From Desulfopila aestuarii DSM 18488 (GTDB taxonomy: Bacteria; Desulfobacterota; Desulfobulbia; Desulfobulbales; Desulfocapsaceae), in the NCBI GenBank assembly GCA_945863875.1, contig CAMBBS010000007.1:25259-89258 (forward strand): a stretch of 64,000 nucleotides of DNA. Direction: 5' to 3'. This document shows positions 1-64,000 of the stretch, one piece after another. The notes below the pieces were generated by a model. It saw nothing but the letters and a program-made list of their open reading frames with translations. It did no database searches and had not been told where the DNA came from. The position numbers and the translations under genes are program-made. How positions within the stretch are numbered: position 1 is the first letter of the stretch; every line of letters begins with the position of its first letter.

Positions 1-49
1 CAGGTGAGGAGACAAATAGGTCAAAATGACCCGACGCTACGATGATGGC

Positions 50-1387
50 TCAATGTCCGGCATATTTTTCAAGTTTTCTGTACAGCGTTTTTCTGCTGAT
101 GCCGAGGGTTTCCGCGGTCTTTTGTCTATTATCATCAAAAAAGTGCAGCATTTTCAAAATATGATTTTTCTCAACGGACTCCAGCGTCAAGGCGCCCTGG
201 CTCTCTTCGGATATCGATACCAGTTCCCGGGGCAGGCATCGTTCGGTGATGATGTTATTTTCCGCCAGGATGATCGAACGTTCCAGCACATTGCGCAGTT
301 CGCGGACATTTCCCGGCCAGTTGTAGCGGAAAATACAGTCCATGGCCCTATCGACAATCCGATACGTTGTGTTGTCGGGACTCAAACGCATCAAAAAATA
401 ATCGACCAGCAGCGGCAGATCCTCTTTTCGCTGACTGAGGGAGGGAATTTCGATATTAAAGGCGTTAATCCTGTGAAAAAAGGCCTCGTTGAAACGTCCC
501 TGTTCCACCTCTTCGGCCAGGTTACGATTGGTGGCAAAAAGAAAGCGAATATTCACCTTTCGCTCTTCCTTTTCGCCAACCCTGCGGTAGGTCTGGGTCT
601 CAAGGATTCGCAGCAGTGAAGCCTGGACGCCCAGAGGAAGTTCGCCGATTTCATCGAGGAACAGCGTGCTGTCATGGGCATAGGCCATCAACCCTTCGCG
701 CGATTCGTCGGCTCCGGTGAACGAGCCTTTCATGTGGCCAAAGAGCTCACTGCGGGCCAGATCTTTCTGTAACGAAGCGCAGTTTTTAATAATCATCGTA
801 TGACCGGAACAGGCCGACCGCTGATGAATCAACCTGGCAACAACGTCTTTGCCGACCCCCGACTCCCCGGTGAGCAGAACCGGAATTTTTGCCGGCGCCA
901 CCTTGTTGATCAGAAACTTGATATCCTGGACGATCTGCGAATTGCCGATGAACTGCACGGGCTGCTGTTCAAGGCTGGTGTTATGCCGCAGGATGGTGTT
1001 TTCGCGGGAGAGCAGCACCCGCTGATGGGCCTTTTCCACAACTAGATCCAGCTGCTCAAGGTTGAAGGGTTTGCGAATAAAATCGCACGCGCCCAGCTTC
1101 ATGGCCTTCACCGCGCTGTCTATATCGCCATGGCCGGTGATCATCACCACTTCAATATGCGGCACAGTATCTTTAATCTCGATGAGGAGATCGAGATCAT
1201 GAATATCAGGCAGGCGCAGATCCATGACGATAACGTCGAACCAGTTGGTGCGTAAAATCTCCCGCGCCTGCCCGGCATCGGCGGCGGTGAATACTTCCCG
1301 TTGGTTTGTCGTCAGTTCCTTGCGCAGCAGTCTTCTGATGGATTCTTCGTCATCAATGGCCAGAATGGCGTATTTTTCTCGTTCCAT
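50..1387 (-). CDS. sigma-54-dependent response regulator (NtrC/AtoC-type enhancer-binding protein: receiver + AAA+ + Fis-type HTH)
   Basis: Lies in ORF 50..1489. Receiver 'AILAIDDEESIRRLL...DVIVMDLRLPD'. Walker A 'GESGVGKD'. 'GSFTGA' is a GAFTGA variant. C-terminal HTH 'TAETLGISRKTLYRKL'. Start moved to the ATG at 1385-1387 (MEREKYAILAIDD), which overlaps the kinase stop as TAATG. Confidence 0.9.
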   Translation of the reverse strand: MEREKYAILAIDDEESIRRLLRKELTTNQREVFTAADAGQAREILRTNWFDVIVMDLRLPDIHDLDLLIEIKDTVPHIEVVMITGHGDIDSAVKAMKLGACDFIRKPFNLEQLDLVVEKAHQRVLLSRENTILRHNTSLEQQPVQFIGNSQIVQDIKFLINKVAPAKIPVLLTGESGVGKDVVARLIHQRSACSGHTMIIKNCASLQKDLARSELFGHMKGSFTGADESREGLMAYAHDSTLFLDEIGELPLGVQASLLRILETQTYRRVGEKEERKVNIRFLFATNRNLAEEVEQGRFNEAFFHRINAFNIEIPSLSQRKEDLPLLVDYFLMRLSPDNTTYRIVDRAMDCIFRYNWPGNVRELRNVLERSIILAENNIITERCLPRELVSISEESQGALTLESVEKNHILKMLHFFDDNRQKTAETLGISRKTLYRKLEKYAGH

Positions 1388-2583
1388 TATAAAGTTATTC
1401 CCGGCAGAGATACCTTGAAGAAGGTCCCTTGCCCTTCTTTGCTGGTCACGGTAATCTCCCCGCAATGATTTTTTACGATTGAATAGCAAGTGGAAAGACC
1501 AATACCGATCCCCTTGCCTACCGGCTTCGTGGTAAAAAACGGTTCAAAAAGCTTATCGTGCAGCTCATCGGGAATACCACAGCCGGAGTCTTCGACAATC
1601 AACTCGATGCCCCCATGCGGGGCGGCATTGGTAATAATGCGAATAATATCGCCATCGGTGGTTGCATCAAAGGCATTGGTAAACAAGTTGATTATCACCT
1701 GTTTTAATTGTGATTCATCGCCCATAATAACCGGCAGGTCCGGCAGCAGGACGGTTTGCACGGCAATATTGTGCTGCTCTTTAAAATGATGTTTGAGAAT
1801 GAACAGGGTGTCCCTGACACACTGGTTCATGTCCACCGGGCCAAGACTTGCCGCCACCGGGCGACTGAAGGTAAGCAAGGTCTGGACGATATCGCGGCAA
1901 CGCAGGCACTCCTTAATGATGGTATCGGTATACTCGGTGAAATCCTCAAGAATTGCCGGTTCCACTTTACCATCTATTCGACCGATCCGTCGCTGCAGGC
2001 CCTCGGCAAAACCGCTTATCGCCGCCAGGGGATTGTTGATTTCATGGGCCACGCCCGCAGCCAGAATGCCCACCGTGGCCATCTTCTCCGCCTGATAGAA
2101 CTGGGCCTGAAACTCTTTTTCCAAGGTGACATCCCTTTTGAAGAGGAGCACATTTCTTTCTCCGGCGGGATCAGTCTTCAGCGGCGAGGCGATAATTTCA
2201 AAATGCCGGAATTTCTCGTCGACCTTATAGATGCAGAGATCCTTGACGATCTCCTCAAGATCGAGAGAACGCTGGGCCGGGCAGTCCGCACACTTGCTGT
2301 TCTGACCGCGAAATATCTCATAACAGAACCGACCGATGGGATCGATGGTCGGGAACCAGTCGGCAAACACATGGTTGACCCGCAGGATTATCAGATCCTC
2401 GGAGAGAACGAGCATCAGATCGGTAATTCCGTCGAGCACCGCCTGGATTTCCTTGCGTTTTTTCTCCAGCTCCAGATTGGAGGTTTTCAGCTGTTCCACT
2501 TTCTGCTGCAGTTCCTGATAGAAACCGAGCTTGCTATGCTCAATGCCGATCAGATCTTCCAGAGTGGTTGTTATTTTTACCAT
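1387..2583 (-). CDS. sensor histidine kinase, cytoplasmic, PAS-like N-terminus with a Cys cluster (CYEIF...KCADCP), HisKA + HATPase_c
   Basis: H-box 'GVAHEINNPLAAI'. G-boxes 'EDSGCGIPDE..LFEPFFTTK' and 'GIGIGLSTCYSIV'. No TM segment. Translationally coupled to the regulator downstream. Confidence 0.88.
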   Translation of the reverse strand: MVKITTTLEDLIGIEHSKLGFYQELQQKVEQLKTSNLELEKKRKEIQAVLDGITDLMLVLSEDLIILRVNHVFADWFPTIDPIGRFCYEIFRGQNSKCADCPAQRSLDLEEIVKDLCIYKVDEKFRHFEIIASPLKTDPAGERNVLLFKRDVTLEKEFQAQFYQAEKMATVGILAAGVAHEINNPLAAISGFAEGLQRRIGRIDGKVEPAILEDFTEYTDTIIKECLRCRDIVQTLLTFSRPVAASLGPVDMNQCVRDTLFILKHHFKEQHNIAVQTVLLPDLPVIMGDESQLKQVIINLFTNAFDATTDGDIIRIITNAAPHGGIELIVEDSGCGIPDELHDKLFEPFFTTKPVGKGIGIGLSTCYSIVKNHCGEITVTSKEGQGTFFKVSLPGITL

Positions 2584-3725
2584 ACTTCCTCACAAATTTT
2601 CAGCAGTTCCTGCCAGGAGGCCGGCCTCGGGTTGGTCAGATTACAGGCATCATTGACTGCCATTTTACAAATCGGTTTCAGCAGATATTTCTCCTCCTCG
2701 CCTATCTCTTCGCGCAACCTCTGTGTCACCTTGAAGGAGGCGAAAAATTCATCGAGCTTTTCAATTCCGGCGAGGGCGGTATCACGCGGCAAGCCGACCT
2801 TCCTGTTGAGAATCACCCGGCCGATATCGGCCAGTTTGGTTTCGGCATTTTCTAGATTGAAACGCATCACCGCGGTCAACAGTATCGGATGGACTACGCC
2901 ATGGCGCATATCAAAGTATCCCCCGAGGGAATGGGCCAGGGCGTGCTCCGCGCCAAGGCTGGCATTGCTGAAGGCCATCGAGGCGGAGACCGCGGCGATG
3001 CTCAGTTTCTCCAGACAGTCAAGAGAGCGTGATTCCACGGCGCAGGGGAGGTACCTGACGATAAGATCGATGGCCTTCAAAGACTGCATCTCGGTAAACG
3101 GCGAAGCGATAGTCGAGACATAGGCCTCGATCGCATGGGCAAGCGCGTCGACGGCGGACTGGATAATAAGCGTTCTGCTTTTCGTGCGCAGGATAAGCGG
3201 GTCAATAATGGAAATATTCGGCACCAGAGTACGGGTGATTATCGACATCTTCACCGCCCGCTGCACATCGGTGATGATACAGAACTGAGAGATATCCGAG
3301 CCGCTGCCGGCGGTGGTGGTAATGAGCATCATCGGCGGCAGCGGACGCTTGACTCGGTTCGCCCCTTCGTAATCCCTTATTTTTCCGCCATTACTGGCAA
3401 TGATGGCAATACCCTTGGCGGTATCCATCGGGCTGCCGCCACCGATGGCAATGATCACATCGGCACCGTTTTCCAGATAAATTTTAGCGCCCTCTTCCAC
3501 TTCAATATCCCGGGGATTAGAGGTAACACCCGAATAATAGACCCATTCCACTCCCTCCTTTTTCAGAATATCCATCAGCTGCTGCACCCAGCCGGCTTCC
3601 TCGATACCGGCATCACTGACGAGAAAAACTTTTTTTGCCCCAAGCCGCAAAGCACACTGACCGGCGTAATTCAGACTCCCCCGACCAAAAATAATTTCTG
3701 GGATGGCAAACTTGGTTATATCCAT
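2577..3725 (-). CDS. iron-containing (group III) alcohol dehydrogenase
   Basis: 382 aa. Contains 'IIAIGGGSPMDTAKG', 'ITTTAGSGSD' and a His-rich metal site 'AHAIE...HALAHSLGG...HG'. Overlaps the kinase start by 7 nt, so it is the first gene of a three-gene operon. Confidence 0.88.
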   Translation of the reverse strand: MDITKFAIPEIIFGRGSLNYAGQCALRLGAKKVFLVSDAGIEEAGWVQQLMDILKKEGVEWVYYSGVTSNPRDIEVEEGAKIYLENGADVIIAIGGGSPMDTAKGIAIIASNGGKIRDYEGANRVKRPLPPMMLITTTAGSGSDISQFCIITDVQRAVKMSIITRTLVPNISIIDPLILRTKSRTLIIQSAVDALAHAIEAYVSTIASPFTEMQSLKAIDLIVRYLPCAVESRSLDCLEKLSIAAVSASMAFSNASLGAEHALAHSLGGYFDMRHGVVHPILLTAVMRFNLENAETKLADIGRVILNRKVGLPRDTALAGIEKLDEFFASFKVTQRLREEIGEEEKYLLKPICKMAVNDACNLTNPRPASWQELLKICEEVW

Positions 3726-3835
3726 ATTTCTTCTCCACGGGTTGATTCCCTTACTTGCGCAGTCGACGGTGACGAGGTCTCATCGAAACGATATTCTTCA
3801 ACCATAGTCAGTGGCTGTATTTCCTGCAAATTACA

Positions 3836-3851
3836 TCGCAATTTTTATGCC
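3836..3851 (-). promoter_or_regulatory. candidate sigma-54 (-24/-12) promoter upstream of the alcohol dehydrogenase operon
   Basis: The minus strand reads aGGCAT-AAAAA-TTGCg. GG-N10-GC spacing is exact against the consensus TGGCAC-N5-TTGCW. It lies about 110 nt upstream of the ADH ATG, and the operon encodes its own sigma-54 activator. Confidence 0.55.
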
Positions 3852-4121
3852 TGATTGGCCAACACTGCAGCGGTGCGGTTTTCCTAGCGGCATGGCTATT
3901 GCGTACGGGTCAAAATGTCCTGTCATGTCCTCCGGGTTCACCCGCGAGAGTCTTGCCGGCGGGGTGATCCTGACGGGCAATTGCCTGCGCGGCCGCACCC
4001 TTGATTATGCAGTCAAGGCTATCTATATGTAGTGGATAGTTTGTCGCACGAGGGCGTCGTAAAAACTCTCTTCGCAAGCCGTTTACATAATTAACAATAC
4101 TCCACCATAAGGAAACCAGAT

Positions 4122-5204
4122 ATGAAAAACATTCTGCACAGCCCCCTGCGGCTCGGCCCAATCCAGCTACCCAACCGGGCAATCATGGCCCCGCTTACCC
4201 GGGGGAGAGCCGGCGAGTCAAGAATCCCCAACGATCTGATGAAAACCTACTATACCCAGAGGGCCAGCGCCGGCCTCATTATAACCGAGGCTACCGCCGT
4301 TTCCGAAGACGGCTTTGGCTGGGTAGGTGCCCCGGCGATATATAATGACGACCAGCAACAGGGGTGGCGGAAAATAACCACAGCCGTGCACGAAGCCGGC
4401 GGCCATATCTTCATGCAGCTCTGGCATATGGGACGGGTCTCCCATCCCGACTTCCTCAACGGGCAAACACCGGTCGGCCCCTCGCCGATCGCCGCCGAAG
4501 GCATGGCCGTTACCCCCGGGGGCAAAAAACCCTATGTGGTGCCCAGGCCGCTCACCGAAAAGGACATGACCGTCCTGCTCGGCAAATACGCCAAAGCGAC
4601 CGAAAGATGTCTGGAGGCGGGTTTTGACGGCGTCGAAATACATTCAGCCAACGGCTATCTGCTCGATCAGTTCCTGCGGGACGGGTCCAACCGGCGCGCC
4701 GACGAGTACGGCGGCAGCATAGAGAATCGCATGCGCTTTCCCCTGCAGGTTGTCGATGCCGTCATCAAGGTTGCCACAAAAGAGCGGGTAGGTCTGCGAA
4801 TTTCTCCGGTCAACCCGTTTAACGATATGCGGGACAGCAATGCCAGAGAGCTCTTTACCCGCTATGCGACAGAATTGGCGAAACGGGACATTGTCTACCT
4901 CCATGTATTAGAGGCGCTTCCCGGCCATTTTCTTTACGCTGAAGGAGAAGAACCTGTCCTGCCGCATATCCGCGAGGTGTTTGCCGGCATTCTTATCGCC
5001 AACGGGGGCTACACGCTGGAAAAAGCGAACGAACTGCTGGACAGCGGCGGGGCGAACGCCATCGCCTTCGGCACAGCTTTTCTTGCCAATCCTGATCTGG
5101 TGGAACGATTTCAGAGAAGGGCTAAACTCAACGTTCCCGACATGGCAACATTTTACACAGCAGGACCGGAAGGGTATACTGACTATCCCTTCATCGGGCA
5201 GTAA
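4122..5204 (+). CDS. Old Yellow Enzyme family NADH:flavin oxidoreductase (N-ethylmaleimide/alkene reductase-like)
   Basis: 360 aa. Contains 'LPNRAIMAPLTRGRA', 'AGLIITEAT', 'FMQLWHMGR', 'GFDGVEIHSANGYLLDQFL' and 'YGGSIENRMRF'. Confidence 0.88.
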   Translation: MKNILHSPLRLGPIQLPNRAIMAPLTRGRAGESRIPNDLMKTYYTQRASAGLIITEATAVSEDGFGWVGAPAIYNDDQQQGWRKITTAVHEAGGHIFMQLWHMGRVSHPDFLNGQTPVGPSPIAAEGMAVTPGGKKPYVVPRPLTEKDMTVLLGKYAKATERCLEAGFDGVEIHSANGYLLDQFLRDGSNRRADEYGGSIENRMRFPLQVVDAVIKVATKERVGLRISPVNPFNDMRDSNARELFTRYATELAKRDIVYLHVLEALPGHFLYAEGEEPVLPHIREVFAGILIANGGYTLEKANELLDSGGANAIAFGTAFLANPDLVERFQRRAKLNVPDMATFYTAGPEGYTDYPFIGQ

Positions 5205-5220
5205 GTAGTCGAAACAAAAA

Positions 5221-5251
5221 GGAGCTTCTGTCGCAGACGGACAGAAGCTCC
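5221..5251 (+). terminator. hairpin after the OYE gene (possible terminator)
   Basis: GGAGCTTCTGTC-gcagacg-GACAGAAGCTCC: 12-bp perfect stem starting 17 nt after the stop. No clear T-tract follows. Confidence 0.45.
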
Positions 5252-5633
5252 TGCAGAATCCCGCGCAAAATTCATCCGCCCACCCACAAAAAAACATCAC
5301 ATGCCGAAATTGTTTTTACTTTTCCTGCAATCTGTAAGGATTTCAGACCTCGTTAAACCGAACATCTGGCTGGTCATAACTAGTTGATTATGCATCATAT
5401 GACATGACAACTGGACAATCAAAGTCAAGAAAATAGGTTAATTTCGTCATTTTTGCAGTAATACGATACATTTTGATTTAATGAGAACTTAAATGTGTCC
5501 ATTAGTTTTACCTATTTTCAGGATGCATTTACGAGGTCTGGATTTTGTAAGATTTGCCGGGAATAGTTACGAGGAGCACTGACACCACACAAGGGGTACT
5601 CAACTGACTGGCAGTGATTGAGGAGTAAGGTAT

Positions 5634-6038
5634 CTAAAAAAGTAACCGGTGCCGCACCAGCTTTGGTACATGCGCACCAACAGAGGCAAGGACAAAGGCC
5701 AGTAAGACAGCGATCGGCGCCGAAAGGAAGCCATGAAAAGCCGCACCGAGCAGAAGAAGCTTGCAGGCAGTAGTCACGCCGCACAGTTCACGGTAAAGCT
5801 GACGATGTCGCATCCATTCGGTGAAAAGCAGGGCCACACCGCTGCCAAAAACAAGGACCAGATATAAGGAGGGCGGATGACCGATCCCATCGACCAGATA
5901 AGTTGCCAGAAACACCGCTGCGCCGACCTGATGAACCGCCCTGATAAGAACGGAAAGGTTCAGAACCCAGTAGGGTCGCATACCGATTCGCCCCATTTTA
6001 TTTCCCACACAGCCTGTTGGTTCCTGTTTTTCCGCCAT
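5634..6038 (-). CDS. small integral membrane protein, unknown function
   Basis: 134-aa ORF with 3-4 hydrophobic segments (VLNLSVLIRAVHQVGAAVFLATYL, LYLVLVFGSGVALLF, LLLLGAAFHGFL, IAVLLAFVLASVGA). No recognisable motif. Start uncertain. Confidence 0.4.
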   Translation of the reverse strand: MAEKQEPTGCVGNKMGRIGMRPYWVLNLSVLIRAVHQVGAAVFLATYLVDGIGHPPSLYLVLVFGSGVALLFTEWMRHRQLYRELCGVTTACKLLLLGAAFHGFLSAPIAVLLAFVLASVGAHVPKLVRHRLLF

Positions 6039-6070
6039 TACTTTACCTGTACGTTACAAGTGGTCACCAT

Positions 6071-6384
6071 ATGACACCCGAAAGTACGATCTCCTGGCAA
6101 AACATATCATGTTCATACAAATTATCCGTCCTGGTGGCCATCATTTTTCCTTGTCTCAGCCGACTAACCAATAACAGACTGAAAAAAAAGATACAAGGGC
6201 AGAAGGTACTTCGAGGAATTATCCCGATCTGCTCCCACTGCAGACGGATAAGAGACTGTATGGGGACTGGAGTGGGATAGAGGATTACATCCAGCGACAC
6301 CCAGAAGCAAGATTCAGTCACAGCCTCTGCCCGAACTGTGCACAGGTGCACTATCCAATGCTCGACGAATTGGAGAAAAAATAA
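6071..6384 (+). pseudogene. small one-TM protein ending in the 'ICSxC(K/R)(K/R)IRD...W..IE.YI..H....FSH..CP.C' Cys/His tail, interrupted by a 1-nt frameshift
   Basis: Frame A (6071-6280) gives 'MTPEST...LRGIIPICSHCRRIRD' and then stops. The frame offset by +2 (equivalently -1), from 6256 to 6384, gives 'LYGDWSGIEDYIQRHPEARFSHSLCPNCAQVHYPMLDELEKK*'. There are 26 nt between the Cys codon and the Trp codon where the motif needs 27. The break is next to a GGGG run. Confidence 0.6.
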
Positions 6385-6554
6385 TCCGCCGACCAGATAA
6401 AATCGGCCAATTCGGGCAACAATCTCGGAAAAGGAATGCTCACAAAGGCCATCAACGGCAGATCCTAATGTGGACGACCTGCCGTTGATGAAAATTTTAC
6501 CAAAAACGCGCCGTAAAGCCATGCCCTCAGGTCGGGGATACAAGGCGTAAGCTG

Positions 6555-6740
6555 TTACTCCAGTGCCTGTTGCTGTTCGACATAGTGCCGCATAATGGAG
6601 ATCGGCGCACCGCCGCAGGAAGGTGCAAAGTAGCTCGGACTGCAAAGAACATCTTTGTCATACCTTTCGTCTATCCCGGGATAACGCTTCCCGGAGTATT
6701 TCGGTAGCTTTTCCGTCCAACACTTTTTTCCGCTATCTGG
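6555..6740 (-). pseudogene. tnpA: IS200/IS605 TnpA (Y1 transposase) C-terminal fragment
   Basis: A 61-codon open frame not in the ORF track: 'PDSGKKCWTEKLPKYSGKRYPGIDERYDKDVLCSPSYFAPSCGGAPISIMRHYVEQQQALE*'. From memory it matches the family C-terminus '...EFP.LKKRYWG..LWSPSYF..S.GGAP...I..YIE.Q'. The N-terminal two thirds, including the HUH motif and catalytic Tyr region, are missing. Confidence 0.6.
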
Positions 6741-6753
6741 TCACAAAGACCAG

Positions 6754-7356
6754 ATGAAGGTGCATATTGAAAACGCGATGTCTTCCGGTTCAAGAAAAAA
6801 GACCAGGGCATCGATTCCTTTCAATACCCGCAAGGTTTCAAGCTGCATGGGGCTCGGGTTTCCCTGCCCAAAAGAGGATGGGTTCGGTTTATCAACAGCC
6901 GGGAGATCGGGGGAGCACGAAGAAATGTCACCGTGTCCAGGCGGGGGGATCATTGGTCTGTCTCGATTCAGACCGAGCGGGAAGCTGAGCATTTGAAGAG
7001 AAGGGATATGGCCAGATCGGCATCGGCAACAAGCGAAGCACCAGGTAAGAAGGTCCGGGCCAAGTCCCGGTTGAACAGCTCGCTCCTCGACCAGGGATGG
7101 TTCGAGTTTCGCAGGCAACTTGAGTACAGGCTGGCCTGGAATGGGGTTTCGAGGAACACGCCGATCTGGTTGGCGCCATACATTTCAAAAGGGCAGGACA
7201 TGCCCGGTTCGCCTGTGCAGTGAGTGGTGCCGTCATGCCGCCAGCAGCAGGAATCCACCAAAACAACTGCTCAGAAGCGTATGCTCATGCGTAGGTGCTG
7301 TTGGAATCCTCGGTCTTCAGGCCGGGGAGAATGTCAAAGCAACCCTGCTTCTTTGA
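6754..7356 (+). pseudogene. tnpB: TnpB (IS605 OrfB, RuvC-like RNA-guided nuclease) remnant with frameshifts and an internal deletion
   Basis: One frame gives 'KSRLNSSLLDQGWFEFRRQLEYRLAWNG', the typical '..LN.SILDAGWGEFRRQLEYKA.W.G' block. The sequence then jumps out of frame straight to 'FEEHADLVGAIHFKRAGHARFACAVSGAVMPPAAGIHQ', the typical '..HADlNAAiNI.rAGhA..AC...'. The 'P.YTSQ.C..CG...C..CG' zinc-finger block between them is absent. The N-terminal half is absent or scrambled. Confidence 0.6.
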
Positions 7357-8335
7357 AATACCTGACAGCCCCGTCATGCAGCGGTGCGGAAAGACCATCC
7401 TTAATCATCTCTTCTTTTTTCAGATTAGTAAAGGCGGGATGCAGCTTCCTGAAATCTTCAAAATTCTCAAAAACAGCCTTGACCACATGATAAATAGTAT
7501 CTGCAGGTACTTTTGCTGAAGAAACAAAGGTTGCTCCGACACCAAAAGTCTTGGTATCCGTATCGGTTCCGTGATACATACCACCGGGGATGATTGCAGT
7601 ACGGTAGTAAGGATTATCGGCAATGAGTTCATCGATCTCTTTGCCGGCGACATTGACGACAACCGCGTCACAGGCGGTTGTTGCTTCCTGAATGGAGCCG
7701 TTTGGATGACCAACTACATAGACGATGGCATCAACCTTATTGTCACACAGCGCAGCGGACTGTTCGGAAGCACTCAACTCCGAAGCGAGTTTTAAGTCAC
7801 TGATGGTCCAGCCATATTTTTCCAGGACAACATCTATGGTCCCCCGCTGGCCCGAGCCAGGATTGCCGATATTTACCCGCTTGCCTTTGAGATCTGAAAA
7901 ATTCTTAATTCCTGAGTCGGTTCTGGCCACGACGGTGAAGGGTTCAGGATGCACCGAGAAAACTGCCCTGAGATCTTTGTTTGGACCGACTTCTTTAAAC
8001 TGGCTGGTTCCGTTATATGCGTGATATTGCCAGTCAGACTGGGCAACACCCATGTCAAGCTCTCCCCCGGCAATGGCATTGAGGTTATAGACCGAGCCGC
8101 CGGTACTCTCAACTGAACAACGAATTCCATGGTCCTTTTTACTCTTATTCACCAGGCGGCAGATGGCACCACCCGTCGGATAATACACGCCGGTTACCCC
8201 TCCGGTTCCGATGGTAACAAAAGTCTGTTCCGCCGCCTGGGCGAATTGCGAGACAGCGGTCAGGGTAAATACAAAACAACAGATAATGGTTACGGCCAGT
8301 CTGCTCGTAATCTTCATACAGTTTCTCCTTTTCAT
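7334..8335 (-). CDS. TAXI-family TRAP transporter solute-binding protein
   Basis: 333 aa. Signal peptide '[26 protein letters not shown]'. Contains '[25 protein letters not shown]', '[26 protein letters not shown]' and '[13 protein letters not shown]'. Confidence 0.85.
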
Positions 8336-8421
8336 GTAAATTTATAGTGAATGTCCCCAATGGACATACTGCGTAAACATGTACCAGCAACGAAATCTCC
8401 TTAAAGAATCCCGGTTCTTTC

Positions 8422-8462
8422 CCGTTTGCCAGGGTTAGTTTTCTCTCATTTTCGGCAAACGG
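8422..8462. promoter_or_regulatory. inverted repeat CCGTTTGCC-N23-GGCAAACGG in the TAXI / kinase-pseudogene divergent intergenic region
   Basis: 9-bp perfect arms, about 90-125 nt upstream of the TAXI start. Function unknown. Confidence 0.2.
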
Positions 8463-8710
8463 AGAGGACGCGTGCCACCTGGCATACTATTGTAAAAACT
8501 GCCTGTACAAAGCAAAATAAACAGATTTGATAAAACCTTCAGTTTTTTCCGGCTGAATTCCCTTTTATTATTGTTATTGATTATATTCTAATCTGAGCAG
8601 TAATTTTGTAACCGTTCACCGGAAACCCCCAAAGACACTATTTTCCAGGTTGCAGGTAGTTACCTGTGCCGCTCCTTTTTTCTTGATGCAATCGCGATGC
8701 GCCTACCCCG

Positions 8711-9917
8711 ATGACCTGGAATTTTATCCTCTATCTTCTCTACGGCCTGGCTTTTTTCACACGGGGAGTGGCAATCCTCTCTAGAGATATCCGAATATCC
8801 GACTCAGTGAGCCGGGCATTGCCAGAATTATCTGGTTGCTCGCCGTTTTTGGCTTTGTCCAGGGGTTTCACGAGTGGCTGGAACTCCCCGAACAGCTCAA
8901 TCCTGAAATCAAAACGCTCTTCTTCTCTTCCCTTCGTCAATGCGTCGTCAGCATCTCTTTTCTTTTTCTGCTCTACTTCAGGCTTTTTCTCAATATCATT
9001 ACCCTTTACGGCGATCATGCTCTTAAAACTGCACCCCCTATCGTAAAATCACTCATCGGTGTATCCGCCCTCTTTCTCGTTGTCGTCGCGACATATCTCG
9101 ATCTTGATAGCGGTACGGATATCAACATCCGTCGACTCCTCGCTTTTCCAGGAGGATTGCTGTCCAATATCGGCCTGGTCATGTACTCCAGGACCGTACG
9201 GCCACTTTCTAAAAACGTGGCCACTAATTTCATCCTGGCCGGCAGTTTCATGATCATTTATGCCTTTCTGACCGGGCTAGTGCCTTCGGCTGCGGTTGTT
9301 TTTTTCGGTGACGTTAAAATTATACTGTTCTTAGGTCCAAGCGCTTTTTTAATCATGTTTTTTACCATCAAGGCTCTTTCGGTTTTCAGTCTCGAGCAGC
9401 GCGAATTGGTTGAAGAAAAGCTGCTGCGGTTCTCGCAGTCGGAAAAACTGGCATCGATGGGAATTCTTGCTGCAGGCATCGCCCATGAAATCAACAATCC
9501 TCTGACCAACGTCTCACGCAATCTGCAAATGCTTAAGGATCTGGTCGGAAACGATGTGAAAATTACCCGAAAAATTGAGGCTATTGAGCGCAACACCGAC
9601 CGGGCTACGCGCATCGCCAAGGAGCTGCTGCATTTTTCCCGGGAAAAGGAAACAGCATCACCATTGAAACCTTGCTCCGCAATGGCATCGTTATTGTCAC
9701 AATAACAGATACCGGCCACGGCATTGCCGAGGAAAATGTTATCAAAGTATTCGATCCGTTTTTCACCACAAAAGAGGTCGGCAAGGGCACCGGCCTCGGT
9801 TTGGCGATGTGCTATAATATCATCAAACAGCATGGAGGAGAGATATATCTGACCAGCAACATGCAACAGGGTACAATAGTGACTGTATCATTTCCGGCGG
9901 TGCCGAATGACAACTGA
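8711..9917 (+). pseudogene. membrane sensor histidine kinase, disrupted (at least 2 frameshifts and loss of the N-box region)
   Basis: There are three pieces in different frames. Piece 1 is 8711.. 'MTWNFILYLLYGLAFFTRGVAILSR'. Piece 2 is 8836..9705, multi-TM plus H-box 'GILAAGIAHEINNPLTNV...ELLHFSRE'. Piece 3 is 9672..9917, 'IVTITDTGHGIAEENVIKVFDPFFTTKEVGKGTGLGLAMCY'. About 50 aa expected between the H-box helix and the G1 box are missing. Confidence 0.75.
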
Positions 9918-10431
9918 CACTATCATGGTCATAGATGATGACGAGGACCTGCGCGAGAGCATTATCGAAATTCTGCTGGTAAAAAGTAAATATCCCGGCA
10001 CAAAAATCATCATGAGCACCGCCTTCTCAACTGTTGACAACGCCGTAGCGGCGATGAAAAGCGGCGCCGACGATTACCTGGCCAAACCATTCAAACGGGA
10101 CGAGCTGCTCGTTGCGGTGAAACGCAAACTCGAAAAATTACGATTTGAACAGCTGCCGCCCGAAACGGTCATGGATGACACCCTCACCTGCCTTTCCAAC
10201 CCAATCAGGCGAAATATCCTCACTGCCCCGGCGGGAAAGAAAACGATGCGTTTCATGGATATTACCCGTCATCTGGAAATCAGTGATCATACCAAGGTCA
10301 ATTTTCATCTGAAAAACCTGAAAACAAACAACCTTATTTGCCAGGATCGGCGAAAAGCCTGCCACCTCACCCTGCAGGGTGAAAAAATAATCGATTGCCT
10401 GCAATTATTTTCCACAAGATTTCCTTCATAA
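9907..10431 (+). CDS. degenerate receiver domain fused to an ArsR-type winged HTH (phospho-acceptor region deleted in frame)
   Basis: 'IMVIDDDEDLRESIIEIL' joins directly to 'KSKYPGTKIIMSTAFSTVDNAVAAMKSGADDYLAKPF'. The beta2-alpha3 stretch with the acceptor Asp (about 45 aa) is absent. The C-terminus 'LSNPIRRNIL...MDITRHLEISDHTKVNFHLKNLKTNNLI' is ArsR-like. Confidence 0.6.
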   Translation: MTTDTIMVIDDDEDLRESIIEILLVKSKYPGTKIIMSTAFSTVDNAVAAMKSGADDYLAKPFKRDELLVAVKRKLEKLRFEQLPPETVMDDTLTCLSNPIRRNILTAPAGKKTMRFMDITRHLEISDHTKVNFHLKNLKTNNLICQDRRKACHLTLQGEKIIDCLQLFSTRFPS

Positions 10432-10595
10432 TTACAAGCGGTAAGGCAGAAAACTGTGAAGGATGCTTCACAGATAGCGCTCTTCTGCGAAAAACCTTTA
10501 TCTGGAATCAATTCCACCTTTTTCATACACTCCCAATCGTACAATTCGTTATCGAGTTCCAGCCACAAAACCACCTAAATCAAAGGAGACGTCTA

Positions 10596-11298
10596 TGAAA
10601 ACAATTGGAATCCCTGTATGATGACAAAAATGTCTATTACCTCATTGCCTACAAGGATCCGACGAAAAGTCTCGCCCGGTTCCCATGGGTCAAACAGGCC
10701 GAAGGCTGTATGATCGCCTGTAACCTCAATGAGCCGGGAGACACCTCACCCGGCCGAAAATATACCGAGACTGCCGGGGAGACCATCGACATGTGGCATG
10801 CCAAATACGTCCGTTCCCTGCCGATGGGTGTGTTGGATGACCAGTATGTCGACAACAACACCGCCCCCCAAGGCAAATGCCGGCTGGGGCCGTCAGAGCG
10901 ATACCGGAAAAGGCGGATACAGGAATACTGACAATGCCCAGAAATCCGGCCCAGCGTTCATGAACCTGAAGCCTAATGCAGAGGACATGTACTACGTCAT
11001 TCCAAGCAAAAAAGTGCCTTTTGTCGACACCTTCAAGGAGGGCGATATCCAGCCCGGAATCGACATTGCACCGATGATGGGTGGCCGTGCCGACATCCTC
11101 TCCCGCAACAATTATGCGGATGGCACCTGGACTCTAGAGGTGATGCGGTCACGGAAAACCGAAGGTGAAAATGTCGACACCGAGGACGTTCAGTTCACCG
11201 ATACGGGCAAGAGCTATCCGTTCGGAATCGCTGTTTTCGATAATTCACAGATCAACCATCTCTTTCACACCGAGACACTTGAGATGAAGTTTCAATAA
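10596..11298 (+). pseudogene. EB_dh / DOMON-like haem-binding domain protein (ethylbenzene dehydrogenase gamma-like), disrupted
   Basis: RBS AAAGGAG plus ATG at 10596 gives only 'MKTIGIPV*'. The body resumes out of frame with 'SLYDDKNVYYLIAYKDPT...IDMWHAKYVRSLPMGVLDD', so no signal peptide or first part is present. A second frameshift occurs at a C6 run near 10873, before '...GPAFMNLKP...GTWTLEVMRSRKT...FGIAVFDNSQINH'. Confidence 0.65.
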
Positions 11299-11659
11299 GT
11301 ACACGGTGCCATAGATCATAGAACAATCGACACAGAAAAGTACAACAGCGAGGAGCCTTTGTTATCAATGGCTCCCGCTGTTTGTCGTTTCGTGGCTGGT
11401 ATTTTAAATCGCAGTTACACCAGTCTCCGCCCAGCTTGTGCACTTTTCCCAGCCTCCATTTGTCGTTTCTCCTCTTCATTTTCTCTTCACCGGCTCCAGC
11501 GGTGGCACTTTTCGTTTTGCTTTCACTCGGTGTCTCTGCTGAAAAGAACCGGTCTCTCCGGTGCGGCATGATATTTATTTGTTATTTCGCAACAACAGTT
11601 TTACTATGTCGAGGTACAATTTTATTAGCACTGAATCTGCTTTGTAAAACAACTGAGCT

Positions 11660-12481
11660 ATGAAAGACTATTATAAAATACTGGGAGTAACCAAGGCAGC
11701 AGGCGAGGAAGAGCTCCGCAAAAACTACCGCAAGCTGGCTATGCAATATCATCCCGACCGAAATCCGGACGACCTGGCGGCAGAAGAGCGATTCAAAGAA
11801 ATAGCCGAAGCATATGGTGTCTTGAGTGATCCGGTGAAAAAGCGTGAATATGACGCCTGCAGGGCGAGCGGAAAGACATTTGCCGGCGGCCAGGCTGGTG
11901 GCGGTGACGGCTTTACCTATAGCCAGGAAGATATTCTCCGGGATCTTTTTAAAGATCCGCGTTTTCAACAGATGTTCAGCGGTATTTTGCGGGAATTTCA
12001 ACGCTCCGGCTTCCGGTACAGCTCGCAGTTCGTCAAAAAAAGTTTTTTCGGCGGCAGAGGCGGCATGCTGGTCGGTGGTATTTTCTTTCTTGGTTCCCTG
12101 GCCGGACCTTTGCTGACCGGGGCCGCGCGAAAAAGTCTTGCGGGAAAATCCTCCATGCTTAAGTCAGTCGGCAGCGCGGTAGGCTCCCTGCTCGGCATGG
12201 GCAAAGGGAAAGAGAGACGCAATACCAGAAAAAATACGCCTTCACAAGCCCATTTGCTCGATCTCGACGTAACCTATCATACCCCTCTCACCCCCGACGA
12301 ACTCCGGCGAGGCAAAACCATCCAGGTCCTCGTTTATGGGGAAAACGGGGAACAAACCCTGAAGGTCAGCATTCCACCCGGCAGCAAAGATGGCCGGAAA
12401 CTGCGCATCCGCGGCAAAGGCCGTCCCGGCCCACAGGGCAGAGGCGACCTCTATCTGCATCTGGTCAAGAAGGAAGGCTGA
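11660..12481 (+). CDS. J-domain (DnaJ/CbpA-like) protein
   Basis: '[34 protein letters not shown]' carries the HPD motif. A Gly-rich hydrophobic middle follows ([22 protein letters not shown]). The C-terminus '..[22 protein letters not shown]' resembles a DnaJ CTD fragment. Confidence 0.8.
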
Positions 12482-13420
12482 TCAACTTTCTTCCCTGGTG
12501 TTCTGCAGGACGACCATGGCCGCAAGGACAACAAGGACTCCGGGAATGACCCGAGCCGGAGGCAGCCCGTGTCCCAAGGCCAGATCGATAATCAGCACCA
12601 GTCCGGGATACAGATAGGAATAGGCCATGACCCGGGTGGAACCAAGGTAGGGCACTGCGTACTGGGTGAGGAAAAAAGTTACAATTGTTGTAAATACGGC
12701 AAGATAGGCAACACCACCCCAGACAAAGAGCGGCACGGTCGACCAGACCACGGTGGGCAGTTTACTCCCGGCAAAAAGAAGCAGCCAGAGACTCCCGGTT
12801 ACCAGCACCCAGAAGGTCATGATCGCCATCGACTCCCCCCGGTGCAGAAGTTTAACCAGAGGGGTATAGAGTCCCATGGCGAAGCAGCCGCCGAGAAAGA
12901 TGGCATCCCCTTTGTTCCATTGCATAGCAAAAAGCTGCGAAAAATCACCACGGAAAATGACCCAGACCACCCCGATCAACCCGCAGGCAAGGGCCAGCAG
13001 CTGCTCTCTTCGCAAGCGCTCTCTTAAAAAAAGAAGGGCGTAGCCACCTGAAATAGATGGTACCAGGGCGAAGATAACACTGGTATTGAGGGCACTGGTG
13101 TAACGAAGAGATAAAAACATGCAGCAGAAAAAAATCACCAGACAGCCGCTGATCAGGGCGCAACGGAAAAAAAGCGGCAGAGAAAATCCCAAACCATAGC
13201 GAAAATGCACCCAGGGCCCGAAAATACAGGCAGCTAGAGTAAAGCGTACCAGGGTCAGCACAGCCGGATTGAGTTCTGCGGCAATCGCCGCACCAACCGT
13301 AAACGATGTGGAAACCAGTATCGCCGAAATGACCATCAGCAGATGAATAAACCCGAGGGGATATTTTTTCTCCTGCTGGTCAAGCAGGAGAAGCGCTTTA
13401 TTACGGCGAGGCAGTGTCAT
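12482..13420 (-). CDS. DMT-superfamily (EamA-like) permease
   Basis: 312 aa, about 10 TM segments, two-fold repeat architecture typical of EamA. Confidence 0.75.
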   Translation of the reverse strand: MTLPRRNKALLLLDQQEKKYPLGFIHLLMVISAILVSTSFTVGAAIAAELNPAVLTLVRFTLAACIFGPWVHFRYGLGFSLPLFFRCALISGCLVIFFCCMFLSLRYTSALNTSVIFALVPSISGGYALLFLRERLRREQLLALACGLIGVVWVIFRGDFSQLFAMQWNKGDAIFLGGCFAMGLYTPLVKLLHRGESMAIMTFWVLVTGSLWLLLFAGSKLPTVVWSTVPLFVWGGVAYLAVFTTIVTFFLTQYAVPYLGSTRVMAYSYLYPGLVLIIDLALGHGLPPARVIPGVLVVLAAMVVLQNTREES

Positions 13421-14385
13421 CAGCTGCGAAAACGGACCTCCGGTTCATCACCGGCGGCCCCCCTCTCTTTTTGAACGTGCTGGAAGGTAGCCATTGCCGA
13501 GGCGATCATACTGCTCATATCGGTGAGATTTCCGGGGACGATCATCGTGTTGTTTTCTTTGGCGAGTTTTCCAAATTCGGTAAGATACTGTTTGGCCACC
13601 TCAAGATTGGCCGCCTCCTTGCCTCCCGGAAAAGAAAGGGCTTCGGCAACCTTTCTAATGCCTTCGGCCGTCGCCTCGGCAACCTTGAGGATCTCAAGCG
13701 CCCGGCCTTCCGCCTCGTTGACCCGCTTGATTTTCTCACCTTCGGACAGGTAAATGGCCTCCCCGCGATCCCCTTCGGCCCGATTGAGAATCGCCTGTTT
13801 CTCCCCCTCGGATCGGGCAATTTCCGCCCGTTTCTCCCGCTCGGCCTTCATCTGTTTTTCCATCGCTTCGAGGACCGTTCTCGGCGGCTGAATATCCTTA
13901 ATTTCGTAACGAAGCACCTTGACCCCCCAATTTGCGGTGGCCTCATCAAGGGCCATCACCACCTGGCCGTTGAGACTTTCCCGCGCCTCGAAGGTGTTGT
14001 CGAGTGAAATTTTGCCGATTGCCGAGCGCAGGCTAGTCTGGGCAAGCTGGGTGGCGGCAAAACGATAATCGTCAATGCCGTAGGCGGACATTTTCGAATT
14101 GACCACCTGCAGATAGAGGATGCCGTCGACCTCCAGAGTCACGTTATCAGCGGTTATGCAGGTTTGCGCAGCGATATCTATTGGTTCTTCCTTTAACACT
14201 CTGCGGTAGGCGATGACATCCAAAAACGGAAAGAGGATGTGAAAGCCGGCCTCCAGGGTCGTCCGATACTTGCCGAGTCGTTCTATGACGAACTCAGATC
14301 GCTGGGGGACCACCACCGCCGTTTTCCAGAGAACGACGACAATGAGTAACAAAATAACGCCGAGAGCTATCAGATTTTGTTCCAT
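13420..14385 (-). CDS. SPFH/band-7 (stomatin/prohibitin-like) membrane protein
   Basis: N-terminal TM, then 'VVPQRSEFVIERLGKYRTTLEAGFHILFPFLD...TADNVTLEVDGILYLQV', then a coiled-coil E/A/K-rich tail. Confidence 0.88.
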   Translation of the reverse strand: MEQNLIALGVILLLIVVVLWKTAVVVPQRSEFVIERLGKYRTTLEAGFHILFPFLDVIAYRRVLKEEPIDIAAQTCITADNVTLEVDGILYLQVVNSKMSAYGIDDYRFAATQLAQTSLRSAIGKISLDNTFEARESLNGQVVMALDEATANWGVKVLRYEIKDIQPPRTVLEAMEKQMKAEREKRAEIARSEGEKQAILNRAEGDRGEAIYLSEGEKIKRVNEAEGRALEILKVAEATAEGIRKVAEALSFPGGKEAANLEVAKQYLTEFGKLAKENNTMIVPGNLTDMSSMIASAMATFQHVQKERGAAGDEPEVRFRS

Positions 14386-14454
14386 ATTTCCCTCTTTCCA
14401 TTTTTGGCGGGAAGCCGTGTCGGAGAAACGAATAGGACAAACCCTGCGCGTAAA

Positions 14455-14904
14455 TCAGACTTTTTCCACATGAATGACCAGACCTTTCTGGGCAACGATG
14501 GCGACAATTTCGCCCTCTTCAATTTGTTCATCGGCTATTGCCCGCCAGGTCGTCCCGGAATATTTAATCCGTCCTTCGGCAGGGGGAACGATGGCCGTGC
14601 TAACAACGCCCTTCTCCCCGGCAACGGCGAGCATGACATCCTTGTCCTCTTCTTCCCCTGGCGAGGTTGGGATGTGCAGCCTTTTCTGGATTATATTTCT
14701 CAGACCAAACAGCGCACTGAGGGACGCAGTGATAAAAAGGGCCAGCTGCCAGGCAAGGCTGAGCGGGAGTAACCAGGCGGCCAATGCTGTCAATAGCGCC
14801 CCGACTGCAAAAAAGAACAGGATAAACCCAGGCACCGCCAGCTCAAGAAAGAACATCATCACCCCGATTATCAGCCAATACAGTGCCGGATTAATCTCTC
14901 CCAT
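14455..14904 (-). CDS. NfeD-family membrane protein
   Basis: 149 aa. Three TM segments plus a C-terminal OB-like 'GEKGVVSTAIVPPAEGRIKYSGTTWRAIADEQIEEGEIVAIV'. Classic pairing with the SPFH gene downstream. Confidence 0.85.
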   Translation of the reverse strand: MGEINPALYWLIIGVMMFFLELAVPGFILFFFAVGALLTALAAWLLPLSLAWQLALFITASLSALFGLRNIIQKRLHIPTSPGEEEDKDVMLAVAGEKGVVSTAIVPPAEGRIKYSGTTWRAIADEQIEEGEIVAIVAQKGLVIHVEKV

Positions 14905-14987
14905 AGCTTTTGGTCCCCTTCTTCATTAAAACGCAAAAGGAGGACGACAGTATCCGTCCTCCTTTGTTTATGCTTGTTATATTGCTT

Positions 14988-16526
14988 TCAACCGGCTTTT
15001 TCCAGATCACCGAACAGATGTCGGTACACGACCCCGGCCAGAATGATGAACATCGGCCAGGTCCAGATGAGTCCAATGCCCAGAGCAAGAAGAGAAGCCG
15101 CAAAAATTAATCCCACGGCAACCAACAAGCCCGCCATCTTCCACCATATTTTGTGGATAACCTTTCGCGACAATTCCATCGCCTGCCATGGCGACAGGCC
15201 TTTATCAATAATAAGCGGGATGGTCAGAGCGTAACCGACGACCAGATAAATCCCCGGTAGCACCAGGATCAGAAAACCAAGAGTAACGAGGATGAATTGC
15301 AGGATGGTGGCGACAATTATCGGTGCCGCACAGGAGAATCCCCTGGCGATCATTTTCCAGGAAATGCTCTTGCCGGCCGCTTGTCTCATGCCGATGAAAA
15401 GAAGACCGGCAGTGAAAAGAACAGAAAGCACATTGGTGACCGACTGAAACAGCAAGTTGCCGGCCAGGCCCGTTGGATTGGCCAGCCCATTGTCCAGCGG
15501 CGGCAGCAGCAGCGCACCTCCGGCGCCAATGACCAGGATAACACCATACATAACCGCACTAGCGGCCCAGATGGCACCTTTTGCTCCTTTTGTCTTGAAC
15601 CAGGCCTCACGAATAACCTCTCCCATGGAAAATGCACCGGTGAATCCGCTGCCGGCATCATCCATCAGGCCCATCTCACCGACGTTCTTTTCCTCTGCGA
15701 AAAGCGTCTCCTCTTTTCTTTGTCCCCGAGCGGTTTCAGCTGCCATCCACACTTCTTTAACCGGTGCACAATCGAGGCAGTAGAGCCGACCATCCATTGC
15801 GACAAAAGACTCGCCAACGCCTCCTTCTTTGCCGCATTCCCAGCATTGTTCCTTGTCTATGCCATAGGGTTCCAGCTCTACGCCCTTTCCGGGCATATCC
15901 TCTTCGCTGCTTTCGGCAACGGCAGTCTCTCCCTGATCGTCGTTTTTCTGCTCGGCAGGGCCTTCCGCATGAGCTGCACCAAGCGTTGGAAACGCTTCCA
16001 TGCGATCAAAGTCGTCAACGGGTTTTTCAAAATCTTCCTCGAAAGAACTGAGCGCTGCTGGCCCATCCTGCAGATATCCTTCCTGCTCTTCTCCCATGGT
16101 CGCCTCGGCCAGCTGCAGATCAATCTCCGAGGCAATATCGTCCCAATCCAGGGTTTCTCCCTGTTCCGCGGCAGGTGCGAGAACCGGTTCCGGTTCCGTG
16201 ACCTCCTCGCTGGGTTCGTAATGCGCCTCAAGCTCTGCTTCAACGAACGCTGCATCCGCCACCGTCGTGGACTGCTTCTCGATCTCGGTCTCGAAAAGAT
16301 CGTTATCTGCGCTAACGGGAATTTCAACCCCAGGTACAGAAGATGGTATTTCGGCAGGCAGAGGAGAGAGCGTTGCGGGAAAAGCGGCATCGGCCGACGG
16401 CTCTGAGGCCAAATCAGAAAGAACCTCAAAGACACCCTGACATTTTGGACATTTAACTTTCCGTCCAATGTACGAGTCTTCTGCCGAACCTTTAACGCCG
16501 CAGTGGGGACAATGTAATTTCATCAA
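14988..16526 (-). CDS. zinc-ribbon (MJ0042-type) / acidic linker / second CxxC..CxxC ribbon / C-terminal multi-TM domain protein
   Basis: 'MKLHCPHCGVKGSAEDSYIGRKVKCPKCQGVFEV'. About 200 aa of E/D/A-rich low complexity follows. Then 'CWECGKEG...YCLDCAP'. The C-terminal roughly 230 aa carry 5-6 TM segments (DUF975-like feel). Confidence 0.7.
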   Translation of the reverse strand: MMKLHCPHCGVKGSAEDSYIGRKVKCPKCQGVFEVLSDLASEPSADAAFPATLSPLPAEIPSSVPGVEIPVSADNDLFETEIEKQSTTVADAAFVEAELEAHYEPSEEVTEPEPVLAPAAEQGETLDWDDIASEIDLQLAEATMGEEQEGYLQDGPAALSSFEEDFEKPVDDFDRMEAFPTLGAAHAEGPAEQKNDDQGETAVAESSEEDMPGKGVELEPYGIDKEQCWECGKEGGVGESFVAMDGRLYCLDCAPVKEVWMAAETARGQRKEETLFAEEKNVGEMGLMDDAGSGFTGAFSMGEVIREAWFKTKGAKGAIWAASAVMYGVILVIGAGGALLLPPLDNGLANPTGLAGNLLFQSVTNVLSVLFTAGLLFIGMRQAAGKSISWKMIARGFSCAAPIIVATILQFILVTLGFLILVLPGIYLVVGYALTIPLIIDKGLSPWQAMELSRKVIHKIWWKMAGLLVAVGLIFAASLLALGIGLIWTWPMFIILAGVVYRHLFGDLEKAG

Positions 16527-16774
16527 ACTCCTCCAACTCTTTTAATCTTTTCTTGCTGCGAGCCTTGACCTGATGCTGCCTTTCATTCCAGTGCACACAG
16601 GCAACAGACACCTGTTTCATTCATCCCATCGGCTTAACTACAGAAGCGGCCGATTTCCTTTACGTTCAGTCTTAAGCAACGTTGCACACTCTCAACGCTC
16701 TGAAGAAGGTATATCATAAAATAATTTGAATTATACGTATAATCTTCTTATTGTTGCAGAGGAGTCAGTGCAAA

Positions 16775-16845
16775 TACAATATCTTTTTCAGTTATTCTGC
16801 CATTAAACAGAAGCTGATTACAATATTTTTTTCAGTTATTCTGCC
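16775..16845 (+). repeat. two copies of a 27-nt direct repeat (TACAATAT[C/T]TTTTTCAGTTATTCTGCC), period 44 nt, immediately upstream of folA
   Basis: Copy 1 is 16775-16801 and copy 2 is 16819-16845, with one mismatch. Each starts with a -10-like TACAAT. The second copy ends 12 nt before the folA ATG. Confidence 0.8.
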
Positions 16846-16857
16846 GAAACCACTTAT

Positions 16858-17346
16858 ATGGAAATTATTATTATAGCTGCAATGGCCAGGAACCGTACCA
16901 TTGGCAAGGATGGTGTCATGCCATGGCATATCCCCGAGGAACTCCGCCTGTTTAAAAAAACGACCATGGGGTATCCGATGGTCATGGGGCGGAAGACCTT
17001 TGAATCCTTTCCTGCTCCTCTCCCCGGAAGACGTCATATTGTTCTCAGTCGCAACAAAAACTACAGCCCACGGGGCGGCGAATATGCCGGATCCATGGCC
17101 GAGGCGCTGCGACTTTGCGGGCAGGTGGAAAAAGTCTTTCTTATCGGCGGGGCGGATATTTTCCAACAGGGTTTCGAGGTGGCGACGTCGATACGCCTCA
17201 CTCTTCTTGAAAGGAAGGTCGAAGGAGATGTCACCTTCCCGGATTTTTCCGATGAGCAGTTTGTTGAGGTGAGTCGGCAACAGTACCCCGACGGATCAGA
17301 ACCGTTTACCGTTGCCGAATACAGGCGTGCCGTCAGCACTGTCTGA
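16858..17346 (+). CDS. folA: dihydrofolate reductase
   Basis: 162 aa. Contains 'IIIAAMARNRTIGKDGVMPWHIPEELRLFKKTTMGYPMVMGRKTFESF' and 'LIGGADIFQQ'. Confidence 0.92.
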   Translation: MEIIIIAAMARNRTIGKDGVMPWHIPEELRLFKKTTMGYPMVMGRKTFESFPAPLPGRRHIVLSRNKNYSPRGGEYAGSMAEALRLCGQVEKVFLIGGADIFQQGFEVATSIRLTLLERKVEGDVTFPDFSDEQFVEVSRQQYPDGSEPFTVAEYRRAVSTV

Positions 17347-17442
17347 CATGACCCACCCTTCCCGATCACGACTCCCTCCGCGCGACAATAAGAGCGCCTG
17401 CAGAGAGTCTCCGTCACACAGGAAACAGGCAAAGAGACTGCG

Positions 17443-18012
17443 ATGAATGACCCTATAACCATCACGACATTTGAACCCAAAAAAAAACAGGGCCTCATTG
17501 TCATCATCACCGGCAACGGCAAGGGGAAGACCACCTCCGCCATGGGCATGGCCCTGCGCGGCTGCGGGCATGGACTGAAAACCACCATTGTGCAGTTCAT
17601 GAAGGGTGATCTTTACTCAGGAGAGTGGGACGGGGTGAAAAGACTGGCGCCACTAGTAAAACTGTACCATACCGGCAAGGGTTTTTGCGGCATCGAAGGC
17701 AATCCTTATCCCCACGCCGAGCATCGGAAAAATGCCCAGGACGCCCTGCAGTTGATAGCCGGTATTCTCCACGCCGACGACTGCGACACCCTGATCCTTG
17801 ATGAGATTAACAATGCACTCCAGCTGAAACTGGTGGACCTCGACCAGGTGAAAGAAATCATTTCGAGCAGGCCGGAGCATATGCATGTCATCCTCACCGG
17901 AAGAGACGCCCACCCCGAACTCATTGACCTTGCCGACACCGTCAGCGAGGTACGGGAAATAAAACACGCCTACAGAAAAGAAATCGAACCGCAGCCGGGA
18001 ATCGATTTTTAA
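17443..18012 (+). CDS. cobO: cob(I)yrinic acid a,c-diamide / cob(I)alamin adenosyltransferase (CobO/BtuR type)
   Basis: 'GLIVIITGNGKGKTTSAMGMALRGCGHG', 'VQFMKG', 'LILDEINNAL' and 'VILTGRDAHPELIDLADTVSEVREIKH'. Confidence 0.88.
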   Translation: MNDPITITTFEPKKKQGLIVIITGNGKGKTTSAMGMALRGCGHGLKTTIVQFMKGDLYSGEWDGVKRLAPLVKLYHTGKGFCGIEGNPYPHAEHRKNAQDALQLIAGILHADDCDTLILDEINNALQLKLVDLDQVKEIISSRPEHMHVILTGRDAHPELIDLADTVSEVREIKHAYRKEIEPQPGIDF

Positions 18013-18029
18013 TCCGGTGAGCAGACAGA

Positions 18030-18068
18030 CGACAAATGCCGTTCCGCAATGCGGACCGGCATTTGTCG
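18030..18068. terminator. bidirectional hairpin terminator between cobO (+) and the Cys-rich gene (-)
   Basis: CGACAAATGCCG...CGGCATTTGTCG: 12-bp outer stem with an inner TCCGC/GCGGA stem. Flanked by T/A runs. The genes are convergent. Confidence 0.7.
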
Positions 18069-18101
18069 AAAATACATGTAAGCAGACAGTCTCCTGGTTC
18101 G

Positions 18102-18323
18102 TCAGGAAATCTTGAATGGTTTACACAGTTCGGAATCTTCCGCAGCGACCCTGCCACAGGATTGGCAGGAAAATTTCATTGCGCCAAGTTTCTCTCTGCA
18201 CACGTGGGTGGCGGCAACATCGCTGTCACCACAGTACGAACAGGAGATCGTTTCAACGGTCGGATTGCAGAGATGGCCGGGGTCATCAGCCACCGCTCCG
18301 CAACTTTTACAGGTATGAGCCAT
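18102..18323 (-). CDS. 73-aa cysteine-rich protein with three C-x2-C-G-x(8-9)-(H/E)-(L/V)-C repeats
   Basis: 'CKSCGAVADDPGHLC', 'CSYCGDSDVAATHVC' and 'CQSCGRVAAEDSELC', 9 Cys in total. Clean ORF followed by the terminator above. Confidence 0.55.
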   Translation of the reverse strand: MAHTCKSCGAVADDPGHLCNPTVETISCSYCGDSDVAATHVCREKLGAMKFSCQSCGRVAAEDSELCKPFKIS

Positions 18324-18503
18324 AATAAGCCTCCTTTGCAGGCGTAAAGTCTAACAAAATATTGAACAGGTATTTCGCCGCACCGCTTCTTCTCGAAAAA
18401 TGATTATATAAATTTGACCAACAGTTAATGAGAAGGGCCTGCGGCCTCAAGTGCCACAATGTGGCACTTGCTCTATAAAGTAAGCAAAAAATGGTGGTTG
18501 TCA

Positions 18504-18983
18504 ATGTCCCCTCGAACTCTACTCTTATTACTCCCGCTCCTATCCAGTCTGCTGTCCTGTTCCAGCACGCCGCCAGCCGGCAAACTGATAGAAGGCCACC
18601 TCCGGCCATGCCCAAACCGTCCGAATTGCGTCTCCAGTGAAAATGGTGGCAGCGCCCCGGTTGCACCAATCAGCTTCAGGAGCAGTCCGGAGCAGGCCTG
18701 GCAGATAATGCAGACGGTCATAGAAAGGCTTGGCGGCAAGATTAGTGATCGCGGGCCGACGTACCTCTGGGCTACGTTTAGCTCGAGATTTTGCCGCTTT
18801 GTCGATGATGTCGAGCTGCGCCTGGAAACGGAGGAAAAAATCATGCACATTCGTTCCGGCGCCAGGGTCGGTTACGCGGATTTCGGCGTCAACAGGAAAC
18901 GGGTTGAGACGATACGAAAGCTCTTCACGGAACAGGAAAATCAGCCTCATCGCCCCGCCCCATCCGGCACGAAGCCTCAGTAG
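18504..18983 (+). CDS. DUF1499-family lipoprotein
   Basis: Start moved to 'MSPRTLLLLLPLLSSLLSC' (lipobox LLSC). Contains 'LRPCPNRPNCVSSE', characteristic of DUF1499. Confidence 0.7.
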   Translation: MSPRTLLLLLPLLSSLLSCSSTPPAGKLIEGHLRPCPNRPNCVSSENGGSAPVAPISFRSSPEQAWQIMQTVIERLGGKISDRGPTYLWATFSSRFCRFVDDVELRLETEEKIMHIRSGARVGYADFGVNRKRVETIRKLFTEQENQPHRPAPSGTKPQ

Positions 18984-19095
18984 ACGTCGGTTGGTCGCTC
19001 ATCTCCACCTTGAATTGAGGTGCAAAATCACGGTGGGCTGAATGGGTTATAATACCGCACTCATCCAGCCCAACATTAGTGCATTGCTGCACCAG

Positions 19096-19692
19096 TTATT
19101 TATCGGCCAGCGCTTCAAGGCTGACAAGAATTTCGACATCTTTGCCGACAACGCCCATCTCATAAAATTTACCGGTACCGACTTTATAGACCAGACGGTC
19201 AATGGTCACCTCACCATTAAAGCCGATAACATCCTTGTCTGTAACTGCCGGATGCCCTTTTATTCCGGCCAGAGTGAGCGGCAGGGTCAGGTCGTAGGTT
19301 TCTCCCTTGACCGTGAATTTGCCAAGCACGTCGTAAACATTATTGCCCACATCAGTGATTTTCACCGATTCAAAGGTCATCAAAGGAAATTTACCTGCAT
19401 CAAAAAAATCGCCGGACTGGAGATGCTTATCACGCTTGGCGATATTTGTGTTGACGGAGTCTGTCTTGATTTCAAAAAAAAATCTGCTTTCCGCCAGATT
19501 ATCAGGGTCAAATTTCAATTCGCCGGAAAATTCGTCAAACTGCCCACCAATCTGAGAAAAAATATGCCCGACGCGAAAATAAAAATTGGAATGGGCCTTG
19601 TCCAGTTCCCAATTCCGCATTGCCGCCGACACCGTTTGCCCTGCCACAAGCAGAAAAATGAGTGCTAAGGTGATAAAACTGAATTTTTTCAT
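19096..19692 (-). CDS. YceI-family periplasmic (polyisoprenoid-binding-like) protein
   Basis: Signal peptide, then 'WELDKAHSNFYFRVGHIFSQIGGQFDEFSGELKFDP' and 'FFDAGKFPLMTFES'. Confidence 0.85.
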   Translation of the reverse strand: MKKFSFITLALIFLLVAGQTVSAAMRNWELDKAHSNFYFRVGHIFSQIGGQFDEFSGELKFDPDNLAESRFFFEIKTDSVNTNIAKRDKHLQSGDFFDAGKFPLMTFESVKITDVGNNVYDVLGKFTVKGETYDLTLPLTLAGIKGHPAVTDKDVIGFNGEVTIDRLVYKVGTGKFYEMGVVGKDVEILVSLEALADK

Positions 19693-19896
19693 ATAATCCT
19701 CCCTGGAATAATCAACGTATCAAGCTATCTCCATAAAAAGAACGACCGCGTTCTTAGGGCAAGCAGGAAAGAAGCAGCAGAGAATCTTTCCTCCCGGCGA
19801 TAAACAAAGACCATCTCAGGACTTTTTATAGATGGGAAAACAGTAATGAGGTCCGCGGGAAAAGCAAGGTTTAACATTAAACTATCGCTCTTGTTC

Positions 19897-20568
19897 TCAT
19901 GTCGCCTGTCGCATCGCTTTTTTACTGACACCTACCGCCCCGGCCACCCCGAAAAGAAGGGATATCAGGCCGAATTTTGGTACAGCATGCTCAAAAGATT
20001 CACAGACAAACAAGACATGAACCGCAAGAAGTGGCATGGTGGAATAACCAAGCAGTTTATGGATCTCCCGCCATCGCTTGTAATCCAAGGCTAATTTTTC
20101 TCTGAAATGGGCAGAAATCGCCATGGACAAAACAATGGTCAGCAGCACAATTCCAACCATTTCCGGCCAGTGTTCTTTCCCGATCGGCAGGTTGCTCAGC
20201 CCTTCCGGGGCTAAAACCAGAATCGCATGGCCAAGGGCCAGGAGTGATACGAGAATGCCGTTGGTGCGGTGCCGACGCATCAGTGCCGTTACTCCGAAGA
20301 GTCTTTTCAAAAACTGACCTCTTACCGCCAGCATTATCTGAACACAGAGCAGGACCAAGGCAAGAAGGCCAACCAGCTGCGCCGCCCGCAACATGGTTTT
20401 ATCGCCGCCTATCTTATACCAGAGGGTCTGGGTTTCATAGACAAACGGTATGGACAGGGCCGCCACAAGGACAAAAAGAAGCAACCCAAAGATGAGAATA
20501 CGATACACCTGCAGCTCGACTGCATCGGCCGGGTTCTTTTTGGCTGGGGAACCGGTCAATTTCGCCAT
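19897..20568 (-). CDS. ferric-reductase-like transmembrane domain protein (MsrQ/YedZ-like haem b membrane protein)
   Basis: 223 aa, 6 TM segments, conserved His in TM helices (RRHRTNGILVSLLALGHAILV; LLAVHVLF). Confidence 0.5.
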   Translation of the reverse strand: MAKLTGSPAKKNPADAVELQVYRILIFGLLLFVLVAALSIPFVYETQTLWYKIGGDKTMLRAAQLVGLLALVLLCVQIMLAVRGQFLKRLFGVTALMRRHRTNGILVSLLALGHAILVLAPEGLSNLPIGKEHWPEMVGIVLLTIVLSMAISAHFREKLALDYKRWREIHKLLGYSTMPLLAVHVLFVCESFEHAVPKFGLISLLFGVAGAVGVSKKAMRQAT

Positions 20569-20628
20569 TATTCACTCCCTCCTTATATCCATCACCGCTT
20601 TGATACGTATACAAAAGCTTCCCTTTTA

Positions 20629-20991
20629 TTATCTGAGACCAGGGTGCGCACTTATCTCTTCCTCGACCGCGTCAGGATTTTCGGCGTTGTAGCGAATGAT
20701 ATTTTGCAGATGATAAAGATCTTCCGCTTCAATCGTCACAAATTTCAGGCTGACCTCGCCGTTTCCGGCGCGGACGATTTCCCCGAGGACATCGACCTCC
20801 GGTGCCATGTGCGGCAAAAAGATAGTAAACATACAACCACTCCCCAGGGTAAAATCGGCGTCAATCTCCAACAGGCAGCCGCCAACACTGAGATTGGCAA
20901 TTTTCTCGACCGAATAAACAACCCCATCCACCGTCAGTTTTGCCTGTACATCAAAAAATATCCGGCTGAATCGCCTCTTTTCGTCGGTCAT
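20629..20991 (-). CDS. PilZ domain protein (c-di-GMP receptor-like)
   Basis: 'EKRRFSRIFFDVQAKL...ANLSVGGCLLE' matches the RxxxR ... D/NxSxxG motifs. Confidence 0.75.
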   Translation of the reverse strand: MTDEKRRFSRIFFDVQAKLTVDGVVYSVEKIANLSVGGCLLEIDADFTLGSGCMFTIFLPHMAPEVDVLGEIVRAGNGEVSLKFVTIEAEDLYHLQNIIRYNAENPDAVEEEISAHPGLR

Positions 20992-21198
20992 GTTTCCTCA
21001 CATATTTTCTATGGTTTTTTCGGGTAGTCGACTGCAGCAACAGTTTGCAGAGACTCTTGTAAAAGATTTATCGATAGGGGGTTTAAAATTCAAGTAATTA
21101 TCTCGGAAAAAAATTTCCGTGTGCAAACCCAAGTCAACGGGAAACAAGCCAGGATTTGTCTCCTGCAGCAGCCCCTGTATTGCCGTGTTCATCTAAAA

Positions 21199-21999
21199 TT
21201 ACAGCGTGGCTGCCTCTTCCTTCAGGTGGAGGAGGAAACGCTGTCTCCTCTGTAGTAGTTGTAACCATCGGCACGCTGCAAAAGAGAGCAATGTTTCCAT
21301 GAAATCCCCTGTATTACATCCCTTGACAACTCCTCTTGCTTTCGCTGGCGTTCGAGGAAAACCATATTCATCCACCCGGCACATCCGCCGTGATCCTCTG
21401 CCAGCAGCAGAAACATGGAGAGGTTGCCGTCCCGGCGGAATGTGGACACGCCCGCCTGTAGCACCGGCACAAACGGCATCAAGCCAATGGGATTTTCCGT
21501 GGCTTTGGTTCGTCCGGTTATACGTGGTTCTTCCTCCGGACCAGAAGGAAACCGGCAGGCCGAATGCCTGCAACCTGCCGCCGGTGGCATAGCGAATCGA
21601 GTTGCTTGCACCACCGTCCTTTAACGGTGCTTTGGCTCGGGCAAGAATGTTGATGAACCGTTTACAAAGATATTCTCTGGCTTCGTATCCGGCCAATTCC
21701 CCTTGCTGATATTCAACAGCTGAAATTTCAGGATGCTGCATGAGCTGCGTATCAAAACGCACTGTTTCAACCGCAATCCCGGACACTGGAGCGACGTTGA
21801 TGAGACGCTTCGCCCAGGTAAAAACATTGTCCACCCTGGAGAGAAGAGACGGGGCTGTCCAGCCTTGAGGTCCTGTGCGGTTGAAAAACCGAGGCGGACG
21901 GTGGCTGGTTTTTCCCTTGCGCAAAAACTCCCCCGCCCTCGCCGGATGACAAGGCATCAAAAACATTTTGTTTTTGTCTGTGACCAACACGTGCTGCAT
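21199..21999 (-). pseudogene. iscB: IscB-like (PLMP/RRXRR-HNH family, OMEGA-class RNA-guided nuclease) relic lacking the RuvC-I, HNH and part of the C-terminal domain
   Basis: 'MQHVLVTDKNKMFLMPCHPARAGEFLRKGK' is a PLMP-type N-terminus, joined directly to 'RPPRFFNRTGPQGWTAPSLLSRV...IAVETVRFDTQLMQHPEISAVEYQQGELAGYEAREYL'. Next comes 'ARAKAPLKDGGA...GGRTTYNR...HWLDAVC...GRGSRRMCRVDEYGFPR'. In another frame (21222..) comes 'VIQGISWKHCSLLQRADGYNYY'. The family blocks '..IDPGS..' and 'CAYCG...' expected between these are absent. Confidence 0.7.
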
Positions 22000-22262
22000 T
22001 GAAAGTTACCTTGAAAATTCTTCACTTTCGCGAGTAAAAACCACCCCGGCAACGGTAATGAAAGGTTTTGTCCCAGCACCACCGGCTTAACCCCTTCAAC
22101 CTGTTTAACCACTTGCCGCAGAGCCTGGAACTGGTGGAGCATTCCAGAGTGCCTCTCTCTTCGTTCTTAACGCAGCCCGTCAGCCCTGCGGCCCTGGCTG
22201 TGCCTGGTCAACAGAGGAACTTGCTTGCACAAGCTCCGCCCTTCAGGGCGGGGTAGTTGACG
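22000..22262 (-). ncRNA. candidate omega-RNA-like structured region directly 5' of the iscB relic
   Basis: The minus strand has consecutive strong hairpins: CCGCCC-tgaa-GGGCGG (22226-22241), GCTTG-tg-CAAGC, CAGCC-N10-GGCTG, CTGGAA-N11-TTCCAG and CCGGTGGTG...CCGGGGTGG. There is no credible ORF. In IscB loci the guide RNA scaffold occupies exactly this position. Confidence 0.35.
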
Positions 22263-22343
22263 ATGTTTTATTTTCTGGCGCTTTATCGTCTGATAATTTA
22301 CAGTATAATTCAAATATCGATATAGAATAGTTAAATATTTAGG

Positions 22344-23462
22344 TTGCAAATTTTTGAGGTTATCCCACCGGTGCTGCAAACATTACTCATCTCAGTGTCC
22401 CTTGCTATAACCGTCTCCGCCCTTTGTTCCATATGTGAGGCGATGCTGTACAGCATTTCCGCCAGTCAAGTGGAAATGCTGAAGAAAAGCGGTCATCCCT
22501 CTGCCGAACACCTGCAGCATCTCCGTGCCGATATTGAAAAACCGATAACCGCAATCCTCACTCTGAACACCATTGCCAACACCATTGGGGCGTCCGTTGC
22601 CGGTGCCGCCGCGGCAAAACTTTTCGGACAGGAACATCTTATTCTTTTTTCCGCTGTTTTTACCCTGACAATCCTCATTTTCTCCGAAATTTTACCAAAA
22701 ACCCTTGGCGTCGCCTATGCTTTCCGGCTTGCCCCCCTGCTCACCTACCCCCTGCGCCTCATGGTCTTCCTCCTTGCACCAGTACTCTGGCTTTCAAAAT
22801 TCATGACCAAACTGCTCCCGCAAAAAGTTGAAGACTCGATATCCTCGCAAGAAATTCAGACCATTGCCGCACTTTCCAGACAATCAGGCGATATCGAAGA
22901 AAACGAAGCAAATATTATCAACAATATCCTTGAACTAAAAGATAAAATTGTCCGTCAGGTAATGACCCCCCGGACCGTGACCTTTTCCATAAACGAGCAT
23001 ATTACCGTGGGTAACGCCATGGCTACCCTGACTGAGCTGAGCAGCCACAGCCGTATCCCTATCTACAGCCGCGAACCGGATAATGTGACGGGAATTGTCA
23101 TGCGTAAGGATATCCTGCAGGCTGCCGCGGAAGGGAAAAACAAGTTGCCCCTGGCCAGGTTTAAACGACCTGCCCATTTTGTCCCTGAAACCGCACCGCT
23201 GCATCGTGTTTTTATGGATTTTTTTGAGCGGAGACAGCATCTGTTTGTCGTAGTAGACGAATACGGAACGATGACCGGCGTTATTTCCATGGAAGATGTC
23301 ATAGAAGAAATAGTCGGCCAGGAAATTATTGACGAATCAGATAAAACGAAAGATATGCGGGAACTTGCCAGATCAAGAAATATTGCGTCACGGAAAAATT
23401 TTAAAAAACCTGGTGCCCGTACACCGGAAAACCCAAAAGACAGTGCACCCTCCGGACTGTAA
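22344..23462 (+). CDS. CNNM/DUF21 transmembrane + CBS-pair protein (HlyC/CorC-family Mg/Co efflux-like), no CorC_HlyC C-terminal domain
   Basis: Contains 'AMLYSISASQVEML', 'ITAILTLNTIANTIGA', 'LPKTLG', 'VRQVMTPRTVTF' and 'VVDEYGTMTGVISMEDVIEEIVGQEIIDESD'. Start codon uncertain (TTG at 22344 or GTG at 22371). Confidence 0.8.
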   Translation: MQIFEVIPPVLQTLLISVSLAITVSALCSICEAMLYSISASQVEMLKKSGHPSAEHLQHLRADIEKPITAILTLNTIANTIGASVAGAAAAKLFGQEHLILFSAVFTLTILIFSEILPKTLGVAYAFRLAPLLTYPLRLMVFLLAPVLWLSKFMTKLLPQKVEDSISSQEIQTIAALSRQSGDIEENEANIINNILELKDKIVRQVMTPRTVTFSINEHITVGNAMATLTELSSHSRIPIYSREPDNVTGIVMRKDILQAAAEGKNKLPLARFKRPAHFVPETAPLHRVFMDFFERRQHLFVVVDEYGTMTGVISMEDVIEEIVGQEIIDESDKTKDMRELARSRNIASRKNFKKPGARTPENPKDSAPSGL

Positions 23463-23493
23463 GCGTTTACCGGCGCCGGAAATGTGCGATTTT

Positions 23494-24585
23494 CTAATTT
23501 ACTGCAGCCAGACGAAGGGTAACCTCGAATGTTCTACCGTTTCTTACAATGGTAAATGGTACCTCCGCACCAACCTTGTAACGTTCAAGTTCGGTGAGCA
23601 GATCCTCTAAAGATATAATAGGGACTCCCGCCACGCCGAGGATGATATCACCGAGGATAATTTCTCCGTGATATTGTGTCGTCGGTTGCAGACCGGCCTT
23701 CTCAGCAGGACCGCCTGGTTCGATGCCTACGATCAATACGCCTTCGACGCCTAACCTTTTGGCAACCCGCTCATCGGCCAGTGTCGCACCGATTCCGGGC
23801 CGGATGATCCGGCCATGCTGAATAATCTGCGGCACGATACTGTTGACGACATCGACCGCAACGGCAAAACCGATTCCGGCATAGGCGCCGGAGGGACTAA
23901 ATATCGCCGTATTCACCCCAATAAGCCTGCCGGCACTGTCCAGGAGAGGCCCGCCTGAATTTCCTGGATTGATCGCGGCATCCGTCTGGATCACTCCATG
24001 GATCACCCGGCCGGTAATGGCCTTGATCTCCCGATTAAGGGCTGAGATTATGCCGGAGGTGATAGTTTGATCGAGGCCGAAAGGGTTACCGATGGCAAAG
24101 ACTTTCTGGCCGACGAGCAAATCCTCTGAACTGCCGATGGCGATTGGTTTCAGGAGATAACCGGGTGCATCTATTTGCAGGACGGCGATATCCTTGTCGG
24201 GGGCTGCGCCAACTAAGACAGCCTTCCATGTTGAATTATCGGCCATGGTCACCTGGACCCGGCTGGCATCACTTATGACATGGTAATTGGTAACTATACG
24301 TCCCTGATTATCCCAGACAAAACCCGAGCCGGTTCCCTGGGGAATTTCAACGGCATTTAAAGAAAAGAATCCCCGCCGGAGGGCGATACTGGTGACATAG
24401 ACGACTGCGGGAGAATTGGCGCGGAAGATGTCAATCGTATTCAGTTCATCGGCGGCCAGGTCGCCACGGGCGGTGACGGCTCGCGGTTCGGCATTATAGC
24501 TGCTGACAAATCTTCTAATGGGGGTAAAAAGCAGCCAGATAGCCAGACAGGCAACGACGATAATTGCAAGAGGTGAGGTTCTCAT
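23494..24585 (-). CDS. HtrA/DegS-type S1C serine protease with one PDZ domain
   Basis: N-terminal TM anchor. Catalytic triad contexts 'TNYHVI', 'DIAVLQI' and 'GNSGGPLLD'. PDZ 'GVLIVGIEPGGPAEKAGLQ'. Confidence 0.88.
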   Translation of the reverse strand: MRTSPLAIIVVACLAIWLLFTPIRRFVSSYNAEPRAVTARGDLAADELNTIDIFRANSPAVVYVTSIALRRGFFSLNAVEIPQGTGSGFVWDNQGRIVTNYHVISDASRVQVTMADNSTWKAVLVGAAPDKDIAVLQIDAPGYLLKPIAIGSSEDLLVGQKVFAIGNPFGLDQTITSGIISALNREIKAITGRVIHGVIQTDAAINPGNSGGPLLDSAGRLIGVNTAIFSPSGAYAGIGFAVAVDVVNSIVPQIIQHGRIIRPGIGATLADERVAKRLGVEGVLIVGIEPGGPAEKAGLQPTTQYHGEIILGDIILGVAGVPIISLEDLLTELERYKVGAEVPFTIVRNGRTFEVTLRLAAVN

Positions 24586-24625
24586 AAGAAGAGGCTCGAA
24601 AAATTATTCTCCGATACACCAGATA

Positions 24626-26020
24626 TCAGAGGTTGAGAAAATATTTGGCAATCATGAAGAACATCAGGACCCCGAGAATATCGATGGAGGTCGTCACAAA
24701 GGGTCCGGTGGCTATTGCTGCGTCGATATCAAATCTTTTCAGGATGAGGGGGATCATCGTGCCTAAGGTGGCAGACATCACCATACAGAAAAAAATTGAC
24801 AGGCCGACAACAACACCCAAGAGGGCCGGTTCCGGGAAACCGAGATACGCAACGATACCAAGAAACAGTCCATAGATAAGCCCCAAAATGAGTCCTACCC
24901 GCATTTCTTTTAGCACGACACGATACGATTCATCGAGGTTTATTCTGCCGGTGGCAATCCCGCGCACGACAATAGTAGAAGACTGAGTAGCAATGTTGCC
25001 CCCCATTCCTATGACAACTGGAATAAAGGACGCCAGGGCAATCATTTTTGACAGCTCTTCTTCGAAGGAGCCGATTATCAGCATCGCCGTCACCCCGCCT
25101 ATCCATGAGGCAAATAACCACGGTGCCCGAATAAACGCACTTTCCCTGGTCGATTTCAGTAAAATTTCTCTGTCCTTACCGGCACCGGCCATCTGCAGAA
25201 ACTCTTCGGAGGCCTCCTCCCGGATAACGTCGATAATGTCATCGACCGTGACGATACCAACCAGCGTATAATTCGAATCAACCACCGGCACCGCCAGAAT
25301 ATTATATTTTGCGACAACGTGGGCAACTTCCCCCTGGTCAGTGTCGGTCGTCACCGAAATGACATGGGGATTCATGATATCCTTGAGTTTCCGCTCTGCC
25401 GGGTGCATCAGCAGTTCCCGCAGAGAAACCACCCCGGACAGCTTATGGTCGCCGTGGGTGATGTACAGATAAAAAACCATCTCTTTTTCTTCGCTGCGCT
25501 TCTGCACGCTTTTTATGGCCTCGCTGACCATCATCTCCTCATCAAGATACATAAAATCAGGAGACATTAAACCACCGGCGGTCTCGGGATCATAGCGCAG
25601 AAGTTCTTCGACTTCATCCCGATCTTTTTTGCCCATGTGCTCTCTGATCTCATCGGCGAAGGTACCAGGAAGCACCTCAAGTATATCCACCGCATCGTCG
25701 GAGGGCATGTCGGAGAGAATATCAGCCATATACTGCGGAGAAAGGCCCTTGACCAGGTCGGTGACCAGCAAGCCGTCAAGTTCACTCAAGAAAGCACCGA
25801 CAGAGTCCGTTTTAACAATGATATTGAAGACTGCTTTCCTTTCCGTCTCTGTTAGATGCCGGTAGACCCAGGCCATGTCCGCCGGATGGGTTTTTTGAAT
25901 GAGCTTCATCAGATGATCGATAGCCCCACGCCTGTTTAAGCGTCTGACCATATCGAGAATAACTATCCCTTCATTACCAATCATTTCTGTTTTATTTTTA
26001 ATTTCCATAATTTGCACCAT
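24626..26020 (-). CDS. mgtE: magnesium transporter MgtE
   Basis: N-domain, CBS pair ('IMNPHVISVTTDTDQGEVAHVVAKYNILAVPVVD') and TM domain ('IPVVIGMGGNIATQSSTIVVRG', 'DAAIATGPFVTTSIDILGV'). Start uncertain: 26020, 26008 or the GTG at 26068. Confidence 0.88.
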   Translation of the reverse strand: MVQIMEIKNKTEMIGNEGIVILDMVRRLNRRGAIDHLMKLIQKTHPADMAWVYRHLTETERKAVFNIIVKTDSVGAFLSELDGLLVTDLVKGLSPQYMADILSDMPSDDAVDILEVLPGTFADEIREHMGKKDRDEVEELLRYDPETAGGLMSPDFMYLDEEMMVSEAIKSVQKRSEEKEMVFYLYITHGDHKLSGVVSLRELLMHPAERKLKDIMNPHVISVTTDTDQGEVAHVVAKYNILAVPVVDSNYTLVGIVTVDDIIDVIREEASEEFLQMAGAGKDREILLKSTRESAFIRAPWLFASWIGGVTAMLIIGSFEEELSKMIALASFIPVVIGMGGNIATQSSTIVVRGIATGRINLDESYRVVLKEMRVGLILGLIYGLFLGIVAYLGFPEPALLGVVVGLSIFFCMVMSATLGTMIPLILKRFDIDAAIATGPFVTTSIDILGVLMFFMIAKYFLNL

Positions 26021-26303
26021 AGGACATTGTATGTGAAGAGACTCTGCCAGAGCTCGGAGCAGGTACACCGGCGGGACAATGCACTCTACCTGTAATCACT
26101 CACTCAGGTCAATTTCAATTTAATTTCCTGCAATAACTAACTAAAAAATAACATTACCGGGGCATTTTCGGACAGAGCTGTGATGCTGCAAAATAGAGGT
26201 ATGCACAGATAGTGTAACGATTCCTCGAAAAACCAAAAAGACTGATAGAGGAACATTTCTTCTCTTCAGCGGATACGGCAAAAACCGGCCTGCTTGCAGC
26301 TGC

Positions 26304-26504
26304 TTACTGGCAGAGAGATGTTTTTTGGACAACGAAAATAATCAGCAGCCCTATGGCCATGGCCAGCAGGCCAATAGCCCGGAGTTGGCCAGGGTTAATG
26401 CCACTCAATTTCTTAAGCCATTCCTGCATCGCCTCGGGTGCGGCCACATAAGGAATGCCTTCTAGAATCAAAACAAGACCGACGAGAAGTATAAATAATT
26501 TCAT
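26304..26504 (-). CDS. DUF2065-family small membrane protein
   Basis: 'MKLFILLVGLVLILEGIPYVAAPEAMQEWLKKL...LRAIGLLAMAIGLLIIF'. Confidence 0.65.
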   Translation of the reverse strand: MKLFILLVGLVLILEGIPYVAAPEAMQEWLKKLSGINPGQLRAIGLLAMAIGLLIIFVVQKTSLCQ

Positions 26505-26699
26505 AGGAAGATTATCTAACAAAACAACAAAAATATTTCAACAGGCACGTTGCAGTGCTCCGGTAGTAATCGATTTTTATCGTGATTTGATGCAATTGCA
26601 TTGCTTTTTTAAAGCTCTCTTAATATTATAGCGAATATCTTTCCTTAAAAACTGATCTGTTTTCTGATCGAAAAATATAACAATGTGCAATCCTTAACT

Positions 26700-27755
26700 A
26701 TGAGCGAACCAGCAAAGAGCAAATACAGTGAAGCCGGGGTGGATATCGACAAGGGTAATGCTTTCATCGAGGAAATTAAAGAAATTGTCGCCTCAACCCA
26801 CCAGCGCAGCGTTCTTGGCGGTATCGGTGGATTTTCTTCCCATGTAGCTATCGATACGACGAAATACAAAAAGCCGGTGATCGTCAACTCCACGGATGGT
26901 GTTGGTACAAAGCTGGTTATCGCTCAACTCTGCAACAAACATGACACTATCGGCATCGACCTTGTCGCCATGTGTGTGAACGACCTTATTGTTGGCGGAG
27001 CCGTCCCCTTATGCTTTCTCGATTATTTTGCCGTCGGAAAACTGGAGCTGGATATCGCCAAAGAAGTTATTACCGGTATTGCTGAAGGTTGCCGGCAGGC
27101 GCAATGTTCTCTTGTCGGTGGAGAAACGGCGGAAATGCCCGGCCTCTATAAAGACAAGGACTATGATCTTGCCGGCTTTGTTACCGGAATTGTTGACCGC
27201 GATGCAATTATTGATGGGTCTGATATCCGTGCCGGAGACCAGATAATCGGCCTTACCTCCAGTGGCCTCCATTCGAACGGCTACTCCCTGGTGCGAAAAA
27301 TATGCTTTGCCGATCATCAGCTTGATGTCAAACAGCACATCGACGAACTGGGCTGCACCTTGGGCGAAGAGCTGTTGCGGCCAACAAAAATATATGTCCA
27401 GGCGGTTCTTAACGTGCTGAAAAACTATCCGCTCAATGGCATGGTGCACAATACCGGTGGCGGATTTATCGACAACATCCCGCGCATTCTGCCCAAAGGC
27501 TATAAGGCGGTCCTTGATACGACAACCTGGCCCTTGCCGCCTATTTTCCCATTTCTGCAGAGATTAGGTGAAGTCCCGGAAGACGAAATGTATCGAACCT
27601 TCAACATGGGGATCGGCCTGCTCGTCATCGTCGATGAAGCGCAGGCAAAGGATATTCGGCACCACTTTGAAGCAGTCGGAGAAAATGCCTATATCATTGG
27701 TGAAATAGCCCCAATGGCGGCAGGAGAAACGGCCTCTGTTGAGATACGACGATAG
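26700..27755 (+). CDS. purM: phosphoribosylformylglycinamidine cyclo-ligase (AIR synthetase)
   Basis: 'YSEAGVDIDKGNAFIEEIK', 'STDGVGTKL', 'GIDLVAMCVNDL' and 'GGETAEMPGLY'. Confidence 0.93.
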   Translation: MSEPAKSKYSEAGVDIDKGNAFIEEIKEIVASTHQRSVLGGIGGFSSHVAIDTTKYKKPVIVNSTDGVGTKLVIAQLCNKHDTIGIDLVAMCVNDLIVGGAVPLCFLDYFAVGKLELDIAKEVITGIAEGCRQAQCSLVGGETAEMPGLYKDKDYDLAGFVTGIVDRDAIIDGSDIRAGDQIIGLTSSGLHSNGYSLVRKICFADHQLDVKQHIDELGCTLGEELLRPTKIYVQAVLNVLKNYPLNGMVHNTGGGFIDNIPRILPKGYKAVLDTTTWPLPPIFPFLQRLGEVPEDEMYRTFNMGIGLLVIVDEAQAKDIRHHFEAVGENAYIIGEIAPMAAGETASVEIRR

Positions 27756-27773
27756 TCCTCGGAATTTCCATCG

Positions 27774-27817
27774 ATAGAGTCAGAGGATGCGGAACATCCC
27801 GCATCCTCTGACTCTAT
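27774..27817. terminator. 19-bp perfect hairpin, bidirectional terminator between purM (+) and moaB (-)
   Basis: ATAGAGTCAGAGGATGCGG-aacatc-CCGCATCCTCTGACTCTAT followed by TTT. The genes are convergent. Confidence 0.8.
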
Positions 27818-27822
27818 TTGAG

Positions 27823-28338
27823 CTACACAACCCCGCAGTCACCCTCTCCGCCCCTGATTTTTTCCAGAGCATGGGGAATAACCGGCAAAACAACCGCCAG
27901 ATTTTCCTTTACCGCCTTCAAACTGCCCGGCAGGTTGATTATCAGACTTTCTTTGCGTATGCCGACTTTCCCTCGAGAAAGCATGGCCCGCGAAGTTTTC
28001 AGGAGACTAGCACTGCGCATGGCCTCCGCCATCCCGGGTATTTCCCGCTCAATAACCGAGGCCATCGCCTCAGGGGTAATATCCGAGGGAGAGACACCAG
28101 TGCCACCAGTGGTGACGATAAGGGCGATCTTCTCATCATCGACAAGCCTGATAAGACTGTCGATGATGATCTGTTGGTTATCGGGAATGACCTTGTAAGA
28201 CTGCAGGCGATAGCCTTCTTCAGCCAGTTTTTCCTGCAGATATTGTCCACTGGTATCTTCGCGTTCCCCGCGGGAGCCCTTGTCACTCATGGTCAGGACC
28301 GCAAAAGAATAATTTTCGTGCATGTCAGTTCGGATCAA
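27823..28338 (-). CDS. moaB: MoaB/MogA-family molybdenum cofactor biosynthesis protein
   Basis: 'AVLTMSDKGSRGEREDTSG', 'LIVTTGGTGVSPSDITPEA' and 'INLPGSLKAVKE'. Confidence 0.85.
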   Translation of the reverse strand: MIRTDMHENYSFAVLTMSDKGSRGEREDTSGQYLQEKLAEEGYRLQSYKVIPDNQQIIIDSLIRLVDDEKIALIVTTGGTGVSPSDITPEAMASVIEREIPGMAEAMRSASLLKTSRAMLSRGKVGIRKESLIINLPGSLKAVKENLAVVLPVIPHALEKIRGGEGDCGVV

Positions 28339-28341
28339 CCG

Positions 28342-30405
28342 TTAATTGTTTTCTGCGTTTGCCTGGGCAACTATTTTTTCAGCGATTTGCGCGGGCACTT
28401 CTTCATAATGCGAAAAAGAGACGGTGAAGCTGCCAAGCCCACCGGTCATGGAGGTAAGGTCCGTCGCATAGGACAAAATTTCTGATTGAGGCACCTGGGC
28501 ATTAATTATTTCCAGTCCATCAGCGGAGTCCATACCCATAACCTTGCCGCGGCGGGAGTTGAGATCTCCCATGACATCACCAACACTCTCTTTGCCCACC
28601 TTGATTTCCATGTTCATATACGGCTCAAGGAGAACCAGCCCGGCTTCCTGTGCTCCCCTTTTGAAGGCGAGAGATCCGGCAATCTTGAAGGCCATCTCCG
28701 AGGAATCGACATTATGGAAAGAGCCGTCGACCAGAGCAATTTTCACGTCAATGACCGGGTAGCCGGCAAGAACGCCTTTTTCCATGGCTTCCTGAATGCC
28801 TTTATCAACTGCGGGACGGTACTGCTGCGGAATGACACCGCCGACGATTTTATCGACGAATTCATAGCCGCCACCGGGCAGCGGAGAAATCTCTATCCAG
28901 CAATCACCAAACTGCCCCCGACCGCCGCTCTGTTTTTTGTGTTTTCCCTGTACCCTGGCCGTCGATCGGATCGTCTCCATATAAGGAATCTTCGGGGTAC
29001 TCAGCTCCATCTGCACACCGAATTTTTTCTTGATCTTCGAACCAACGACATCAAGATGCACCTTGCCGACACCGGACAACAGTACCTGTTTTGTTTGCGG
29101 TTGACGGGTAAGACTCAGGGTCAGATCCTCATCGAGCATTCTGGTGATAGAGGAAAAGACCTTTTCTTCGTCGCCCTTTTTCGCACTGACGGCATAGGAA
29201 ATTACAGGTCTTAAAGGCTCGGGTACCGGTAGAATGACCGGATGAGACGCATCACACAGCGTATCTCCGGTGGCGGTTTCCTTAAGTTTGGCCAGCGCGA
29301 TAATCGCCCCCGGCCCGGCACTCTCCACCGGTTTCTGATCTTTTCCCTCGAGCACGTAGAGCTGTCCAAAACGCTCTGTCGTCTTTTTCGTGGAATTGTA
29401 GAAGGTATCGCCTTTGAGGGTGCCGCTGAAAATTCTTAAAATGGTCAGCCGGCCGGCATACGGATCGGCCATGGTTTTGAAAACCAGGGCGGTAAAAGGG
29501 CTGTCGGGGGTAGGACTGATTTCTACCGTCTCATCACTGTCAACTTTTTTGGCGGCAATAGGCTGACGATCCGAGGGACAGGGCATGAGCAGATTGATGG
29601 TATCAAGAAGAGGAGCCGTGCCCTTATTCAGGGTCGCCGCGCAGACACATATCGGGGCGAGAGTTGCCGAGGCTACAGCCTGCTGCAGGCCACGCAACAG
29701 CTCGTCCTCGGTCAGTTCGCCTTCTTCGAGAAATTTTTCTATCAACTCATCGTCGGTTTCGGCAACTTGTTCCATCAGAGCTTCACGAAGCGAAGCCGCC
29801 TCGTCCGCTAAATCGGCAGGGATTTCGGTGGAGTGAACCATTCCTTTGTCACCGTCAAACAGAAATGCCTTCCCGGTTATTATATCGACATAGCCTTTAA
29901 AATTATCCTCGGCACCGATCGGCAACTGGACGATAACGGGGTTAAAGGCCAGGGATTCTTTTATTTCATCAACCGTTTTCTGGAAATCGGCACGCTCACG
30001 GTCCATTTTGTTGATGGCGATTATCGTCGGCAGCTTTCTCTCTTTTATGATATTGGAAAATTTGATGGTCTGCCCCTTCACGCCAAGCACGGCGCCTATG
30101 GTGAACAGAGCGCTGTCGCATACGTGCGACGCAAAGATAGTCTCATTGAGAAAATTGTCGTCACCCGGCGTATCGATAAGGAAGACAGTGTGTTTTTTCC
30201 AGTTATAGTTATGAAAGCTATTATTGATCGATATTTGCCTGGCTATTTCTTCTTCTTCATAATCCATCGCTGCATTGCCGTCATCAACCTTACCGAGTCG
30301 GTTAATTTTCCCAGCCGTAAAAAGCATTGCCTCAGCAAGAGAAGTTTTACCACAATTACCATGACCAATTATTGCAACGTTCCTGACCATATTTGTTTCC
30401 TGCAT
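28342..30405 (-). CDS. elongation factor G paralog (EF-G2-like translational GTPase)
   Basis: 'RNVAIIGHGNCGKTSLAEAMLF', 'LIDTPGDDNF', 'AINKMDRE' and domains II-V present. Start moved to the ATG at 30405, preceded by GGAGA. Confidence 0.88.
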   Translation of the reverse strand: MQETNMVRNVAIIGHGNCGKTSLAEAMLFTAGKINRLGKVDDGNAAMDYEEEEIARQISINNSFHNYNWKKHTVFLIDTPGDDNFLNETIFASHVCDSALFTIGAVLGVKGQTIKFSNIIKERKLPTIIAINKMDRERADFQKTVDEIKESLAFNPVIVQLPIGAEDNFKGYVDIITGKAFLFDGDKGMVHSTEIPADLADEAASLREALMEQVAETDDELIEKFLEEGELTEDELLRGLQQAVASATLAPICVCAATLNKGTAPLLDTINLLMPCPSDRQPIAAKKVDSDETVEISPTPDSPFTALVFKTMADPYAGRLTILRIFSGTLKGDTFYNSTKKTTERFGQLYVLEGKDQKPVESAGPGAIIALAKLKETATGDTLCDASHPVILPVPEPLRPVISYAVSAKKGDEEKVFSSITRMLDEDLTLSLTRQPQTKQVLLSGVGKVHLDVVGSKIKKKFGVQMELSTPKIPYMETIRSTARVQGKHKKQSGGRGQFGDCWIEISPLPGGGYEFVDKIVGGVIPQQYRPAVDKGIQEAMEKGVLAGYPVIDVKIALVDGSFHNVDSSEMAFKIAGSLAFKRGAQEAGLVLLEPYMNMEIKVGKESVGDVMGDLNSRRGKVMGMDSADGLEIINAQVPQSEILSYATDLTSMTGGLGSFTVSFSHYEEVPAQIAEKIVAQANAENN

Positions 30406-30716
30406 GCGTATCTCCTCTAAACGACGATTTATCAATGCTCTATCCAAATCACGACAACACACTCCACGCTTGCTTGTCTCCCTGCATCGGAAAAGACAGT
30501 ACTCATATATTCAATTTCAAAAGACAAAGTCAAGAGAGAACAGCCCCAGCAAACTGTTTCAAAAAAAATATTTCCATCGAATGCCCTGATTGAAATCAAT
30601 ATCATGATCTTGTGGCATATTTTTTACAATCGGGGTATTCTGCCGACGCGAATTACTCTTTCATATTTTTCCTGGATAATTTTCAGTTGACCGACCAGAC
30701 AGCCAATAAAAGCACA

Positions 30717-32276
30717 ATGGCCAGATCGGCCGCCACCGTCGGCATTGCCGTCATGTGCAGCCGCATCCTCGGCCTTGTCAGGGAGCAGGTGTTCGCCGGT
30801 CTTTTCGGCGCCGGATACACCTACGACTCCTTCGTCGTGGCCTTCCGCATACCGAACCTCTTGAGAGACCTTTTCGGGGAAGGTGCGCTGTCTGCTGCAT
30901 TCGTTACCGTTTTCTCGGCATATGACACAAACCGCACCCGGGAAGAGGCCTGGCGGCTGGCGAGTAACGTTCTCACCGTTATTCTCATTCTGCTCAGCAT
31001 TCTTACCTTGCTGGGGATCATGTTTGCCGGATCGATTGTCTCACTTTTGGCGCCCGATTTCAGTTTAATCGCCGGAAAAACCGCCCTCACCAAAACGCTG
31101 ACCCAGATAATGCTGCCCTTCCTCGTTTTTATCTCACTTTCAGCGGTAGTGATGGGGATTTTGAATACCAAAGGGCATTTTTTCATTCCGGCGATAGCGT
31201 CCAGCTTTTTCAATCTCGGCTCGCTGATCGGCGGCACCAGTCTGGCGTTTATCCTGCCACACTTTAACCAGCCGGCGATAGTCGGCATGGCGATCGGGAC
31301 ACTCATCGGCGGCCTGATGCAGCTGGGCATTCAAATCCCCTCCCTGGGTAAGACCGGTTTTCGCTACAAACCGACCTTCGACCTCTCCGATCCTGGTCTC
31401 CGCCGGATTTTCAAGCTGATGATACCGGCCACCATCGGCTTGTCGGCCACCCAGATAAACATTTTTATCAATACCAACTTTGCTTCTTCCTGCGCCGAAG
31501 GCTCTGTTTCCTGGCTCTATTATTCCTTCAGACTGGTACAGCTGCCCATTGGTGTTTTCGGTGTTGCCCTGTCCATTGCCATGCTGCCGGTATTGGCCAG
31601 GCAGGCAGCAAAAAAAGATGCCGCGGCAATGAAGAGTACCATGGTTTCCTCTCTGACGATGGTTTTCGCCTTGACCCTCCCGGCCACTGCCGGTCTTATC
31701 GTCCTTGCCGAGCCGATTATCCGGCTCATTTTCGAGCACGGCGCCTTTACCCCGCGGGATACGGTGGCAACGGCCAATACCCTGGCCCTGTATTCCATTG
31801 GCTTATTTGCTTATTCGGCGAATAAAGTCTTGGTGCCGGCATTCTATGCCCTCGATAAAACACGCTATCCGGTCATTGCCAGTTTTATTGCGATCATTGT
31901 TAATATCATAATTATCCATCTGACCATTGACCGGTTTCAGCATCTGGCGATTGCCCTTTCGACCTCCTGCACCATGCTGCTCAATTTTCTTTTTCTTATG
32001 ATTGTACTGTACAAGAATCTGCACGGTTTTTCCCTTGCCTACCTCGGCAAAGGCCTGCTGAAAATCCTTCTCGCCACCCTGGCTCTCACCGGTTTACTGT
32101 GGCTCGCCTTACCGTATTTCACCGGCTGGCTGCACAGTTCGGTTATCCACCAAGGCAGCTCGCTGTTTGTGCTCATCCTCTCGGCGACACTCCTGTATGG
32201 CTTTATCCTCCACACCTGCAAGCTTTCCGAGATGAACATCTTCACAGAAATGATTCGAAGGAAATTCTTCAAATAA
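30717..32276 (+). CDS. murJ: lipid II flippase MurJ/MviN
   Basis: 'SAATVGIAVMCSRILGLVREQVFAGLFGAG...DSFVVAFRIPNLLRDLFGEGALSAAFV', about 14 TM segments. Confidence 0.9.
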   Translation: MARSAATVGIAVMCSRILGLVREQVFAGLFGAGYTYDSFVVAFRIPNLLRDLFGEGALSAAFVTVFSAYDTNRTREEAWRLASNVLTVILILLSILTLLGIMFAGSIVSLLAPDFSLIAGKTALTKTLTQIMLPFLVFISLSAVVMGILNTKGHFFIPAIASSFFNLGSLIGGTSLAFILPHFNQPAIVGMAIGTLIGGLMQLGIQIPSLGKTGFRYKPTFDLSDPGLRRIFKLMIPATIGLSATQINIFINTNFASSCAEGSVSWLYYSFRLVQLPIGVFGVALSIAMLPVLARQAAKKDAAAMKSTMVSSLTMVFALTLPATAGLIVLAEPIIRLIFEHGAFTPRDTVATANTLALYSIGLFAYSANKVLVPAFYALDKTRYPVIASFIAIIVNIIIIHLTIDRFQHLAIALSTSCTMLLNFLFLMIVLYKNLHGFSLAYLGKGLLKILLATLALTGLLWLALPYFTGWLHSSVIHQGSSLFVLILSATLLYGFILHTCKLSEMNIFTEMIRRKFFK

Positions 32277-32283
32277 TCATCCG

Positions 32284-32619
32284 TTACCGCTGCGCCACCT
32301 CTCCCTGGCCGGCGCTTTTTTGCAAATCTGAAATTTCTGCCCGTACGGTCTCGATCTCTTTTTTCAACAGTTCGATATCCTCCATGCGAGCCAGATGCAT
32401 TTTGTCGATGGTCTTTTGCACGAGGGTCTCCGTCTGATTTTTCATTGTTTGACGCGATTCCTCGGCGCGACTGACCATTTCCTGAACCAGTTTTTCTCCC
32501 TCCTGCTCAGACATCTTTCCCTTGTCTATCAAATCTTTCGCCAGATCTTCGACTTTGTCTTTTGTCAGAGAAGCAATGCCTATTCCTGTCAAAACAGCTT
32601 TTTTTATCACATCGATCAT
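32284..32619 (-). CDS. phasin-like / COG3937-type small coiled-coil protein
   Basis: 'MIDVIKKAVLTGIGIASLTKDKVEDLAKDLIDKGKMSEQEGEKLVQEMVSRAEE'. Start set at the ATG at 32619, preceded by GGAGGA. Confidence 0.6.
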   Translation of the reverse strand: MIDVIKKAVLTGIGIASLTKDKVEDLAKDLIDKGKMSEQEGEKLVQEMVSRAEESRQTMKNQTETLVQKTIDKMHLARMEDIELLKKEIETVRAEISDLQKSAGQGEVAQR

Positions 32620-32645
32620 TTTATCCTCCATAGTAGGGTGGTTTA

Positions 32646-33638
32646 TCAGCACCTGGACCCAGCGAAAAAATCATCCGCCCGTCGACGTGCCTCCTCAATA
32701 CTCGTGCTGTTTTGGATGGCGGCGGCCAGGTGATGACCGAATTGAAACGAAACGGCAAAATAGCCGGTAAACTGTTTCAGGCGGCCAAGACGTCGTTCCG
32801 GTGCAAACCTCTGCTCCAGGAGATCTATGAATTGTAAGTACGTTGCCGATTTGTCGATTTTTTTGCATCCGGTACCGGCACCGTATATTTCTCTTGCAAT
32901 TTCTGCACATAACCAGGGTTGTTCTACTGCTCCGCGGCCTATCATAACGCCGTCCGCATGGGAAAGTTCGAGACATTGTCGCGCATCGGCTGGAGAAAAG
33001 ATTCCACCATTGGCCAGGATCGGCACGGAGACCGCGTCTTTTATCTCCCCAATTACCGCCCAGCGTGGCTTGCGACAAAATTTCTCGCCATGTAACCGTG
33101 CATGAATAGTAATCATGTCTACGCCTTCCGTCTCAAGAAAGAGGCAGAAAGATCGCAGTTGCCCGATATCCAGGCTATGACCGAGACGAATTTTCACGCT
33201 CAGCGGTAATTCGGTACTTTTTCTCAGCTTGTAAAGGATTTTTTGCAACTGCTGGCGATTTGCACCGAGCATCGCTCCCGCACCCTGCCGTCTTTGCACC
33301 GGCGCAGGGCAGCCGAGGTTGAGATCCACTCCATCGGCGCCAAGCCTGTGCAGTTTTTTTATTGCAGGTTCGATATCCGCATCATTACCGGTAATAATTT
33401 GATAGATAAGCGGACTCTCCGACTCGTCTCGGATCAGCAGAGGAGAGCAGAACTCGTTGTCGTGGGGCAATCGTTTCGCGGCGAGCATTTCGGTAAAGAA
33501 CAGTCCCACTCCTCCCTCAGCCTGCACTAGACTGCGCAAGGCCGAATGGGAAAGACCGACCATTGGCGCCAGGACTATGGGGGGAGAAATTTCCAGGCCA
33601 CGGACAACGAGCTTTTTGTTGAAAAATTTTTTTTGCAC
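32646..33638 (-). CDS. tRNA-dihydrouridine synthase
   Basis: 'LAPMVGLSHSALRSL', 'DGVDLNLGCPAP', 'LSVKIRLG', 'ITIHAR' and 'ILANGGI'. Confidence 0.88.
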   Translation of the reverse strand: MQKKFFNKKLVVRGLEISPPIVLAPMVGLSHSALRSLVQAEGGVGLFFTEMLAAKRLPHDNEFCSPLLIRDESESPLIYQIITGNDADIEPAIKKLHRLGADGVDLNLGCPAPVQRRQGAGAMLGANRQQLQKILYKLRKSTELPLSVKIRLGHSLDIGQLRSFCLFLETEGVDMITIHARLHGEKFCRKPRWAVIGEIKDAVSVPILANGGIFSPADARQCLELSHADGVMIGRGAVEQPWLCAEIAREIYGAGTGCKKIDKSATYLQFIDLLEQRFAPERRLGRLKQFTGYFAVSFQFGHHLAAAIQNSTSIEEARRRADDFFAGSRC

Positions 33639-33664
33639 AGAACTCTACAATGAATTTTTATATG

Positions 33665-36214
33665 TCATTTACCGGAGGCTGCTATCCTTTTAAAGACCGC
33701 CCCATCAATTTTTTTCCAAAGCTTAACATGGACGGAGTAATCCTGCATGATCGGCTCGTGTAATCTGACCCCGACAATGACGCCAGTAAGCTCCGGCAGC
33801 TCCTCATCTTTTATGTAAATACTTGTCATGAGATGCCTGCCGAGAAGGAGTCTGGCATTGTCGGATTTGGAAATTCTTATGGTAAAGGCCAATCCTTGCC
33901 TGGAAATATCGAAAAGTTCCCCACTAAAAGTCCGTTTGTTCTTGCTGCCGAAGGGATCCAGCAAAACATTTCTGGTGTGGAGAAGAACCGAATGACGAGG
34001 AAATTCGCGGCGATCATCTCCTGACATTTTTATTAATTCGGCCACCTGGGCATATTTTTCACAATATTTGCGCAAGGTGCTTTCGATGAGGGGAGATTCC
34101 TCTACAATTTTCGCAAATACCTCTTTGGCAAGGATTTGTACCTGGATATCGCTGAGGGCTCTCAGGGTAACGGTCCAAACCGAATGGGAAAAAAATTGTT
34201 CTCCCCCCATGACATCGCTTGGCTGCATCCTTTTCAGAAAAACCTCTTTCCCACAGACGAAACAGCTGAGGCTCACGTATCCGGAGTTTAAAAAATATAA
34301 ATTATTATCCGTCTCGCCGGCCTGTACGATGATATCCCCCTTGTGGTAGTGTTCCAGCCGCAGAGCATAGTAAAGCCGATTGAAGTCTTCGGTGGTCATC
34401 TCCTCATACAGGTCCTTCCAGATTGCGAGATGATGACTGCTGATAGAAGAGCTCTTTTGCTCGGCAACGAACTCGCTCAGTCTGATAACCTGGGAAAAAG
34501 CCATGGAATCAATTTCCAAAAGTCTCTCCTGCAAGGCTTCAGCCAGGGAGAAATCTTTTATTTTTGCAGCTGCCATAGCCTGGTCATACAGCAATTTTCC
34601 CGCCTGCTGCGTCTTGCCGCCGCGAACGAGCGCCTGAATCTCTTCCTCTGCCTTTCTCATCTTGTCGAAGACCAGCTGCTGCTGCACGGGATCATTATCA
34701 AAGGAGACAGGATCTGCAAAATTATCGACCTGCTGCCGTGTGTGTCTTACCATCGGTTCAATAACTTTTAGGGCCTGATCGATATGAAGCAGATGCTGCT
34801 CCGTTTCCAGTTTTCCCGCATAATCACGCTGCATTTTCTTCAGTTGCTCGACACTTTGCCTGCAGGGAAATTTTTTCAACGCCTCGATGAGAGCACGCAG
34901 CACATCAAGGCCAAATTGGCCGGAGAAGTTCGCTTTTCCCCCGGAGAGTTCGAGAAGGGCTGCCAGAACACTTCCGTCCTTATCATCCTCTTCGAGAAGC
35001 AGGCGGATTATATAAATTTTCAGCCGATCATGCGCAAGACCAAGGCCGTCAAGCAAGCGGGATTGCTTCATCTTGCCACCAAATTTCAGGATACAGCTGA
35101 TCATTTCATGCTGCACCCGTTCATCAAAATGGCCTAAATAGCGGGCGACAAGGCCATAATGGCTGTCGATACCAATTTCAGAGATGAGGTAGATGACGTT
35201 TCTGACAACTGCCCATGGCGGATTTTGTTTGAGACATTCCTGCAGGGCGGGAACCGCACCTTTGCCGAATGCCGGGATCAGATCAAGCAAGGTAAGTCTT
35301 TCAACCCTGCTGTTGCTGTGGATGACCCTGTTGAGTAGAGAGATTACTGCCTTATGACCAAGAGCAAGGAGAATGTTGTGCGTGACGTGCTTTTGGTCAT
35401 TTTCCAGCAGATATTCGTTGGTCAGTTTTTCTACGATGGATTTCCGGGCAAGGCTCTGCAGCGTTTTATTCGTCAGGCTCTGTATGGCCCTGCTCTTTTC
35501 CAGGTCCCCTGACTGGATCCGGTGGAGAAGGACAACCACCGATTCGGCCTCAACCCAGCACGAATTATCCAGCAACCACAGCGCAATGTCCTCAAGCCCT
35601 GTATTCAATACGGAAAACCCGGGCAACATTTCAGTTTCAAATTCGAGCCATCGAGAAAGGCCCCGGGCTAAAACGACGAGGAACGCCCCGTTGATACTTG
35701 CGTCGTTTCGGTCGAGGTGAAATTTCACGGCAGACGACAGTAAGGCGAGAGCCCTCTCCCTGACCGGCGCCTCTGCAGCAAGGGCCCCGTCCCCAAGACA
35801 CCGAAAGATATCAATTAATTGTTCACTATCGCCAGGCTCGGCCAAAAGGAAACCATTCAATTCCTCGAAAAATTCATTGTTTTTCAGAACCTGTGTTTTT
35901 CCCTGGGTAAAATCACTGAGCGTATAGGCAAACCGGAGTTCCCGGCGGCCTTTTTCGGAGGCAGCGATGTTTTGTTTGACAGTTTCCAGGATCTCGCTAT
36001 TCTGACCAGCTTTTTTTTCCATTATAAAAAACTCTTCGAAGTTATCTTCAGACTCATAGATTTGTTTACGAAACAGCCGGCCGAAATGCACCAGCCTTTC
36101 CGGCAGAGGCACTGATATGGTAATACAAATATCATAGGTGGTATATAATTGGTATCCCATTATACCTCTATTCGAATTGTCGCAACGACTATTATTGTTG
36201 AATTTTCCAGTCAA
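33665..36214 (-). CDS. large multidomain protein: HEAT/ARM-like repeat region + cyclic-nucleotide-binding domain + C-terminal PilZ domain
   Basis: HEAT-like 'RVERLTLLDLIPAFGKGAVPALQECLKQNPPWAVVRNVIYLISEIG'. cNMP 'YHKGDIIVQAGETDNNLYFLNSGYVSL'. PilZ 'DRREFPRHSV...GELFDISRQGLAF'. The true start may be 36022 (MEKKAGQ...). Confidence 0.7.
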   Translation of the reverse strand: MTGKFNNNSRCDNSNRGIMGYQLYTTYDICITISVPLPERLVHFGRLFRKQIYESEDNFEEFFIMEKKAGQNSEILETVKQNIAASEKGRRELRFAYTLSDFTQGKTQVLKNNEFFEELNGFLLAEPGDSEQLIDIFRCLGDGALAAEAPVRERALALLSSAVKFHLDRNDASINGAFLVVLARGLSRWLEFETEMLPGFSVLNTGLEDIALWLLDNSCWVEAESVVVLLHRIQSGDLEKSRAIQSLTNKTLQSLARKSIVEKLTNEYLLENDQKHVTHNILLALGHKAVISLLNRVIHSNSRVERLTLLDLIPAFGKGAVPALQECLKQNPPWAVVRNVIYLISEIGIDSHYGLVARYLGHFDERVQHEMISCILKFGGKMKQSRLLDGLGLAHDRLKIYIIRLLLEEDDKDGSVLAALLELSGGKANFSGQFGLDVLRALIEALKKFPCRQSVEQLKKMQRDYAGKLETEQHLLHIDQALKVIEPMVRHTRQQVDNFADPVSFDNDPVQQQLVFDKMRKAEEEIQALVRGGKTQQAGKLLYDQAMAAAKIKDFSLAEALQERLLEIDSMAFSQVIRLSEFVAEQKSSSISSHHLAIWKDLYEEMTTEDFNRLYYALRLEHYHKGDIIVQAGETDNNLYFLNSGYVSLSCFVCGKEVFLKRMQPSDVMGGEQFFSHSVWTVTLRALSDIQVQILAKEVFAKIVEESPLIESTLRKYCEKYAQVAELIKMSGDDRREFPRHSVLLHTRNVLLDPFGSKNKRTFSGELFDISRQGLAFTIRISKSDNARLLLGRHLMTSIYIKDEELPELTGVIVGVRLHEPIMQDYSVHVKLWKKIDGAVFKRIAASGK

Positions 36215-36369
36215 TTACTCTAGAGTTCATGCCTTTTATCTTGACGCAAGGTGTAAAAAGCCACATCATTACCAGTCTGCCTGGCAAAGAGCAAAGCAAC
36301 GCCGGCCAATGAAAGCTATTTGAAAATATTCCAGACAAAACCTCTCAGTACATAAAAGACATATTACCC

Positions 36370-37608
36370 ATGCTAAGCCGAAGAATAGTTATCACCGGGA
36401 TCGGACTCGCCGCACCAAATGGTGCAACACTCGAAGAATACAGAGAAAAACTGATCAACGGCATCAGCGAAATCCAGGAAATCGAGCTGAGATACTTCGG
36501 CAAGGCGCCCGCCGGTATATGTTCCTTTCCGGAGACCCTCTATCGCAAAAAGAAAGAAAACAAAAAAGGCACCCGCGCCGGTTGTCTTGGCGTCTACTGT
36601 GCCAATGAGGCACTGAGAAACGGCAATCTGGATATCACCATGTATGATGCGGCCAAGATCGGCGTGTACATCGGCCTCACCGAACATGGTACGGTGGAGA
36701 CGGAAAATGAAGTCTATAATATCAGCAAATACGGCCATAATACCGACTACTGGACCCACCACCACAATCCGCGCACCGTTTTAAATAATCCCGCCGGCGA
36801 AATTACCATGAATTTAGGTATTACCGGTCCACATTACGTTATTGGTGCCGCCTGCGCCGCAGGCAATGCGTCACTCATCCAGGCGGTGCAGATGATGCGC
36901 CTCGGCGAGGTCGATATGGCTCTTGCCGGCGGGATATCCGAATCTGTCGGATCCTTTGGCATTTTCGCCAGTTTTAAGGCACAGGGCGCACTCGCCGAAG
37001 CGGATGACCCGAAACTGGCCTCGCGGCCATTCGACATGGGCAGAAACGGCATAGTCATCTCCGAAGGCGCCTGTGTCTACACCCTTGAATATCTCGAGAA
37101 AGCCCAGGAAAGAGGGGCGCACATCTACGGTGAGATCGTCGGCTATGCCATGAATTCTGATGCCCGGGATTTTGTTCTCCCCTATGGCAAAAGGCAGGCG
37201 CAATGCATGCGTCTGGCCCTGGAAAGAGCCGGACTGCAGCCGGAAGAGATCCATCTCATCAATACCCATGCGACGGGCACAAAACAGGGCGATATTGAAG
37301 AATGCAAGGCCATACGAGAAGTATTCCCCGACAGCCCGACCACCTACCTCAACAACACGAAGAGTATCATTGGCCATGCCATGGGTGCCGCCGGCGTATT
37401 GGAACTTGCCGGCAACCTGCCTTCCTTTGATGACAACATTGTCCACCCAACCATTAACATAGAAAACCTCGATCCCGAATGTCACCTCAACAACCTGGTG
37501 ATCAACAAGGCGGTTCAGGCAAAATCTATCGATACGATACTGAATAATTCCTTTGGAATGGTCGGCATCAACTCCACCGTAATAGTCAAAAAATATACTG
37601 CCGACTAA
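36370..37608 (+). CDS. beta-ketoacyl-ACP synthase (KAS I/II, FabF/FabB-like)
   Basis: 'RIVITGIGLAAPNG', active-site Cys 'IGAACAAGNASL', and His/His in 'INTHATGT' and 'IIGHAMGAAG'. Confidence 0.9.
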   Translation: MLSRRIVITGIGLAAPNGATLEEYREKLINGISEIQEIELRYFGKAPAGICSFPETLYRKKKENKKGTRAGCLGVYCANEALRNGNLDITMYDAAKIGVYIGLTEHGTVETENEVYNISKYGHNTDYWTHHHNPRTVLNNPAGEITMNLGITGPHYVIGAACAAGNASLIQAVQMMRLGEVDMALAGGISESVGSFGIFASFKAQGALAEADDPKLASRPFDMGRNGIVISEGACVYTLEYLEKAQERGAHIYGEIVGYAMNSDARDFVLPYGKRQAQCMRLALERAGLQPEEIHLINTHATGTKQGDIEECKAIREVFPDSPTTYLNNTKSIIGHAMGAAGVLELAGNLPSFDDNIVHPTINIENLDPECHLNNLVINKAVQAKSIDTILNNSFGMVGINSTVIVKKYTAD

Positions 37609-37692
37609 TTTTTTGATCGTTTGGTGAAAATAAATATAAAAAAGAACGCACAGGTGTGTTATAGGAAGAGTTTTGCCATTAATAGAATACAT

Positions 37693-37714
37693 ACTCTCTG
37701 AAATTTCAGAGAGT
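37693..37714. promoter_or_regulatory. 22-bp perfect palindrome ACTCTCTGAAATTTCAGAGAGT in the 153-nt KAS-ACP spacer
   Basis: The sequence is its own reverse complement. It lies 48 nt upstream of the ACP start. It is either an operator or an intra-operon RNA hairpin (11-bp stem with no loop as DNA, or about 9 bp plus a 4-nt loop as RNA). Confidence 0.6.
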
Positions 37715-37761
37715 GTTCATATTTCAAACATTTTCACCCTACGTCGAAGCCGGAGAATTTC

Positions 37762-38013
37762 ATGACAAGTGAAGAAATAAAAGATCTCATACTGGAAATT
37801 ATTGAAGATATTGATGACGAGGCAGACTTCACAAGTCTCGATGCCGATCAGCCGTTGCGGGACCAGTTAGATCTCGACTCCATGGATTTTCTTGATATCG
37901 TCATGGAACTGAGAAAACGGCATAAACTGCAGATTCCCGAGGAAGATTATCCTCACCTCGCCACACTTAACAGCTGCGCAACCTACCTCGAACCGCTATT
38001 AAAAGACGCCTGA
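37762..38013 (+). CDS. acyl carrier protein (dedicated, non-housekeeping type)
   Basis: 83 aa. 'DQLDLDSMDFLDIVMEL' carries the DSM phosphopantetheine site. Confidence 0.85.
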   Translation: MTSEEIKDLILEIIEDIDDEADFTSLDADQPLRDQLDLDSMDFLDIVMELRKRHKLQIPEEDYPHLATLNSCATYLEPLLKDA

Positions 38014-38017
38014 TGTT

Positions 38018-39409
38018 GTGAAAGTTCCCTTTCTGGTTATTGGAGGCGGCCTTTCCGGTCTGGCTGCCGCCATTCGAGTAGCACGGTTCAACCCCAGTGT
38101 CCTCCTTTTAGAAAAACACTCCCGACTTGGTGGTCTCAATTCTTATTTTTACCGGAATAAAACTCTCTACGAAACCGGCCTGCATGCCATAACCAACTAT
38201 GCCGGGCCAAGAGATAAAAAAGCGCCCTTAAACCGGCTGCTGCGGCAACTCAAACTGCAGAGGAATGATTTCACCTTCTGTGAACAATATCACAGTGAAG
38301 TTGTTTTCATGGGCTGCACTTCCCTGAGGTTCTCCAACGATTTCAACCTGTTTCAAAGTGAAATCAGCGGCAAGTTCCCACAAACGGGCGACAAGCTTCA
38401 GAAATTACTGGTCTTTCTTGGTAATTACGATCCCTTCGTCCCCATGCCGTTCACCTCGGCAAAAAAGTTTCTGCTGCAGATCCTGGGCGATAAGCTCCTC
38501 GCGGACATGATTCTCTGTCCGTTGATGTACTATGGTTCCAGTCAGGAAAATGACATGGATCTGTCCCAGTTCGCCATCATGTTTCGAGCCATTTATCAAG
38601 AGGGGATGTTTCGCCCGCTGGGAACCATCAAGGATGTTCTCGATCTGCTCGTTGCCCATCTGCAGACGCTGGGAGGGGAAACAAGAACGAGCTGCGGGGT
38701 AGAAAAGATTGTCCATCACCAGGGCACGGCTATCGGCGTACAGCTCTCTTCCGGGGAAGAGATCGAGTGTGACTATCTCCTCTCAACCATTGGCCGGGAT
38801 GAGACGATGCGCCTTCTTGACAAGACGGCCGCCACGCCGATGACCGGTTATGGCCGTCTCGGTTTTGTCGAGACGATCTATCAGGTGCCTGAGATAGAGG
38901 CAACGCATCTCGCTTGTGACAAAACAATTATTTTTTATAATGACGGTGAGCGGTTCCTCTACAAAAACCCCGAGGGTTTGGTCGATTTTGCCAGCGGGGT
39001 GATCTGCTTTCCGGGAAATTTCCAGGGGCTGGAGCGCAAGGATTTACGGGAAATTCGCTCAACCCATCTGGCAAATTACGCGCTCTGGAAAGCACTCTCG
39101 GCAAATGCAGAACAATACACGGCAGAAAAAGAGCGCACTTCACGCCGCTCCGGCCGATGTCTGGAGAATATAATTGGCGATTTCACGACAAATATTGTAT
39201 ATAAAAATTCCTTTACTCCTCTAACTATTGAGCGCTACACATCAAAAATAGGCGGGGCCATTTACGGTAACCCGACCAAGACAAAAGACGGAACTATCGG
39301 ATTCAACAATCTTTTCCTTGCCGGTACCGATCAGGGATTTCTTGGCATTATCGGCTCGATGCTCAGCGGGGTATCGATCGTCAATCAGCATATCCTGCCC
39401 AGGTTATAA
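38018..39409 (+). CDS. FAD-dependent oxidoreductase, phytoene desaturase (CrtI/CrtN)-like, copy 1
   Basis: 'FLVIGGGLSGLAAAIRVARF...LLLEKHSRLGGL' is a dinucleotide fold. The C-terminal 'LFLAGTDQGFLGIIGSMLSG' is typical of amine-oxidase/CrtI-fold proteins. Confidence 0.75.
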   Translation: MKVPFLVIGGGLSGLAAAIRVARFNPSVLLLEKHSRLGGLNSYFYRNKTLYETGLHAITNYAGPRDKKAPLNRLLRQLKLQRNDFTFCEQYHSEVVFMGCTSLRFSNDFNLFQSEISGKFPQTGDKLQKLLVFLGNYDPFVPMPFTSAKKFLLQILGDKLLADMILCPLMYYGSSQENDMDLSQFAIMFRAIYQEGMFRPLGTIKDVLDLLVAHLQTLGGETRTSCGVEKIVHHQGTAIGVQLSSGEEIECDYLLSTIGRDETMRLLDKTAATPMTGYGRLGFVETIYQVPEIEATHLACDKTIIFYNDGERFLYKNPEGLVDFASGVICFPGNFQGLERKDLREIRSTHLANYALWKALSANAEQYTAEKERTSRRSGRCLENIIGDFTTNIVYKNSFTPLTIERYTSKIGGAIYGNPTKTKDGTIGFNNLFLAGTDQGFLGIIGSMLSGVSIVNQHILPRL

Positions 39410-39449
39410 GTTAACTTTTAATCGACCCTCTTTCACCACGTTGTTATTT

Positions 39450-40853
39450 ATGCCTGTATCATTTTCCCAAGTGGATAATCAATACGATGTCATCGTCATA
39501 GGCTCCGGGCTCGGTGGACTGACGACAGCCAACCGCCTGGCCTACTGCGGACATAAGGTTTTGCTTGTCGAGCATCACCATAGATTGGGCGGCCTGTCCA
39601 CCTGGTTTAAACGCCGTGGTCATATTTTCGATATTTCCCTGCATGGTTTCCCCTATGGCATGGTCAAAACCTGCAAGAAATACTGGAATAAGGCGATCAT
39701 GCAATCCATTGTCCAACTGCCGAATATTGTTTTTGACAATCCGCAGTTTACCCTGCGCACCACCTTTGACAAAACTGATTTTACCGAACTCCTCCGGTCT
39801 CATTTCAAAGTTCCCGAAGAGAGAATAAACAGCTTCTTTGCCACCGTGGCCGGCATGAATTTTTATGACGACCAGTCAATGACCACCAGGGAACTGTTCG
39901 AGCGTTTTTTCCCCGGCAGAAGTGATGTGCACAGATTACTCATGGAGCCGATCACCTACGCCAACGGATCGACCTTGGACGATCCGGCTATCACCTACGG
40001 CATAGTCTTCTCCAACTTCATGAACAAAGGCGTATTTACCTTTGAGGGCGGCACCGACAAACTCATCGGAATGATGACCGATGAACTGGAAAAAAACGGT
40101 GTGACCATCTGCACCAAGGCTAAGGTTGACAAAATCATCACCGAAAAAGGCAGGGTGAGAGGCATTTCTGTTCATGGCACAACAATTTGCGCCAAAGCGG
40201 TGGTTTCCAACAGCGGTATAACGAATACCATTCAAAATCTCACCGACCGTGAGGTGTACTCCGATGCGTTTCTCGAAAAAGCCGATAAGATCCGGGTAAA
40301 CACCTCGAGCTGCCAGGTATATCTCGGCATACGGCAGGGCGACAGAATCGACGACGTCGGGGATCTTCTCTTCACCTCCAAATCGCCGGAATTTGATTCA
40401 GAGGAACTCCTCGATATGAATACCAAATCGAAGACTTTCTCCCTATACTATCCAAAGACCAGACCGGGTGCCGACCAGTATACCGTCGTCGCCTCGATGA
40501 ATAGCCGCTTTGAAGACTGGGCGAACCTTGACGAAGAAACGTACCAGAGGGAAAAGCAGTCCCTGGTCACCAGAACGATTGCCGATTTAGACAAGTACCT
40601 GCCCGGTGTAAAGGGAAAAATTGACTGGGCGGAAGCAGCAACACCACGGACATTCAACAGCTATACCCTGCACACCCGGGGTACCTCCTTTGGCACCAAG
40701 TTTGAAGGATTGGACATATCCCGATCAATATTCAAAGAGGTAGCCGGGCTGTTCCATGTCGGCTCGGTCGGAATTATTATGTCCGGCTGGCTTGGCGCCA
40801 TTAACTACGGTGTTATCGTCGCAAACGATGTCGACGGTTTTCTCAGGGCATAA
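39450..40853 (+). CDS. FAD-dependent oxidoreductase, phytoene desaturase (CrtI/CrtN)-like, copy 2
   Basis: '[38 protein letters not shown]' and C-terminal '[21 protein letters not shown]'. Start moved to the ATG at 39450. Confidence 0.75.
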
Positions 40854-40861
40854 GGAGCGAA

Positions 40862-41602
40862 ATGAGTGAATTTGCGGGTCAGACCGTGCTTGTCAGCGGG
40901 GCAACAAGAGGCATCGGCCGAGCAATCGCCGGGAAATTTCTTCAAGCAGGGGCAGAGGTCATCGGCATCTACGCCGGAAATACCGATGCCGCCGCATCGT
41001 TTGCCGAAGAATTCAAAGAGTATTCCTCGCAACTGTCACTTTTGCGATGTGATATTACCAAAGAGGCCGAGGTGGGCGGCCTGTTCGCAATGATCGAGGA
41101 AAAATTCCAGCGCCTTGATGTCCTGGTGAATAACGCCGGCATCCGCAAAGATGCTCTCCTCGCCTTGATGCAGAGCGAGCAATGGCAGCAGGTGATTGAC
41201 ACCAATCTCACCGGAACTTTCTATATGGCCAAGCAGGCGGTGCTGCTTATGCTGCAGCACAAATACGGCCGAATAATCAATATTACCTCGCCAGTCGCCT
41301 CCCTCGGCTTTCCCGGCCAGGCCAACTACGCCGCCTCCAAGGCCGGACAGATCGCTCTGACCAAGACTCTGGCGAAGGAAGTTGCCAAGAAAAAAATTAC
41401 CGTTAATTGCGTATCTCCCGGATTCATCGCCACCGACTTTATCAACGACCTAGGTAAAGAACAACTGACGGCATATAAAAAATTGGTGCCGATGAACAGG
41501 TTTGGCACCGCTGAAGAGGTTGCCGACGCCGTCCTTTTTCTGGCAGGTCACCGGGCGGCATATATAACCGGTACCGTCCTAGACGTCAGTGGCGGACTGT
41601 AA
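40862..41602 (+). CDS. 3-oxoacyl-ACP reductase (SDR, FabG-like)
   Basis: 'VLVSGATRGIGRAIA', 'NNAGI', 'ANYAASKAG' (YxxxK) and 'ITVNCVSPGFIATD'. Confidence 0.88.
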   Translation: MSEFAGQTVLVSGATRGIGRAIAGKFLQAGAEVIGIYAGNTDAAASFAEEFKEYSSQLSLLRCDITKEAEVGGLFAMIEEKFQRLDVLVNNAGIRKDALLALMQSEQWQQVIDTNLTGTFYMAKQAVLLMLQHKYGRIINITSPVASLGFPGQANYAASKAGQIALTKTLAKEVAKKKITVNCVSPGFIATDFINDLGKEQLTAYKKLVPMNRFGTAEEVADAVLFLAGHRAAYITGTVLDVSGGL

Positions 41603-41604
41603 CC

Positions 41605-42048
41605 ATGGACTCTCTTGCGGAAATCACCTCCCTTATCCCCCACCGGGCCCCCTTTTTATGGGTTGATACAATCATTTCCTTTGCCGACGACACAATCGTC
41701 ACCGAGAAAACGATCCCGACCGACCTCGATATCTTCACCGGCCACTATCCGGGCAACCCGATTATGCCCGGAGTACTCCTCTGCGAAGCTATCTTCCAGA
41801 GTGGCGCCCTGCTCATGGGGAAGATGGGTGCGGTGAAAAACGCAGATGTGGCGGCGCTTCCTGTTTTAACCCGCATCAACAGTGCCAAATTCAAAAGAAG
41901 CGTACGCCCAGGGGATACCGTCCGCATACAGGTGAAAATGTCGGAAACCATATCCTCGGTCAGCTTTTTCAAGGGCAAGATGACGGTCGGAGGAAAAACC
42001 GCCGTCCAGGTAGATTTTGCCTGTACAATGGGTTTTTCCATCGCCTAG
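41605..42048 (+). CDS. 3-hydroxyacyl-ACP dehydratase (FabZ/FabA-like hotdog)
   Basis: 'LIPHRAPFLWVDTI' and 'FTGHYPGNPIMPGVLLCEAIFQ'. Confidence 0.85.
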   Translation: MDSLAEITSLIPHRAPFLWVDTIISFADDTIVTEKTIPTDLDIFTGHYPGNPIMPGVLLCEAIFQSGALLMGKMGAVKNADVAALPVLTRINSAKFKRSVRPGDTVRIQVKMSETISSVSFFKGKMTVGGKTAVQVDFACTMGFSIA

Positions 42049-42258
42049 CTTTATTCTTGTAAGAAAAAGCATCACCCCTGGGGTATAAAGTCTTGTCACG
42101 CAATTGACCTGTTGAATTTTTATTAAAAATAGGTAATATGTACCCTCTTAAAACCACGACACATCGACAACAATCCATCTTTTTAAAATTACCGCCGCAA
42201 CCGGGACACGATGCAATAAATACATTGCTCATGTTTTCTCTCTAGTAGGTATCTTTTC

Positions 42259-42960
42259 GTGCAGCTATCAATTTCCGACATGATTCTACATGCTGGCCCC
42301 ATGGGCCAGCTGGTGATGTTCACCCTGCTTATTTTCTCGATCGTATCCTGGACCATAGTGGTGATGAAGGCCCGTTTATACAAAAAAGTCCGTCTTGACT
42401 CGGAAGACTTTATTGAAACCTTCTGGGGTTCGTCTAACCTGAACGAAGCATTCACTGCCGCTGCCGAATATGCCTATTCTCCCCAGGCGGCGGTTTTTGT
42501 CGCCGGGTTTAGAGAGCTCGAAAAAATCAATAAAATCCGCAACAAAAGGGATGTAAACAAAGGACCGGACACCCTCGATATGCAGCTGGCCACCATGGAC
42601 AATCTTAAACGGGCCGTCAGGAAAGCGGAATCACAGAAAATCAATCAACTCGGCAGCAGTCTTCCCTTTTTAGCCACGACCGGAAGCGCAACACCGTTTA
42701 TCGGTCTTTTCGGTACCGTCTGGGGTATCATGGCTTCTTTTCATGATATCGGCCAAAGAGGCTCGGCATCTCTCGCGGTGGTCGCCCCGGGCATATCAGA
42801 GGCATTGGTCGCCACCGCCGCAGGGCTTGCCGTCGCTATTCCGGCGGTTATTTTTTACAACTACTATTCCAATAAACTTGATGAAATCGACGCAGAAATA
42901 GCCAACTTTTCCACCGACTTTCTCAATCTCGTGGAACGTGACCTGCTAAGTAGAGTATAG
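42259..42960 (+). CDS. tolQ: Tol-Pal system protein TolQ (MotA/TolQ/ExbB proton channel)
   Basis: 'LPFLATTGSATPFIGLFGTVWGIM' and 'VAPGISEALVATAAGLAVAIPAVIFYNY'. Confidence 0.9.
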   Translation: MQLSISDMILHAGPMGQLVMFTLLIFSIVSWTIVVMKARLYKKVRLDSEDFIETFWGSSNLNEAFTAAAEYAYSPQAAVFVAGFRELEKINKIRNKRDVNKGPDTLDMQLATMDNLKRAVRKAESQKINQLGSSLPFLATTGSATPFIGLFGTVWGIMASFHDIGQRGSASLAVVAPGISEALVATAAGLAVAIPAVIFYNYYSNKLDEIDAEIANFSTDFLNLVERDLLSRV

Positions 42961-42964
42961 AACA

Positions 42965-43381
42965 ATGGGCCCAACAAGAAGTAACGGCAGAAAAAGACTT
43001 GTTTCTGATATCAACGTGACACCGCTCGTCGATGTCATGTTGGTACTGTTGATAATATTCATGGTAACCGCGCCGATGATGACGCAGGGGATCGATGTGG
43101 ATCTCCCTGAAACGACGTCAAAATCCCTGCGTCAGGAAGAAAAACCCGTTTCCGTTACTATCAACAAGGAAGGGGGTCTCAGTATCAACAATATTCAACT
43201 CAGCCGTGCTCTGATGATCCAGGAGCTGGAAAAAAACTATACTGCCAATAAAGACCAGCCTATCTATATCAGGGCCGACAAGAACGTTACCTATGGACAC
43301 GTGATGGCGGTTATGGAAGATATAAAATCGGTCGGGTTTAATAAGGTTGGTATGATTACCGTGCCACCTGAGAAAGAGTAA
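42965..43381 (+). CDS. tolR: TolR (ExbD/TolR family)
   Basis: 'SDINVTPLVDVMLVLLIIFMVTAP' and 'IYIRADKNVTYGHVMAVMEDIK'. Confidence 0.9.
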   Translation: MGPTRSNGRKRLVSDINVTPLVDVMLVLLIIFMVTAPMMTQGIDVDLPETTSKSLRQEEKPVSVTINKEGGLSINNIQLSRALMIQELEKNYTANKDQPIYIRADKNVTYGHVMAVMEDIKSVGFNKVGMITVPPEKE

Positions 43382-43385
43382 CAGC

Positions 43386-44411
43386 GTGTTTCGAGTTACT
43401 GCCATGACGTCCAATGAATGGAAACTGCCACTGAATGTTGCCATCGGCATTCACATACTGGTCCTGTTAGGATCTTTATATTTACCGGCGATATTTAAGA
43501 CCAAGCCGAAATTTGCCGACATTTACACGGTAAGTATTATCAATATTGCCGAACCTGCGGCAGGTACGCCGCCTGCCGCAGGCCCGAAAACGAGTCCGCC
43601 TCCGGTAAGCACCCCGCAAAAGAAGGCCGAAAAACCTGCTCCGGTCATTAAACCCCAGGAAAAGGTGGTAAAAGCCCCCGTGCCGATTGCCAAACCCCCG
43701 GAGAAGGAAGCTCCTGCTCCCGTTCCGGTAGCTGAACCCGAGGAAAAGATAGATCCGACACCGGCTCCACAAAAGGCTATTTCTCTGAAACCGATAAAAA
43801 AGAAAATAATCCAAAAGATCAAGCCGGCAGAAGATATTAAACCACCGGAAAATATCAAGCCCAGGGAGAATCCGGTTCGCAAACAAGAGATGGAACGAAA
43901 CAGGAGAGAAATACTTGCCAAGGCAATCAGAGAAGAAGAGCTCCTGGCGGCAAAGGCCCAATTGGCTCAAGAGGCTCTTGAGGCTGAACGTAACCTGCTC
44001 CAACCGTCACAGTCGGCCAGTAATGTAAATGAGGTTGCGGCAAGGTCGTCTGCAAGTTCGTCTGCAAGTTCGAACAATCAGACGTCAACCGGAGCCGCTG
44101 CCAGCGGCGGCAGCACAAATCTGCTTGAAAGCCAATATCTGGCATCGGTCTTCAATAGATTGCAGCAGTTCTGGGCACCGCCCGAATACTTGCAGCAAGA
44201 TCCAGATTTAACTGCCGTGGTGGTCATTACTATCAACCTTGACGGAAACATTGCCAACATGGCTTTTGAAAGCAAATCCGGCGACAGGGTGTTTGACCAG
44301 TTTGTCAACAGCACCATAGAAGCGGCCAACCCTATGCCGCCAATTCCACCCGCCCTGAGAAAGCAACGTTTTGAAGTAGGGTTGCGTTTCAGGCCGGGCA
44401 GTATACAATAA
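43386..44411 (+). CDS. tolA: TolA-like protein (TM anchor, Pro/Lys-rich spacer, coiled coil, TonB_C/TolA C-domain)
   Basis: TM 'LPLNVAIGIHILVLLGSLYL'. Long 'KPAPVIKPQEKVVKAPVPIAKPPEKEAPAP' spacer. C-terminal 'FWAPPE...AVVVITINLDGNI...FESKSGDRVFDQ'. Alternative start at the ATG at 43404. Confidence 0.8.
   Translation: MFRVTAMTSNEWKLPLNVAIGIHILVLLGSLYLPAIFKTKPKFADIYTVSIINIAEPAAGTPPAAGPKTSPPPVSTPQKKAEKPAPVIKPQEKVVKAPVPIAKPPEKEAPAPVPVAEPEEKIDPTPAPQKAISLKPIKKKIIQKIKPAEDIKPPENIKPRENPVRKQEMERNRREILAKAIREEELLAAKAQLAQEALEAERNLLQPSQSASNVNEVAARSSASSSASSNNQTSTGAAASGGSTNLLESQYLASVFNRLQQFWAPPEYLQQDPDLTAVVVITINLDGNIANMAFESKSGDRVFDQFVNSTIEAANPMPPIPPALRKQRFEVGLRFRPGSIQ
44047..44072 (+). repeat. 2.2 copies of a 12-nt tandem repeat (CGTCTGCAAGTT) inside tolA
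   Basis: Copies at 44047-44058 and 44059-44070 are identical, and the next 2 nt continue the unit. It encodes SSASSSASS. Confidence 0.85.
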
Positions 44412-44448
44412 CACAATATAACCCATAGTTGCAAAAGGTCTACCATCC

Positions 44449-45732
44449 ATGAAAACAACTACTTTCAGGAATTTATTCTTTTTTATCCTTCTGTTTATTG
44501 TTGCAGAGAAGGCAATCGGCGCCGAACGCGTCTACCTGGATATTACCGCTTCAGAGACCAGAAAAATCAACATTGCGGTTCCGGTGTTTCAAAACAAAAA
44601 TCTGTCCGGTCAACCTAATGTGATCGCCAGAGAACTGGCGGACACTCTGAGCAACGCGCTCAAGTTTCATGGCATTATTTCCATAATTTCCAGCCCCGGG
44701 TATGGTGGCAATGAACCTGCAGACTGGAAAAAGTCAGGTGCCGATTATGCCGTGTTAGGGCAATATGAGATGAACTCGGACGTCATTAAACTTGAAATGA
44801 GACTGCTGGATGTCGCTGGGGACGAGATCATTATGGGCAAAAGCTTCTCTGGTTCGACGGCCCAAAAAGAACAAATACTCTTTAAATTTTGCGACAACGT
44901 TATCGAAACCCTGACGGGCAAACCTGGCATTGCAACCTCCCGGATCGTCTTTGTCAACGGAGAAAAGAATACCAAAGAGGTTTATCTGACAGACATCCTC
45001 GGGACAAGATTCAGACAAATAACTCGTCACAAACATCTCACCGTCAGCCCAAGGTTTGTTCCCGGAGGAAATTTTCTGACCTACACCTCCTATCACAGCG
45101 GTAATCAAAATTTGTATATTACCGATCTGCGGCAGGACAAAATCACCCGGGTGATTTCTCGACGCAAGGGTTTAAATCTTGCGCCGGCCTGGGCAGCCGA
45201 TGGTCAATCCATGGTCCTCACCCTTTCCACAAACGGCAACCCGGATCTCTATCTTTTGAACGCGGCTGGCGAAATAATTGAACAACTTACCGACCGGGCG
45301 GGTATCAATGTCTCCCCGACCTGGTCTCCCGATGGCAGCCATCTTGTTTTTGTCTCCGACCGTAGCGGTAAACCGCAACTCTATCTGATGGATATGCGAA
45401 CAAGAAAGGTGCAAAGACTGACCTTTGAAGGATCTGAGAACGCAGAACCCAGCTGGTCGCCGACTGAAGACCTTATTGTCTATTCCAGCCTGCGAGACGG
45501 CGTGTACCAGTTATTTACCCTCAATCCATACAAAAACATCGCCCCGGTTCAGGTGACCGACGACCTCAGTTATCACGAAGCACCCTCCTGGTCACCAGAC
45601 GGCAACCAGATCATATTTGCAAAACGTGATGGCAAAAAGAACCAGATATACGGTATAATGAAAAACGGTTCCTTTCAACGAAGGCTTTTCACTCTTCCCG
45701 GCAGCCAGAATTATCCCCAATGGTCAAGGTAA
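44449..45732 (+). CDS. tolB: TolB (periplasmic beta-propeller)
   Basis: Signal peptide, then repeated 'P.WSPDG' blades (SPTWSPDGSHLVFVSDRSG, EPSWSPTEDLIVYSS, APSWSPDGNQIIFA). Confidence 0.9.
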   Translation: MKTTTFRNLFFFILLFIVAEKAIGAERVYLDITASETRKINIAVPVFQNKNLSGQPNVIARELADTLSNALKFHGIISIISSPGYGGNEPADWKKSGADYAVLGQYEMNSDVIKLEMRLLDVAGDEIIMGKSFSGSTAQKEQILFKFCDNVIETLTGKPGIATSRIVFVNGEKNTKEVYLTDILGTRFRQITRHKHLTVSPRFVPGGNFLTYTSYHSGNQNLYITDLRQDKITRVISRRKGLNLAPAWAADGQSMVLTLSTNGNPDLYLLNAAGEIIEQLTDRAGINVSPTWSPDGSHLVFVSDRSGKPQLYLMDMRTRKVQRLTFEGSENAEPSWSPTEDLIVYSSLRDGVYQLFTLNPYKNIAPVQVTDDLSYHEAPSWSPDGNQIIFAKRDGKKNQIYGIMKNGSFQRRLFTLPGSQNYPQWSR

Positions 45733-45769
45733 GGTATTCAGAGAATAATTTTAGCAAAATAACTCTATC

Positions 45770-46855
45770 ATGAAAAAAACAGTAATAAATTTTCTTCTTC
45801 TTGTCGCGGCAACGCCTTTTCTTGTGCAATGTGCTTCGCAGGCTGATGTCGATCAATTACGATATCAACTGCGTGTCGTTAATAAAAAAATCGAGGATAT
45901 GCGCTCGACCACAGTCGGCCAACTGCAGAAACGTCAAGCTGTGGCCAGCGGGCAGGTAGATCAGGTCGAACAGGATATTCTTCAATTGAAAAATCAGCTT
46001 GAGGAAACCAATCACCTTAATCAACGGCTCAAGGAGCAAAATAAAGAACTTGAGGCGACCATTACCAACGTAGTCCAGACGGAAGCAACCAAACGTGAAG
46101 AAGCGTTAAAGCAATTCGAAGAGTCTCAACGTGAAAAAGAGCTCAGACTGACGGAGAACCTGAACGAAAAATTGCGATTGCAGGAAGAAAGTGTCAAGGC
46201 GATTCAGGAAGCGCGTATTAAGGAGGCAGAACGCCGGGCCAAAGAGGCGTCAATTGCCGCAGAACTGGCAAAGACCCGTGCAAAATCAGCCAATACTGAT
46301 TTGCAGTCGGCAGGATCTCCCGGCCACATCCGTCTGGAGCAGAAAAAAGTCAAATTGACGCCGGCAGTGCAGGCTGCGTTGGCTGCACCCTCCCAGCCGA
46401 CGGCCACGCCGGCTGAGCAAAATGTCCAGCCGGCGGTACAGGAAAAGCCAGCTGCGGTTGTTCCCGTTGCAGATCCGATCGCCTCCGAGCCGTCTCCAGA
46501 CAATTTCAGCAAAGCACAGAAGCTTTATGAAAGCGAGAAGTATAAGGAGGCTCAACAATTATTCGAACAGGTCGCCGGCAATACATCCGAGAGCAAAAGC
46601 GTAGACGCTCGGTTTATGATGGGCGAGTGCCTCTTTGAACAGAAGGAATACGATAAGGCGATCATGCAGTATCAGAATATTATTTCCCAGCATGCCGAAC
46701 ACGCCCGATCTCCGGCTGCAATGCTGAAGCAGGGGATGGCCTTTGAAAAACTCTCCGATAAGGACACCGCAAAGGTTATCTACAAAAAATTACTGAAAAA
46801 GCACGGTTCATCTCCCGAGGCGGCGGCAGCCCAGGAAAGAATCAGCAAGATCTAG
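45770..46855 (+). CDS. cpoB: CpoB/YbgF-like protein with an extended coiled coil and C-terminal TPR domain
   Basis: Signal peptide 'MKKTVINFLLLVAATPFLVQCAS'. About 170 aa of heptad-like E/K/Q/L sequence, then an Ala/Pro linker, then TPR 'AQKLYESEKYKEAQQLFEQV...AMLKQGMAFEKLSDKDTAKVIYKKLLKKH'. Confidence 0.75.
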   Translation: MKKTVINFLLLVAATPFLVQCASQADVDQLRYQLRVVNKKIEDMRSTTVGQLQKRQAVASGQVDQVEQDILQLKNQLEETNHLNQRLKEQNKELEATITNVVQTEATKREEALKQFEESQREKELRLTENLNEKLRLQEESVKAIQEARIKEAERRAKEASIAAELAKTRAKSANTDLQSAGSPGHIRLEQKKVKLTPAVQAALAAPSQPTATPAEQNVQPAVQEKPAAVVPVADPIASEPSPDNFSKAQKLYESEKYKEAQQLFEQVAGNTSESKSVDARFMMGECLFEQKEYDKAIMQYQNIISQHAEHARSPAAMLKQGMAFEKLSDKDTAKVIYKKLLKKHGSSPEAAAAQERISKI

Positions 46856-46873
46856 AAAACGGAACACAGCGTT

Positions 46874-47623
46874 TTGAAGGATCGCCTGGACAATATCTTG
46901 ATAGATAGAAAAATCGCCCCGACCCTCGAAACGGCACGGGCGATGATATACGCCGGAGAAGTCTATCTCGGAGAACAGATCTCCGATAAACCCGGGCGAG
47001 TATGTGCAACCGATTCGCCCATCCGTGTCAAGGAGAAATGCCCCTATGTTTCAAGGGGCGGCCTGAAGCTCGAAAAAGCGCTGGCCTATTTTCGTGTCTC
47101 CCCGGCCGGTCTGATCTGTCTTGATGTTGGTGCATCTTCCGGCGGTTTTACCGATTGCCTCCTGCAGAACAATGCACGGAGTGTGCACGCGGTGGATGTC
47201 GCCTATGGGCAACTGGCCTGGAAAATCAGACAGGATCAGAGGGTTACGGTACTGGAACGTTTCAACGCCAGAAATATCACGGCCAAAGATATCAACAATG
47301 AGCCGATCGATCTTGCGGTCATGGATGTCTCGTTTATTTCTCTGACCACTCTTTTGCCGCCAGTTTCAAAACTTTTTGCCCAGGAGGTGTCGATTCTCGC
47401 CCTCATAAAACCGCAGTTCGAGCTTCCTCGGGAGGATATCGGCCCGGGGGGCGTGGTCAGCGAGACGTCCCTGCACCAAAAAGCCATAGACAAAATCAAG
47501 GTCTTTGCCGAGCAATGCGGGTTAATGAGCAGAGGGACCGTTACCTCACCGATACTCGGCCCAAAAGGGAATCGCGAGTTTCTCATCCACATCACCTCCT
47601 TGGCATCCTCTTCACCCAGATAA
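46874..47623 (+). CDS. tlyA: TlyA-family rRNA 2'-O-methyltransferase (S4 + FtsJ domains)
   Basis: 'RLDNILIDRKIAPTLETARAMIYAG', 'YVSRGGLKLEKAL' and 'LDVGASSGGFTDCLLQN'. Confidence 0.88.
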   Translation: MKDRLDNILIDRKIAPTLETARAMIYAGEVYLGEQISDKPGRVCATDSPIRVKEKCPYVSRGGLKLEKALAYFRVSPAGLICLDVGASSGGFTDCLLQNNARSVHAVDVAYGQLAWKIRQDQRVTVLERFNARNITAKDINNEPIDLAVMDVSFISLTTLLPPVSKLFAQEVSILALIKPQFELPREDIGPGGVVSETSLHQKAIDKIKVFAEQCGLMSRGTVTSPILGPKGNREFLIHITSLASSSPR

Positions 47624-47684
47624 ATCGGGGCATACCGCCGCCGGGTATATGCATCGCGGAGAAAGCCGGTCCAAGAATGTTACC

Positions 47685-49283
47685 ATGACTGCCAAAAAAA
47701 TCCTCTGTTTCACCTTCTGTCTTGTTCTTTTTTTTGCTCCTGACGGTTTCACGCAGACAGCCGGGCAGAGCATAGCAACATCCTTTACTCTTCTTTTCTC
47801 AGGCAACGTTTGGGGGGAGTACGAGCCCTGCGGGTGAAGTTCAAATCAGCTGGGCGGACTGTCCGGCAAGGCGCATTTATTAGCAGCATTGAGGGCGGAA
47901 ACAGCACAGCCGCTGCTTGTTGTCGATGCCGGCAATCTTCTTTTTCAAACGGCTCTCAGGGGTGCAGGGGAAGACGACAAAACCACCGCCCTCATCATCG
48001 CCCACGGCATCGTCAGGGCGTATCAGGGGATGGCCTATGATGCTGTGGCCATCAGCGCAAATGACCTTTCCGCCGGGGCTGCATTTTTCCAGCAATCCGC
48101 TGACCAATCTTTTCCCTGGGTGGCCGCCAATGTCAGTGACCAAAACGGCAGGGCGGTTGTTCCCGCACATAGTATTAAAAAAATCGCCGGCCTGACTATC
48201 GGTATTATCGGCCTGACGGGAGGGACCGGCAACGATGTTGCCGGTTTTATCATCGATGACTGGCGCACGGCCCTCAAGACAGAAATCACCTTACTTGAAA
48301 AGCGCTGCGACATATTACTGGTTCTCTCTACCCTGACGCCGGCTGAAAATAATGAAATACAGCAAAATTACAAACAGCTCGACATCGTTGTTTCCGCTGA
48401 CAACAAAGGGGCAAATATTCAACCGCAGGTGTTTCAGAACAGCCTCCTTGTGCAAAGCGGAAGTCGAGGAAAATATATAGGCAGGCTTGATATCACGAGG
48501 CATGGCCCAGGCAACTGGTACACTGCTCCCTCTCCATCACCGGCAGAAAGACCAGCCAGACTTACGGCCATCGACCGGCAACTGGGGCAACTTGAGAAAG
48601 AACAGCGCGAAACAAACAGGGATTTCAGCCAGAAAATCGCCCGGCTGCAATCGTATCGGCAAAGACTTTCCGAACAAATAGGCCAATACAAGCCAGAAGA
48701 CAGTGCCAGTACCATAGCCCCGTCCAAAAGGTTCCAATATGCTACTCTGGCGGTTAAACCGACATCGTCCCGTGCGGACACCCAGACCATCGTCCAGGAC
48801 ATCAAAAAGAGCATTGCCGCCTTGAACAGATACCGGCATGCCGGGATTCAAGCAGACGACCCGGCTCTTCTCTACGCGCTGCAGAAAAATGAGATAGTTG
48901 GTGGCAGCGCCTGCCTGCCTTGCCATGCAAAACAAACTGAATTTTGGAAAACGACCAAGCACGCCGACGCTTTTTCCACCCTTGCCGAGCAGGGCCAGAC
49001 TTTTAATCTCCAGTGCCTCCCTTGCCATGTCACTGCCGGGAGAGTCATGGCGTCCTCTGTCGACTCAGAACTGCTGTTTCTCCTCTCGCTCGATACCGAT
49101 CGTCAAACAATCGGTTGTGAGGTCTGTCACGGTCCCGGGAACAACCATCTTCTTTCCCCTGAAACAACAGCACCGCTGCGATTACCTCCTGAAGAGATCT
49201 GTCGGCAATGCCACACCCCAGATCGAGACGGCACTTTCAGCTACCCCGGAAAACTCGCGGCAATTGCCTGCCCGGCCAGTTGA
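47685..49283 (+). CDS. candidate selenoprotein: signal peptide + degenerate 5'-nucleotidase/metallophosphatase-like domain carrying C-G-[TGA] + C-terminal tetrahaem cytochrome c
   Basis: ORFs 47649..47837 and 47889..49283 share a frame, with 17 stop-free codons between them. The single in-frame TGA is at 47835-47837. There are four CxxCH sites (CLPCH, CLPCH, CEVCHGPG, CRQCH). Signal peptide 'MTAKKILCFTFCLVLFFAPDGFTQ'. Confidence 0.55.
47849..47867 (+). promoter_or_regulatory. candidate bacterial SECIS hairpin
   Basis: GCUGGGCG-GAC-UGUCCGGC starts 11 nt after the UGA: 8 bp including 3 G-U pairs, with an apical loop beginning with G about 20 nt from the UGA. An alternative tighter fold is CGGA-cug-UCCG. 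Confidence 0.35.
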
Positions 49284-49304
49284 CCCAAGAGGGCATAAAA
49301 CAAA

Positions 49305-49335
49305 GAGGGCAGTTACATATGCTGTAACTGCCCTC
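49305..49335. terminator. bidirectional hairpin terminator between the cytochrome gene (+) and ppaC (-)
   Basis: GAGGGCAGTTACA-tatgc-TGTAACTGCCCTC: 13-bp perfect stem. A run of A precedes it and TTTT follows. Confidence 0.75.
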
Positions 49336-49383
49336 CGGATTTTCCGCGGCGGAGATAAAAACGCCGTTTTTAATCAGTTTTTC

Positions 49384-50313
49384 TTAACAACCAAAAGCTT
49401 TCTGCAGATTAGGAACAGTCTGCTTTTTACGGCTCATCATGCCGGGAATCCACATGGAATTGCCGGTAAGCTTCGTATCAAAGGCTTTTTCAATGAGGGC
49501 GGGATCATCGGAGAGAACCACCAGGTCGGTTCCTTCTTTCACAACATCGGTGAGCATGAGCAGAACCGAGTGACGGCCATCGGCCTTGACGACTTCCATT
49601 GCCTTGACGAGTTCTTCGCGAACATTGGCAACCTGATCAAGGGTCGCCAGCTCAAGTTGGCCAACCCCAACTTTCTTGCCTTTCATGTCAAAATCTTTAT
49701 AATCGCGGAACAGCAAATCTTTTGCGGGAACACCGGCAACAGCGGACTTGGCTTTCAACATTTCCATGAAAAGCTCTTCCGTATCGGTTACACCGGCAAT
49801 AACTTTCAGATCATTGACGGCAAGCTTATCATCTTCGGTACAGGTGGGGGATTTGAAATTTACGGTATCACTCAAAATTGCTGCGAGCATTCCGCCGGCG
49901 ATGTTTTGAGGAATGGCAACTCCGGCATCCTTGAACATCTTGTTCAAGACAGTTCCGGTACAACCAACAGGCTCTGCTCTGAACAGTATCGGGGTGTTGG
50001 TGGTGACATCACCAATTTTGTGGTGATCAACAACTGCAACCAATTCGGCTGAAGCCAGGTTGGCAGGGCCCTGGGCGAGATCGCTAAAGTCTACGAGCGC
50101 GATTTGCTTGCCGGCGGCATCGGTGAGCAGTTCAGGAGCAGCAAGACCAAAGCGTTTCAAAACAGTAGTGGACTCTGGATTGAGATCCGCTGCGGCAATT
50201 TGCATACATGCCTTTGCTTCCATACCTTGAGCGTTGAGCAGAGCTGCAAAGGCAATTGCAGATGTTACTGAATCAGTATCAGGATTTGCATGTCCAACAA
50301 CAGAAATAGCCAT
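49384..50313 (-). CDS. ppaC: manganese-dependent inorganic pyrophosphatase (family II, DHH)
   Basis: 'VVGHANPDTDSVTSAIAFA', 'VVDHHKIGD' and 'DTVNFKSPTCT'. Confidence 0.9.
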   Translation of the reverse strand: MAISVVGHANPDTDSVTSAIAFAALLNAQGMEAKACMQIAAADLNPESTTVLKRFGLAAPELLTDAAGKQIALVDFSDLAQGPANLASAELVAVVDHHKIGDVTTNTPILFRAEPVGCTGTVLNKMFKDAGVAIPQNIAGGMLAAILSDTVNFKSPTCTEDDKLAVNDLKVIAGVTDTEELFMEMLKAKSAVAGVPAKDLLFRDYKDFDMKGKKVGVGQLELATLDQVANVREELVKAMEVVKADGRHSVLLMLTDVVKEGTDLVVLSDDPALIEKAFDTKLTGNSMWIPGMMSRKKQTVPNLQKAFGC

Positions 50314-50657
50314 TAACGTTCCTCCAAATTAAATTAATAGTAGTAACCGCAATCTTTTCTTCTTACTTTATTATATTATTTACTTAAATGACTTTTGGAT
50401 TCACAAATGAGACTCCCCAAAATAGTGTTTTCAACGGTATCAGTCAAGGATTAAAAACACCTGGCCGAGATTGACGTGTCAATAGTCTGCTCCACCCCCT
50501 ATCCAGGGCAGTGTTTTTCTTGATTGGGTTACCCTGATTCCGCTTCAAACTCCCTCTTCCTGCGTGACTTTGATGGTGGTATGGGGTATCTTTTCTGTTA
50601 ATCGCGCATCTTGGATGCGGATCATTTCCCCCTACCTTTTCCTAATGTGAATAACCG

Positions 50658-51680
50658 ATGGATGGACAAAACGACAGGGAGCTTCCTCGGTCCCGAGTAA
50701 AAAGAGGCGTGAGCACCTTTACCTATCTGGCCATTGCCCTCGTGGTATTATTTTTCGTCATTTTTTATCTTTACCTGGTCAAGGATCCCTCCACAACCCC
50801 GACATCCGCCATCGCCCCCGCGGGAAGCACAGCCGTGGTTGGCGAGACACCACTTACCGAAAAAACGACGGCAGAAACCCCACAAGGCAAGACCGAGCCG
50901 GCACAGCCTGATCAGCCGACACAGCAACCAGGAGCAGGAGCATCTTCTTTAGAAGGCGAAGTTCCTGGATCAGCAGAGGAGACATTGGGAGCCCTTGCTC
51001 GTCTTCCTGCGGCAGCAGATGTATCCGACCAGATCGAGCAACAGCTGTCCGCCGGTGGCGATTACCAGCGTCTCATTGCAGAAGTCAATGCCTTCTATGC
51101 TCATCTCGATCAGCAACCGTACATGAAAAGCTTTGCTCTGCAAGAGGCGAGCAAAGTCTATTTTTCAAAACTTGTACAAAAACTTGTCGATAATCCTCCG
51201 GTAGTTCATCGGGAAACCGACGACCTGTTCACCCTTCTACAAAATACAGCGCATTTCTTTCGCATTCTCGGCAAGGATAACATGCATATTGCTCAATCGA
51301 TACTTGACAGAGAAAAAAATTCCTTTGAACAGGTCGTCAAGGCATTCTATGGACTAACCTATCAACCGATATCCCTCAAGCAAGAATATGCCCTGTCCAT
51401 TTCTCCTGAAGCCCTCACCGATTACGCTGCATTTTTTCTAAATACCATGGGCGGGCGACTCTATCTTTTTCGCCGTGACTCCACCTTGAGGATGCTGGTG
51501 AATTACTATGCCATCCTCACCATTGACCGTGCCAACAAGCAAGGCAACGGCGGCCATGGTATTGATCTCAATCCGGCAATACTTTCCCTCATCGAAGAGA
51601 TAGACAATGGTGGAAACCGCCTGCAGCAAAAGGACCAGTACCTTGAAGTACTGTACGACCTTCAGGAAAAATATAATTAG
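50658..51680 (+). CDS. membrane-anchored protein of unknown function (TM anchor, Pro/Thr/Gln-rich linker, about 220-aa globular domain)
   Basis: 'FTYLAIALVVLFFVIFYLYLV', then 'PSTTPTSAIAPAGS...EPAQPDQPTQQPGAG'. No recognisable motif. Confidence 0.5.
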   Translation: MDGQNDRELPRSRVKRGVSTFTYLAIALVVLFFVIFYLYLVKDPSTTPTSAIAPAGSTAVVGETPLTEKTTAETPQGKTEPAQPDQPTQQPGAGASSLEGEVPGSAEETLGALARLPAAADVSDQIEQQLSAGGDYQRLIAEVNAFYAHLDQQPYMKSFALQEASKVYFSKLVQKLVDNPPVVHRETDDLFTLLQNTAHFFRILGKDNMHIAQSILDREKNSFEQVVKAFYGLTYQPISLKQEYALSISPEALTDYAAFFLNTMGGRLYLFRRDSTLRMLVNYYAILTIDRANKQGNGGHGIDLNPAILSLIEEIDNGGNRLQQKDQYLEVLYDLQEKYN

Positions 51681-51803
51681 CCGATCTTTCGACTATTTTT
51701 CGCACTTGACAAAACATCTTACGGTTCCACCCTGCACCCGGTTTGCCATTTCTATGTGACTGACATATACTGAAGAAAATAAAGTTTCAGAAGGAGTCAC
51801 GGA

Positions 51804-52538
51804 ATGAACCTGTCGCTGCTCACCCAGATCATGCATACTCCTGCCGACGAGACCGGCAGCGGTGTGCCGGGGTCCGTCAATTACGGTACCCGCAGGTCTG
51901 GCCAACCTGCTGGAGAGAATAAGGGTCAATCCGTGGCCGAGGATACAGTCACCCTCTCCCCTGAAGGAAAAGACAAAGCCTTTCGTGCCGACACTGTTTT
52001 CGGCGCGGAAAAAACTGGGGAAGAGAGCGCAACAGAGAGCCTCGATCAGCAGGAGCTGGCGCAACTGCAGCAGCTGAAGCGCCGGGACGTGGAAGTTCGG
52101 GCCCACGAGCAGGCACACCTGTCAGCTGCCGGTCAATATGCCCGGGGAGGCGCTTCTTTTACCCTTCAGAAAGGGCCTGACGGTGTTTCGTATGCCATCG
52201 GAGGTGAAGTCGGCATAGATGTCGCGAAGGAAGCCACTCCTGCAGCGACAATAACCAAGATGCAAACCGTCAAACGAGCCGCTCTGGCTCCGGCTAATCC
52301 TTCTGGAGCCGACAAAAGGATCGCCGCCCAGGCGGGTGCCAAGGAGGCGCAGGCCAGACAGGAACTGCTTCAGGTACAGCAGGAAGCGTTGTTACGCAGT
52401 GAAGAGGGTGCAGGCACTCTCTCCAGGAGTGACGTTGCCGGCAAGGGCGCTGAACCCGACACGCCGGCAATAACAGCGTCCACATATGGTAGTTTGAAAA
52501 CAAAATTTGCCGTTTATGAAAAAATGGCCGCAAAGTAA
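51804..52538 (+). CDS. SprA-related family protein (putative metalloprotease-like, PF12118-type)
   Basis: 'LKRRDVEVRAHEQAHLSAAGQYARGGASFTLQKGPDGVSYAIGGEVGID' matches, from memory, the conserved core of that family. Confidence 0.6.
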   Translation: MNLSLLTQIMHTPADETGSGVPGSVNYGTRRSGQPAGENKGQSVAEDTVTLSPEGKDKAFRADTVFGAEKTGEESATESLDQQELAQLQQLKRRDVEVRAHEQAHLSAAGQYARGGASFTLQKGPDGVSYAIGGEVGIDVAKEATPAATITKMQTVKRAALAPANPSGADKRIAAQAGAKEAQARQELLQVQQEALLRSEEGAGTLSRSDVAGKGAEPDTPAITASTYGSLKTKFAVYEKMAAK

Positions 52539-52598
52539 CCGCATATTTCATTCGCCACCGATACATTAACCACTTACGCTACCCTCTTTTTTTAGATT

Positions 52599-53909
52599 AT
52601 GAACCAATCGCATTATAACGACAGTCTGTTCTCTTTTCTCTCCTCCTCCCCTACCCCTTATCATGCAGTTGCAGGTATTGAAGACTTTCTGCGTCTGCAT
52701 GGATTTATACAGCTGCAGGAAAATGCGCCATGGCAGCTTGAAAAAGGTTTTTCTTATTTTGTTACCAGGGAAAAAAGCGCGATGATCGCTTTTACCCTAG
52801 GCAGTAGGGAGGACCCTGAACATGGTTTCAGGATGCTCGCTGCACACACCGACAGTCCTTGCCTGCAGATCAAGCCCCGCCCTGATATAAAGACAGCTTC
52901 GTATCAACAACTTGGCGTTGAGATATATGGCGGCGGTTTGCTTGGTACCTGGTTTGACCGCGATCTTTCCCTGGCAGGACGGGTAGCAGGTGCAATGGCC
53001 GACGGCACTTTGGCGGTACGACTGATTGATTTTAACCGTCCTCTGCTCACCGTTCCCAGCATAGCCATCCATTTCAACCGGGAGGCGAATACGACCAATA
53101 CCATCGACCGGCAGAAACATCTTCCTCCGATTATCGCCCAATCTATCGACAGGCAATTACCCGAATTCAGAGCACTTCTTCTCGAGCAAATGCAGCTCGA
53201 GCATCCCAAGGCAATGATAGAGGAAATTCTGGCGTTCGATCTCTTTTGCTACGATTTTCACGGACCGGCCTATATCGGCATGAATAACGAGTTCATCAGC
53301 TCGGCCCGGCTGGACAACCTGCTCAGCTGTCATGCCGGCATGACGGCGCTGGCCCAGGCGGACCGGTCAAGAAACAGCCTGCTCTTCTGCGCCAACCACG
53401 AGGAAAACGGATCCACTTCAGCAACAGGCGCCCAGGGCTCTTTTATTGATTCTGTCATTGAGCGCATTCTCCCCAACCCCGAGGCCAGGAGCATCTCCCT
53501 GAGTAATTCTTTTCTCATCTCCATGGATAATGCCCATGCCGCCCATCCCAATTTCATGGACAAGATTGATGCCGGCCATGAAATCCATCTCAATAAAGGT
53601 CCGGTCATTAAACTGAACGCCAATCAACGCTACGCGACAAACAGTCTCAGTGCAGCCATCTATAAGCTGCTTTGCAAAGAGGCCTGCATTCCTTGCCAGG
53701 AATTTGTCATGCGCAGTGACATGCCCTGCGGCAGCACAATAGGTCCCATCACGGCTGCCCGCCTCGGGGTAAAAACCATCGATGTCGGCGCGGCAAGCCT
53801 GGCAATGCATTCTATCCGTGAACTTACCGGCAGCAGTGATCCTTTTCTTCTCTACCGGACGATTGGGCAATTCTTAAGCAGTGACACGCACAGACAATTG
53901 CTGCAATAA
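52599..53909 (+). CDS. M18-family (aspartyl) aminopeptidase
   Basis: 'TPYHAV', 'AAHTDSPCLQIKP', 'FCANHEENGSTSATGAQ' and 'MPCGSTIGPI'. Confidence 0.88.
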   Translation: MNQSHYNDSLFSFLSSSPTPYHAVAGIEDFLRLHGFIQLQENAPWQLEKGFSYFVTREKSAMIAFTLGSREDPEHGFRMLAAHTDSPCLQIKPRPDIKTASYQQLGVEIYGGGLLGTWFDRDLSLAGRVAGAMADGTLAVRLIDFNRPLLTVPSIAIHFNREANTTNTIDRQKHLPPIIAQSIDRQLPEFRALLLEQMQLEHPKAMIEEILAFDLFCYDFHGPAYIGMNNEFISSARLDNLLSCHAGMTALAQADRSRNSLLFCANHEENGSTSATGAQGSFIDSVIERILPNPEARSISLSNSFLISMDNAHAAHPNFMDKIDAGHEIHLNKGPVIKLNANQRYATNSLSAAIYKLLCKEACIPCQEFVMRSDMPCGSTIGPITAARLGVKTIDVGAASLAMHSIRELTGSSDPFLLYRTIGQFLSSDTHRQLLQ

Positions 53910-54301
53910 ACAGGACAGGGGTTAATGCAAGAATCCCAGACACGATAGCCACGCCGCCAAGGAACCTGTCAGGTCACGTCGCGCACATTTGCCGACGCTC
54001 CTTGTGCCTCTCTTTACTCATTCGCCAAAAATTCTATTTAAGTTTTAAATTTATTTGTTATACTTATCAAACACATAAATAACGTTGTTTGGGGCTGTTT
54101 TGTATGTTTTTCCTTTTACATCCATAATCTACTCACAGGCAATCCTCTCATAAAAAGCAACATTGAGGTATTTACAAAATCATATCTGAAAGGTACACTA
54201 TCCAGCGGATTACATTGTAGTATATTCGGCTACCACCTCTAATCATTCAGAGATTCTTATATTTTCTCACCAACTCTCACTCAATTTATACTCTATACCC
54301 C

Positions 54302-54892
54302 ATGCCGATGAGCTCCCCGACCGCTCACATTGCCACGTTGTATCGGTTTTGTGCCCAAAGTATGCAATACCCCGATAGTGAATGGTTTATCGATAACTAT
54401 CTGACATGCCTCTACAGCCTCCTCGACGCCCTTGGCGGCAGTGAAGAAAAAGCCACTTTGCAGGCTGAATTCAGCGCGAGCAAGGATATTCTCGAGGATC
54501 TCCAGGTTGAATACACTCGACTCTTCATAAACGGCGTGCCCCATGTTGCCGCGCCGCCATATGGCTCGGTCTATCTGGAAAAAACCCTGCGAGGGAAATA
54601 TTCCGATACGGTCTTGACGTACTACCGCTCTCTCGGCTACAACCTTACCGAAAATGCCGACCTTCCCGACAGCTTAATACATCAGCTTGAGTTTCTTTCT
54701 TTTCTCGCCGAAGATAACAACCAAGCACGTGAAGAGGAATTTCTCGCTCGTTTTTTTCTGCCGTGGTTTTCAATTTTTGCATCAAAAGTTAAAGAGGAGG
54801 CGCAGCATCCTTTTTATCGAACTATCGTCAGTTTTATTGATTTTTTCACAAAGGAGGACATGGAATATGGCGTTCAACATCACGAGGCGTAA
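54302..54892 (+). CDS. TorD/DmsD-family redox enzyme maturation chaperone
   Basis: 'LYRFCAQSMQYPDSEWF', 'EYTRLFINGVPHVAAPPYGSVYLE' and 'DSLIHQLEFLSFLAE'. Overlaps the catalytic subunit start by 26 nt. Confidence 0.75.
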   Translation: MPMSSPTAHIATLYRFCAQSMQYPDSEWFIDNYLTCLYSLLDALGGSEEKATLQAEFSASKDILEDLQVEYTRLFINGVPHVAAPPYGSVYLEKTLRGKYSDTVLTYYRSLGYNLTENADLPDSLIHQLEFLSFLAEDNNQAREEEFLARFFLPWFSIFASKVKEEAQHPFYRTIVSFIDFFTKEDMEYGVQHHEA

Positions 54893-57110
54893 ATTTTTAC
54901 AGTCTGCCTCATTGGCAGCGGTCGCACTCCCCCTTTCCGGTGCCCTTGCATCAGAGAGCGGTATCACACGTTCCCCCCTTGAGCCTAAAGGATCATTGCA
55001 GGATGAGACTGTGGTCGGCGGGGTCTGTGAGATGTGTTTCTGGCGATGTCAGCTCGTCGGAAAAACACGTGGTGACCGACTGGTCAAACTTGAAGGGAAT
55101 CCCAAATCGATCGACAACGGCAGCGCAATATGTGCCCGGGGTAACGCCGGTATCCAACTGCTCTACGATCCGGACAGGCTGAAATACCCGCTTAAAAATG
55201 TTGGCGAACGTGGCAAGCCCAAATGGAAAAGAATCAGCTGGGAAGAGGCCCTCGATGAGTGTGGCAGCAAACTGAAAGCCGTGCAGGACAAATATGGCCC
55301 GCAGGGCCTGTGCATGTTCCCCCATGGTTCAACTGCTAAATATCCCATGCATTTCATGGAGCGCACACTCGGCACGCATAATGTCAGCGAGGCCTCTTTC
55401 TTCCAGTGCCGGGGCATTCGCGATATGGCCTACATGGCCACCATGGGAATGCCCCCGGGTGAATTTGTCGATATGCCAAATGCCAAAGTTATCTTCCTGC
55501 TGGGCGGCCATTTCGGCGAGAACATTCATGTCAGCCATATTAAACAATATATACAGGGCCTGCAGAACGGCGCCAAACTGATCGTCGTCGACCCACGCTA
55601 CTCAGCCTCTGCGGCCAAATCCGATATCTGGGTGAAAATCAAGCCGGGTACGGATACCGCCTTTCTGCTCGCCATCATGAACTATCTGGTCAGCAAGAAT
55701 AAATATGATGCCGAATTTGTCGAGGAGTACGGCCAAGGCTTCGATGAGTTCAAAGAGGGCATCAAGGACTGGAGCCTGGAAAAAGCCGCCAAGGAGTGCG
55801 ACATCCCGGCCGCTCAAATCAAGGAAGTCGCTGACATGCTCGCGGCCAATGCACCGAATGTTTCCATCCACCCTGGTCGTCATGTGTCCTGGTACGGCAA
55901 CGATTTCCAGCGACAGCGTTCCCTGGCCTGTCTCACCGGACTCCTTGGCGCCTACTTTGTCAAAGGCGGCTGGGTCCCCGGGAAAGAACCGAAGGTCGGG
56001 AAAACCAGCTGGGCCAAAAAAGAGCACGATGGCGAACATAATCTCAATCTCAACGCCGATGAAGAGAGCATCTACCCCTACTCTCCTCCCGGCACGCCAA
56101 CGGAACTGATCAGAGATGCGGCCTTAACCGGAAAACCTTATCCCATCAAGGGTTGCGTTATCTGGGGCCAAAACCCTATCCAGACCATTCCCGGCCAGGA
56201 AAAAATGAAAGAGGTTCTGCAGCAGATGGACTTCGTCATGTGTGTTGACGTCATGCCGACCGACGCAACCATGTGGGCCGACATTCTCCTGCCGGAAGTG
56301 AGCTATCTGGAACGCCATGACCTGGTCAAGACCGGCACACAGTGGAATTTTGCTGACAAACACCAGCAATATATCACCGCCAGAATGCCCCTGGTCGCCC
56401 CGATGTTTGAGCGAAAGGACCAGGTCTATATCACCAACGAGATTGCCAGGCGGATGGGCTATGAAAAAGATATTCCCGTCCAGACCGTTGAAGAACTGGT
56501 GGAAAAAGACCTCAGTGTCGCCAATCTGACCCTGGCGCAATTAAAGCAGGAAGGTGGAATCCATCTCCGTGAGGGGAAAGACCCCTATCAAATGCCGGAA
56601 GATTTTGAAATTTTATTTTTCAATGAGGATATTGCCGATGCAGGCTTTCCCGGCGTTCCAACCTATATCCCCGTAGAACAGGGTCCCGCCGGCTACGCGA
56701 GACTGCTCTATGGCCGGGTGCCGGTCCACACCTTCAACAGAACCCAGAACAATATCTGGCTGAACAAGGCCATGCCCGACAATCCCGTGTGGCTCAACGA
56801 TCAGGCTGCGGCGAAAATGGGCCTGAAAGATGGTGATGTGGTGGGTTTTATTAATCAGGACGGCATAAAATCCCGTACCACCACGGTGGTCAAGACCACT
56901 CCGGGCATTCGCGCGGATTCCGTCTATATGGCCCATGGCTACGGTTCCGCCAATCCGCTCATGAGTGTCGGGGTTGATGCCGGTGTTGATGATACGAGTC
57001 TTATAACCAAAATTACAGTTGACCCTGAGACCGGCGCCCATGGAATGCGCAACAACTTTGTCAAATTGACCAGAGATGGCAAAATTATTGATATTCCGGC
57101 CGCCGTCTAG
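54867..57110 (+). CDS. molybdopterin (bis-MGD) oxidoreductase catalytic subunit, Psr/Phs/Arr-clade-like, Tat-exported
   Basis: Start at the ATG at 54867 after AAGGAGG. Tat signal 'ITRRKFLQSASLAAVALPLSGALA'. FeS0 motif 'CEMCFWRC...ICARG'. MGD-binding blocks 'KLIVVDPRYSASA...IKPGTDTA', and C-terminal 'DGDVVGFINQDG'. Confidence 0.85.
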   Translation: MAFNITRRKFLQSASLAAVALPLSGALASESGITRSPLEPKGSLQDETVVGGVCEMCFWRCQLVGKTRGDRLVKLEGNPKSIDNGSAICARGNAGIQLLYDPDRLKYPLKNVGERGKPKWKRISWEEALDECGSKLKAVQDKYGPQGLCMFPHGSTAKYPMHFMERTLGTHNVSEASFFQCRGIRDMAYMATMGMPPGEFVDMPNAKVIFLLGGHFGENIHVSHIKQYIQGLQNGAKLIVVDPRYSASAAKSDIWVKIKPGTDTAFLLAIMNYLVSKNKYDAEFVEEYGQGFDEFKEGIKDWSLEKAAKECDIPAAQIKEVADMLAANAPNVSIHPGRHVSWYGNDFQRQRSLACLTGLLGAYFVKGGWVPGKEPKVGKTSWAKKEHDGEHNLNLNADEESIYPYSPPGTPTELIRDAALTGKPYPIKGCVIWGQNPIQTIPGQEKMKEVLQQMDFVMCVDVMPTDATMWADILLPEVSYLERHDLVKTGTQWNFADKHQQYITARMPLVAPMFERKDQVYITNEIARRMGYEKDIPVQTVEELVEKDLSVANLTLAQLKQEGGIHLREGKDPYQMPEDFEILFFNEDIADAGFPGVPTYIPVEQGPAGYARLLYGRVPVHTFNRTQNNIWLNKAMPDNPVWLNDQAAAKMGLKDGDVVGFINQDGIKSRTTTVVKTTPGIRADSVYMAHGYGSANPLMSVGVDAGVDDTSLITKITVDPETGAHGMRNNFVKLTRDGKIIDIPAAV

Positions 57111-57145
57111 ATTCGGCTTTAAAGGTATTATTTCAGGAGAATACA

Positions 57146-57976
57146 ATGCAATACGGAATGATTATCGACCTTGAACGATGTGTCGGCTGCCACGCCTGCA
57201 CCATCGCCTGCAAAGCAGAATGGGAGGTTCCGGTAGAATTTTATCGCAACTGGGTATTTCGCATGGGTCCCAGTCTCGTTGGCAATGAAATGACATCAAC
57301 CTATTACCCCGGTCTGTGCAACCACTGCACCGAACCGGTCTGTGTACCCGAGTGCCCGGCGGATCCGGTGGACATGACCTTTACCAATTTCAAAACCGGT
57401 GAAACCACCACGATGGAAGTTGCCGCCACCTGGAAAGATCCGTTTGACGGGACGGTGCAGATCGACAAGGACCGCTGTATCGGCTGCGGCGCCTGTGTCG
57501 ATGCCTGCCCCTACAACGCCAGGTATATCAACCCTGCCCTGGTCGATGACGCCTCGGAGGACGGCAAGGCGGATAAATGCACCTACTGCAAACCACGGGT
57601 TGAGGCCGGTTTCGACCCGGCCTGCGTGCAGACCTGTATTACGAACGCGAGAATATTCGGCGACCTCGACGACCCAAACTCCGAGGTCGCCAAATACGTC
57701 ACCAAGGGTGCCAGGGGCATCGAACCCAAGGGTGGTCAACTTGGTCCGAACAGCAGGTACTATGGCAAGAAAAAGGATATGACCCTGCTCTTTAACAGCC
57801 ATACCCCGGAACTCGCCGATTTAGCTCAGGTCAGAAGAAGGGCCATGCTCGCTTCCATGGTGAAACCGGCCATGAAAAAGATTAAAAACCTCGGCCTTCT
57901 CGGCATCGTCGGCGCCCTTATGGCCAAAGAGCTCCTCGAGCAAGAGGATAGAAATAAAGCGGAACCATTAAGCTGA
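57146..57976 (+). CDS. four-cluster [4Fe-4S] electron-transfer subunit (PsrB/DmsB/FdnH-like) with a short hydrophobic C-terminal helix
   Basis: 'CVGCHACTIAC', 'CNHCTEPVCVPEC', 'CIGCGACVDAC' and 'CTYC...CVQTC'. C-terminal 'KKIKNLGLLGIVGALMAKELL'. Confidence 0.85.
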   Translation: MQYGMIIDLERCVGCHACTIACKAEWEVPVEFYRNWVFRMGPSLVGNEMTSTYYPGLCNHCTEPVCVPECPADPVDMTFTNFKTGETTTMEVAATWKDPFDGTVQIDKDRCIGCGACVDACPYNARYINPALVDDASEDGKADKCTYCKPRVEAGFDPACVQTCITNARIFGDLDDPNSEVAKYVTKGARGIEPKGGQLGPNSRYYGKKKDMTLLFNSHTPELADLAQVRRRAMLASMVKPAMKKIKNLGLLGIVGALMAKELLEQEDRNKAEPLS

Positions 57977-58004
57977 TCTCCTTTTTTTAGATCAGATAGT
58001 GCTG

Positions 58005-58043
58005 AGCGCGATAATCTCCTGTTTGATTATCGCGCTTTTTTTT
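58005..58043 (+). terminator. rho-independent terminator after the FeS subunit gene
   Basis: AGCGCGATAATC-tcctgttt-GATTATCGCGCT followed by T8. Confidence 0.85.
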
Positions 58044-58146
58044 GTATTATCATCGACACAAACTATTTTTCCTGCGCAACATCTGCCCATTCCGGCAGAA
58101 GTTTCCTGCTTTTTTATACGGCAAATCTCGACAAAAGGATTTCTCA

Positions 58147-59832
58147 ATGAGTACAGACGACAAGAAGATCATCTATTCGATGATTAAAGTAAGCAAATAT
58201 TATGATAATAAACCGATCTTAAAAGACATTTCCCTCTCTTATTTCTACGGCGCCAAAATAGGCGTCCTTGGGCTGAACGGCTCGGGCAAGAGTACTCTTT
58301 TAAGAATCCTTGCCGGTATCGATAAGGATTTTAACGGCGAAACCCACCTCGCCCCAGGACACCGGGTTGATTATCTGCCGCAGGAACCGGAACTTGATGC
58401 GGAAAAAACCGTGAAACAGATTGTCGAGGAAGGGGTGCAGGAAACAGTCGACCTTCTCAACGAATTCAACGAAATCAATGAGAAATTTGCCGAACCGATG
58501 TCCGATGATGAAATGCAGGCCCTCATCGACAGGCAGGCCAGCGTTCAGGACAAACTCGATGCTCTCTCGGCCTGGGATCTCGACAGTCGCCTGGAAATGG
58601 CCATGGATGCCCTGCGCTGCCCGCCATCGGACACCAAATGCGGCATTCTCTCCGGCGGTGAAAAACGGCGGGTCGCCTTATGCAGAATCCTCCTGAAACA
58701 GCCGGAAATTTTGCTCCTCGACGAACCGACCAACCATCTTGACGCCGAATCCGTCGCCTGGCTCGAACAGCATCTGCAGGCGTATGCCGGCACGGTTATC
58801 GCCGTAACCCATGACCGGTATTTCCTCGACAATGTCGCCGGCTGGATCCTTGAACTTGACCGGGGCCTGGGTATCCCCTGGAAGGGCAACTATTCTTCCT
58901 GGCTGGAGCAGAAAGAGAAGCGGCTGGCCATGGAAGAAAAAAAGGAGAGCGAGCGGCAGCGGACCCTGCGCCGGGAACTTGAATGGATAAAGATGAGTCC
59001 GAAGGGACGGCGCAGTAAGTCAAAGGCGCGCATCAGCTCCTATGAGCAACTGCTGTCTACGGAGACGGAAAAGCTGGCAAGAGAGCTGGAGATTTTCATT
59101 CCACCCGGACCACGTTTGGGCAAGGTGGTCATTGAGGCGGAAAATGTCAGTAAAAGCTTTAACGATCGTCTGCTCGTGGAAAACATGAATTTCAGCCTGC
59201 CGCCCGGTGGGATCGTCGGGGTTATCGGTCCGAACGGTGCCGGGAAAAGTACCCTGTTCAAAATGATCATCGGCCAGGAGACCCCGGACTCCGGCGCCAT
59301 TCGCGTCGGAGATACGGTAAAGCTCGCCTATGTCGACCAAAGCCGTGATCAACTCGATCCGGAGCAGACTATCTGGCAGGCGATTTCCGGTGGGCAGGAC
59401 ACCGTCTGGCTCGGTACGAAAGAGGTGAACAGCCGTGCCTATGTCGGCAAATTCAATTTTTCGGGAACCGACCAGCAGAAAAAGGTCGGCCTGCTCTCCG
59501 GCGGGCAGCGAAATCGCGTACACCTCGCCAAAACCCTCAAGGAAGGCGGCAATGTCCTGCTTCTTGATGAACCGACAAACGATCTGGACGTGAACACCCT
59601 GCGGGCACTGGAAGAAGCCCTGGAAAACTTTGGCGGCTGTGCGGTGGTAATCAGCCATGACAGATGGTTTTTAGACAGAATTGCCACCCATATCCTGGCC
59701 TTTGAAGGGAATTCACAGACTGTCTGGTTTGAAGGGAATTATTCGGACTATGAAAAGGATCGCAAAAGCCGCCTCGGTGCAGCAGCGGATCAACCGCACC
59801 GGTTAAAATACCGCAGTTTGACCAGAGTATAA
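58147..59832 (+). CDS. ettA: energy-dependent translational throttle protein EttA (ABC-F ATPase)
   Basis: Start moved to '[19 protein letters not shown]'. Two ABC cassettes: '[12 protein letters not shown]'...'[13 protein letters not shown]', and '[11 protein letters not shown]'...'[13 protein letters not shown]'. Confidence 0.92.
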
Positions 59833-59853
59833 CCGCAGGCCGCCTGCTCTACT

Positions 59854-59892
59854 CCAGTTCTTTTCAGCATTGCCCCGGCTGAAAAGAACTGG
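59854..59892. terminator. bidirectional hairpin terminator between ettA (+) and the Hpt gene (-)
   Basis: CCAGTTCTTTTCAGC-attgccccg-GCTGAAAAGAACTGG: 15-bp perfect stem. Confidence 0.75.
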
Positions 59893-59902
59893 AACTGGAA
59901 AA

Positions 59903-60226
59903 TCAGAGGGTTTTGAGCTCAACGAGCAAGGCCTGCAACTCCTCAATTTTTGTACGGGCAGCATCCAGGCCCCCGGCACGACTATCTTCCTCAACCTGCA
60001 GAGCAATCTCATGTATGCCGACTATGCCGAGGCTGGCGGCGGCACCTTTTATTGAATGTGCCGCCGCACTGATTTTCGCTGCGGAACCTTCAGCTAAGCC
60101 CTGCTGAATACGCTGGACATCCGACTGCAAGGAATCCTTGAAGATTTCCAGCAACTCCTTTAATAATTCGGCATCATCGGCCGCCTGTTCCAAGGCAAAT
60201 TCTTTATTCCATTTCAGTGCATTCAT
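59903..60226 (-). CDS. stand-alone Hpt (histidine phosphotransfer) domain protein
   Basis: 107 aa, 'AAAHSIKGAAASLG'. Confidence 0.8.
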   Translation of the reverse strand: MNALKWNKEFALEQAADDAELLKELLEIFKDSLQSDVQRIQQGLAEGSAAKISAAAHSIKGAAASLGIVGIHEIALQVEEDSRAGGLDAARTKIEELQALLVELKTL

Positions 60227-60365
60227 ATTGCAATCCTATCTATTTTACCCAAAAAGGCGGAACCGGAATTTCCATCAAGTTCTTATTCCTGCCGTAAATA
60301 CAGCGTAAATGCAGCAGATGTGATCATCATACAATGCCCCACAGGTATAAATCAATGGTGGCACA

Positions 60366-60995
60366 TCAAATAATTTTTCCCCCGCCAATTTCTTTCGACA
60401 AATCTATCTGCCCATGGCGAACAAGGCTCAGCTGCCCCTTTTGCAGACCGAGGATCGTCGAACACAATTCCGCTTCAGTTGCCCCGCCATCGATAATGTA
60501 ATCAATCGATTCCCCAAACATTTTTACTATTTCCGGGGCAGATCGAGCCGGGGGAAAACCGGAAATATTGGCACTGGTCGCGGTAATCGGCTTGCCCATC
60601 CGCTTGACCAGTTCCTGCGCTATCGGGTGAGGTGAGATTCGAATGCCGACGGTGCCGGTGTTTCCGGTAATCCGCCGACTAAGGGAAGGCAGGGCCGGAA
60701 AAATCAGCGTCAGAGGTCCCGGCCAATATTTTTCTATCAAAGGCCAATACAGCCGGGGAACATTTTGCACGACTGACGCAAGCTGCTCCTTTTTTTCTAT
60801 CAGCAGCAGCAAAGGGTTCTCTGCCGCCCTTTTTTTCAGCGAAAATAATCTTTCTACAGCCAAGGCACAGTCGGGGTCAACCGCCAGGCCGTAACAGGTC
60901 TCGGTCGGAAAAGCGACGATCCCTCCCCGCCGCAGAGAGCTTACCGCAACATCCAGGGAGGTTCCCACCATGGGACGGCTTTTTTGTTCAGACAT
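60366..60995 (-). CDS. tsaC: L-threonylcarbamoyladenylate synthase (TsaC/YrdC family)
   Basis: 'GGIVAFPTETCYGLAVDP', 'PLLLLI', 'WPGPLTLI' and 'ITATSANISG'. Overlaps the purD-purE stop by 8 nt. Confidence 0.88.
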   Translation of the reverse strand: MSEQKSRPMVGTSLDVAVSSLRRGGIVAFPTETCYGLAVDPDCALAVERLFSLKKRAAENPLLLLIEKKEQLASVVQNVPRLYWPLIEKYWPGPLTLIFPALPSLSRRITGNTGTVGIRISPHPIAQELVKRMGKPITATSANISGFPPARSAPEIVKMFGESIDYIIDGGATEAELCSTILGLQKGQLSLVRHGQIDLSKEIGGGKII

Positions 60996-62763
60996 TTATG
61001 TTTTTGTTTTTTTCTTCAACTTCCATGACCATATCCTGACGAAACGTAATAAGTTTTTTGCCAAGATCCGGCCGCGTCAAGGCGAGAATTCTTACTGCCA
61101 GCACGGCGGCATTTTTGGCCCCCGCCTTGCCGATTCCCATGGTTGCCACCGGAATCCCCGGGGGCATCTGCACTGTCGACAGCAGGGCGTCCAGACCACC
61201 AAGAGAAGAGGCGTCCAAAGGAACGCCGATAACCGGCAGATCCGTATGGGAAGCAAGGACTCCAGCCAGGTGGGCGGCCATGCCGGCACCGGCAATAATG
61301 ACCTTCAGCCCTCTCTGCTGTGCATTTTTTGCATACGCAACGGCTTTCTCCGGAGTGCGATGCGCAGAGGCAACACTCATTTCACAGCAGACGTCCATCG
61401 CTTTCAGAAAATCGGCAGCGGCTTTCATCACCGGCAGATCAGAATCGCTGCCCATGACAATGCCGACGACCGGTTCCTGCGCGGTAATCGAATTACGTCG
61501 CAGGGCCTTCTCGCCTATATCCCTTCGACAATAACAGTCGGTCCATTTTATTTCATCGACGGCGCTATAGGCCCTGGCGATCGCATCCTTCAAGGTCTTG
61601 CCGACGGCAGTGACACCCAGGACGCGCCCGCCATTGGTTACTATCCGACCGCCTTTTCTTGCGGTACCGGCATGAAACACCTCGACACCTGGACATTCGG
61701 AGGCCTTTGTCAATCCTTTGATAACCTTGCCATTTTCATATGGTCCCGGATATCCGCCCGAGGCCATAACGACGCAGACAGTCGGTCGTGGATCGATTTT
61801 CATCTCAACCCGATCCAATTTCCCGTCAATCACCGCTTCAAAGATATCGATGATATCGCTTTTAAGCCGCATCAACAGCGGCTGCGCTTCAGGATCACCA
61901 AAACGGCAATTAAATTCCAGCACGTTAATGGTCTCTCCATCAATCATCAACCCGGCATAGAGCATTCCCCTATACGGTCGCCCCTCGGCCTCGAGTCCTC
62001 TGATAGTCGGCAGCATGACCTTGTTCATGACAAAGTCGGCTATTTCATCGGTGACCACCGGGGCCGGAGAATATGCACCCATTCCCCCGGTATTCGGCCC
62101 CTCATCTCTGTCAAATACAGCTTTGTGATCCTGTGATGTAGGCAGAGGCAATACGGTCTTGCCATCGGTAAAGGCAATAAAAGAGGCCTCCTCTCCTTTC
62201 AGGCAGGATTCAATGATGATCTTGTCGCCGGCACTGCCGAAAGCCTTGTCGGCCATAATGAGATCGACCGCCTGTTTCGCCTCGTCTACAGTTTGCGCAA
62301 CTATCACCCCTTTTCCCGCCGCAAGGCCGTCTGCTTTCACCACAATCGGTGCCCCCTGGGAGTCGATGTATTGTTTTGCTTTCTCTCTGTTATCAAACAC
62401 CTCAAACGATGCGGTGGGAATACTATATTTTTTCAAAAATTCTTTGGAAAAGACCTTGCTGCCTTCGAGTTCCGCAGCCTTCATGGAAGGGCCGAAGATC
62501 CTCAGTCCCTCAATTTCAAAGGCATCGACAATGCCGGCTACCAGTGAGGACTCCGGGCCAACCACCGTTAAATCGATTTTTTCTTTCTTGGCAAACTTGA
62601 CTAATTTTTTAACATCGGTCACCGCAATATCCACGCAATCGGCTATTCGGCTTATACCTGCATTGCCTGGGGCGCAGTATATTTTTTCTGTTTTTTTACT
62701 TTGCTTAATTTTCCATACAAGCGCATGTTCCCGCCCACCTGAACCAACAACAAGAATTTTCAT
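60988..62763 (-). CDS. purD-purE: fusion protein: phosphoribosylamine-glycine ligase (PurD) + N5-CAIR mutase-type PurE
   Basis: The N-terminal roughly 425 aa, 'MKILVVGSGGREHALVWKI...', form an ATP-grasp domain. The C-terminal roughly 160 aa are 'VVGIVMGSDSDLPVMK...SVASAHRTPEKA...VIIAGAGMAAHLAGVLA...PVIGVP'. Confidence 0.88.
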   Translation of the reverse strand: MKILVVGSGGREHALVWKIKQSKKTEKIYCAPGNAGISRIADCVDIAVTDVKKLVKFAKKEKIDLTVVGPESSLVAGIVDAFEIEGLRIFGPSMKAAELEGSKVFSKEFLKKYSIPTASFEVFDNREKAKQYIDSQGAPIVVKADGLAAGKGVIVAQTVDEAKQAVDLIMADKAFGSAGDKIIIESCLKGEEASFIAFTDGKTVLPLPTSQDHKAVFDRDEGPNTGGMGAYSPAPVVTDEIADFVMNKVMLPTIRGLEAEGRPYRGMLYAGLMIDGETINVLEFNCRFGDPEAQPLLMRLKSDIIDIFEAVIDGKLDRVEMKIDPRPTVCVVMASGGYPGPYENGKVIKGLTKASECPGVEVFHAGTARKGGRIVTNGGRVLGVTAVGKTLKDAIARAYSAVDEIKWTDCYCRRDIGEKALRRNSITAQEPVVGIVMGSDSDLPVMKAAADFLKAMDVCCEMSVASAHRTPEKAVAYAKNAQQRGLKVIIAGAGMAAHLAGVLASHTDLPVIGVPLDASSLGGLDALLSTVQMPPGIPVATMGIGKAGAKNAAVLAVRILALTRPDLGKKLITFRQDMVMEVEEKNKNINV

Positions 62764-62884
62764 AGGCTACTCCAGTCAGTTTTGTATTGTACTCTCTTTT
62801 AACACGTCTTTGCACAACGAGAAAATAGGCCGTTCATCCCTGTCTTTTCGATTGATCGTTGACAAAAGGGATGCTAAATATTAC

Positions 62885-62904
62885 ATGAATGAATAGCCAT
62901 TCAT
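62885..62904. promoter_or_regulatory. inverted repeat ATGAATG-N6-CATTCAT, candidate TetR operator
   Basis: 7-bp perfect arms, 47 nt upstream of the TetR-family gene and just downstream of a TTGACA hexamer at about 62860. Confidence 0.35.
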
Positions 62905-62950
62905 AAATTTTTTTCAGTATTTTGTTACTTTCGATCTTTCTATTTTTGCA

Positions 62951-63553
62951 ATGAAAGCAGAAAATAAACATTCAAAAATCATTTCGGCGGCAACGAAAGT
63001 CTTTGCAAAAAAAGGATTTTTCACTGCCAGGATATCCGATATTGCCAAAGAAGCCAAGGTTGCTGATGGGACAATTTATCTCTACTTCAACAACAAATAC
63101 GATATCCTGCTCTCCGTATTTGAAGAAGAAGTAGGTAAAATTGTCGAAAAAACCGATAAACTCCTCAGCAGTGAAGAAGATCCGAAGAAAATGCTGGAAA
63201 TTTTTACCATCCAGCACCTCATGGCCATGAAAAAAAACAAGAATCTTGCTGAAGTGATTCAGATCGAGCTGCGACAGACAAACAAGGTCATCAAAGATTA
63301 CCGCAACAATAAATTCAGCGAATATACCGGCATCATAGCAAATATTATCAAAAAAGGGCAAGAAACCGGCATCTACAAAGCCGATATTAAAGCGGATATT
63401 GCCAAAAGAGCCTATTTTGGGGCATTGGACGAGGTCTCACGGGTCTGGAATGCATCTCTTGAAACGCATTACACCGTAGAAGAAATTGCCGATCAGCTCC
63501 TGACCATGTTTTTGACAGGTATTCTGCACAAACCTGCCGAAAACACGCCATGA
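62951..63553 (+). CDS. TetR/AcrR-family transcriptional regulator
   Basis: 'IISAATKVFAKKGFFTARISDIAKEAKVADGTIYLYFNNKYDIL'. Confidence 0.88.
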   Translation: MKAENKHSKIISAATKVFAKKGFFTARISDIAKEAKVADGTIYLYFNNKYDILLSVFEEEVGKIVEKTDKLLSSEEDPKKMLEIFTIQHLMAMKKNKNLAEVIQIELRQTNKVIKDYRNNKFSEYTGIIANIIKKGQETGIYKADIKADIAKRAYFGALDEVSRVWNASLETHYTVEEIADQLLTMFLTGILHKPAENTP

Positions 63554-63585
63554 GGACACGGCCCAAGTAACCACTCCGTCCGCCC

Positions 63586-64000
63586 TTAAGAAAAAGAAGA
63601 GGGGTTGATGGCCATCACTTCAAATTCTCTTGTTCCACCCGGGGTAACGGCCAGGACTTCATCCCCCACTTCCTTACCGAGCATACTTCGCCCGAGCGGC
63701 GAGAGAACCGAGATTGAACCTTTTTTGACATCGGCCTCCTCCGGTCCCAGCAGCTGATAGGTAATCTCCTCGTCCGTATCAAGATCAAGCAGCTGGACGA
63801 CGGTTCCGAAAACAATACTTTTCGTGCTGACCTGCAGGCAATCGATTACTTCCGCCCGTGATAATTTGTCTTTGAGCTCAATGATGCGCCCTTCAATGTG
63901 GCCTTGTCGGTCTTTTGCCGCATGATATTCCGCATTTTCCTTCAGATCACCATGCTCCCTGGCGACCTCAATGGCCTTCACCACCACACCCCGTTCAACT
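63586..64000 (-). CDS. greA: transcription elongation factor GreA (N-terminus beyond window edge)
   Basis: 'AIEVAREHGDLKENAEYHAAKDRQGHIEGRIIELKDKLSRAEVID' and C-terminal 'ISVLSPLGRSMLGKEVGDEV'. The frame stays open to base 64000. Confidence 0.88.
   Translation of the reverse strand, partial: VERGVVVKAIEVAREHGDLKENAEYHAAKDRQGHIEGRIIELKDKLSRAEVIDCLQVSTKSIVFGTVVQLLDLDTDEEITYQLLGPEEADVKKGSISVLSPLGRSMLGKEVGDEVLAVTPGGTREFEVMAINPSSFS

Follow-up and report, generated by a model that had tools for sequence, protein, structure and literature searches.

Organisation of the locus

Six genes on the forward strand fill positions 36370–42048 of the window (the whole 64-kb stretch of DNA that was analysed) in the order KAS-ACP-FAD1-FAD2-FabG-FabZ. 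They are separated by gaps of 153, 4, 40, 8, and 2 nt, and the next gene, encoding TolQ, starts 210 nt 3′ of FabZ. All six ORFs were recovered where the initial annotation had placed them, and its picture of co-directional, tightly spaced genes agrees with the ORFs, domains, motifs, and gaps; the six are best read as one operon-like module.

The first gene (36370–37608) encodes a 412-aa β-ketoacyl-ACP synthase of the FabF-like KAS I/II type (PF00109 and PF02801). Its previously proposed Cys-His-His triad was found as Cys162/His300/His336, together with Lys331, and the protein, which scores 314 bits against the fabF model TIGR03150 (cut-off 494), is predicted to perform the condensations of chain elongation in the module. 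Among the nearest relatives its identity is 90%–91%, against about 60% across phyla, and dN/dS is 0.02–0.04. The dedicated acyl carrier protein (37762–38013; PF00550, PP-binding) has the 83 residues reported earlier and carries its phosphopantetheine serine in DLDS40M (DLDSM motif); it reaches only 26–35 bits against AcpP models (cut-offs 65–146) and is 95%–98% identical in close relatives, with a dN/dS of around 0.016.

The reductase and dehydratase at the distal end also bear out their first assignments. The FabG-like 3-oxoacyl-ACP reductase (40862–41602; 246 aa) is an SDR protein with adh_short_C2 and KR domains and the motifs NNAG and Y156xxxK160, and scores 285 bits against TIGR01830, slightly under the cut-off of 298; the clusters of Planctomycetota and Verrucomicrobiota lack its gene. 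The FabZ-like 3-hydroxyacyl-ACP dehydratase (41605–42048; 147 aa) has the hot-dog fold (PF07977) and possesses His47 and Glu61, scoring 117 bits against NF000582 (cut-off 113) and 116 bits against TIGR01750 (cut-off 155).

With KAS, ACP, and FabG all below the NCBIfam cut-offs for fabF, acpP, and fabG, a housekeeping FAS II was rejected, in line with the dedicated ACP-dependent module first proposed. The earlier exclusion of aryl-polyene and Pfa clusters also stands, the PfaA model (cut-off 1010) giving KAS no more than 88 bits. As had been stated, enoyl reductase and acyltransferase genes are absent from the cluster and, by tblastn, from the rest of the 64 kb.

Catalytic motifs are intact in all six proteins. 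Across the module genes dN/dS is 0.015–0.15, and KAS, ACP, and FAD2 are under tighter constraint than TolQ and TolB. Recurrence of the same order across several phyla, in dozens of genomes, together with this strong purifying selection, argues that the cluster is far beyond chance. Metatranscriptome contigs more than 99% alike match KAS, FAD2, and FabG, and the module genes are apparently transcribed in nature.

Between KAS and ACP, positions 37636–37716 (forward strand) take in a conserved intergenic block and a hairpin. In the block, AAGAAAGCACAGGTATGTTATAGGAAG.GTTTTGCCAT is kept among the window's close relatives. The hairpin follows it; its 11-bp stem (37691–37716) was detected in a scan for terminator-like structures, and its pairing is preserved through changes from CTCTC/GAGAG to CTCCC/GGGAG. 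The block and hairpin may be an internal promoter, a processing site, or an attenuator.

The two flavoproteins

FAD1 (38018–39409; 463 aa; Amino_oxidase and NAD_binding_8) and FAD2 (39450–40853; 467 aa; Amino_oxidase) are CrtI/CrtISO-fold flavoproteins, each with an N-terminal GxGxxG. For FAD2, the longest mechanical ORF, starting at 39318, was rejected, as it would overlap FAD1 and homologue lengths fit the start at 39450. The two were described initially as paralogues and are so only distantly (22% identity, E = 4e-17), FAD1 being the more divergent of the pair and FAD2 the best conserved of the module's enzymes. FAD2 identity is 78%–93% across Desulfocapsaceae genera and 58%–63% across phyla. 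Identity stays at or above 37% within its group, generic CrtI-like proteins reach only about 28%, and FAD2 forms a discrete subfamily.

Against family models, FAD1 scores 71 bits for carot_isom and 48 bits for crtI_fam, and FAD2 scores 110 bits for both carot_isom and CrtD and 87 bits for crtI_fam, all far under the cut-offs. The carotenoid-isomerase model gives the top score for both, weakly, and scores below cut-off do not discriminate. The AF2 model of FAD1 (pLDDT 76, pTM 0.78) finds its best folds in CrtD-like 4rep (TM 0.68) and CrtI 4dgk, a generic CrtI/CrtD match; that of FAD2 is poor (pLDDT 53). A carotenoid locus was rejected on these family scores and on the FAS and ole neighbours; the conserved neighbours identified in other genomes are FAS, ole, and phosphopantetheinyl transferase genes, rather than carotenoid genes, whose company would, by the initial annotation, have told against its reading.

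Distribution and neighbouring genes

FAD2 relatives are encoded by at least 592 species, and in 63 of 81 loci the gene directly 5′ of FAD2 is FAD1. The order KAS-ACP-FAD1-FAD2-(FabG)-FabZ is kept in Desulfobulbales, Chloroflexota, Nitrospinota, Nitrospirales, Planctomycetota, and Verrucomicrobiota; gene order, on whose conservation in relatives the first interpretation depended, is thus conserved across at least six lineage groups. A Desulfotalea MAG has an arrangement identical to that of the window, and several planctomycete FAD2 genes are solitary.

Outside Desulfocapsaceae, 30 of 36 loci have a FabI-like enoyl reductase gene directly after FabZ, whereas TolQ occupies that place in all 21 Desulfocapsaceae loci. 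The missing enoyl reductase is a Desulfocapsaceae peculiarity and no property of the module. The initial annotation had placed the flavoproteins "in place of" this enzyme; since the two share a cluster in most other lineages, that part of its interpretation falls, while the dedicated, non-housekeeping module stands. The same loci weigh on the proposal that the flavoproteins are RetSat-like saturases serving as enoyl reductase for the missing FabI. The CrtISO/RetSat clade does include double-bond reductases, the window cluster is without an enoyl reductase, and a close FAD2 relative is named "all-trans-retinol 13,14-reductase" by JGI; yet both flavoproteins are retained alongside the FabI-like reductase and thus are no substitutes for it, and a single reduction needs no two different, strongly conserved paralogues, which makes this proposal extremely improbable.

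An ole gene lies within 10 kb in 39 of the 81 loci, representing six of eight taxon groups, and is often contiguous with the module. Five loci (L030, L032, L040, L041, and L043) run without interruption from KAS to FabZ-FabI-OleA-OleB-OleC-OleD. In a Nitrospirales locus (L049), oleA, oleB, oleC, and oleD are immediately 5′ of KAS; in Dehalococcoidia, oleA abuts KAS; and in Verrucomicrobia, the order is FAD2-FabZ-FabI-OleA-OleB. A branch with 39%-identical FAD2 again has FabG-FabZ-FabI, with OleABCD 6 kb off. The OleA candidate scores 216–223 bits against the 3row/3s21/4kti/5vxd set, at most 76 bits against FabH, and 450 bits against NF006720, which is over the cut-off; OleD relatives are "2-alkyl-3-oxoalkanoate reductase" in JGI naming. 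Presence of oleC in PVC, Nitrospinaceae, and deltaproteobacterial MAGs has been reported (PMC10176705); the ole context of the module across lineages is a new result. An ACPS-type phosphopantetheinyl transferase gene follows FabI in about 10 loci.

The hydrocarbon link belongs to these loci in other genomes. OleA, OleB, OleC, OleD, FabI-like, and phosphopantetheinyl transferase genes are absent from the 64-kb window, and no ole, FabI-like, or phosphopantetheinyl transferase gene occurs within 10 kb in its nearest relatives. Ole genes are within reach in none of seven Nitrospinota loci and in only 4 of 17 planctomycete loci.

Co-localisation with oleABCD could also mean that the flavoproteins act after the Ole enzymes on the finished long-chain olefin, as CrtI does on phytoene, with the FAS genes supplying ordinary chains; the usual substrates of the CrtI family are C30–C40 hydrocarbons. 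Against this, in every lineage the flavoprotein genes are flanked by ACP on one side and FabG/FabZ on the other, and Planctomycetota show a 4-nt overlap of FAD2 with FabZ (for example, FAD2 195–1631 and FabZ 1628–2077 in L058). The two are fused once (P0242), in a single metagenomic sequence where the fusion may reflect a frameshift artefact. A dedicated ACP is part of the module, as is a dedicated phosphopantetheinyl transferase in some lineages, and strong selection preserves the module in genomes without nearby ole genes. Action on the finished olefin is considered highly unlikely.

A proposed type II counterpart of the Pfa synthase

The explanation favoured, with moderate confidence, is that the module is a dissociated (type II) synthase that builds an acyl chain on ACP, unsaturated and most likely polyunsaturated, and feeds it to OleA; it would be a functional counterpart of the multidomain Pfa synthase, with the flavoproteins as enoyl isomerases. 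KAS, FabG, FabZ, and an enoyl reductase (within the cluster elsewhere, and here presumably encoded outside the 64-kb window) would elongate the chain, carried by the dedicated ACP. FAD1 and FAD2 would intervene in particular cycles and act on trans-2-enoyl-ACP, the product of FabZ, so that the double bond survives: one flavoprotein would isomerise trans-2 to cis-3, and the other would take trans-2 to cis-2. Both isomerisations are also steps in the model of the Pfa-type route to 16:4n-3. OleA would then condense two polyunsaturated chains, and OleBCD would yield a C31 polyene hydrocarbon like those found in Desulfotalea psychrophila.

The isomerase assignment is by family analogy only: the chemistry envisaged is a CrtISO-like, redox-neutral isomerisation with reduced flavin. 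Isomerisation by CRTISO uses reduced FAD and is redox-neutral overall, and CRTI can isomerise under anaerobic conditions (PMC3382138). The CrtI/CrtD-type fold and sequence of both proteins also suit a reading with the same module and product class, in which FAD1 and FAD2 are oxidative CrtI/UfaD-type desaturases that take two hydrogens from beside a double bond already present in the ACP-bound chain, with quinone as electron acceptor, giving a conjugated or further unsaturated chain. Quinones can replace O2 for CRTI (PMC3382138), allylic desaturation of a fatty acyl chain has been demonstrated for the phytoene-desaturase-like UfaD (PMC7380195), and a desaturase role was proposed by Rattray 2009 (PMC2649909) and, with isomerisation as its alternative, by the initial annotation. 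The flavin desaturases of this family, however, work at activated (allylic) positions and extend conjugation, while Shewanella C31:9 arises from methylene-interrupted 16:4n-3 (PMC6463001). The module's occurrence in strict anaerobes beside FabZ and FabI, once even as the fusion with FabZ, fits a trans-2-enoyl substrate, and the top family scores are, weakly, those of the isomerase model. Oxidative desaturation is accordingly held to be a serious but rather unlikely alternative to isomerisation.

Physical linkage to oleABCD in six lineage groups makes the polyunsaturated product suggested at first much better supported, and the module's product in any organism is predicted to be a polyunsaturated acyl chain. 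D. psychrophila contains C31:8 and C31:9 hydrocarbons (5% of lipids) without PKS-type PUFA (pfa) genes, and its phytoene-desaturase-like DP2405 and DP2406 lie side by side (Rattray 2009, PMC2649909). Shewanella C31:9 is formed by OleA acting on 16:4n-3 carried by Pfa ACP domains (PMC6463001). Gemmata and Geobacter, also C31:9 makers, have pfa-like clusters (PMC3098273), and C31:9 alone thus does not imply the module.

A further proposal has the module supply membranes with a special monounsaturated fatty acid, for instance a positional isomer like 16:1w5, through anaerobic synthesis, as a flavoprotein analogue of FabA/FabM/FabX with a dedicated KAS, the ole link being secondary. It draws on the extreme conservation, above that of TolQ and TolB, in Desulfocapsaceae without nearby ole genes; on a 13C signature common to one of two D. 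psychrophila C16:1 isomers and the polyene hydrocarbons, which suggests a shared separate pathway (PMC2649909); and on the prominence of 16:1w5 in Gemmataceae (PMC7534041). One isomerisation would nevertheless not call for two different flavoproteins together with a dedicated ACP and phosphopantetheinyl transferase, the repeated oleABCD contiguity in six lineage groups points to a hydrocarbon pathway, and no direct evidence ties 16:1w5 to the module genes; monoene synthesis is therefore thought highly improbable.

Relation to known systems

The synthase favoured here shares its proposed logic with FabA/FabB, FabM, FabN, and FabX, namely conversion of trans-2-enoyl-ACP to the cis-3 isomer followed by elongation by a dedicated KAS. 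FabX is also a flavoenzyme. These families are, however, of the hot-dog fold, crotonase, or nitronate-monooxygenase-like FMN type rather than the CrtI fold, and are monoene makers not known to be linked to ole genes.

Pfa (pfaABCDE) with OleABCD in Shewanella and Photobacterium is likewise an oxygen-independent, ACP-bound line with KS, KR, DH, and ER functions and a dedicated phosphopantetheinyl transferase, linked genomically to oleABCD in C31-polyene-making organisms (PMC6463001). The module differs in consisting of separate small type II proteins, without CLF, AT, tandem ACPs, or FabA-like DH/isomerase domains, and in its two CrtI-fold flavoproteins, which Pfa synthases lack.

The anammox and sulfate-reducer literature to which the initial annotation pointed is Rattray 2009 on Kuenenia/Desulfotalea synteny. 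The "ladderane" FAS clusters of Kuenenia stuttgartiensis (kuste3603-3608 and kuste3335-3352) and the D. psychrophila loci resemble the module in their dedicated ACP, FabF- and FabZ-type genes, and phytoene-desaturase-like flavoproteins, those of Kuenenia being likened by description. As described (PMC4790861; bioRxiv 10.64898/2026.05.19.726425), the anammox clusters contain radical-SAM enzymes, SAM methylases, a KS/CLF-like FabF pair, and one flavoprotein per cluster, unlike the window, which has one canonical KAS and no radical-SAM enzyme, SAM methylase, or KS/CLF-like pair. Kuenenia homologues in E. coli gave neither lycopene nor a new lipid (Javidpour 2016, PMC4790861).

CrtI/CrtD/CRTISO share the FAD-binding amine-oxidase fold with FAD1 and FAD2 (best sequence and structure matches 4rep and 4dgk), and both desaturation, with O2 or quinone, and isomerisation, with reduced FAD, are established in that family (PMC3382138). 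FAD1 and FAD2 differ in falling below every family cut-off, in the separate subfamily of FAD2, in their FAS and ole neighbours, and in the failure of their Kuenenia relatives to make lycopene. UfaD of Rhodobacter sphaeroides furan fatty acid synthesis is, by description, a flavoprotein of the same broad family whose substrate is a fatty acyl chain and not a carotenoid; unlike the module, it uses a phospholipid-bound methylated 18:1 substrate and appears to require O2, with UfaO as operon partner, UfaM as partner methylase, and no ACP, KAS, or FabZ (PMC7380195).

In the window's lineage, ole genes do not adjoin the module, and its product may be destined for membrane lipids as well as, or in place of, hydrocarbons. 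As it directly adjoins the genes for long polyunsaturated hydrocarbons in many other bacteria, the module is probably the hitherto unrecognised non-Pfa source of the unsaturated precursors there.

The six-gene cluster and its surroundings

The cluster consists of six genes, all on the + strand, which lie where the initial annotation had placed them and encode the domains it had assigned. The first gene encodes a KAS (36370-37608) that possesses both ketoacyl-synthase domains with Cys162, His300, and His336 intact. This is followed by an 83-aa ACP (37762-38013), a phosphopantetheine-binding carrier with its serine within the motif DLDSM, and then by two amine-oxidase/CrtI-type FAD proteins, FAD1 (38018-39409) and FAD2 (39450-40853), which both contain GxGxxG and share only 22% identity. 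The final two genes encode a FabG-like SDR with NNAG and YxxxK motifs (40862-41602) and a FabZ-like member of the FabA/FabZ hot-dog proteins with His47 and Glu61 (41605-42048). From KAS to FabZ the intergenic gaps are 153, 4, 40, 8, and 2 nt, with a further 210 nt to TolQ. Directly 3′ of FabZ is a Tol-Pal operon (42259-46855, + strand) comprising TolQ, TolR, TolA, TolB, and a CpoB-like TPR protein, and the 5′ flank carries genes for a cNMP-binding/HEAT protein and Dus on the opposite strand; the cluster is thus delimited to exactly six genes here.

The cNMP-binding/HEAT-repeat protein (849 aa; 33665-36214, − strand) is divergent from KAS, with which it shares a 155-nt intergenic region. Its position is maintained in the Desulfocapsaceae relatives (loci L001-L006, L015, L017, L086, and L087), with conservation confined to this family, and the protein could either regulate the module or simply be syntenic with it. 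Between KAS and ACP (37636-37716), a sequence block kept among close relatives precedes a hairpin, the stem pairing of which is preserved through compensatory changes (CTCTC/GAGAG to CTCCC/GGGAG). A possible role is that of an internal promoter, or of a processing or attenuator element, that separates ACP expression from that of KAS. An Rfam search of the cluster found no known RNA, and promoter and terminator scans of the cluster gave no excess over shuffled expectation.

Elsewhere in the window, a full-length HEARO RNA (Rfam RF02033) is present at 22034-22261 on the − strand, with a score of 113.7 bits (gathering score 83). HEARO is an RNA associated with HNH-endonuclease/IscB-type ORFs, and the − strand also carries a 266-aa ORF (21199-21999) just downstream of it. 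Downstream of the module are genes for a multihaem cytochrome c554-like protein (47889-49283, +) and for a molybdopterin oxidoreductase with its 4Fe-4S partner subunit (54687-57976, +), respiratory genes of the kind typically found in Desulfobulbales that cycle sulfur or metals.

Relationship to known synthases

Class membership was tested by scoring against the cut-offs of NCBIfam equivalog models. KAS reaches 314 bits with the FabF model (cut-off 494), ACP 28-35 bits with the AcpP models (cut-offs 66-84), and FabG 285 bits with its own model (cut-off 298), and all three thus fall below. FabZ passes NF000582 (117 bits against 113) and fails TIGR01750 (116 against 155). Housekeeping fab genes are grouped with plsX, fabH, and fabD and are not interrupted by foreign enzymes; in contrast, neither fabH nor fabD is found within the cluster, and FAD1 and FAD2 stand between ACP and FabG. 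A housekeeping type II FAS (fabF-acpP-fabG-fabZ) is therefore rejected on these sub-cut-off scores, FabZ meeting one of its two models.

Aryl-polyene (APE) clusters contain a KS/CLF pair, ApeI/ApeP dehydratases, LolA-like and MMPL export genes, an acyltransferase, and an adenylating enzyme. The present cluster, in contrast, has only one KAS, its triad complete, and is flanked by Tol-Pal and the cNMP-binding protein; its FabZ matches ApeP and ApeI at E ~3e-4 only, under their cut-offs. Pfa-type PUFA synthases are built from large multidomain proteins (PfaA/B/C/D) that contain tandem ACPs and DH domains of the FabA type, whereas all proteins of the module are small and single-function, and KAS scores 88 bits with omega_3_PfaA (cut-off 1010). 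The initial annotation had separated the cluster from housekeeping FAS II, from APE clusters, and from Pfa synthases, and the equivalog scores, protein sizes, single KAS, intervening flavoprotein genes, and flanks uphold all three distinctions. Anammox ladderane-type FAS clusters carry radical-SAM enzymes or SAM methylases, together with a non-canonical CLF-like FabF, beside ACP and FabZ; this class is also rejected, since the cluster has one KAS only and neither it nor its immediate surroundings contain a radical-SAM or methylase gene.

The flavoproteins likewise fall far under the cut-offs for the carotenoid families crtI_fam, CrtD, and carot_isom (238, 550, and 587 bits, respectively), with scores of 48, 49, and 71 bits for FAD1 and 87, 110, and 110 bits for FAD2, and membership of these families is rejected. 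The conserved neighbours identified in 81 related loci are ACP, KAS, FabG, FabZ, FabI, phosphopantetheinyl transferase, and Ole genes.

Fold and subfamily of the flavoproteins

By sequence, the closest solved structures to both FAD1 and FAD2 are the CrtD-like 4rep and CrtI 4dgk. An AlphaFold model of FAD1 (pLDDT 76) matches 4rep with a TM of 0.68, and 4dgk is matched at E = 9e-20, so FAD1 is predicted to adopt the three-domain FAD fold of the amine-oxidase/CrtI proteins. For FAD2, a profile search recovers 4rep at E = 4e-14; its own model, for which 27 close homologues were used, was of insufficient quality (pLDDT 53) for a fold search, which covered FAD1 alone. The FAD1 match is to a generic CrtI/CrtD fold and does not tell a desaturase from an isomerase or a saturase, and the NCBIfam scores equally fail to discriminate between these activities.

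Among 1.84 billion cluster representatives searched exhaustively with HMMER, full-length FAD2 relatives extended down to 37% identity, followed by a jump to generic CrtI-like proteins at ~28%; this shows FAD2 to be a member of a discrete subfamily. Across Desulfocapsaceae genera, identity is 78-93% for FAD2 and 63-93% for FAD1. One relative, the 625-aa JGI metagenome protein P0242, joins a FAD2-type amine-oxidase domain (residues 22-377) to a FabA/FabZ domain (490-593). The fusion is represented by this one sequence and, given that the FAD2 and FabZ genes overlap by 4 nt in several planctomycete loci, could be real or a frameshift artefact. A distant FAD2-like protein (P0245, locus L089) has an unrelated gene context.

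Conservation of the module across phyla

The synteny survey took one genome per GTDB species; at least 592 species possess a FAD2 relative, and the best 80 loci were analysed. These derive from Desulfobulbales (including cable bacteria), Dehalococcoidia/Chloroflexota, Nitrospinota, Nitrospirales, Planctomycetota, and Verrucomicrobiota, and FAD2 is still 58-63% identical across phyla. The initial annotation had made its reading depend on gene order being conserved in relatives, and the order is indeed kept across several phyla: KAS-ACP-FAD1-FAD2-FabG-FabZ is retained in Desulfobulbales, Dehalococcoidia/Chloroflexota, Nitrospinota, and Nitrospirales, and in Planctomycetota and Verrucomicrobiota the order is the same minus FabG. 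The module of the window belongs to this conserved set, sharing a common gene order with L001-L082 at a FAD2 identity of 58-93%. Some FAD2 genes stand alone. In one locus from a 'Pseudomonadota' MAG, a gene for an Mrr-type restriction endonuclease is inserted between FAD2 and FabG (L027:11077-12042, +).

The flavoproteins had originally been read as standing in place of an enoyl reductase, a view that did not survive the comparison: a FabI-like SDR directly follows FabZ in 30 of the 36 non-Desulfocapsaceae loci with enough sequence. Because FabI-like genes co-occur with both flavoproteins, it is unlikely that the latter substitute for an enoyl reductase. In approximately 10 loci from Chloroflexota and Planctomycetota, the gene after FabI encodes an ACPS-type phosphopantetheinyl transferase. 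Tol-Pal was considered as part of the system and rejected, as TolQ directly follows FabZ in all Desulfocapsaceae loci (21/21) and adjacency is found nowhere else, and Chloroflexota also carry the module.

Linkage to the olefin pathway

Genes of the ole pathway lie within ≤10 kb of the module in 39 of the 81 loci. The fullest arrangement, an uninterrupted KAS-ACP-FAD1-FAD2-FabG-FabZ-FabI-OleA-OleB-OleC-OleD, is found in Desulfobulbaceae and Desulfurivibrionaceae (for example, L030, L032, L040, L041, and L043). In a Nitrospirales locus, oleA, oleB, oleC, and oleD are immediately 5′ of KAS; oleA abuts KAS in Dehalococcoidia, and Verrucomicrobia show FAD2-FabZ-FabI-OleA-OleB. Even a FAD2 branch of only 39% identity is accompanied by FabG-FabZ-FabI, with OleABCD 6 kb away. 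No ole genes were found within 10 kb in the Nitrospinota loci or in many planctomycete loci. The OleA candidate scores 450 bits with NF006720, above the cut-off, and 216-223 bits with PDB entries 3row, 3s21, 4kti, 5vxd, and 6b2r, which are entries for Xanthomonas OleA, against ≤76 with FabH. The OleB candidate has a haloalkane-dehalogenase-like fold, the OleC candidate an AMP-binding domain, and relatives of OleD bear the JGI name '2-alkyl-3-oxoalkanoate reductase'.

Two Dehalococcoidia loci (L052 and L067) contain a duplicated OleA-KAS(-ACP) unit 5′ of FAD1, giving two OleA and two KAS copies per cluster in the layout OleA-KAS-ACP ... OleA-KAS-FAD1-FAD2-FabG-FabZ-FabI.

In many Desulfocapsaceae, OleB-OleC-OleD are located 7-8 kb off, with Tol-Pal standing between them and the module. 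The position of Tol-Pal suggests that an ancestral FAS-FabI-ole supercluster was broken up by a rearrangement specific to this lineage. In three loci of this family, a gene for a cold-shock-domain protein is immediately upstream of, and divergent from, OleB-OleC-OleD (L083:6758-6958, L084:6727-6930, and L085:6886-7086), which is suggestive in that it fits the proposed cold-adaptation role of polyene hydrocarbons.

Searches with sequences from several lineages found no ole, FabI-like, or phosphopantetheinyl-transferase gene in the 64-kb window, nor are the usual Desulfocapsaceae OleBCD neighbours (PriA, LAM-type radical-SAM enzyme, CSD, and M48 peptidase) present there. The nearest relatives (L003-L006, L017, and L086) also have none of these three gene types within reach. 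In the Desulfocapsaceae locus L085, however, OleBCD are unlinked from the module and lie elsewhere in the genome; hence, little can be concluded from the lack of ole genes in the window. The arrangement of the window recurs exactly in a Desulfotalea MAG, and Desulfotalea is the genus in which C31 polyenes were measured (PMC2649909). Against L017 and L003, the dN/dS of the module genes is 0.015-0.15, with lower evolutionary rates in KAS, ACP, and FAD2 than in TolQ and TolB. Metatranscriptome contigs are >99% identical on KAS, FAD2, and FabG, albeit at low depth and with DNA carry-over possible. Judged by its sequence evolution, the module is clearly functional in this lineage.

Proposed function of the flavoproteins

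The module contains a complete KS, ACP, KR, and DH set, to which lineages other than that of the window add an ER and a phosphopantetheinyl transferase. Between ACP and KR/DH it carries a pair of CrtI-fold flavoproteins, conserved and non-redundant, and related loci link the whole to the head-to-head olefin pathway. We regard it as a specialised ACP-dependent synthase that would feed the Ole pathway, with potentially new enzymology.

In a Pfa-type route, a methylene-interrupted chain requires two isomerisations of trans-2-enoyl intermediates during elongation, to cis-3 and to cis-2, and Pfa synthases are thought to isomerise via FabA-like domains. The module differs in having a FabZ-type dehydratase only, but two different flavoproteins. 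By extension from Shewanella, in which OleA makes C31:9 from 16:4n-3 carried by the ACP domains of the Pfa synthase (PMC6463001), the module would be a dissociated version of a Pfa-type supplier to OleA, and FAD1 and FAD2 would then be two flavin-dependent enoyl-ACP isomerases. CRTISO isomerises double bonds using reduced FAD with no net redox change, and CRTI isomerises anaerobically (PMC3382138); both flavoproteins also have their best score, a weak one, with the carotenoid-isomerase model. Taken with the two isomerisations needed and the FabZ-only dehydration, these points favour the isomerase reading, by analogy with the Pfa route and CRTISO. Its main rival is oxidative desaturation by FAD1 and FAD2, an idea of Rattray and of the initial annotation, for which UfaD offers a precedent (PMC7380195). 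That the two flavoproteins form a new class of flavin-dependent enoyl-ACP isomerase of carotenoid isomerase/desaturase ancestry, and together with an ordinary FAS II constitute a fully dissociated O2-independent PUFA synthase, is a tentative proposal that we consider possible, though rather unlikely as a whole.

Relation to earlier work and significance

In Kuenenia stuttgartiensis, Rattray and colleagues found FAS clusters that include phytoene-dehydrogenase-like genes, and they reported synteny with Desulfotalea psychrophila, in which two such genes, DP2405 and DP2406, are adjacent (Rattray et al. 2009; PMC2649909). This matches what the initial annotation had stated of anammox ladderane candidates and a related cluster in a sulfate reducer. 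No ladderanes were found in D. psychrophila, which contains C31:8 and C31:9 hydrocarbons at 5% of lipids; no PKS-type PUFA genes were found in it, and a novel anaerobic PUFA route was proposed (PMC2649909). The Kuenenia proteins kuste3336 and kuste3607 subsequently failed to replace CrtI, and no new lipid was obtained (Javidpour et al. 2016; PMC4790861), and a 2026 review still gives the desaturase step as hypothetical. C31:9 is also made by Gemmata and Geobacter, which have pfa-like clusters (PMC3098273). In the literature on ole genes, polyunsaturated hydrocarbons, phytoene-desaturase-like genes, and Desulfotalea, we found no paper joining the module to ole and no account of its multi-phylum conservation, of the in-cluster FabI and phosphopantetheinyl transferase, or of a flavoprotein function. 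The gene combination itself was noticed in 2009; the connection between module and ole and the multi-phylum synteny are new.

The module, being adjacent to oleABCD in many genomes, is now the prime candidate for the means by which strict anaerobes such as D. psychrophila synthesise C31:8 and C31:9 without a Pfa synthase. It also makes accessible to direct test the role of 'phytoene desaturase-like' genes in unusual FAS clusters, including those long suspected in ladderane synthesis, and whether CrtI-fold flavoproteins can act on ACP-bound fatty acyl chains; we know of no characterised one that does. The module offers a much simpler and widespread system, and its complete clusters are compact, with 11 genes at most, and suited to heterologous expression. 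A PUFA or polyene pathway of small proteins would be easier to engineer than Pfa megasynthases and would sharpen the interpretation of environmental ole genes as a source of hydrocarbons where waters and sediments are anoxic. If the isomerase proposal is true, the module would add a third PUFA route to those provided by desaturases and Pfa megasynthases, and by supplying OleA it would account for C31 polyenes in pfa-less Desulfobulbales, PVC bacteria, Nitrospinota, and Chloroflexota.

Follow-up and report, generated by a model that had tools for sequence, protein, structure and literature searches.

Comparative evidence for a selenocysteine codon in a UshA-like tetrahaem (seleno)protein of Desulfopila aestuarii

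Overview

Within the 64,000 nucleotides of Desulfopila aestuarii DNA analysed here (hereafter ‘the window’), the in-frame UGA at 47835-47837 is very probably a selenocysteine (Sec) codon; a reading strongly supported by a column of Sec or Cys in orthologous sequences and by a SECIS-like hairpin confined to those orthologs that carry TGA, the two comparisons having been proposed as checks in the original prediction. Read through, the gene belongs to a predicted selenoprotein family that is already catalogued: the call is correct, but it is no new discovery. The product combines a signal-peptide-like leader, a degenerate UshA-fold domain carrying a Cys-Gly-Sec motif, a helical linker, and a cytochrome c554-like domain with four haem-binding sites.

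Results

A single TGA interrupts the reading frame

Re-reading the forward (+) strand gave the same result as first described: the open reading frames at 47649..47837 and 47889..49283 share one frame, with the TGA at 47835-47837—located immediately behind ...GEYEPCG—as the sole stop between them. Comparison with the N-termini of orthologs indicates that translation probably begins at ATG 47685 (MTAKKIL..., MTAKKILCFTFCLVLFFAP...) rather than at ATG 47649, thus defining a complete coding sequence at 47685..49283 (+), also delimited by its translation and by its match to the NCBIfam model NF041198 (see below). The gene comprises 532 codons, with Sec at codon 51 and its own stop codon, again a TGA, at 49281-49283; residues are numbered throughout from the methionine of ATG 47685 (M1).

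Working from the N-terminus downwards, residues encoded by 47685..47759 (+; MTAKKILCFTFCLVLFFAPDGFTQT) resemble a signal peptide, with a hydrophobic core behind a basic n-region; orthologs with a complete N-terminus all have a comparable leader ahead of the TGA. Close to the mature N-terminus, E-P-C-G-TGA (47823-47837) makes up a P-C-G-(U/C) motif, which homologs read as either EPCGC or EPCG-TGA. Within it, Cys49-Gly50-Sec51 (TGC GGG TGA; 47829..47837, +) forms a ‘CxU’ motif, as identified from the Sec/Cys column in orthologs and from full-length homologs, which do indeed read EPCGC, as the original prediction had suggested for relatives.

A different partition of the locus would have two genes, with the TGA closing a short exported peptide and a separate cytochrome gene starting from TTG 47889, and automated annotation does call the downstream frame alone (P0001 and others). 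Attachment of c-type haem, however, requires export of the cytochrome, and the called downstream product has no signal peptide by itself; since the only export signal is upstream of the TGA, the downstream frame cannot be a functional stand-alone gene. In addition, translation from the supposed start would remove part of the first helix of the UshA fold, the called start positions vary between orthologs, and the Cys-form homologs are continuous single proteins across the point occupied by the TGA. We consider two genes highly improbable, and retain the proposal of a single exported tetrahaem protein, with its leader upstream of the TGA and four CxxCH sites in the read-through product.

Selenocysteine or cysteine at the TGA column

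To compare codons, DNA for relatives of the protein was fetched—close relatives being retrieved individually—and the codon was read at the gap-free EPCG-x column. A metagenome scan with the single protein gave pattern matches with zero relatives confirmed, and a genome scan with the alignment gave mostly distant relatives, the haem pattern saturating. TGA occupies the column in 18 distinct orthologous sequences (the window included), at roughly 28-97% protein identity, and TGC or TGT in 13 other sequences. The TGA forms derive mostly from Desulfobulbia, with Myxococcota and a Cognaticolwellia MAG contributing one each; the TGC/TGT forms from Myxococcota, Acidobacteriota, Scalindua and, as three Cys forms, Desulfobulbaceae. 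Upstream of the TGA, all of the TGA-bearing loci keep an open frame, which encodes a conserved beta-strand. Inspection of the aligned residue, the check proposed at the outset, therefore returns Cys in 13 sequences and TGA in 18.

Two sequences depart from the common pattern. One full-length protein homolog (P0089) reads EPCGS, placing Ser at the Sec/Cys column, which might reflect a naturally inactive variant or else an error in sequencing or assembly. A TGA-form ortholog (L023, gene from 6055) has just three CxxCH motifs followed by an unrelated C-terminal tail, which points to a frameshift or assembly error close to its 3′ end.

Searching the 64-kb window with E. coli SelA/B/D (tblastn) found no selA, selB or selD, nor was a tRNA-Sec, or indeed any tRNA, detected there. 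Elsewhere, the locus L027 from an Acidobacteriota MAG encodes a SelA homolog (11287-12618, -; 43% identical to E. coli SelA) some 5.5 kb from a Cys-form member of the UshA-like family, a proximity that is probably coincidental. The window holds no second TGA-bridged gene with a Cys-x-Sec-like context. A lone TGA also bridges three further long frames, at 27778-29214 (+), 18724-19668 (+) and 13351-14196 (+), all without a Cys/Sec-like context; these may be adjacent genes or pseudogenes.

A SECIS-like hairpin specific to the TGA forms

Downstream of the TGA, a SECIS-like hairpin is present at 47849..47867 (+), just where the original prediction had placed it. Its stem of 6-7 bp pairs 47849/47850-47855 with 47861-47866/47867, around a GGACU loop at 47856-47860, and is separated from the UGA by a spacer of 11 nt. 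Counted from the U of UGA (nt 1), the stem joins nt 15/16-21 to nt 27-32/33, and the apical loop (nt 22-26) reads GGNCU in the orthologs.

At least 6 contiguous pairs form in this register in 18/18 UGA sequences and in 0/13 Cys sequences (Fisher 4.8e-9), and the hairpin's covariation score was matched by 0/500 shuffles, although both of these figures overstate independence, the orthologs being related and the region coding for a conserved peptide. Across the alignment, pairing reaches 100% at the six core pairs, compared with 23-48% when the register is slid. At pair 16-32, 13 sequences have C-G, four have U-A and one has U-G; this pair displays compensation from C-G to U-A. Part of the nucleotide conservation of the hairpin arises because the region encodes a conserved peptide; two Cys forms from Desulfobulbaceae (L090 and L092) encode the same QLGGLS peptide with other synonymous codons, and have lost the hairpin. 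A third Desulfobulbaceae Cys form (TGC; L091:5139-5185) keeps 5/6 core pairs together with a GGGCU loop, possibly as a fossil SECIS left by a recent conversion of Sec to Cys.

Of the two hairpin checks put forward initially, conservation in TGA-containing orthologs alone bore the structure out, whilst folding of 47835-47900 did not: the minimum free energy structure of this single sequence is without the hairpin (z = -0.09 against shuffles). Thermodynamics alone was therefore dropped as evidence for the hairpin, and, with the single-sequence fold so unremarkable, its significance derives from the comparison of orthologs only. No SECIS-type model in Rfam matched the hairpin, either at the gathering threshold or in a permissive scan.

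The closest point of reference is the SECIS of E. coli fdhF which, as read from the genome, shares both the 11-nt spacing between UGA and hairpin and a GGUC loop beginning at nt 22; the fdhF loop, GGUC(U), is identical in 10/18 orthologs, which read GGUCU. The window differs at loop position 3, with A (GGACU) in place of the U of fdhF; its stem, which lacks a bulged U, is unrelated in sequence. By analogy with fdhF, the hairpin with its GGNCU loop would serve to recruit Sec-tRNA-bound SelB.

Might the UGA instead be recoded as something other than Sec, for instance through near-cognate decoding as Trp, Gly or Cys, or under an altered code? The search of the window for Sec machinery, which found none, would sit with such a scheme. 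Against this, the gene itself terminates with a TGA, one that is without such a hairpin, from which it follows that the genetic code is standard; homologs carry Cys at the aligned position, with Ser in a single case; the geometry and loop of the hairpin are fdhF-like; and Desulfobulbales, along with other Thermodesulfobacteriota, are described as selenoprotein-rich in a recent review (PMC13188914). Non-Sec recoding is accordingly very unlikely, and we proceed with Sec51.

A degenerate UshA-type domain

The N-terminal domain (approximately residues 31-275; 47775..48509, +) is a degenerate metallophosphoesterase domain of the UshA/5′-nucleotidase type, as indicated by hhalign (probability 98.4 against E. 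coli UshA), by Foldseek (E of about 5e-18 for the N-domain of a family model against 1HP1/1USH), and by a PDB profile search, in which the family profile matches solved 5′-nucleotidases, cytochrome c554 and SoxB. An AF2 model of a full-length Cys form (P0062) has a pLDDT of 86.6 and a pTM of 0.82, its least confident part (pLDDT < 50) being the Cys-Gly-Cys loop, the second Cys of which corresponds to the Sec position. The window's own post-TGA fragment is modelled with a pLDDT of 87.4.

The hhalign alignment with UshA reveals the substitutions D41N, H43W, D84N, N116A, H117N, D120S, H217T, H252D and Q254K. We take these residues of the E. coli enzyme, each confirmed in its sequence, to be the seven metal ligands and the catalytic His-Asp dyad (DxH, GD, GNH[ED], H, GHxQ/H); all nine (9/9) positions are thus substituted. 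Because every ligand and both members of the dyad are replaced, activity as a dimetal phosphoesterase is ruled out for the window protein. The UshA/calcineurin fold with replaced metal ligands that had been proposed is borne out by these fold matches and substitutions. E-P-C-G-U itself is a five-residue insertion, directly behind motif I.

Whilst the fold of its N-domain likens the protein to E. coli UshA and CD73, the C-terminal nucleotide-binding domain of these 5′-nucleotidases is gone, with helices and a tetrahaem domain in its stead; Pfam searches found no C-terminal 5′-nucleotidase substrate-binding domain, the matches being to cytochrome families only. A further relative is the SoxB thiosulfohydrolase, which has in common with it the superfamily fold, a periplasmic location and, given the metabolism of the host organisms, a link to sulfur; the structure 2WDC was matched by Foldseek, and sequence scores were weak, at 30-50 bits, with 30 bits on the SoxB model TIGR04486 against a cutoff of 550. 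SoxB, however, keeps its dimanganese site and is without haems or Sec, unlike the window protein.

Linker, tetrahaem domain and a C-terminal Cys/His column

A helical linker follows (approximately residues 276-403; 48510..48893, +), seen as long helices in both AF2 models, its length being variable across the UshA-like family. This leads into a tetrahaem domain of the cytochrome c554 type (48894..49280, +), the only part of the protein that Pfam detects (PF13435; 40.8 bits against a cutoff of 20.8), with PDB matches to cytochrome c554 (1BVB) and to 6I5B. Its four CxxCH motifs—C410-H414 (48912-48926), C444-H448 (49014-49028), C478-H482 (49116-49130) and C506-H510 (49200-49214), all on the + strand—are invariant in the family, as are just two histidines of the haem domain that lie outside these motifs, H426 and H488. 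The likeness to Nitrosomonas cytochrome c554 (PF13435) extends to the four CxxCH motifs.

Further along, at some 10-11 residues past the F-x-Y that follows the fourth CxxCH, there is a column that is Cys or His in every family member; in the window it is Cys529 (49269..49271, +), within the C-terminal ...IACPAS. As only two other non-CxxCH histidines are invariant, this column is a natural candidate for a distal haem ligand. Cytochrome c554 has one five-coordinate haem; given three candidate distal ligands, one of the four haems here may be five-coordinate.

As a new side observation, the identity of this residue appears largely to track that of the active site: presumed Sec forms have Cys in 79 cases and His in 6, whereas CGC forms have His in 17 and Cys in 7. 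The DNA-verified loci display the same trend (Cys with Sec, His with Cys). The pattern is phylogenetically clumped. Taken at face value, Cys529 may serve as the third distal haem ligand, giving His/Cys as opposed to His/His ligation, or as the thiol partner of the selenol.

The pseudogene reading, in which a Cys codon (TGC/TGT) mutated to TGA and so truncated a former Cys protein, is one we hold to be scarcely credible, and the comparative data have effectively refuted it already: pseudogenes were described elsewhere in the window by the original prediction, several TGA-bridged frames occur there, and public-database gene callers truncate all these orthologs, but the TGA is common to 18 distinct orthologs down to ~28% identity, with open and conserved flanking frames, a leader kept upstream and a downstream hairpin specific to TGA forms; the confident model of the post-TGA fragment argues against decay; and the orthologs exhibit neither relaxed selection nor frameshifts, save possibly for the damaged C-terminus of L023.

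Membership of a catalogued family

Scored with Cys in place of Sec, the protein reaches 425.9 bits on NF041198 (curated equivalog cutoff 275), residues 14-520 of 532 aligning with positions 4-518 of the 519 in the model. This model bears the name ‘UshA_like_PCGU’ and the product name ‘UshA-like (seleno)protein’, and two database homologs have already been so named by NCBI. The family has been in print as a predicted one since 2008, when Zhang and Gladyshev included ‘COG0737, UshA-like, CxU’ in their selenoproteome table (PMC2398784); it was relisted among predicted selenoprotein families in a 2022 review (PMC9312934), and a 2026 review lists NF041198 explicitly beside a second family, NF049981 (PMC13188914). 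The entries for the family in these three papers (PMC2398784, PMC9312934 and PMC13188914) assign it no function, and it goes unmentioned in the Olavius symbiont paper of 2007. The gene is, then, a member of a known predicted family, scoring above its cutoff, and the suggestion of a candidate new selenoprotein is not supported.

Nothing essential distinguishes the window protein from the family of NF041198 and Zhang and Gladyshev, with which it shares P-C-G-U, the UshA-like N-domain, a C-terminus with four CxxCH motifs and hosts among the Desulfobulbales; it is, however, more degenerate at motif I, with S-G-N-V-W against a consensus of S-N-D-V-Q/R. NF049981 (‘UshA-like (seleno)protein family 2’, CxxU) is a related but distinct family, matching in the N-domain only (57.6 bits against a cutoff of 140). 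Other multihaem cytochrome families with predicted Sec are also catalogued, among them ExtKL (NF040886) and the Sec forms of the octahaem family TIGR04315, as set out in the 2026 review (PMC13188914). On NF040886 and TIGR04315 the protein scores far below the respective cutoffs and, unlike the Sec forms of those families, it has its Sec in a separate, non-haem domain. In public protein collections, its close orthologs are all N-truncated entries, called either ‘hypothetical protein’ or ‘cytochrome c554’.

Genomic context

A terminator-like 14-bp inverted repeat (49304..49336), assigned to the minus strand and accompanied by a T-run, is situated 21 nt past the stop of the gene, between it and a convergent DHH/DHHA2 gene. 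In close relatives the UshA-like gene comes after tolQ-tolR-tolA-tolB-TPR(ybgF-like)-FtsJ-type methyltransferase and is itself followed by the convergent DHH/DHHA2 gene (309 aa), beyond which a 340-aa protein lacking any Pfam match is encoded. When neighbours were clustered over 31 loci, no conserved functional partner emerged, only lineage-level synteny with housekeeping genes.

Approximately 5 kb downstream, at ~54.3-57.1 kb of the window (placed by synteny with L081:14404-17212), are genes for a TorD-like chaperone (PF02613), a 747-aa molybdopterin oxidoreductase and a 4Fe-4S subunit; these look like a respiratory reductase of the Psr/Phs/Ttr type and are kept in close relatives. Over the family as a whole, the TorD-like and molybdopterin oxidoreductase genes show no linkage to the UshA-like gene. 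One Cys-form locus adjoins DsrE-like and rubredoxin genes, another HdrA/FlpD-like genes, neighbours that offer only hints of sulfur or redox metabolism. On the other side of the gene, an Rfam match to HEARO RNA (HNH endonuclease-associated RNA and ORF; RF02033, 113.7 bits against a gathering score of 83) at 22034-22261 (-) suggests a mobile element of the IscB/IS200-605 type nearby.

Discussion

The gene very probably encodes an intact selenoprotein, made by reading the UGA as Sec and exported via its N-terminal signal peptide, which consists of a metal-emptied UshA-fold domain bearing a Cys-Gly-Sec loop, a helical linker, and a four-haem domain resembling cytochrome c554. Such a protein would be a periplasmic redox enzyme, whose selenol/thiol pair would react with a small substrate whilst the haem chain would exchange electrons with periplasmic carriers, in one direction or the other. 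The most likely substrate, the hosts being Desulfobulbales, would be a compound of sulfur or another chalcogen. Judged by its anatomy only, then, the protein probably amounts to a Cys/Sec redox site ‘wired’ to four haems and acting on a sulfur or chalcogen substrate, with Cys529 as a putative distal haem ligand or selenol partner. His/Cys ligation of haem is a feature of the thiosulfate-oxidising TsdA and SoxAX.

More tentatively, we put forward the fuller possibility of a new periplasmic, chalcogen-transforming enzyme of the sulfur-cycling Desulfobulbales, built from a phosphoesterase fold emptied of its metals, a Cys-Gly-Sec centre and a four-haem ‘wire’, in which Cys529 would act either as a His/Cys haem ligand or as the resolving partner of the selenol; a proposal about which we remain more doubtful than confident.

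For annotation the finding has a modest relevance, since every close ortholog is recorded in N-truncated form: recognising the Sec codon restores the real protein, including a signal peptide and an active-site loop that are otherwise missing from the annotation. For the family, the fully degenerate dimetal site, the fdhF-like SECIS with its defined pairs, and the C-terminal switch between Cys and His provide handles for characterisation.
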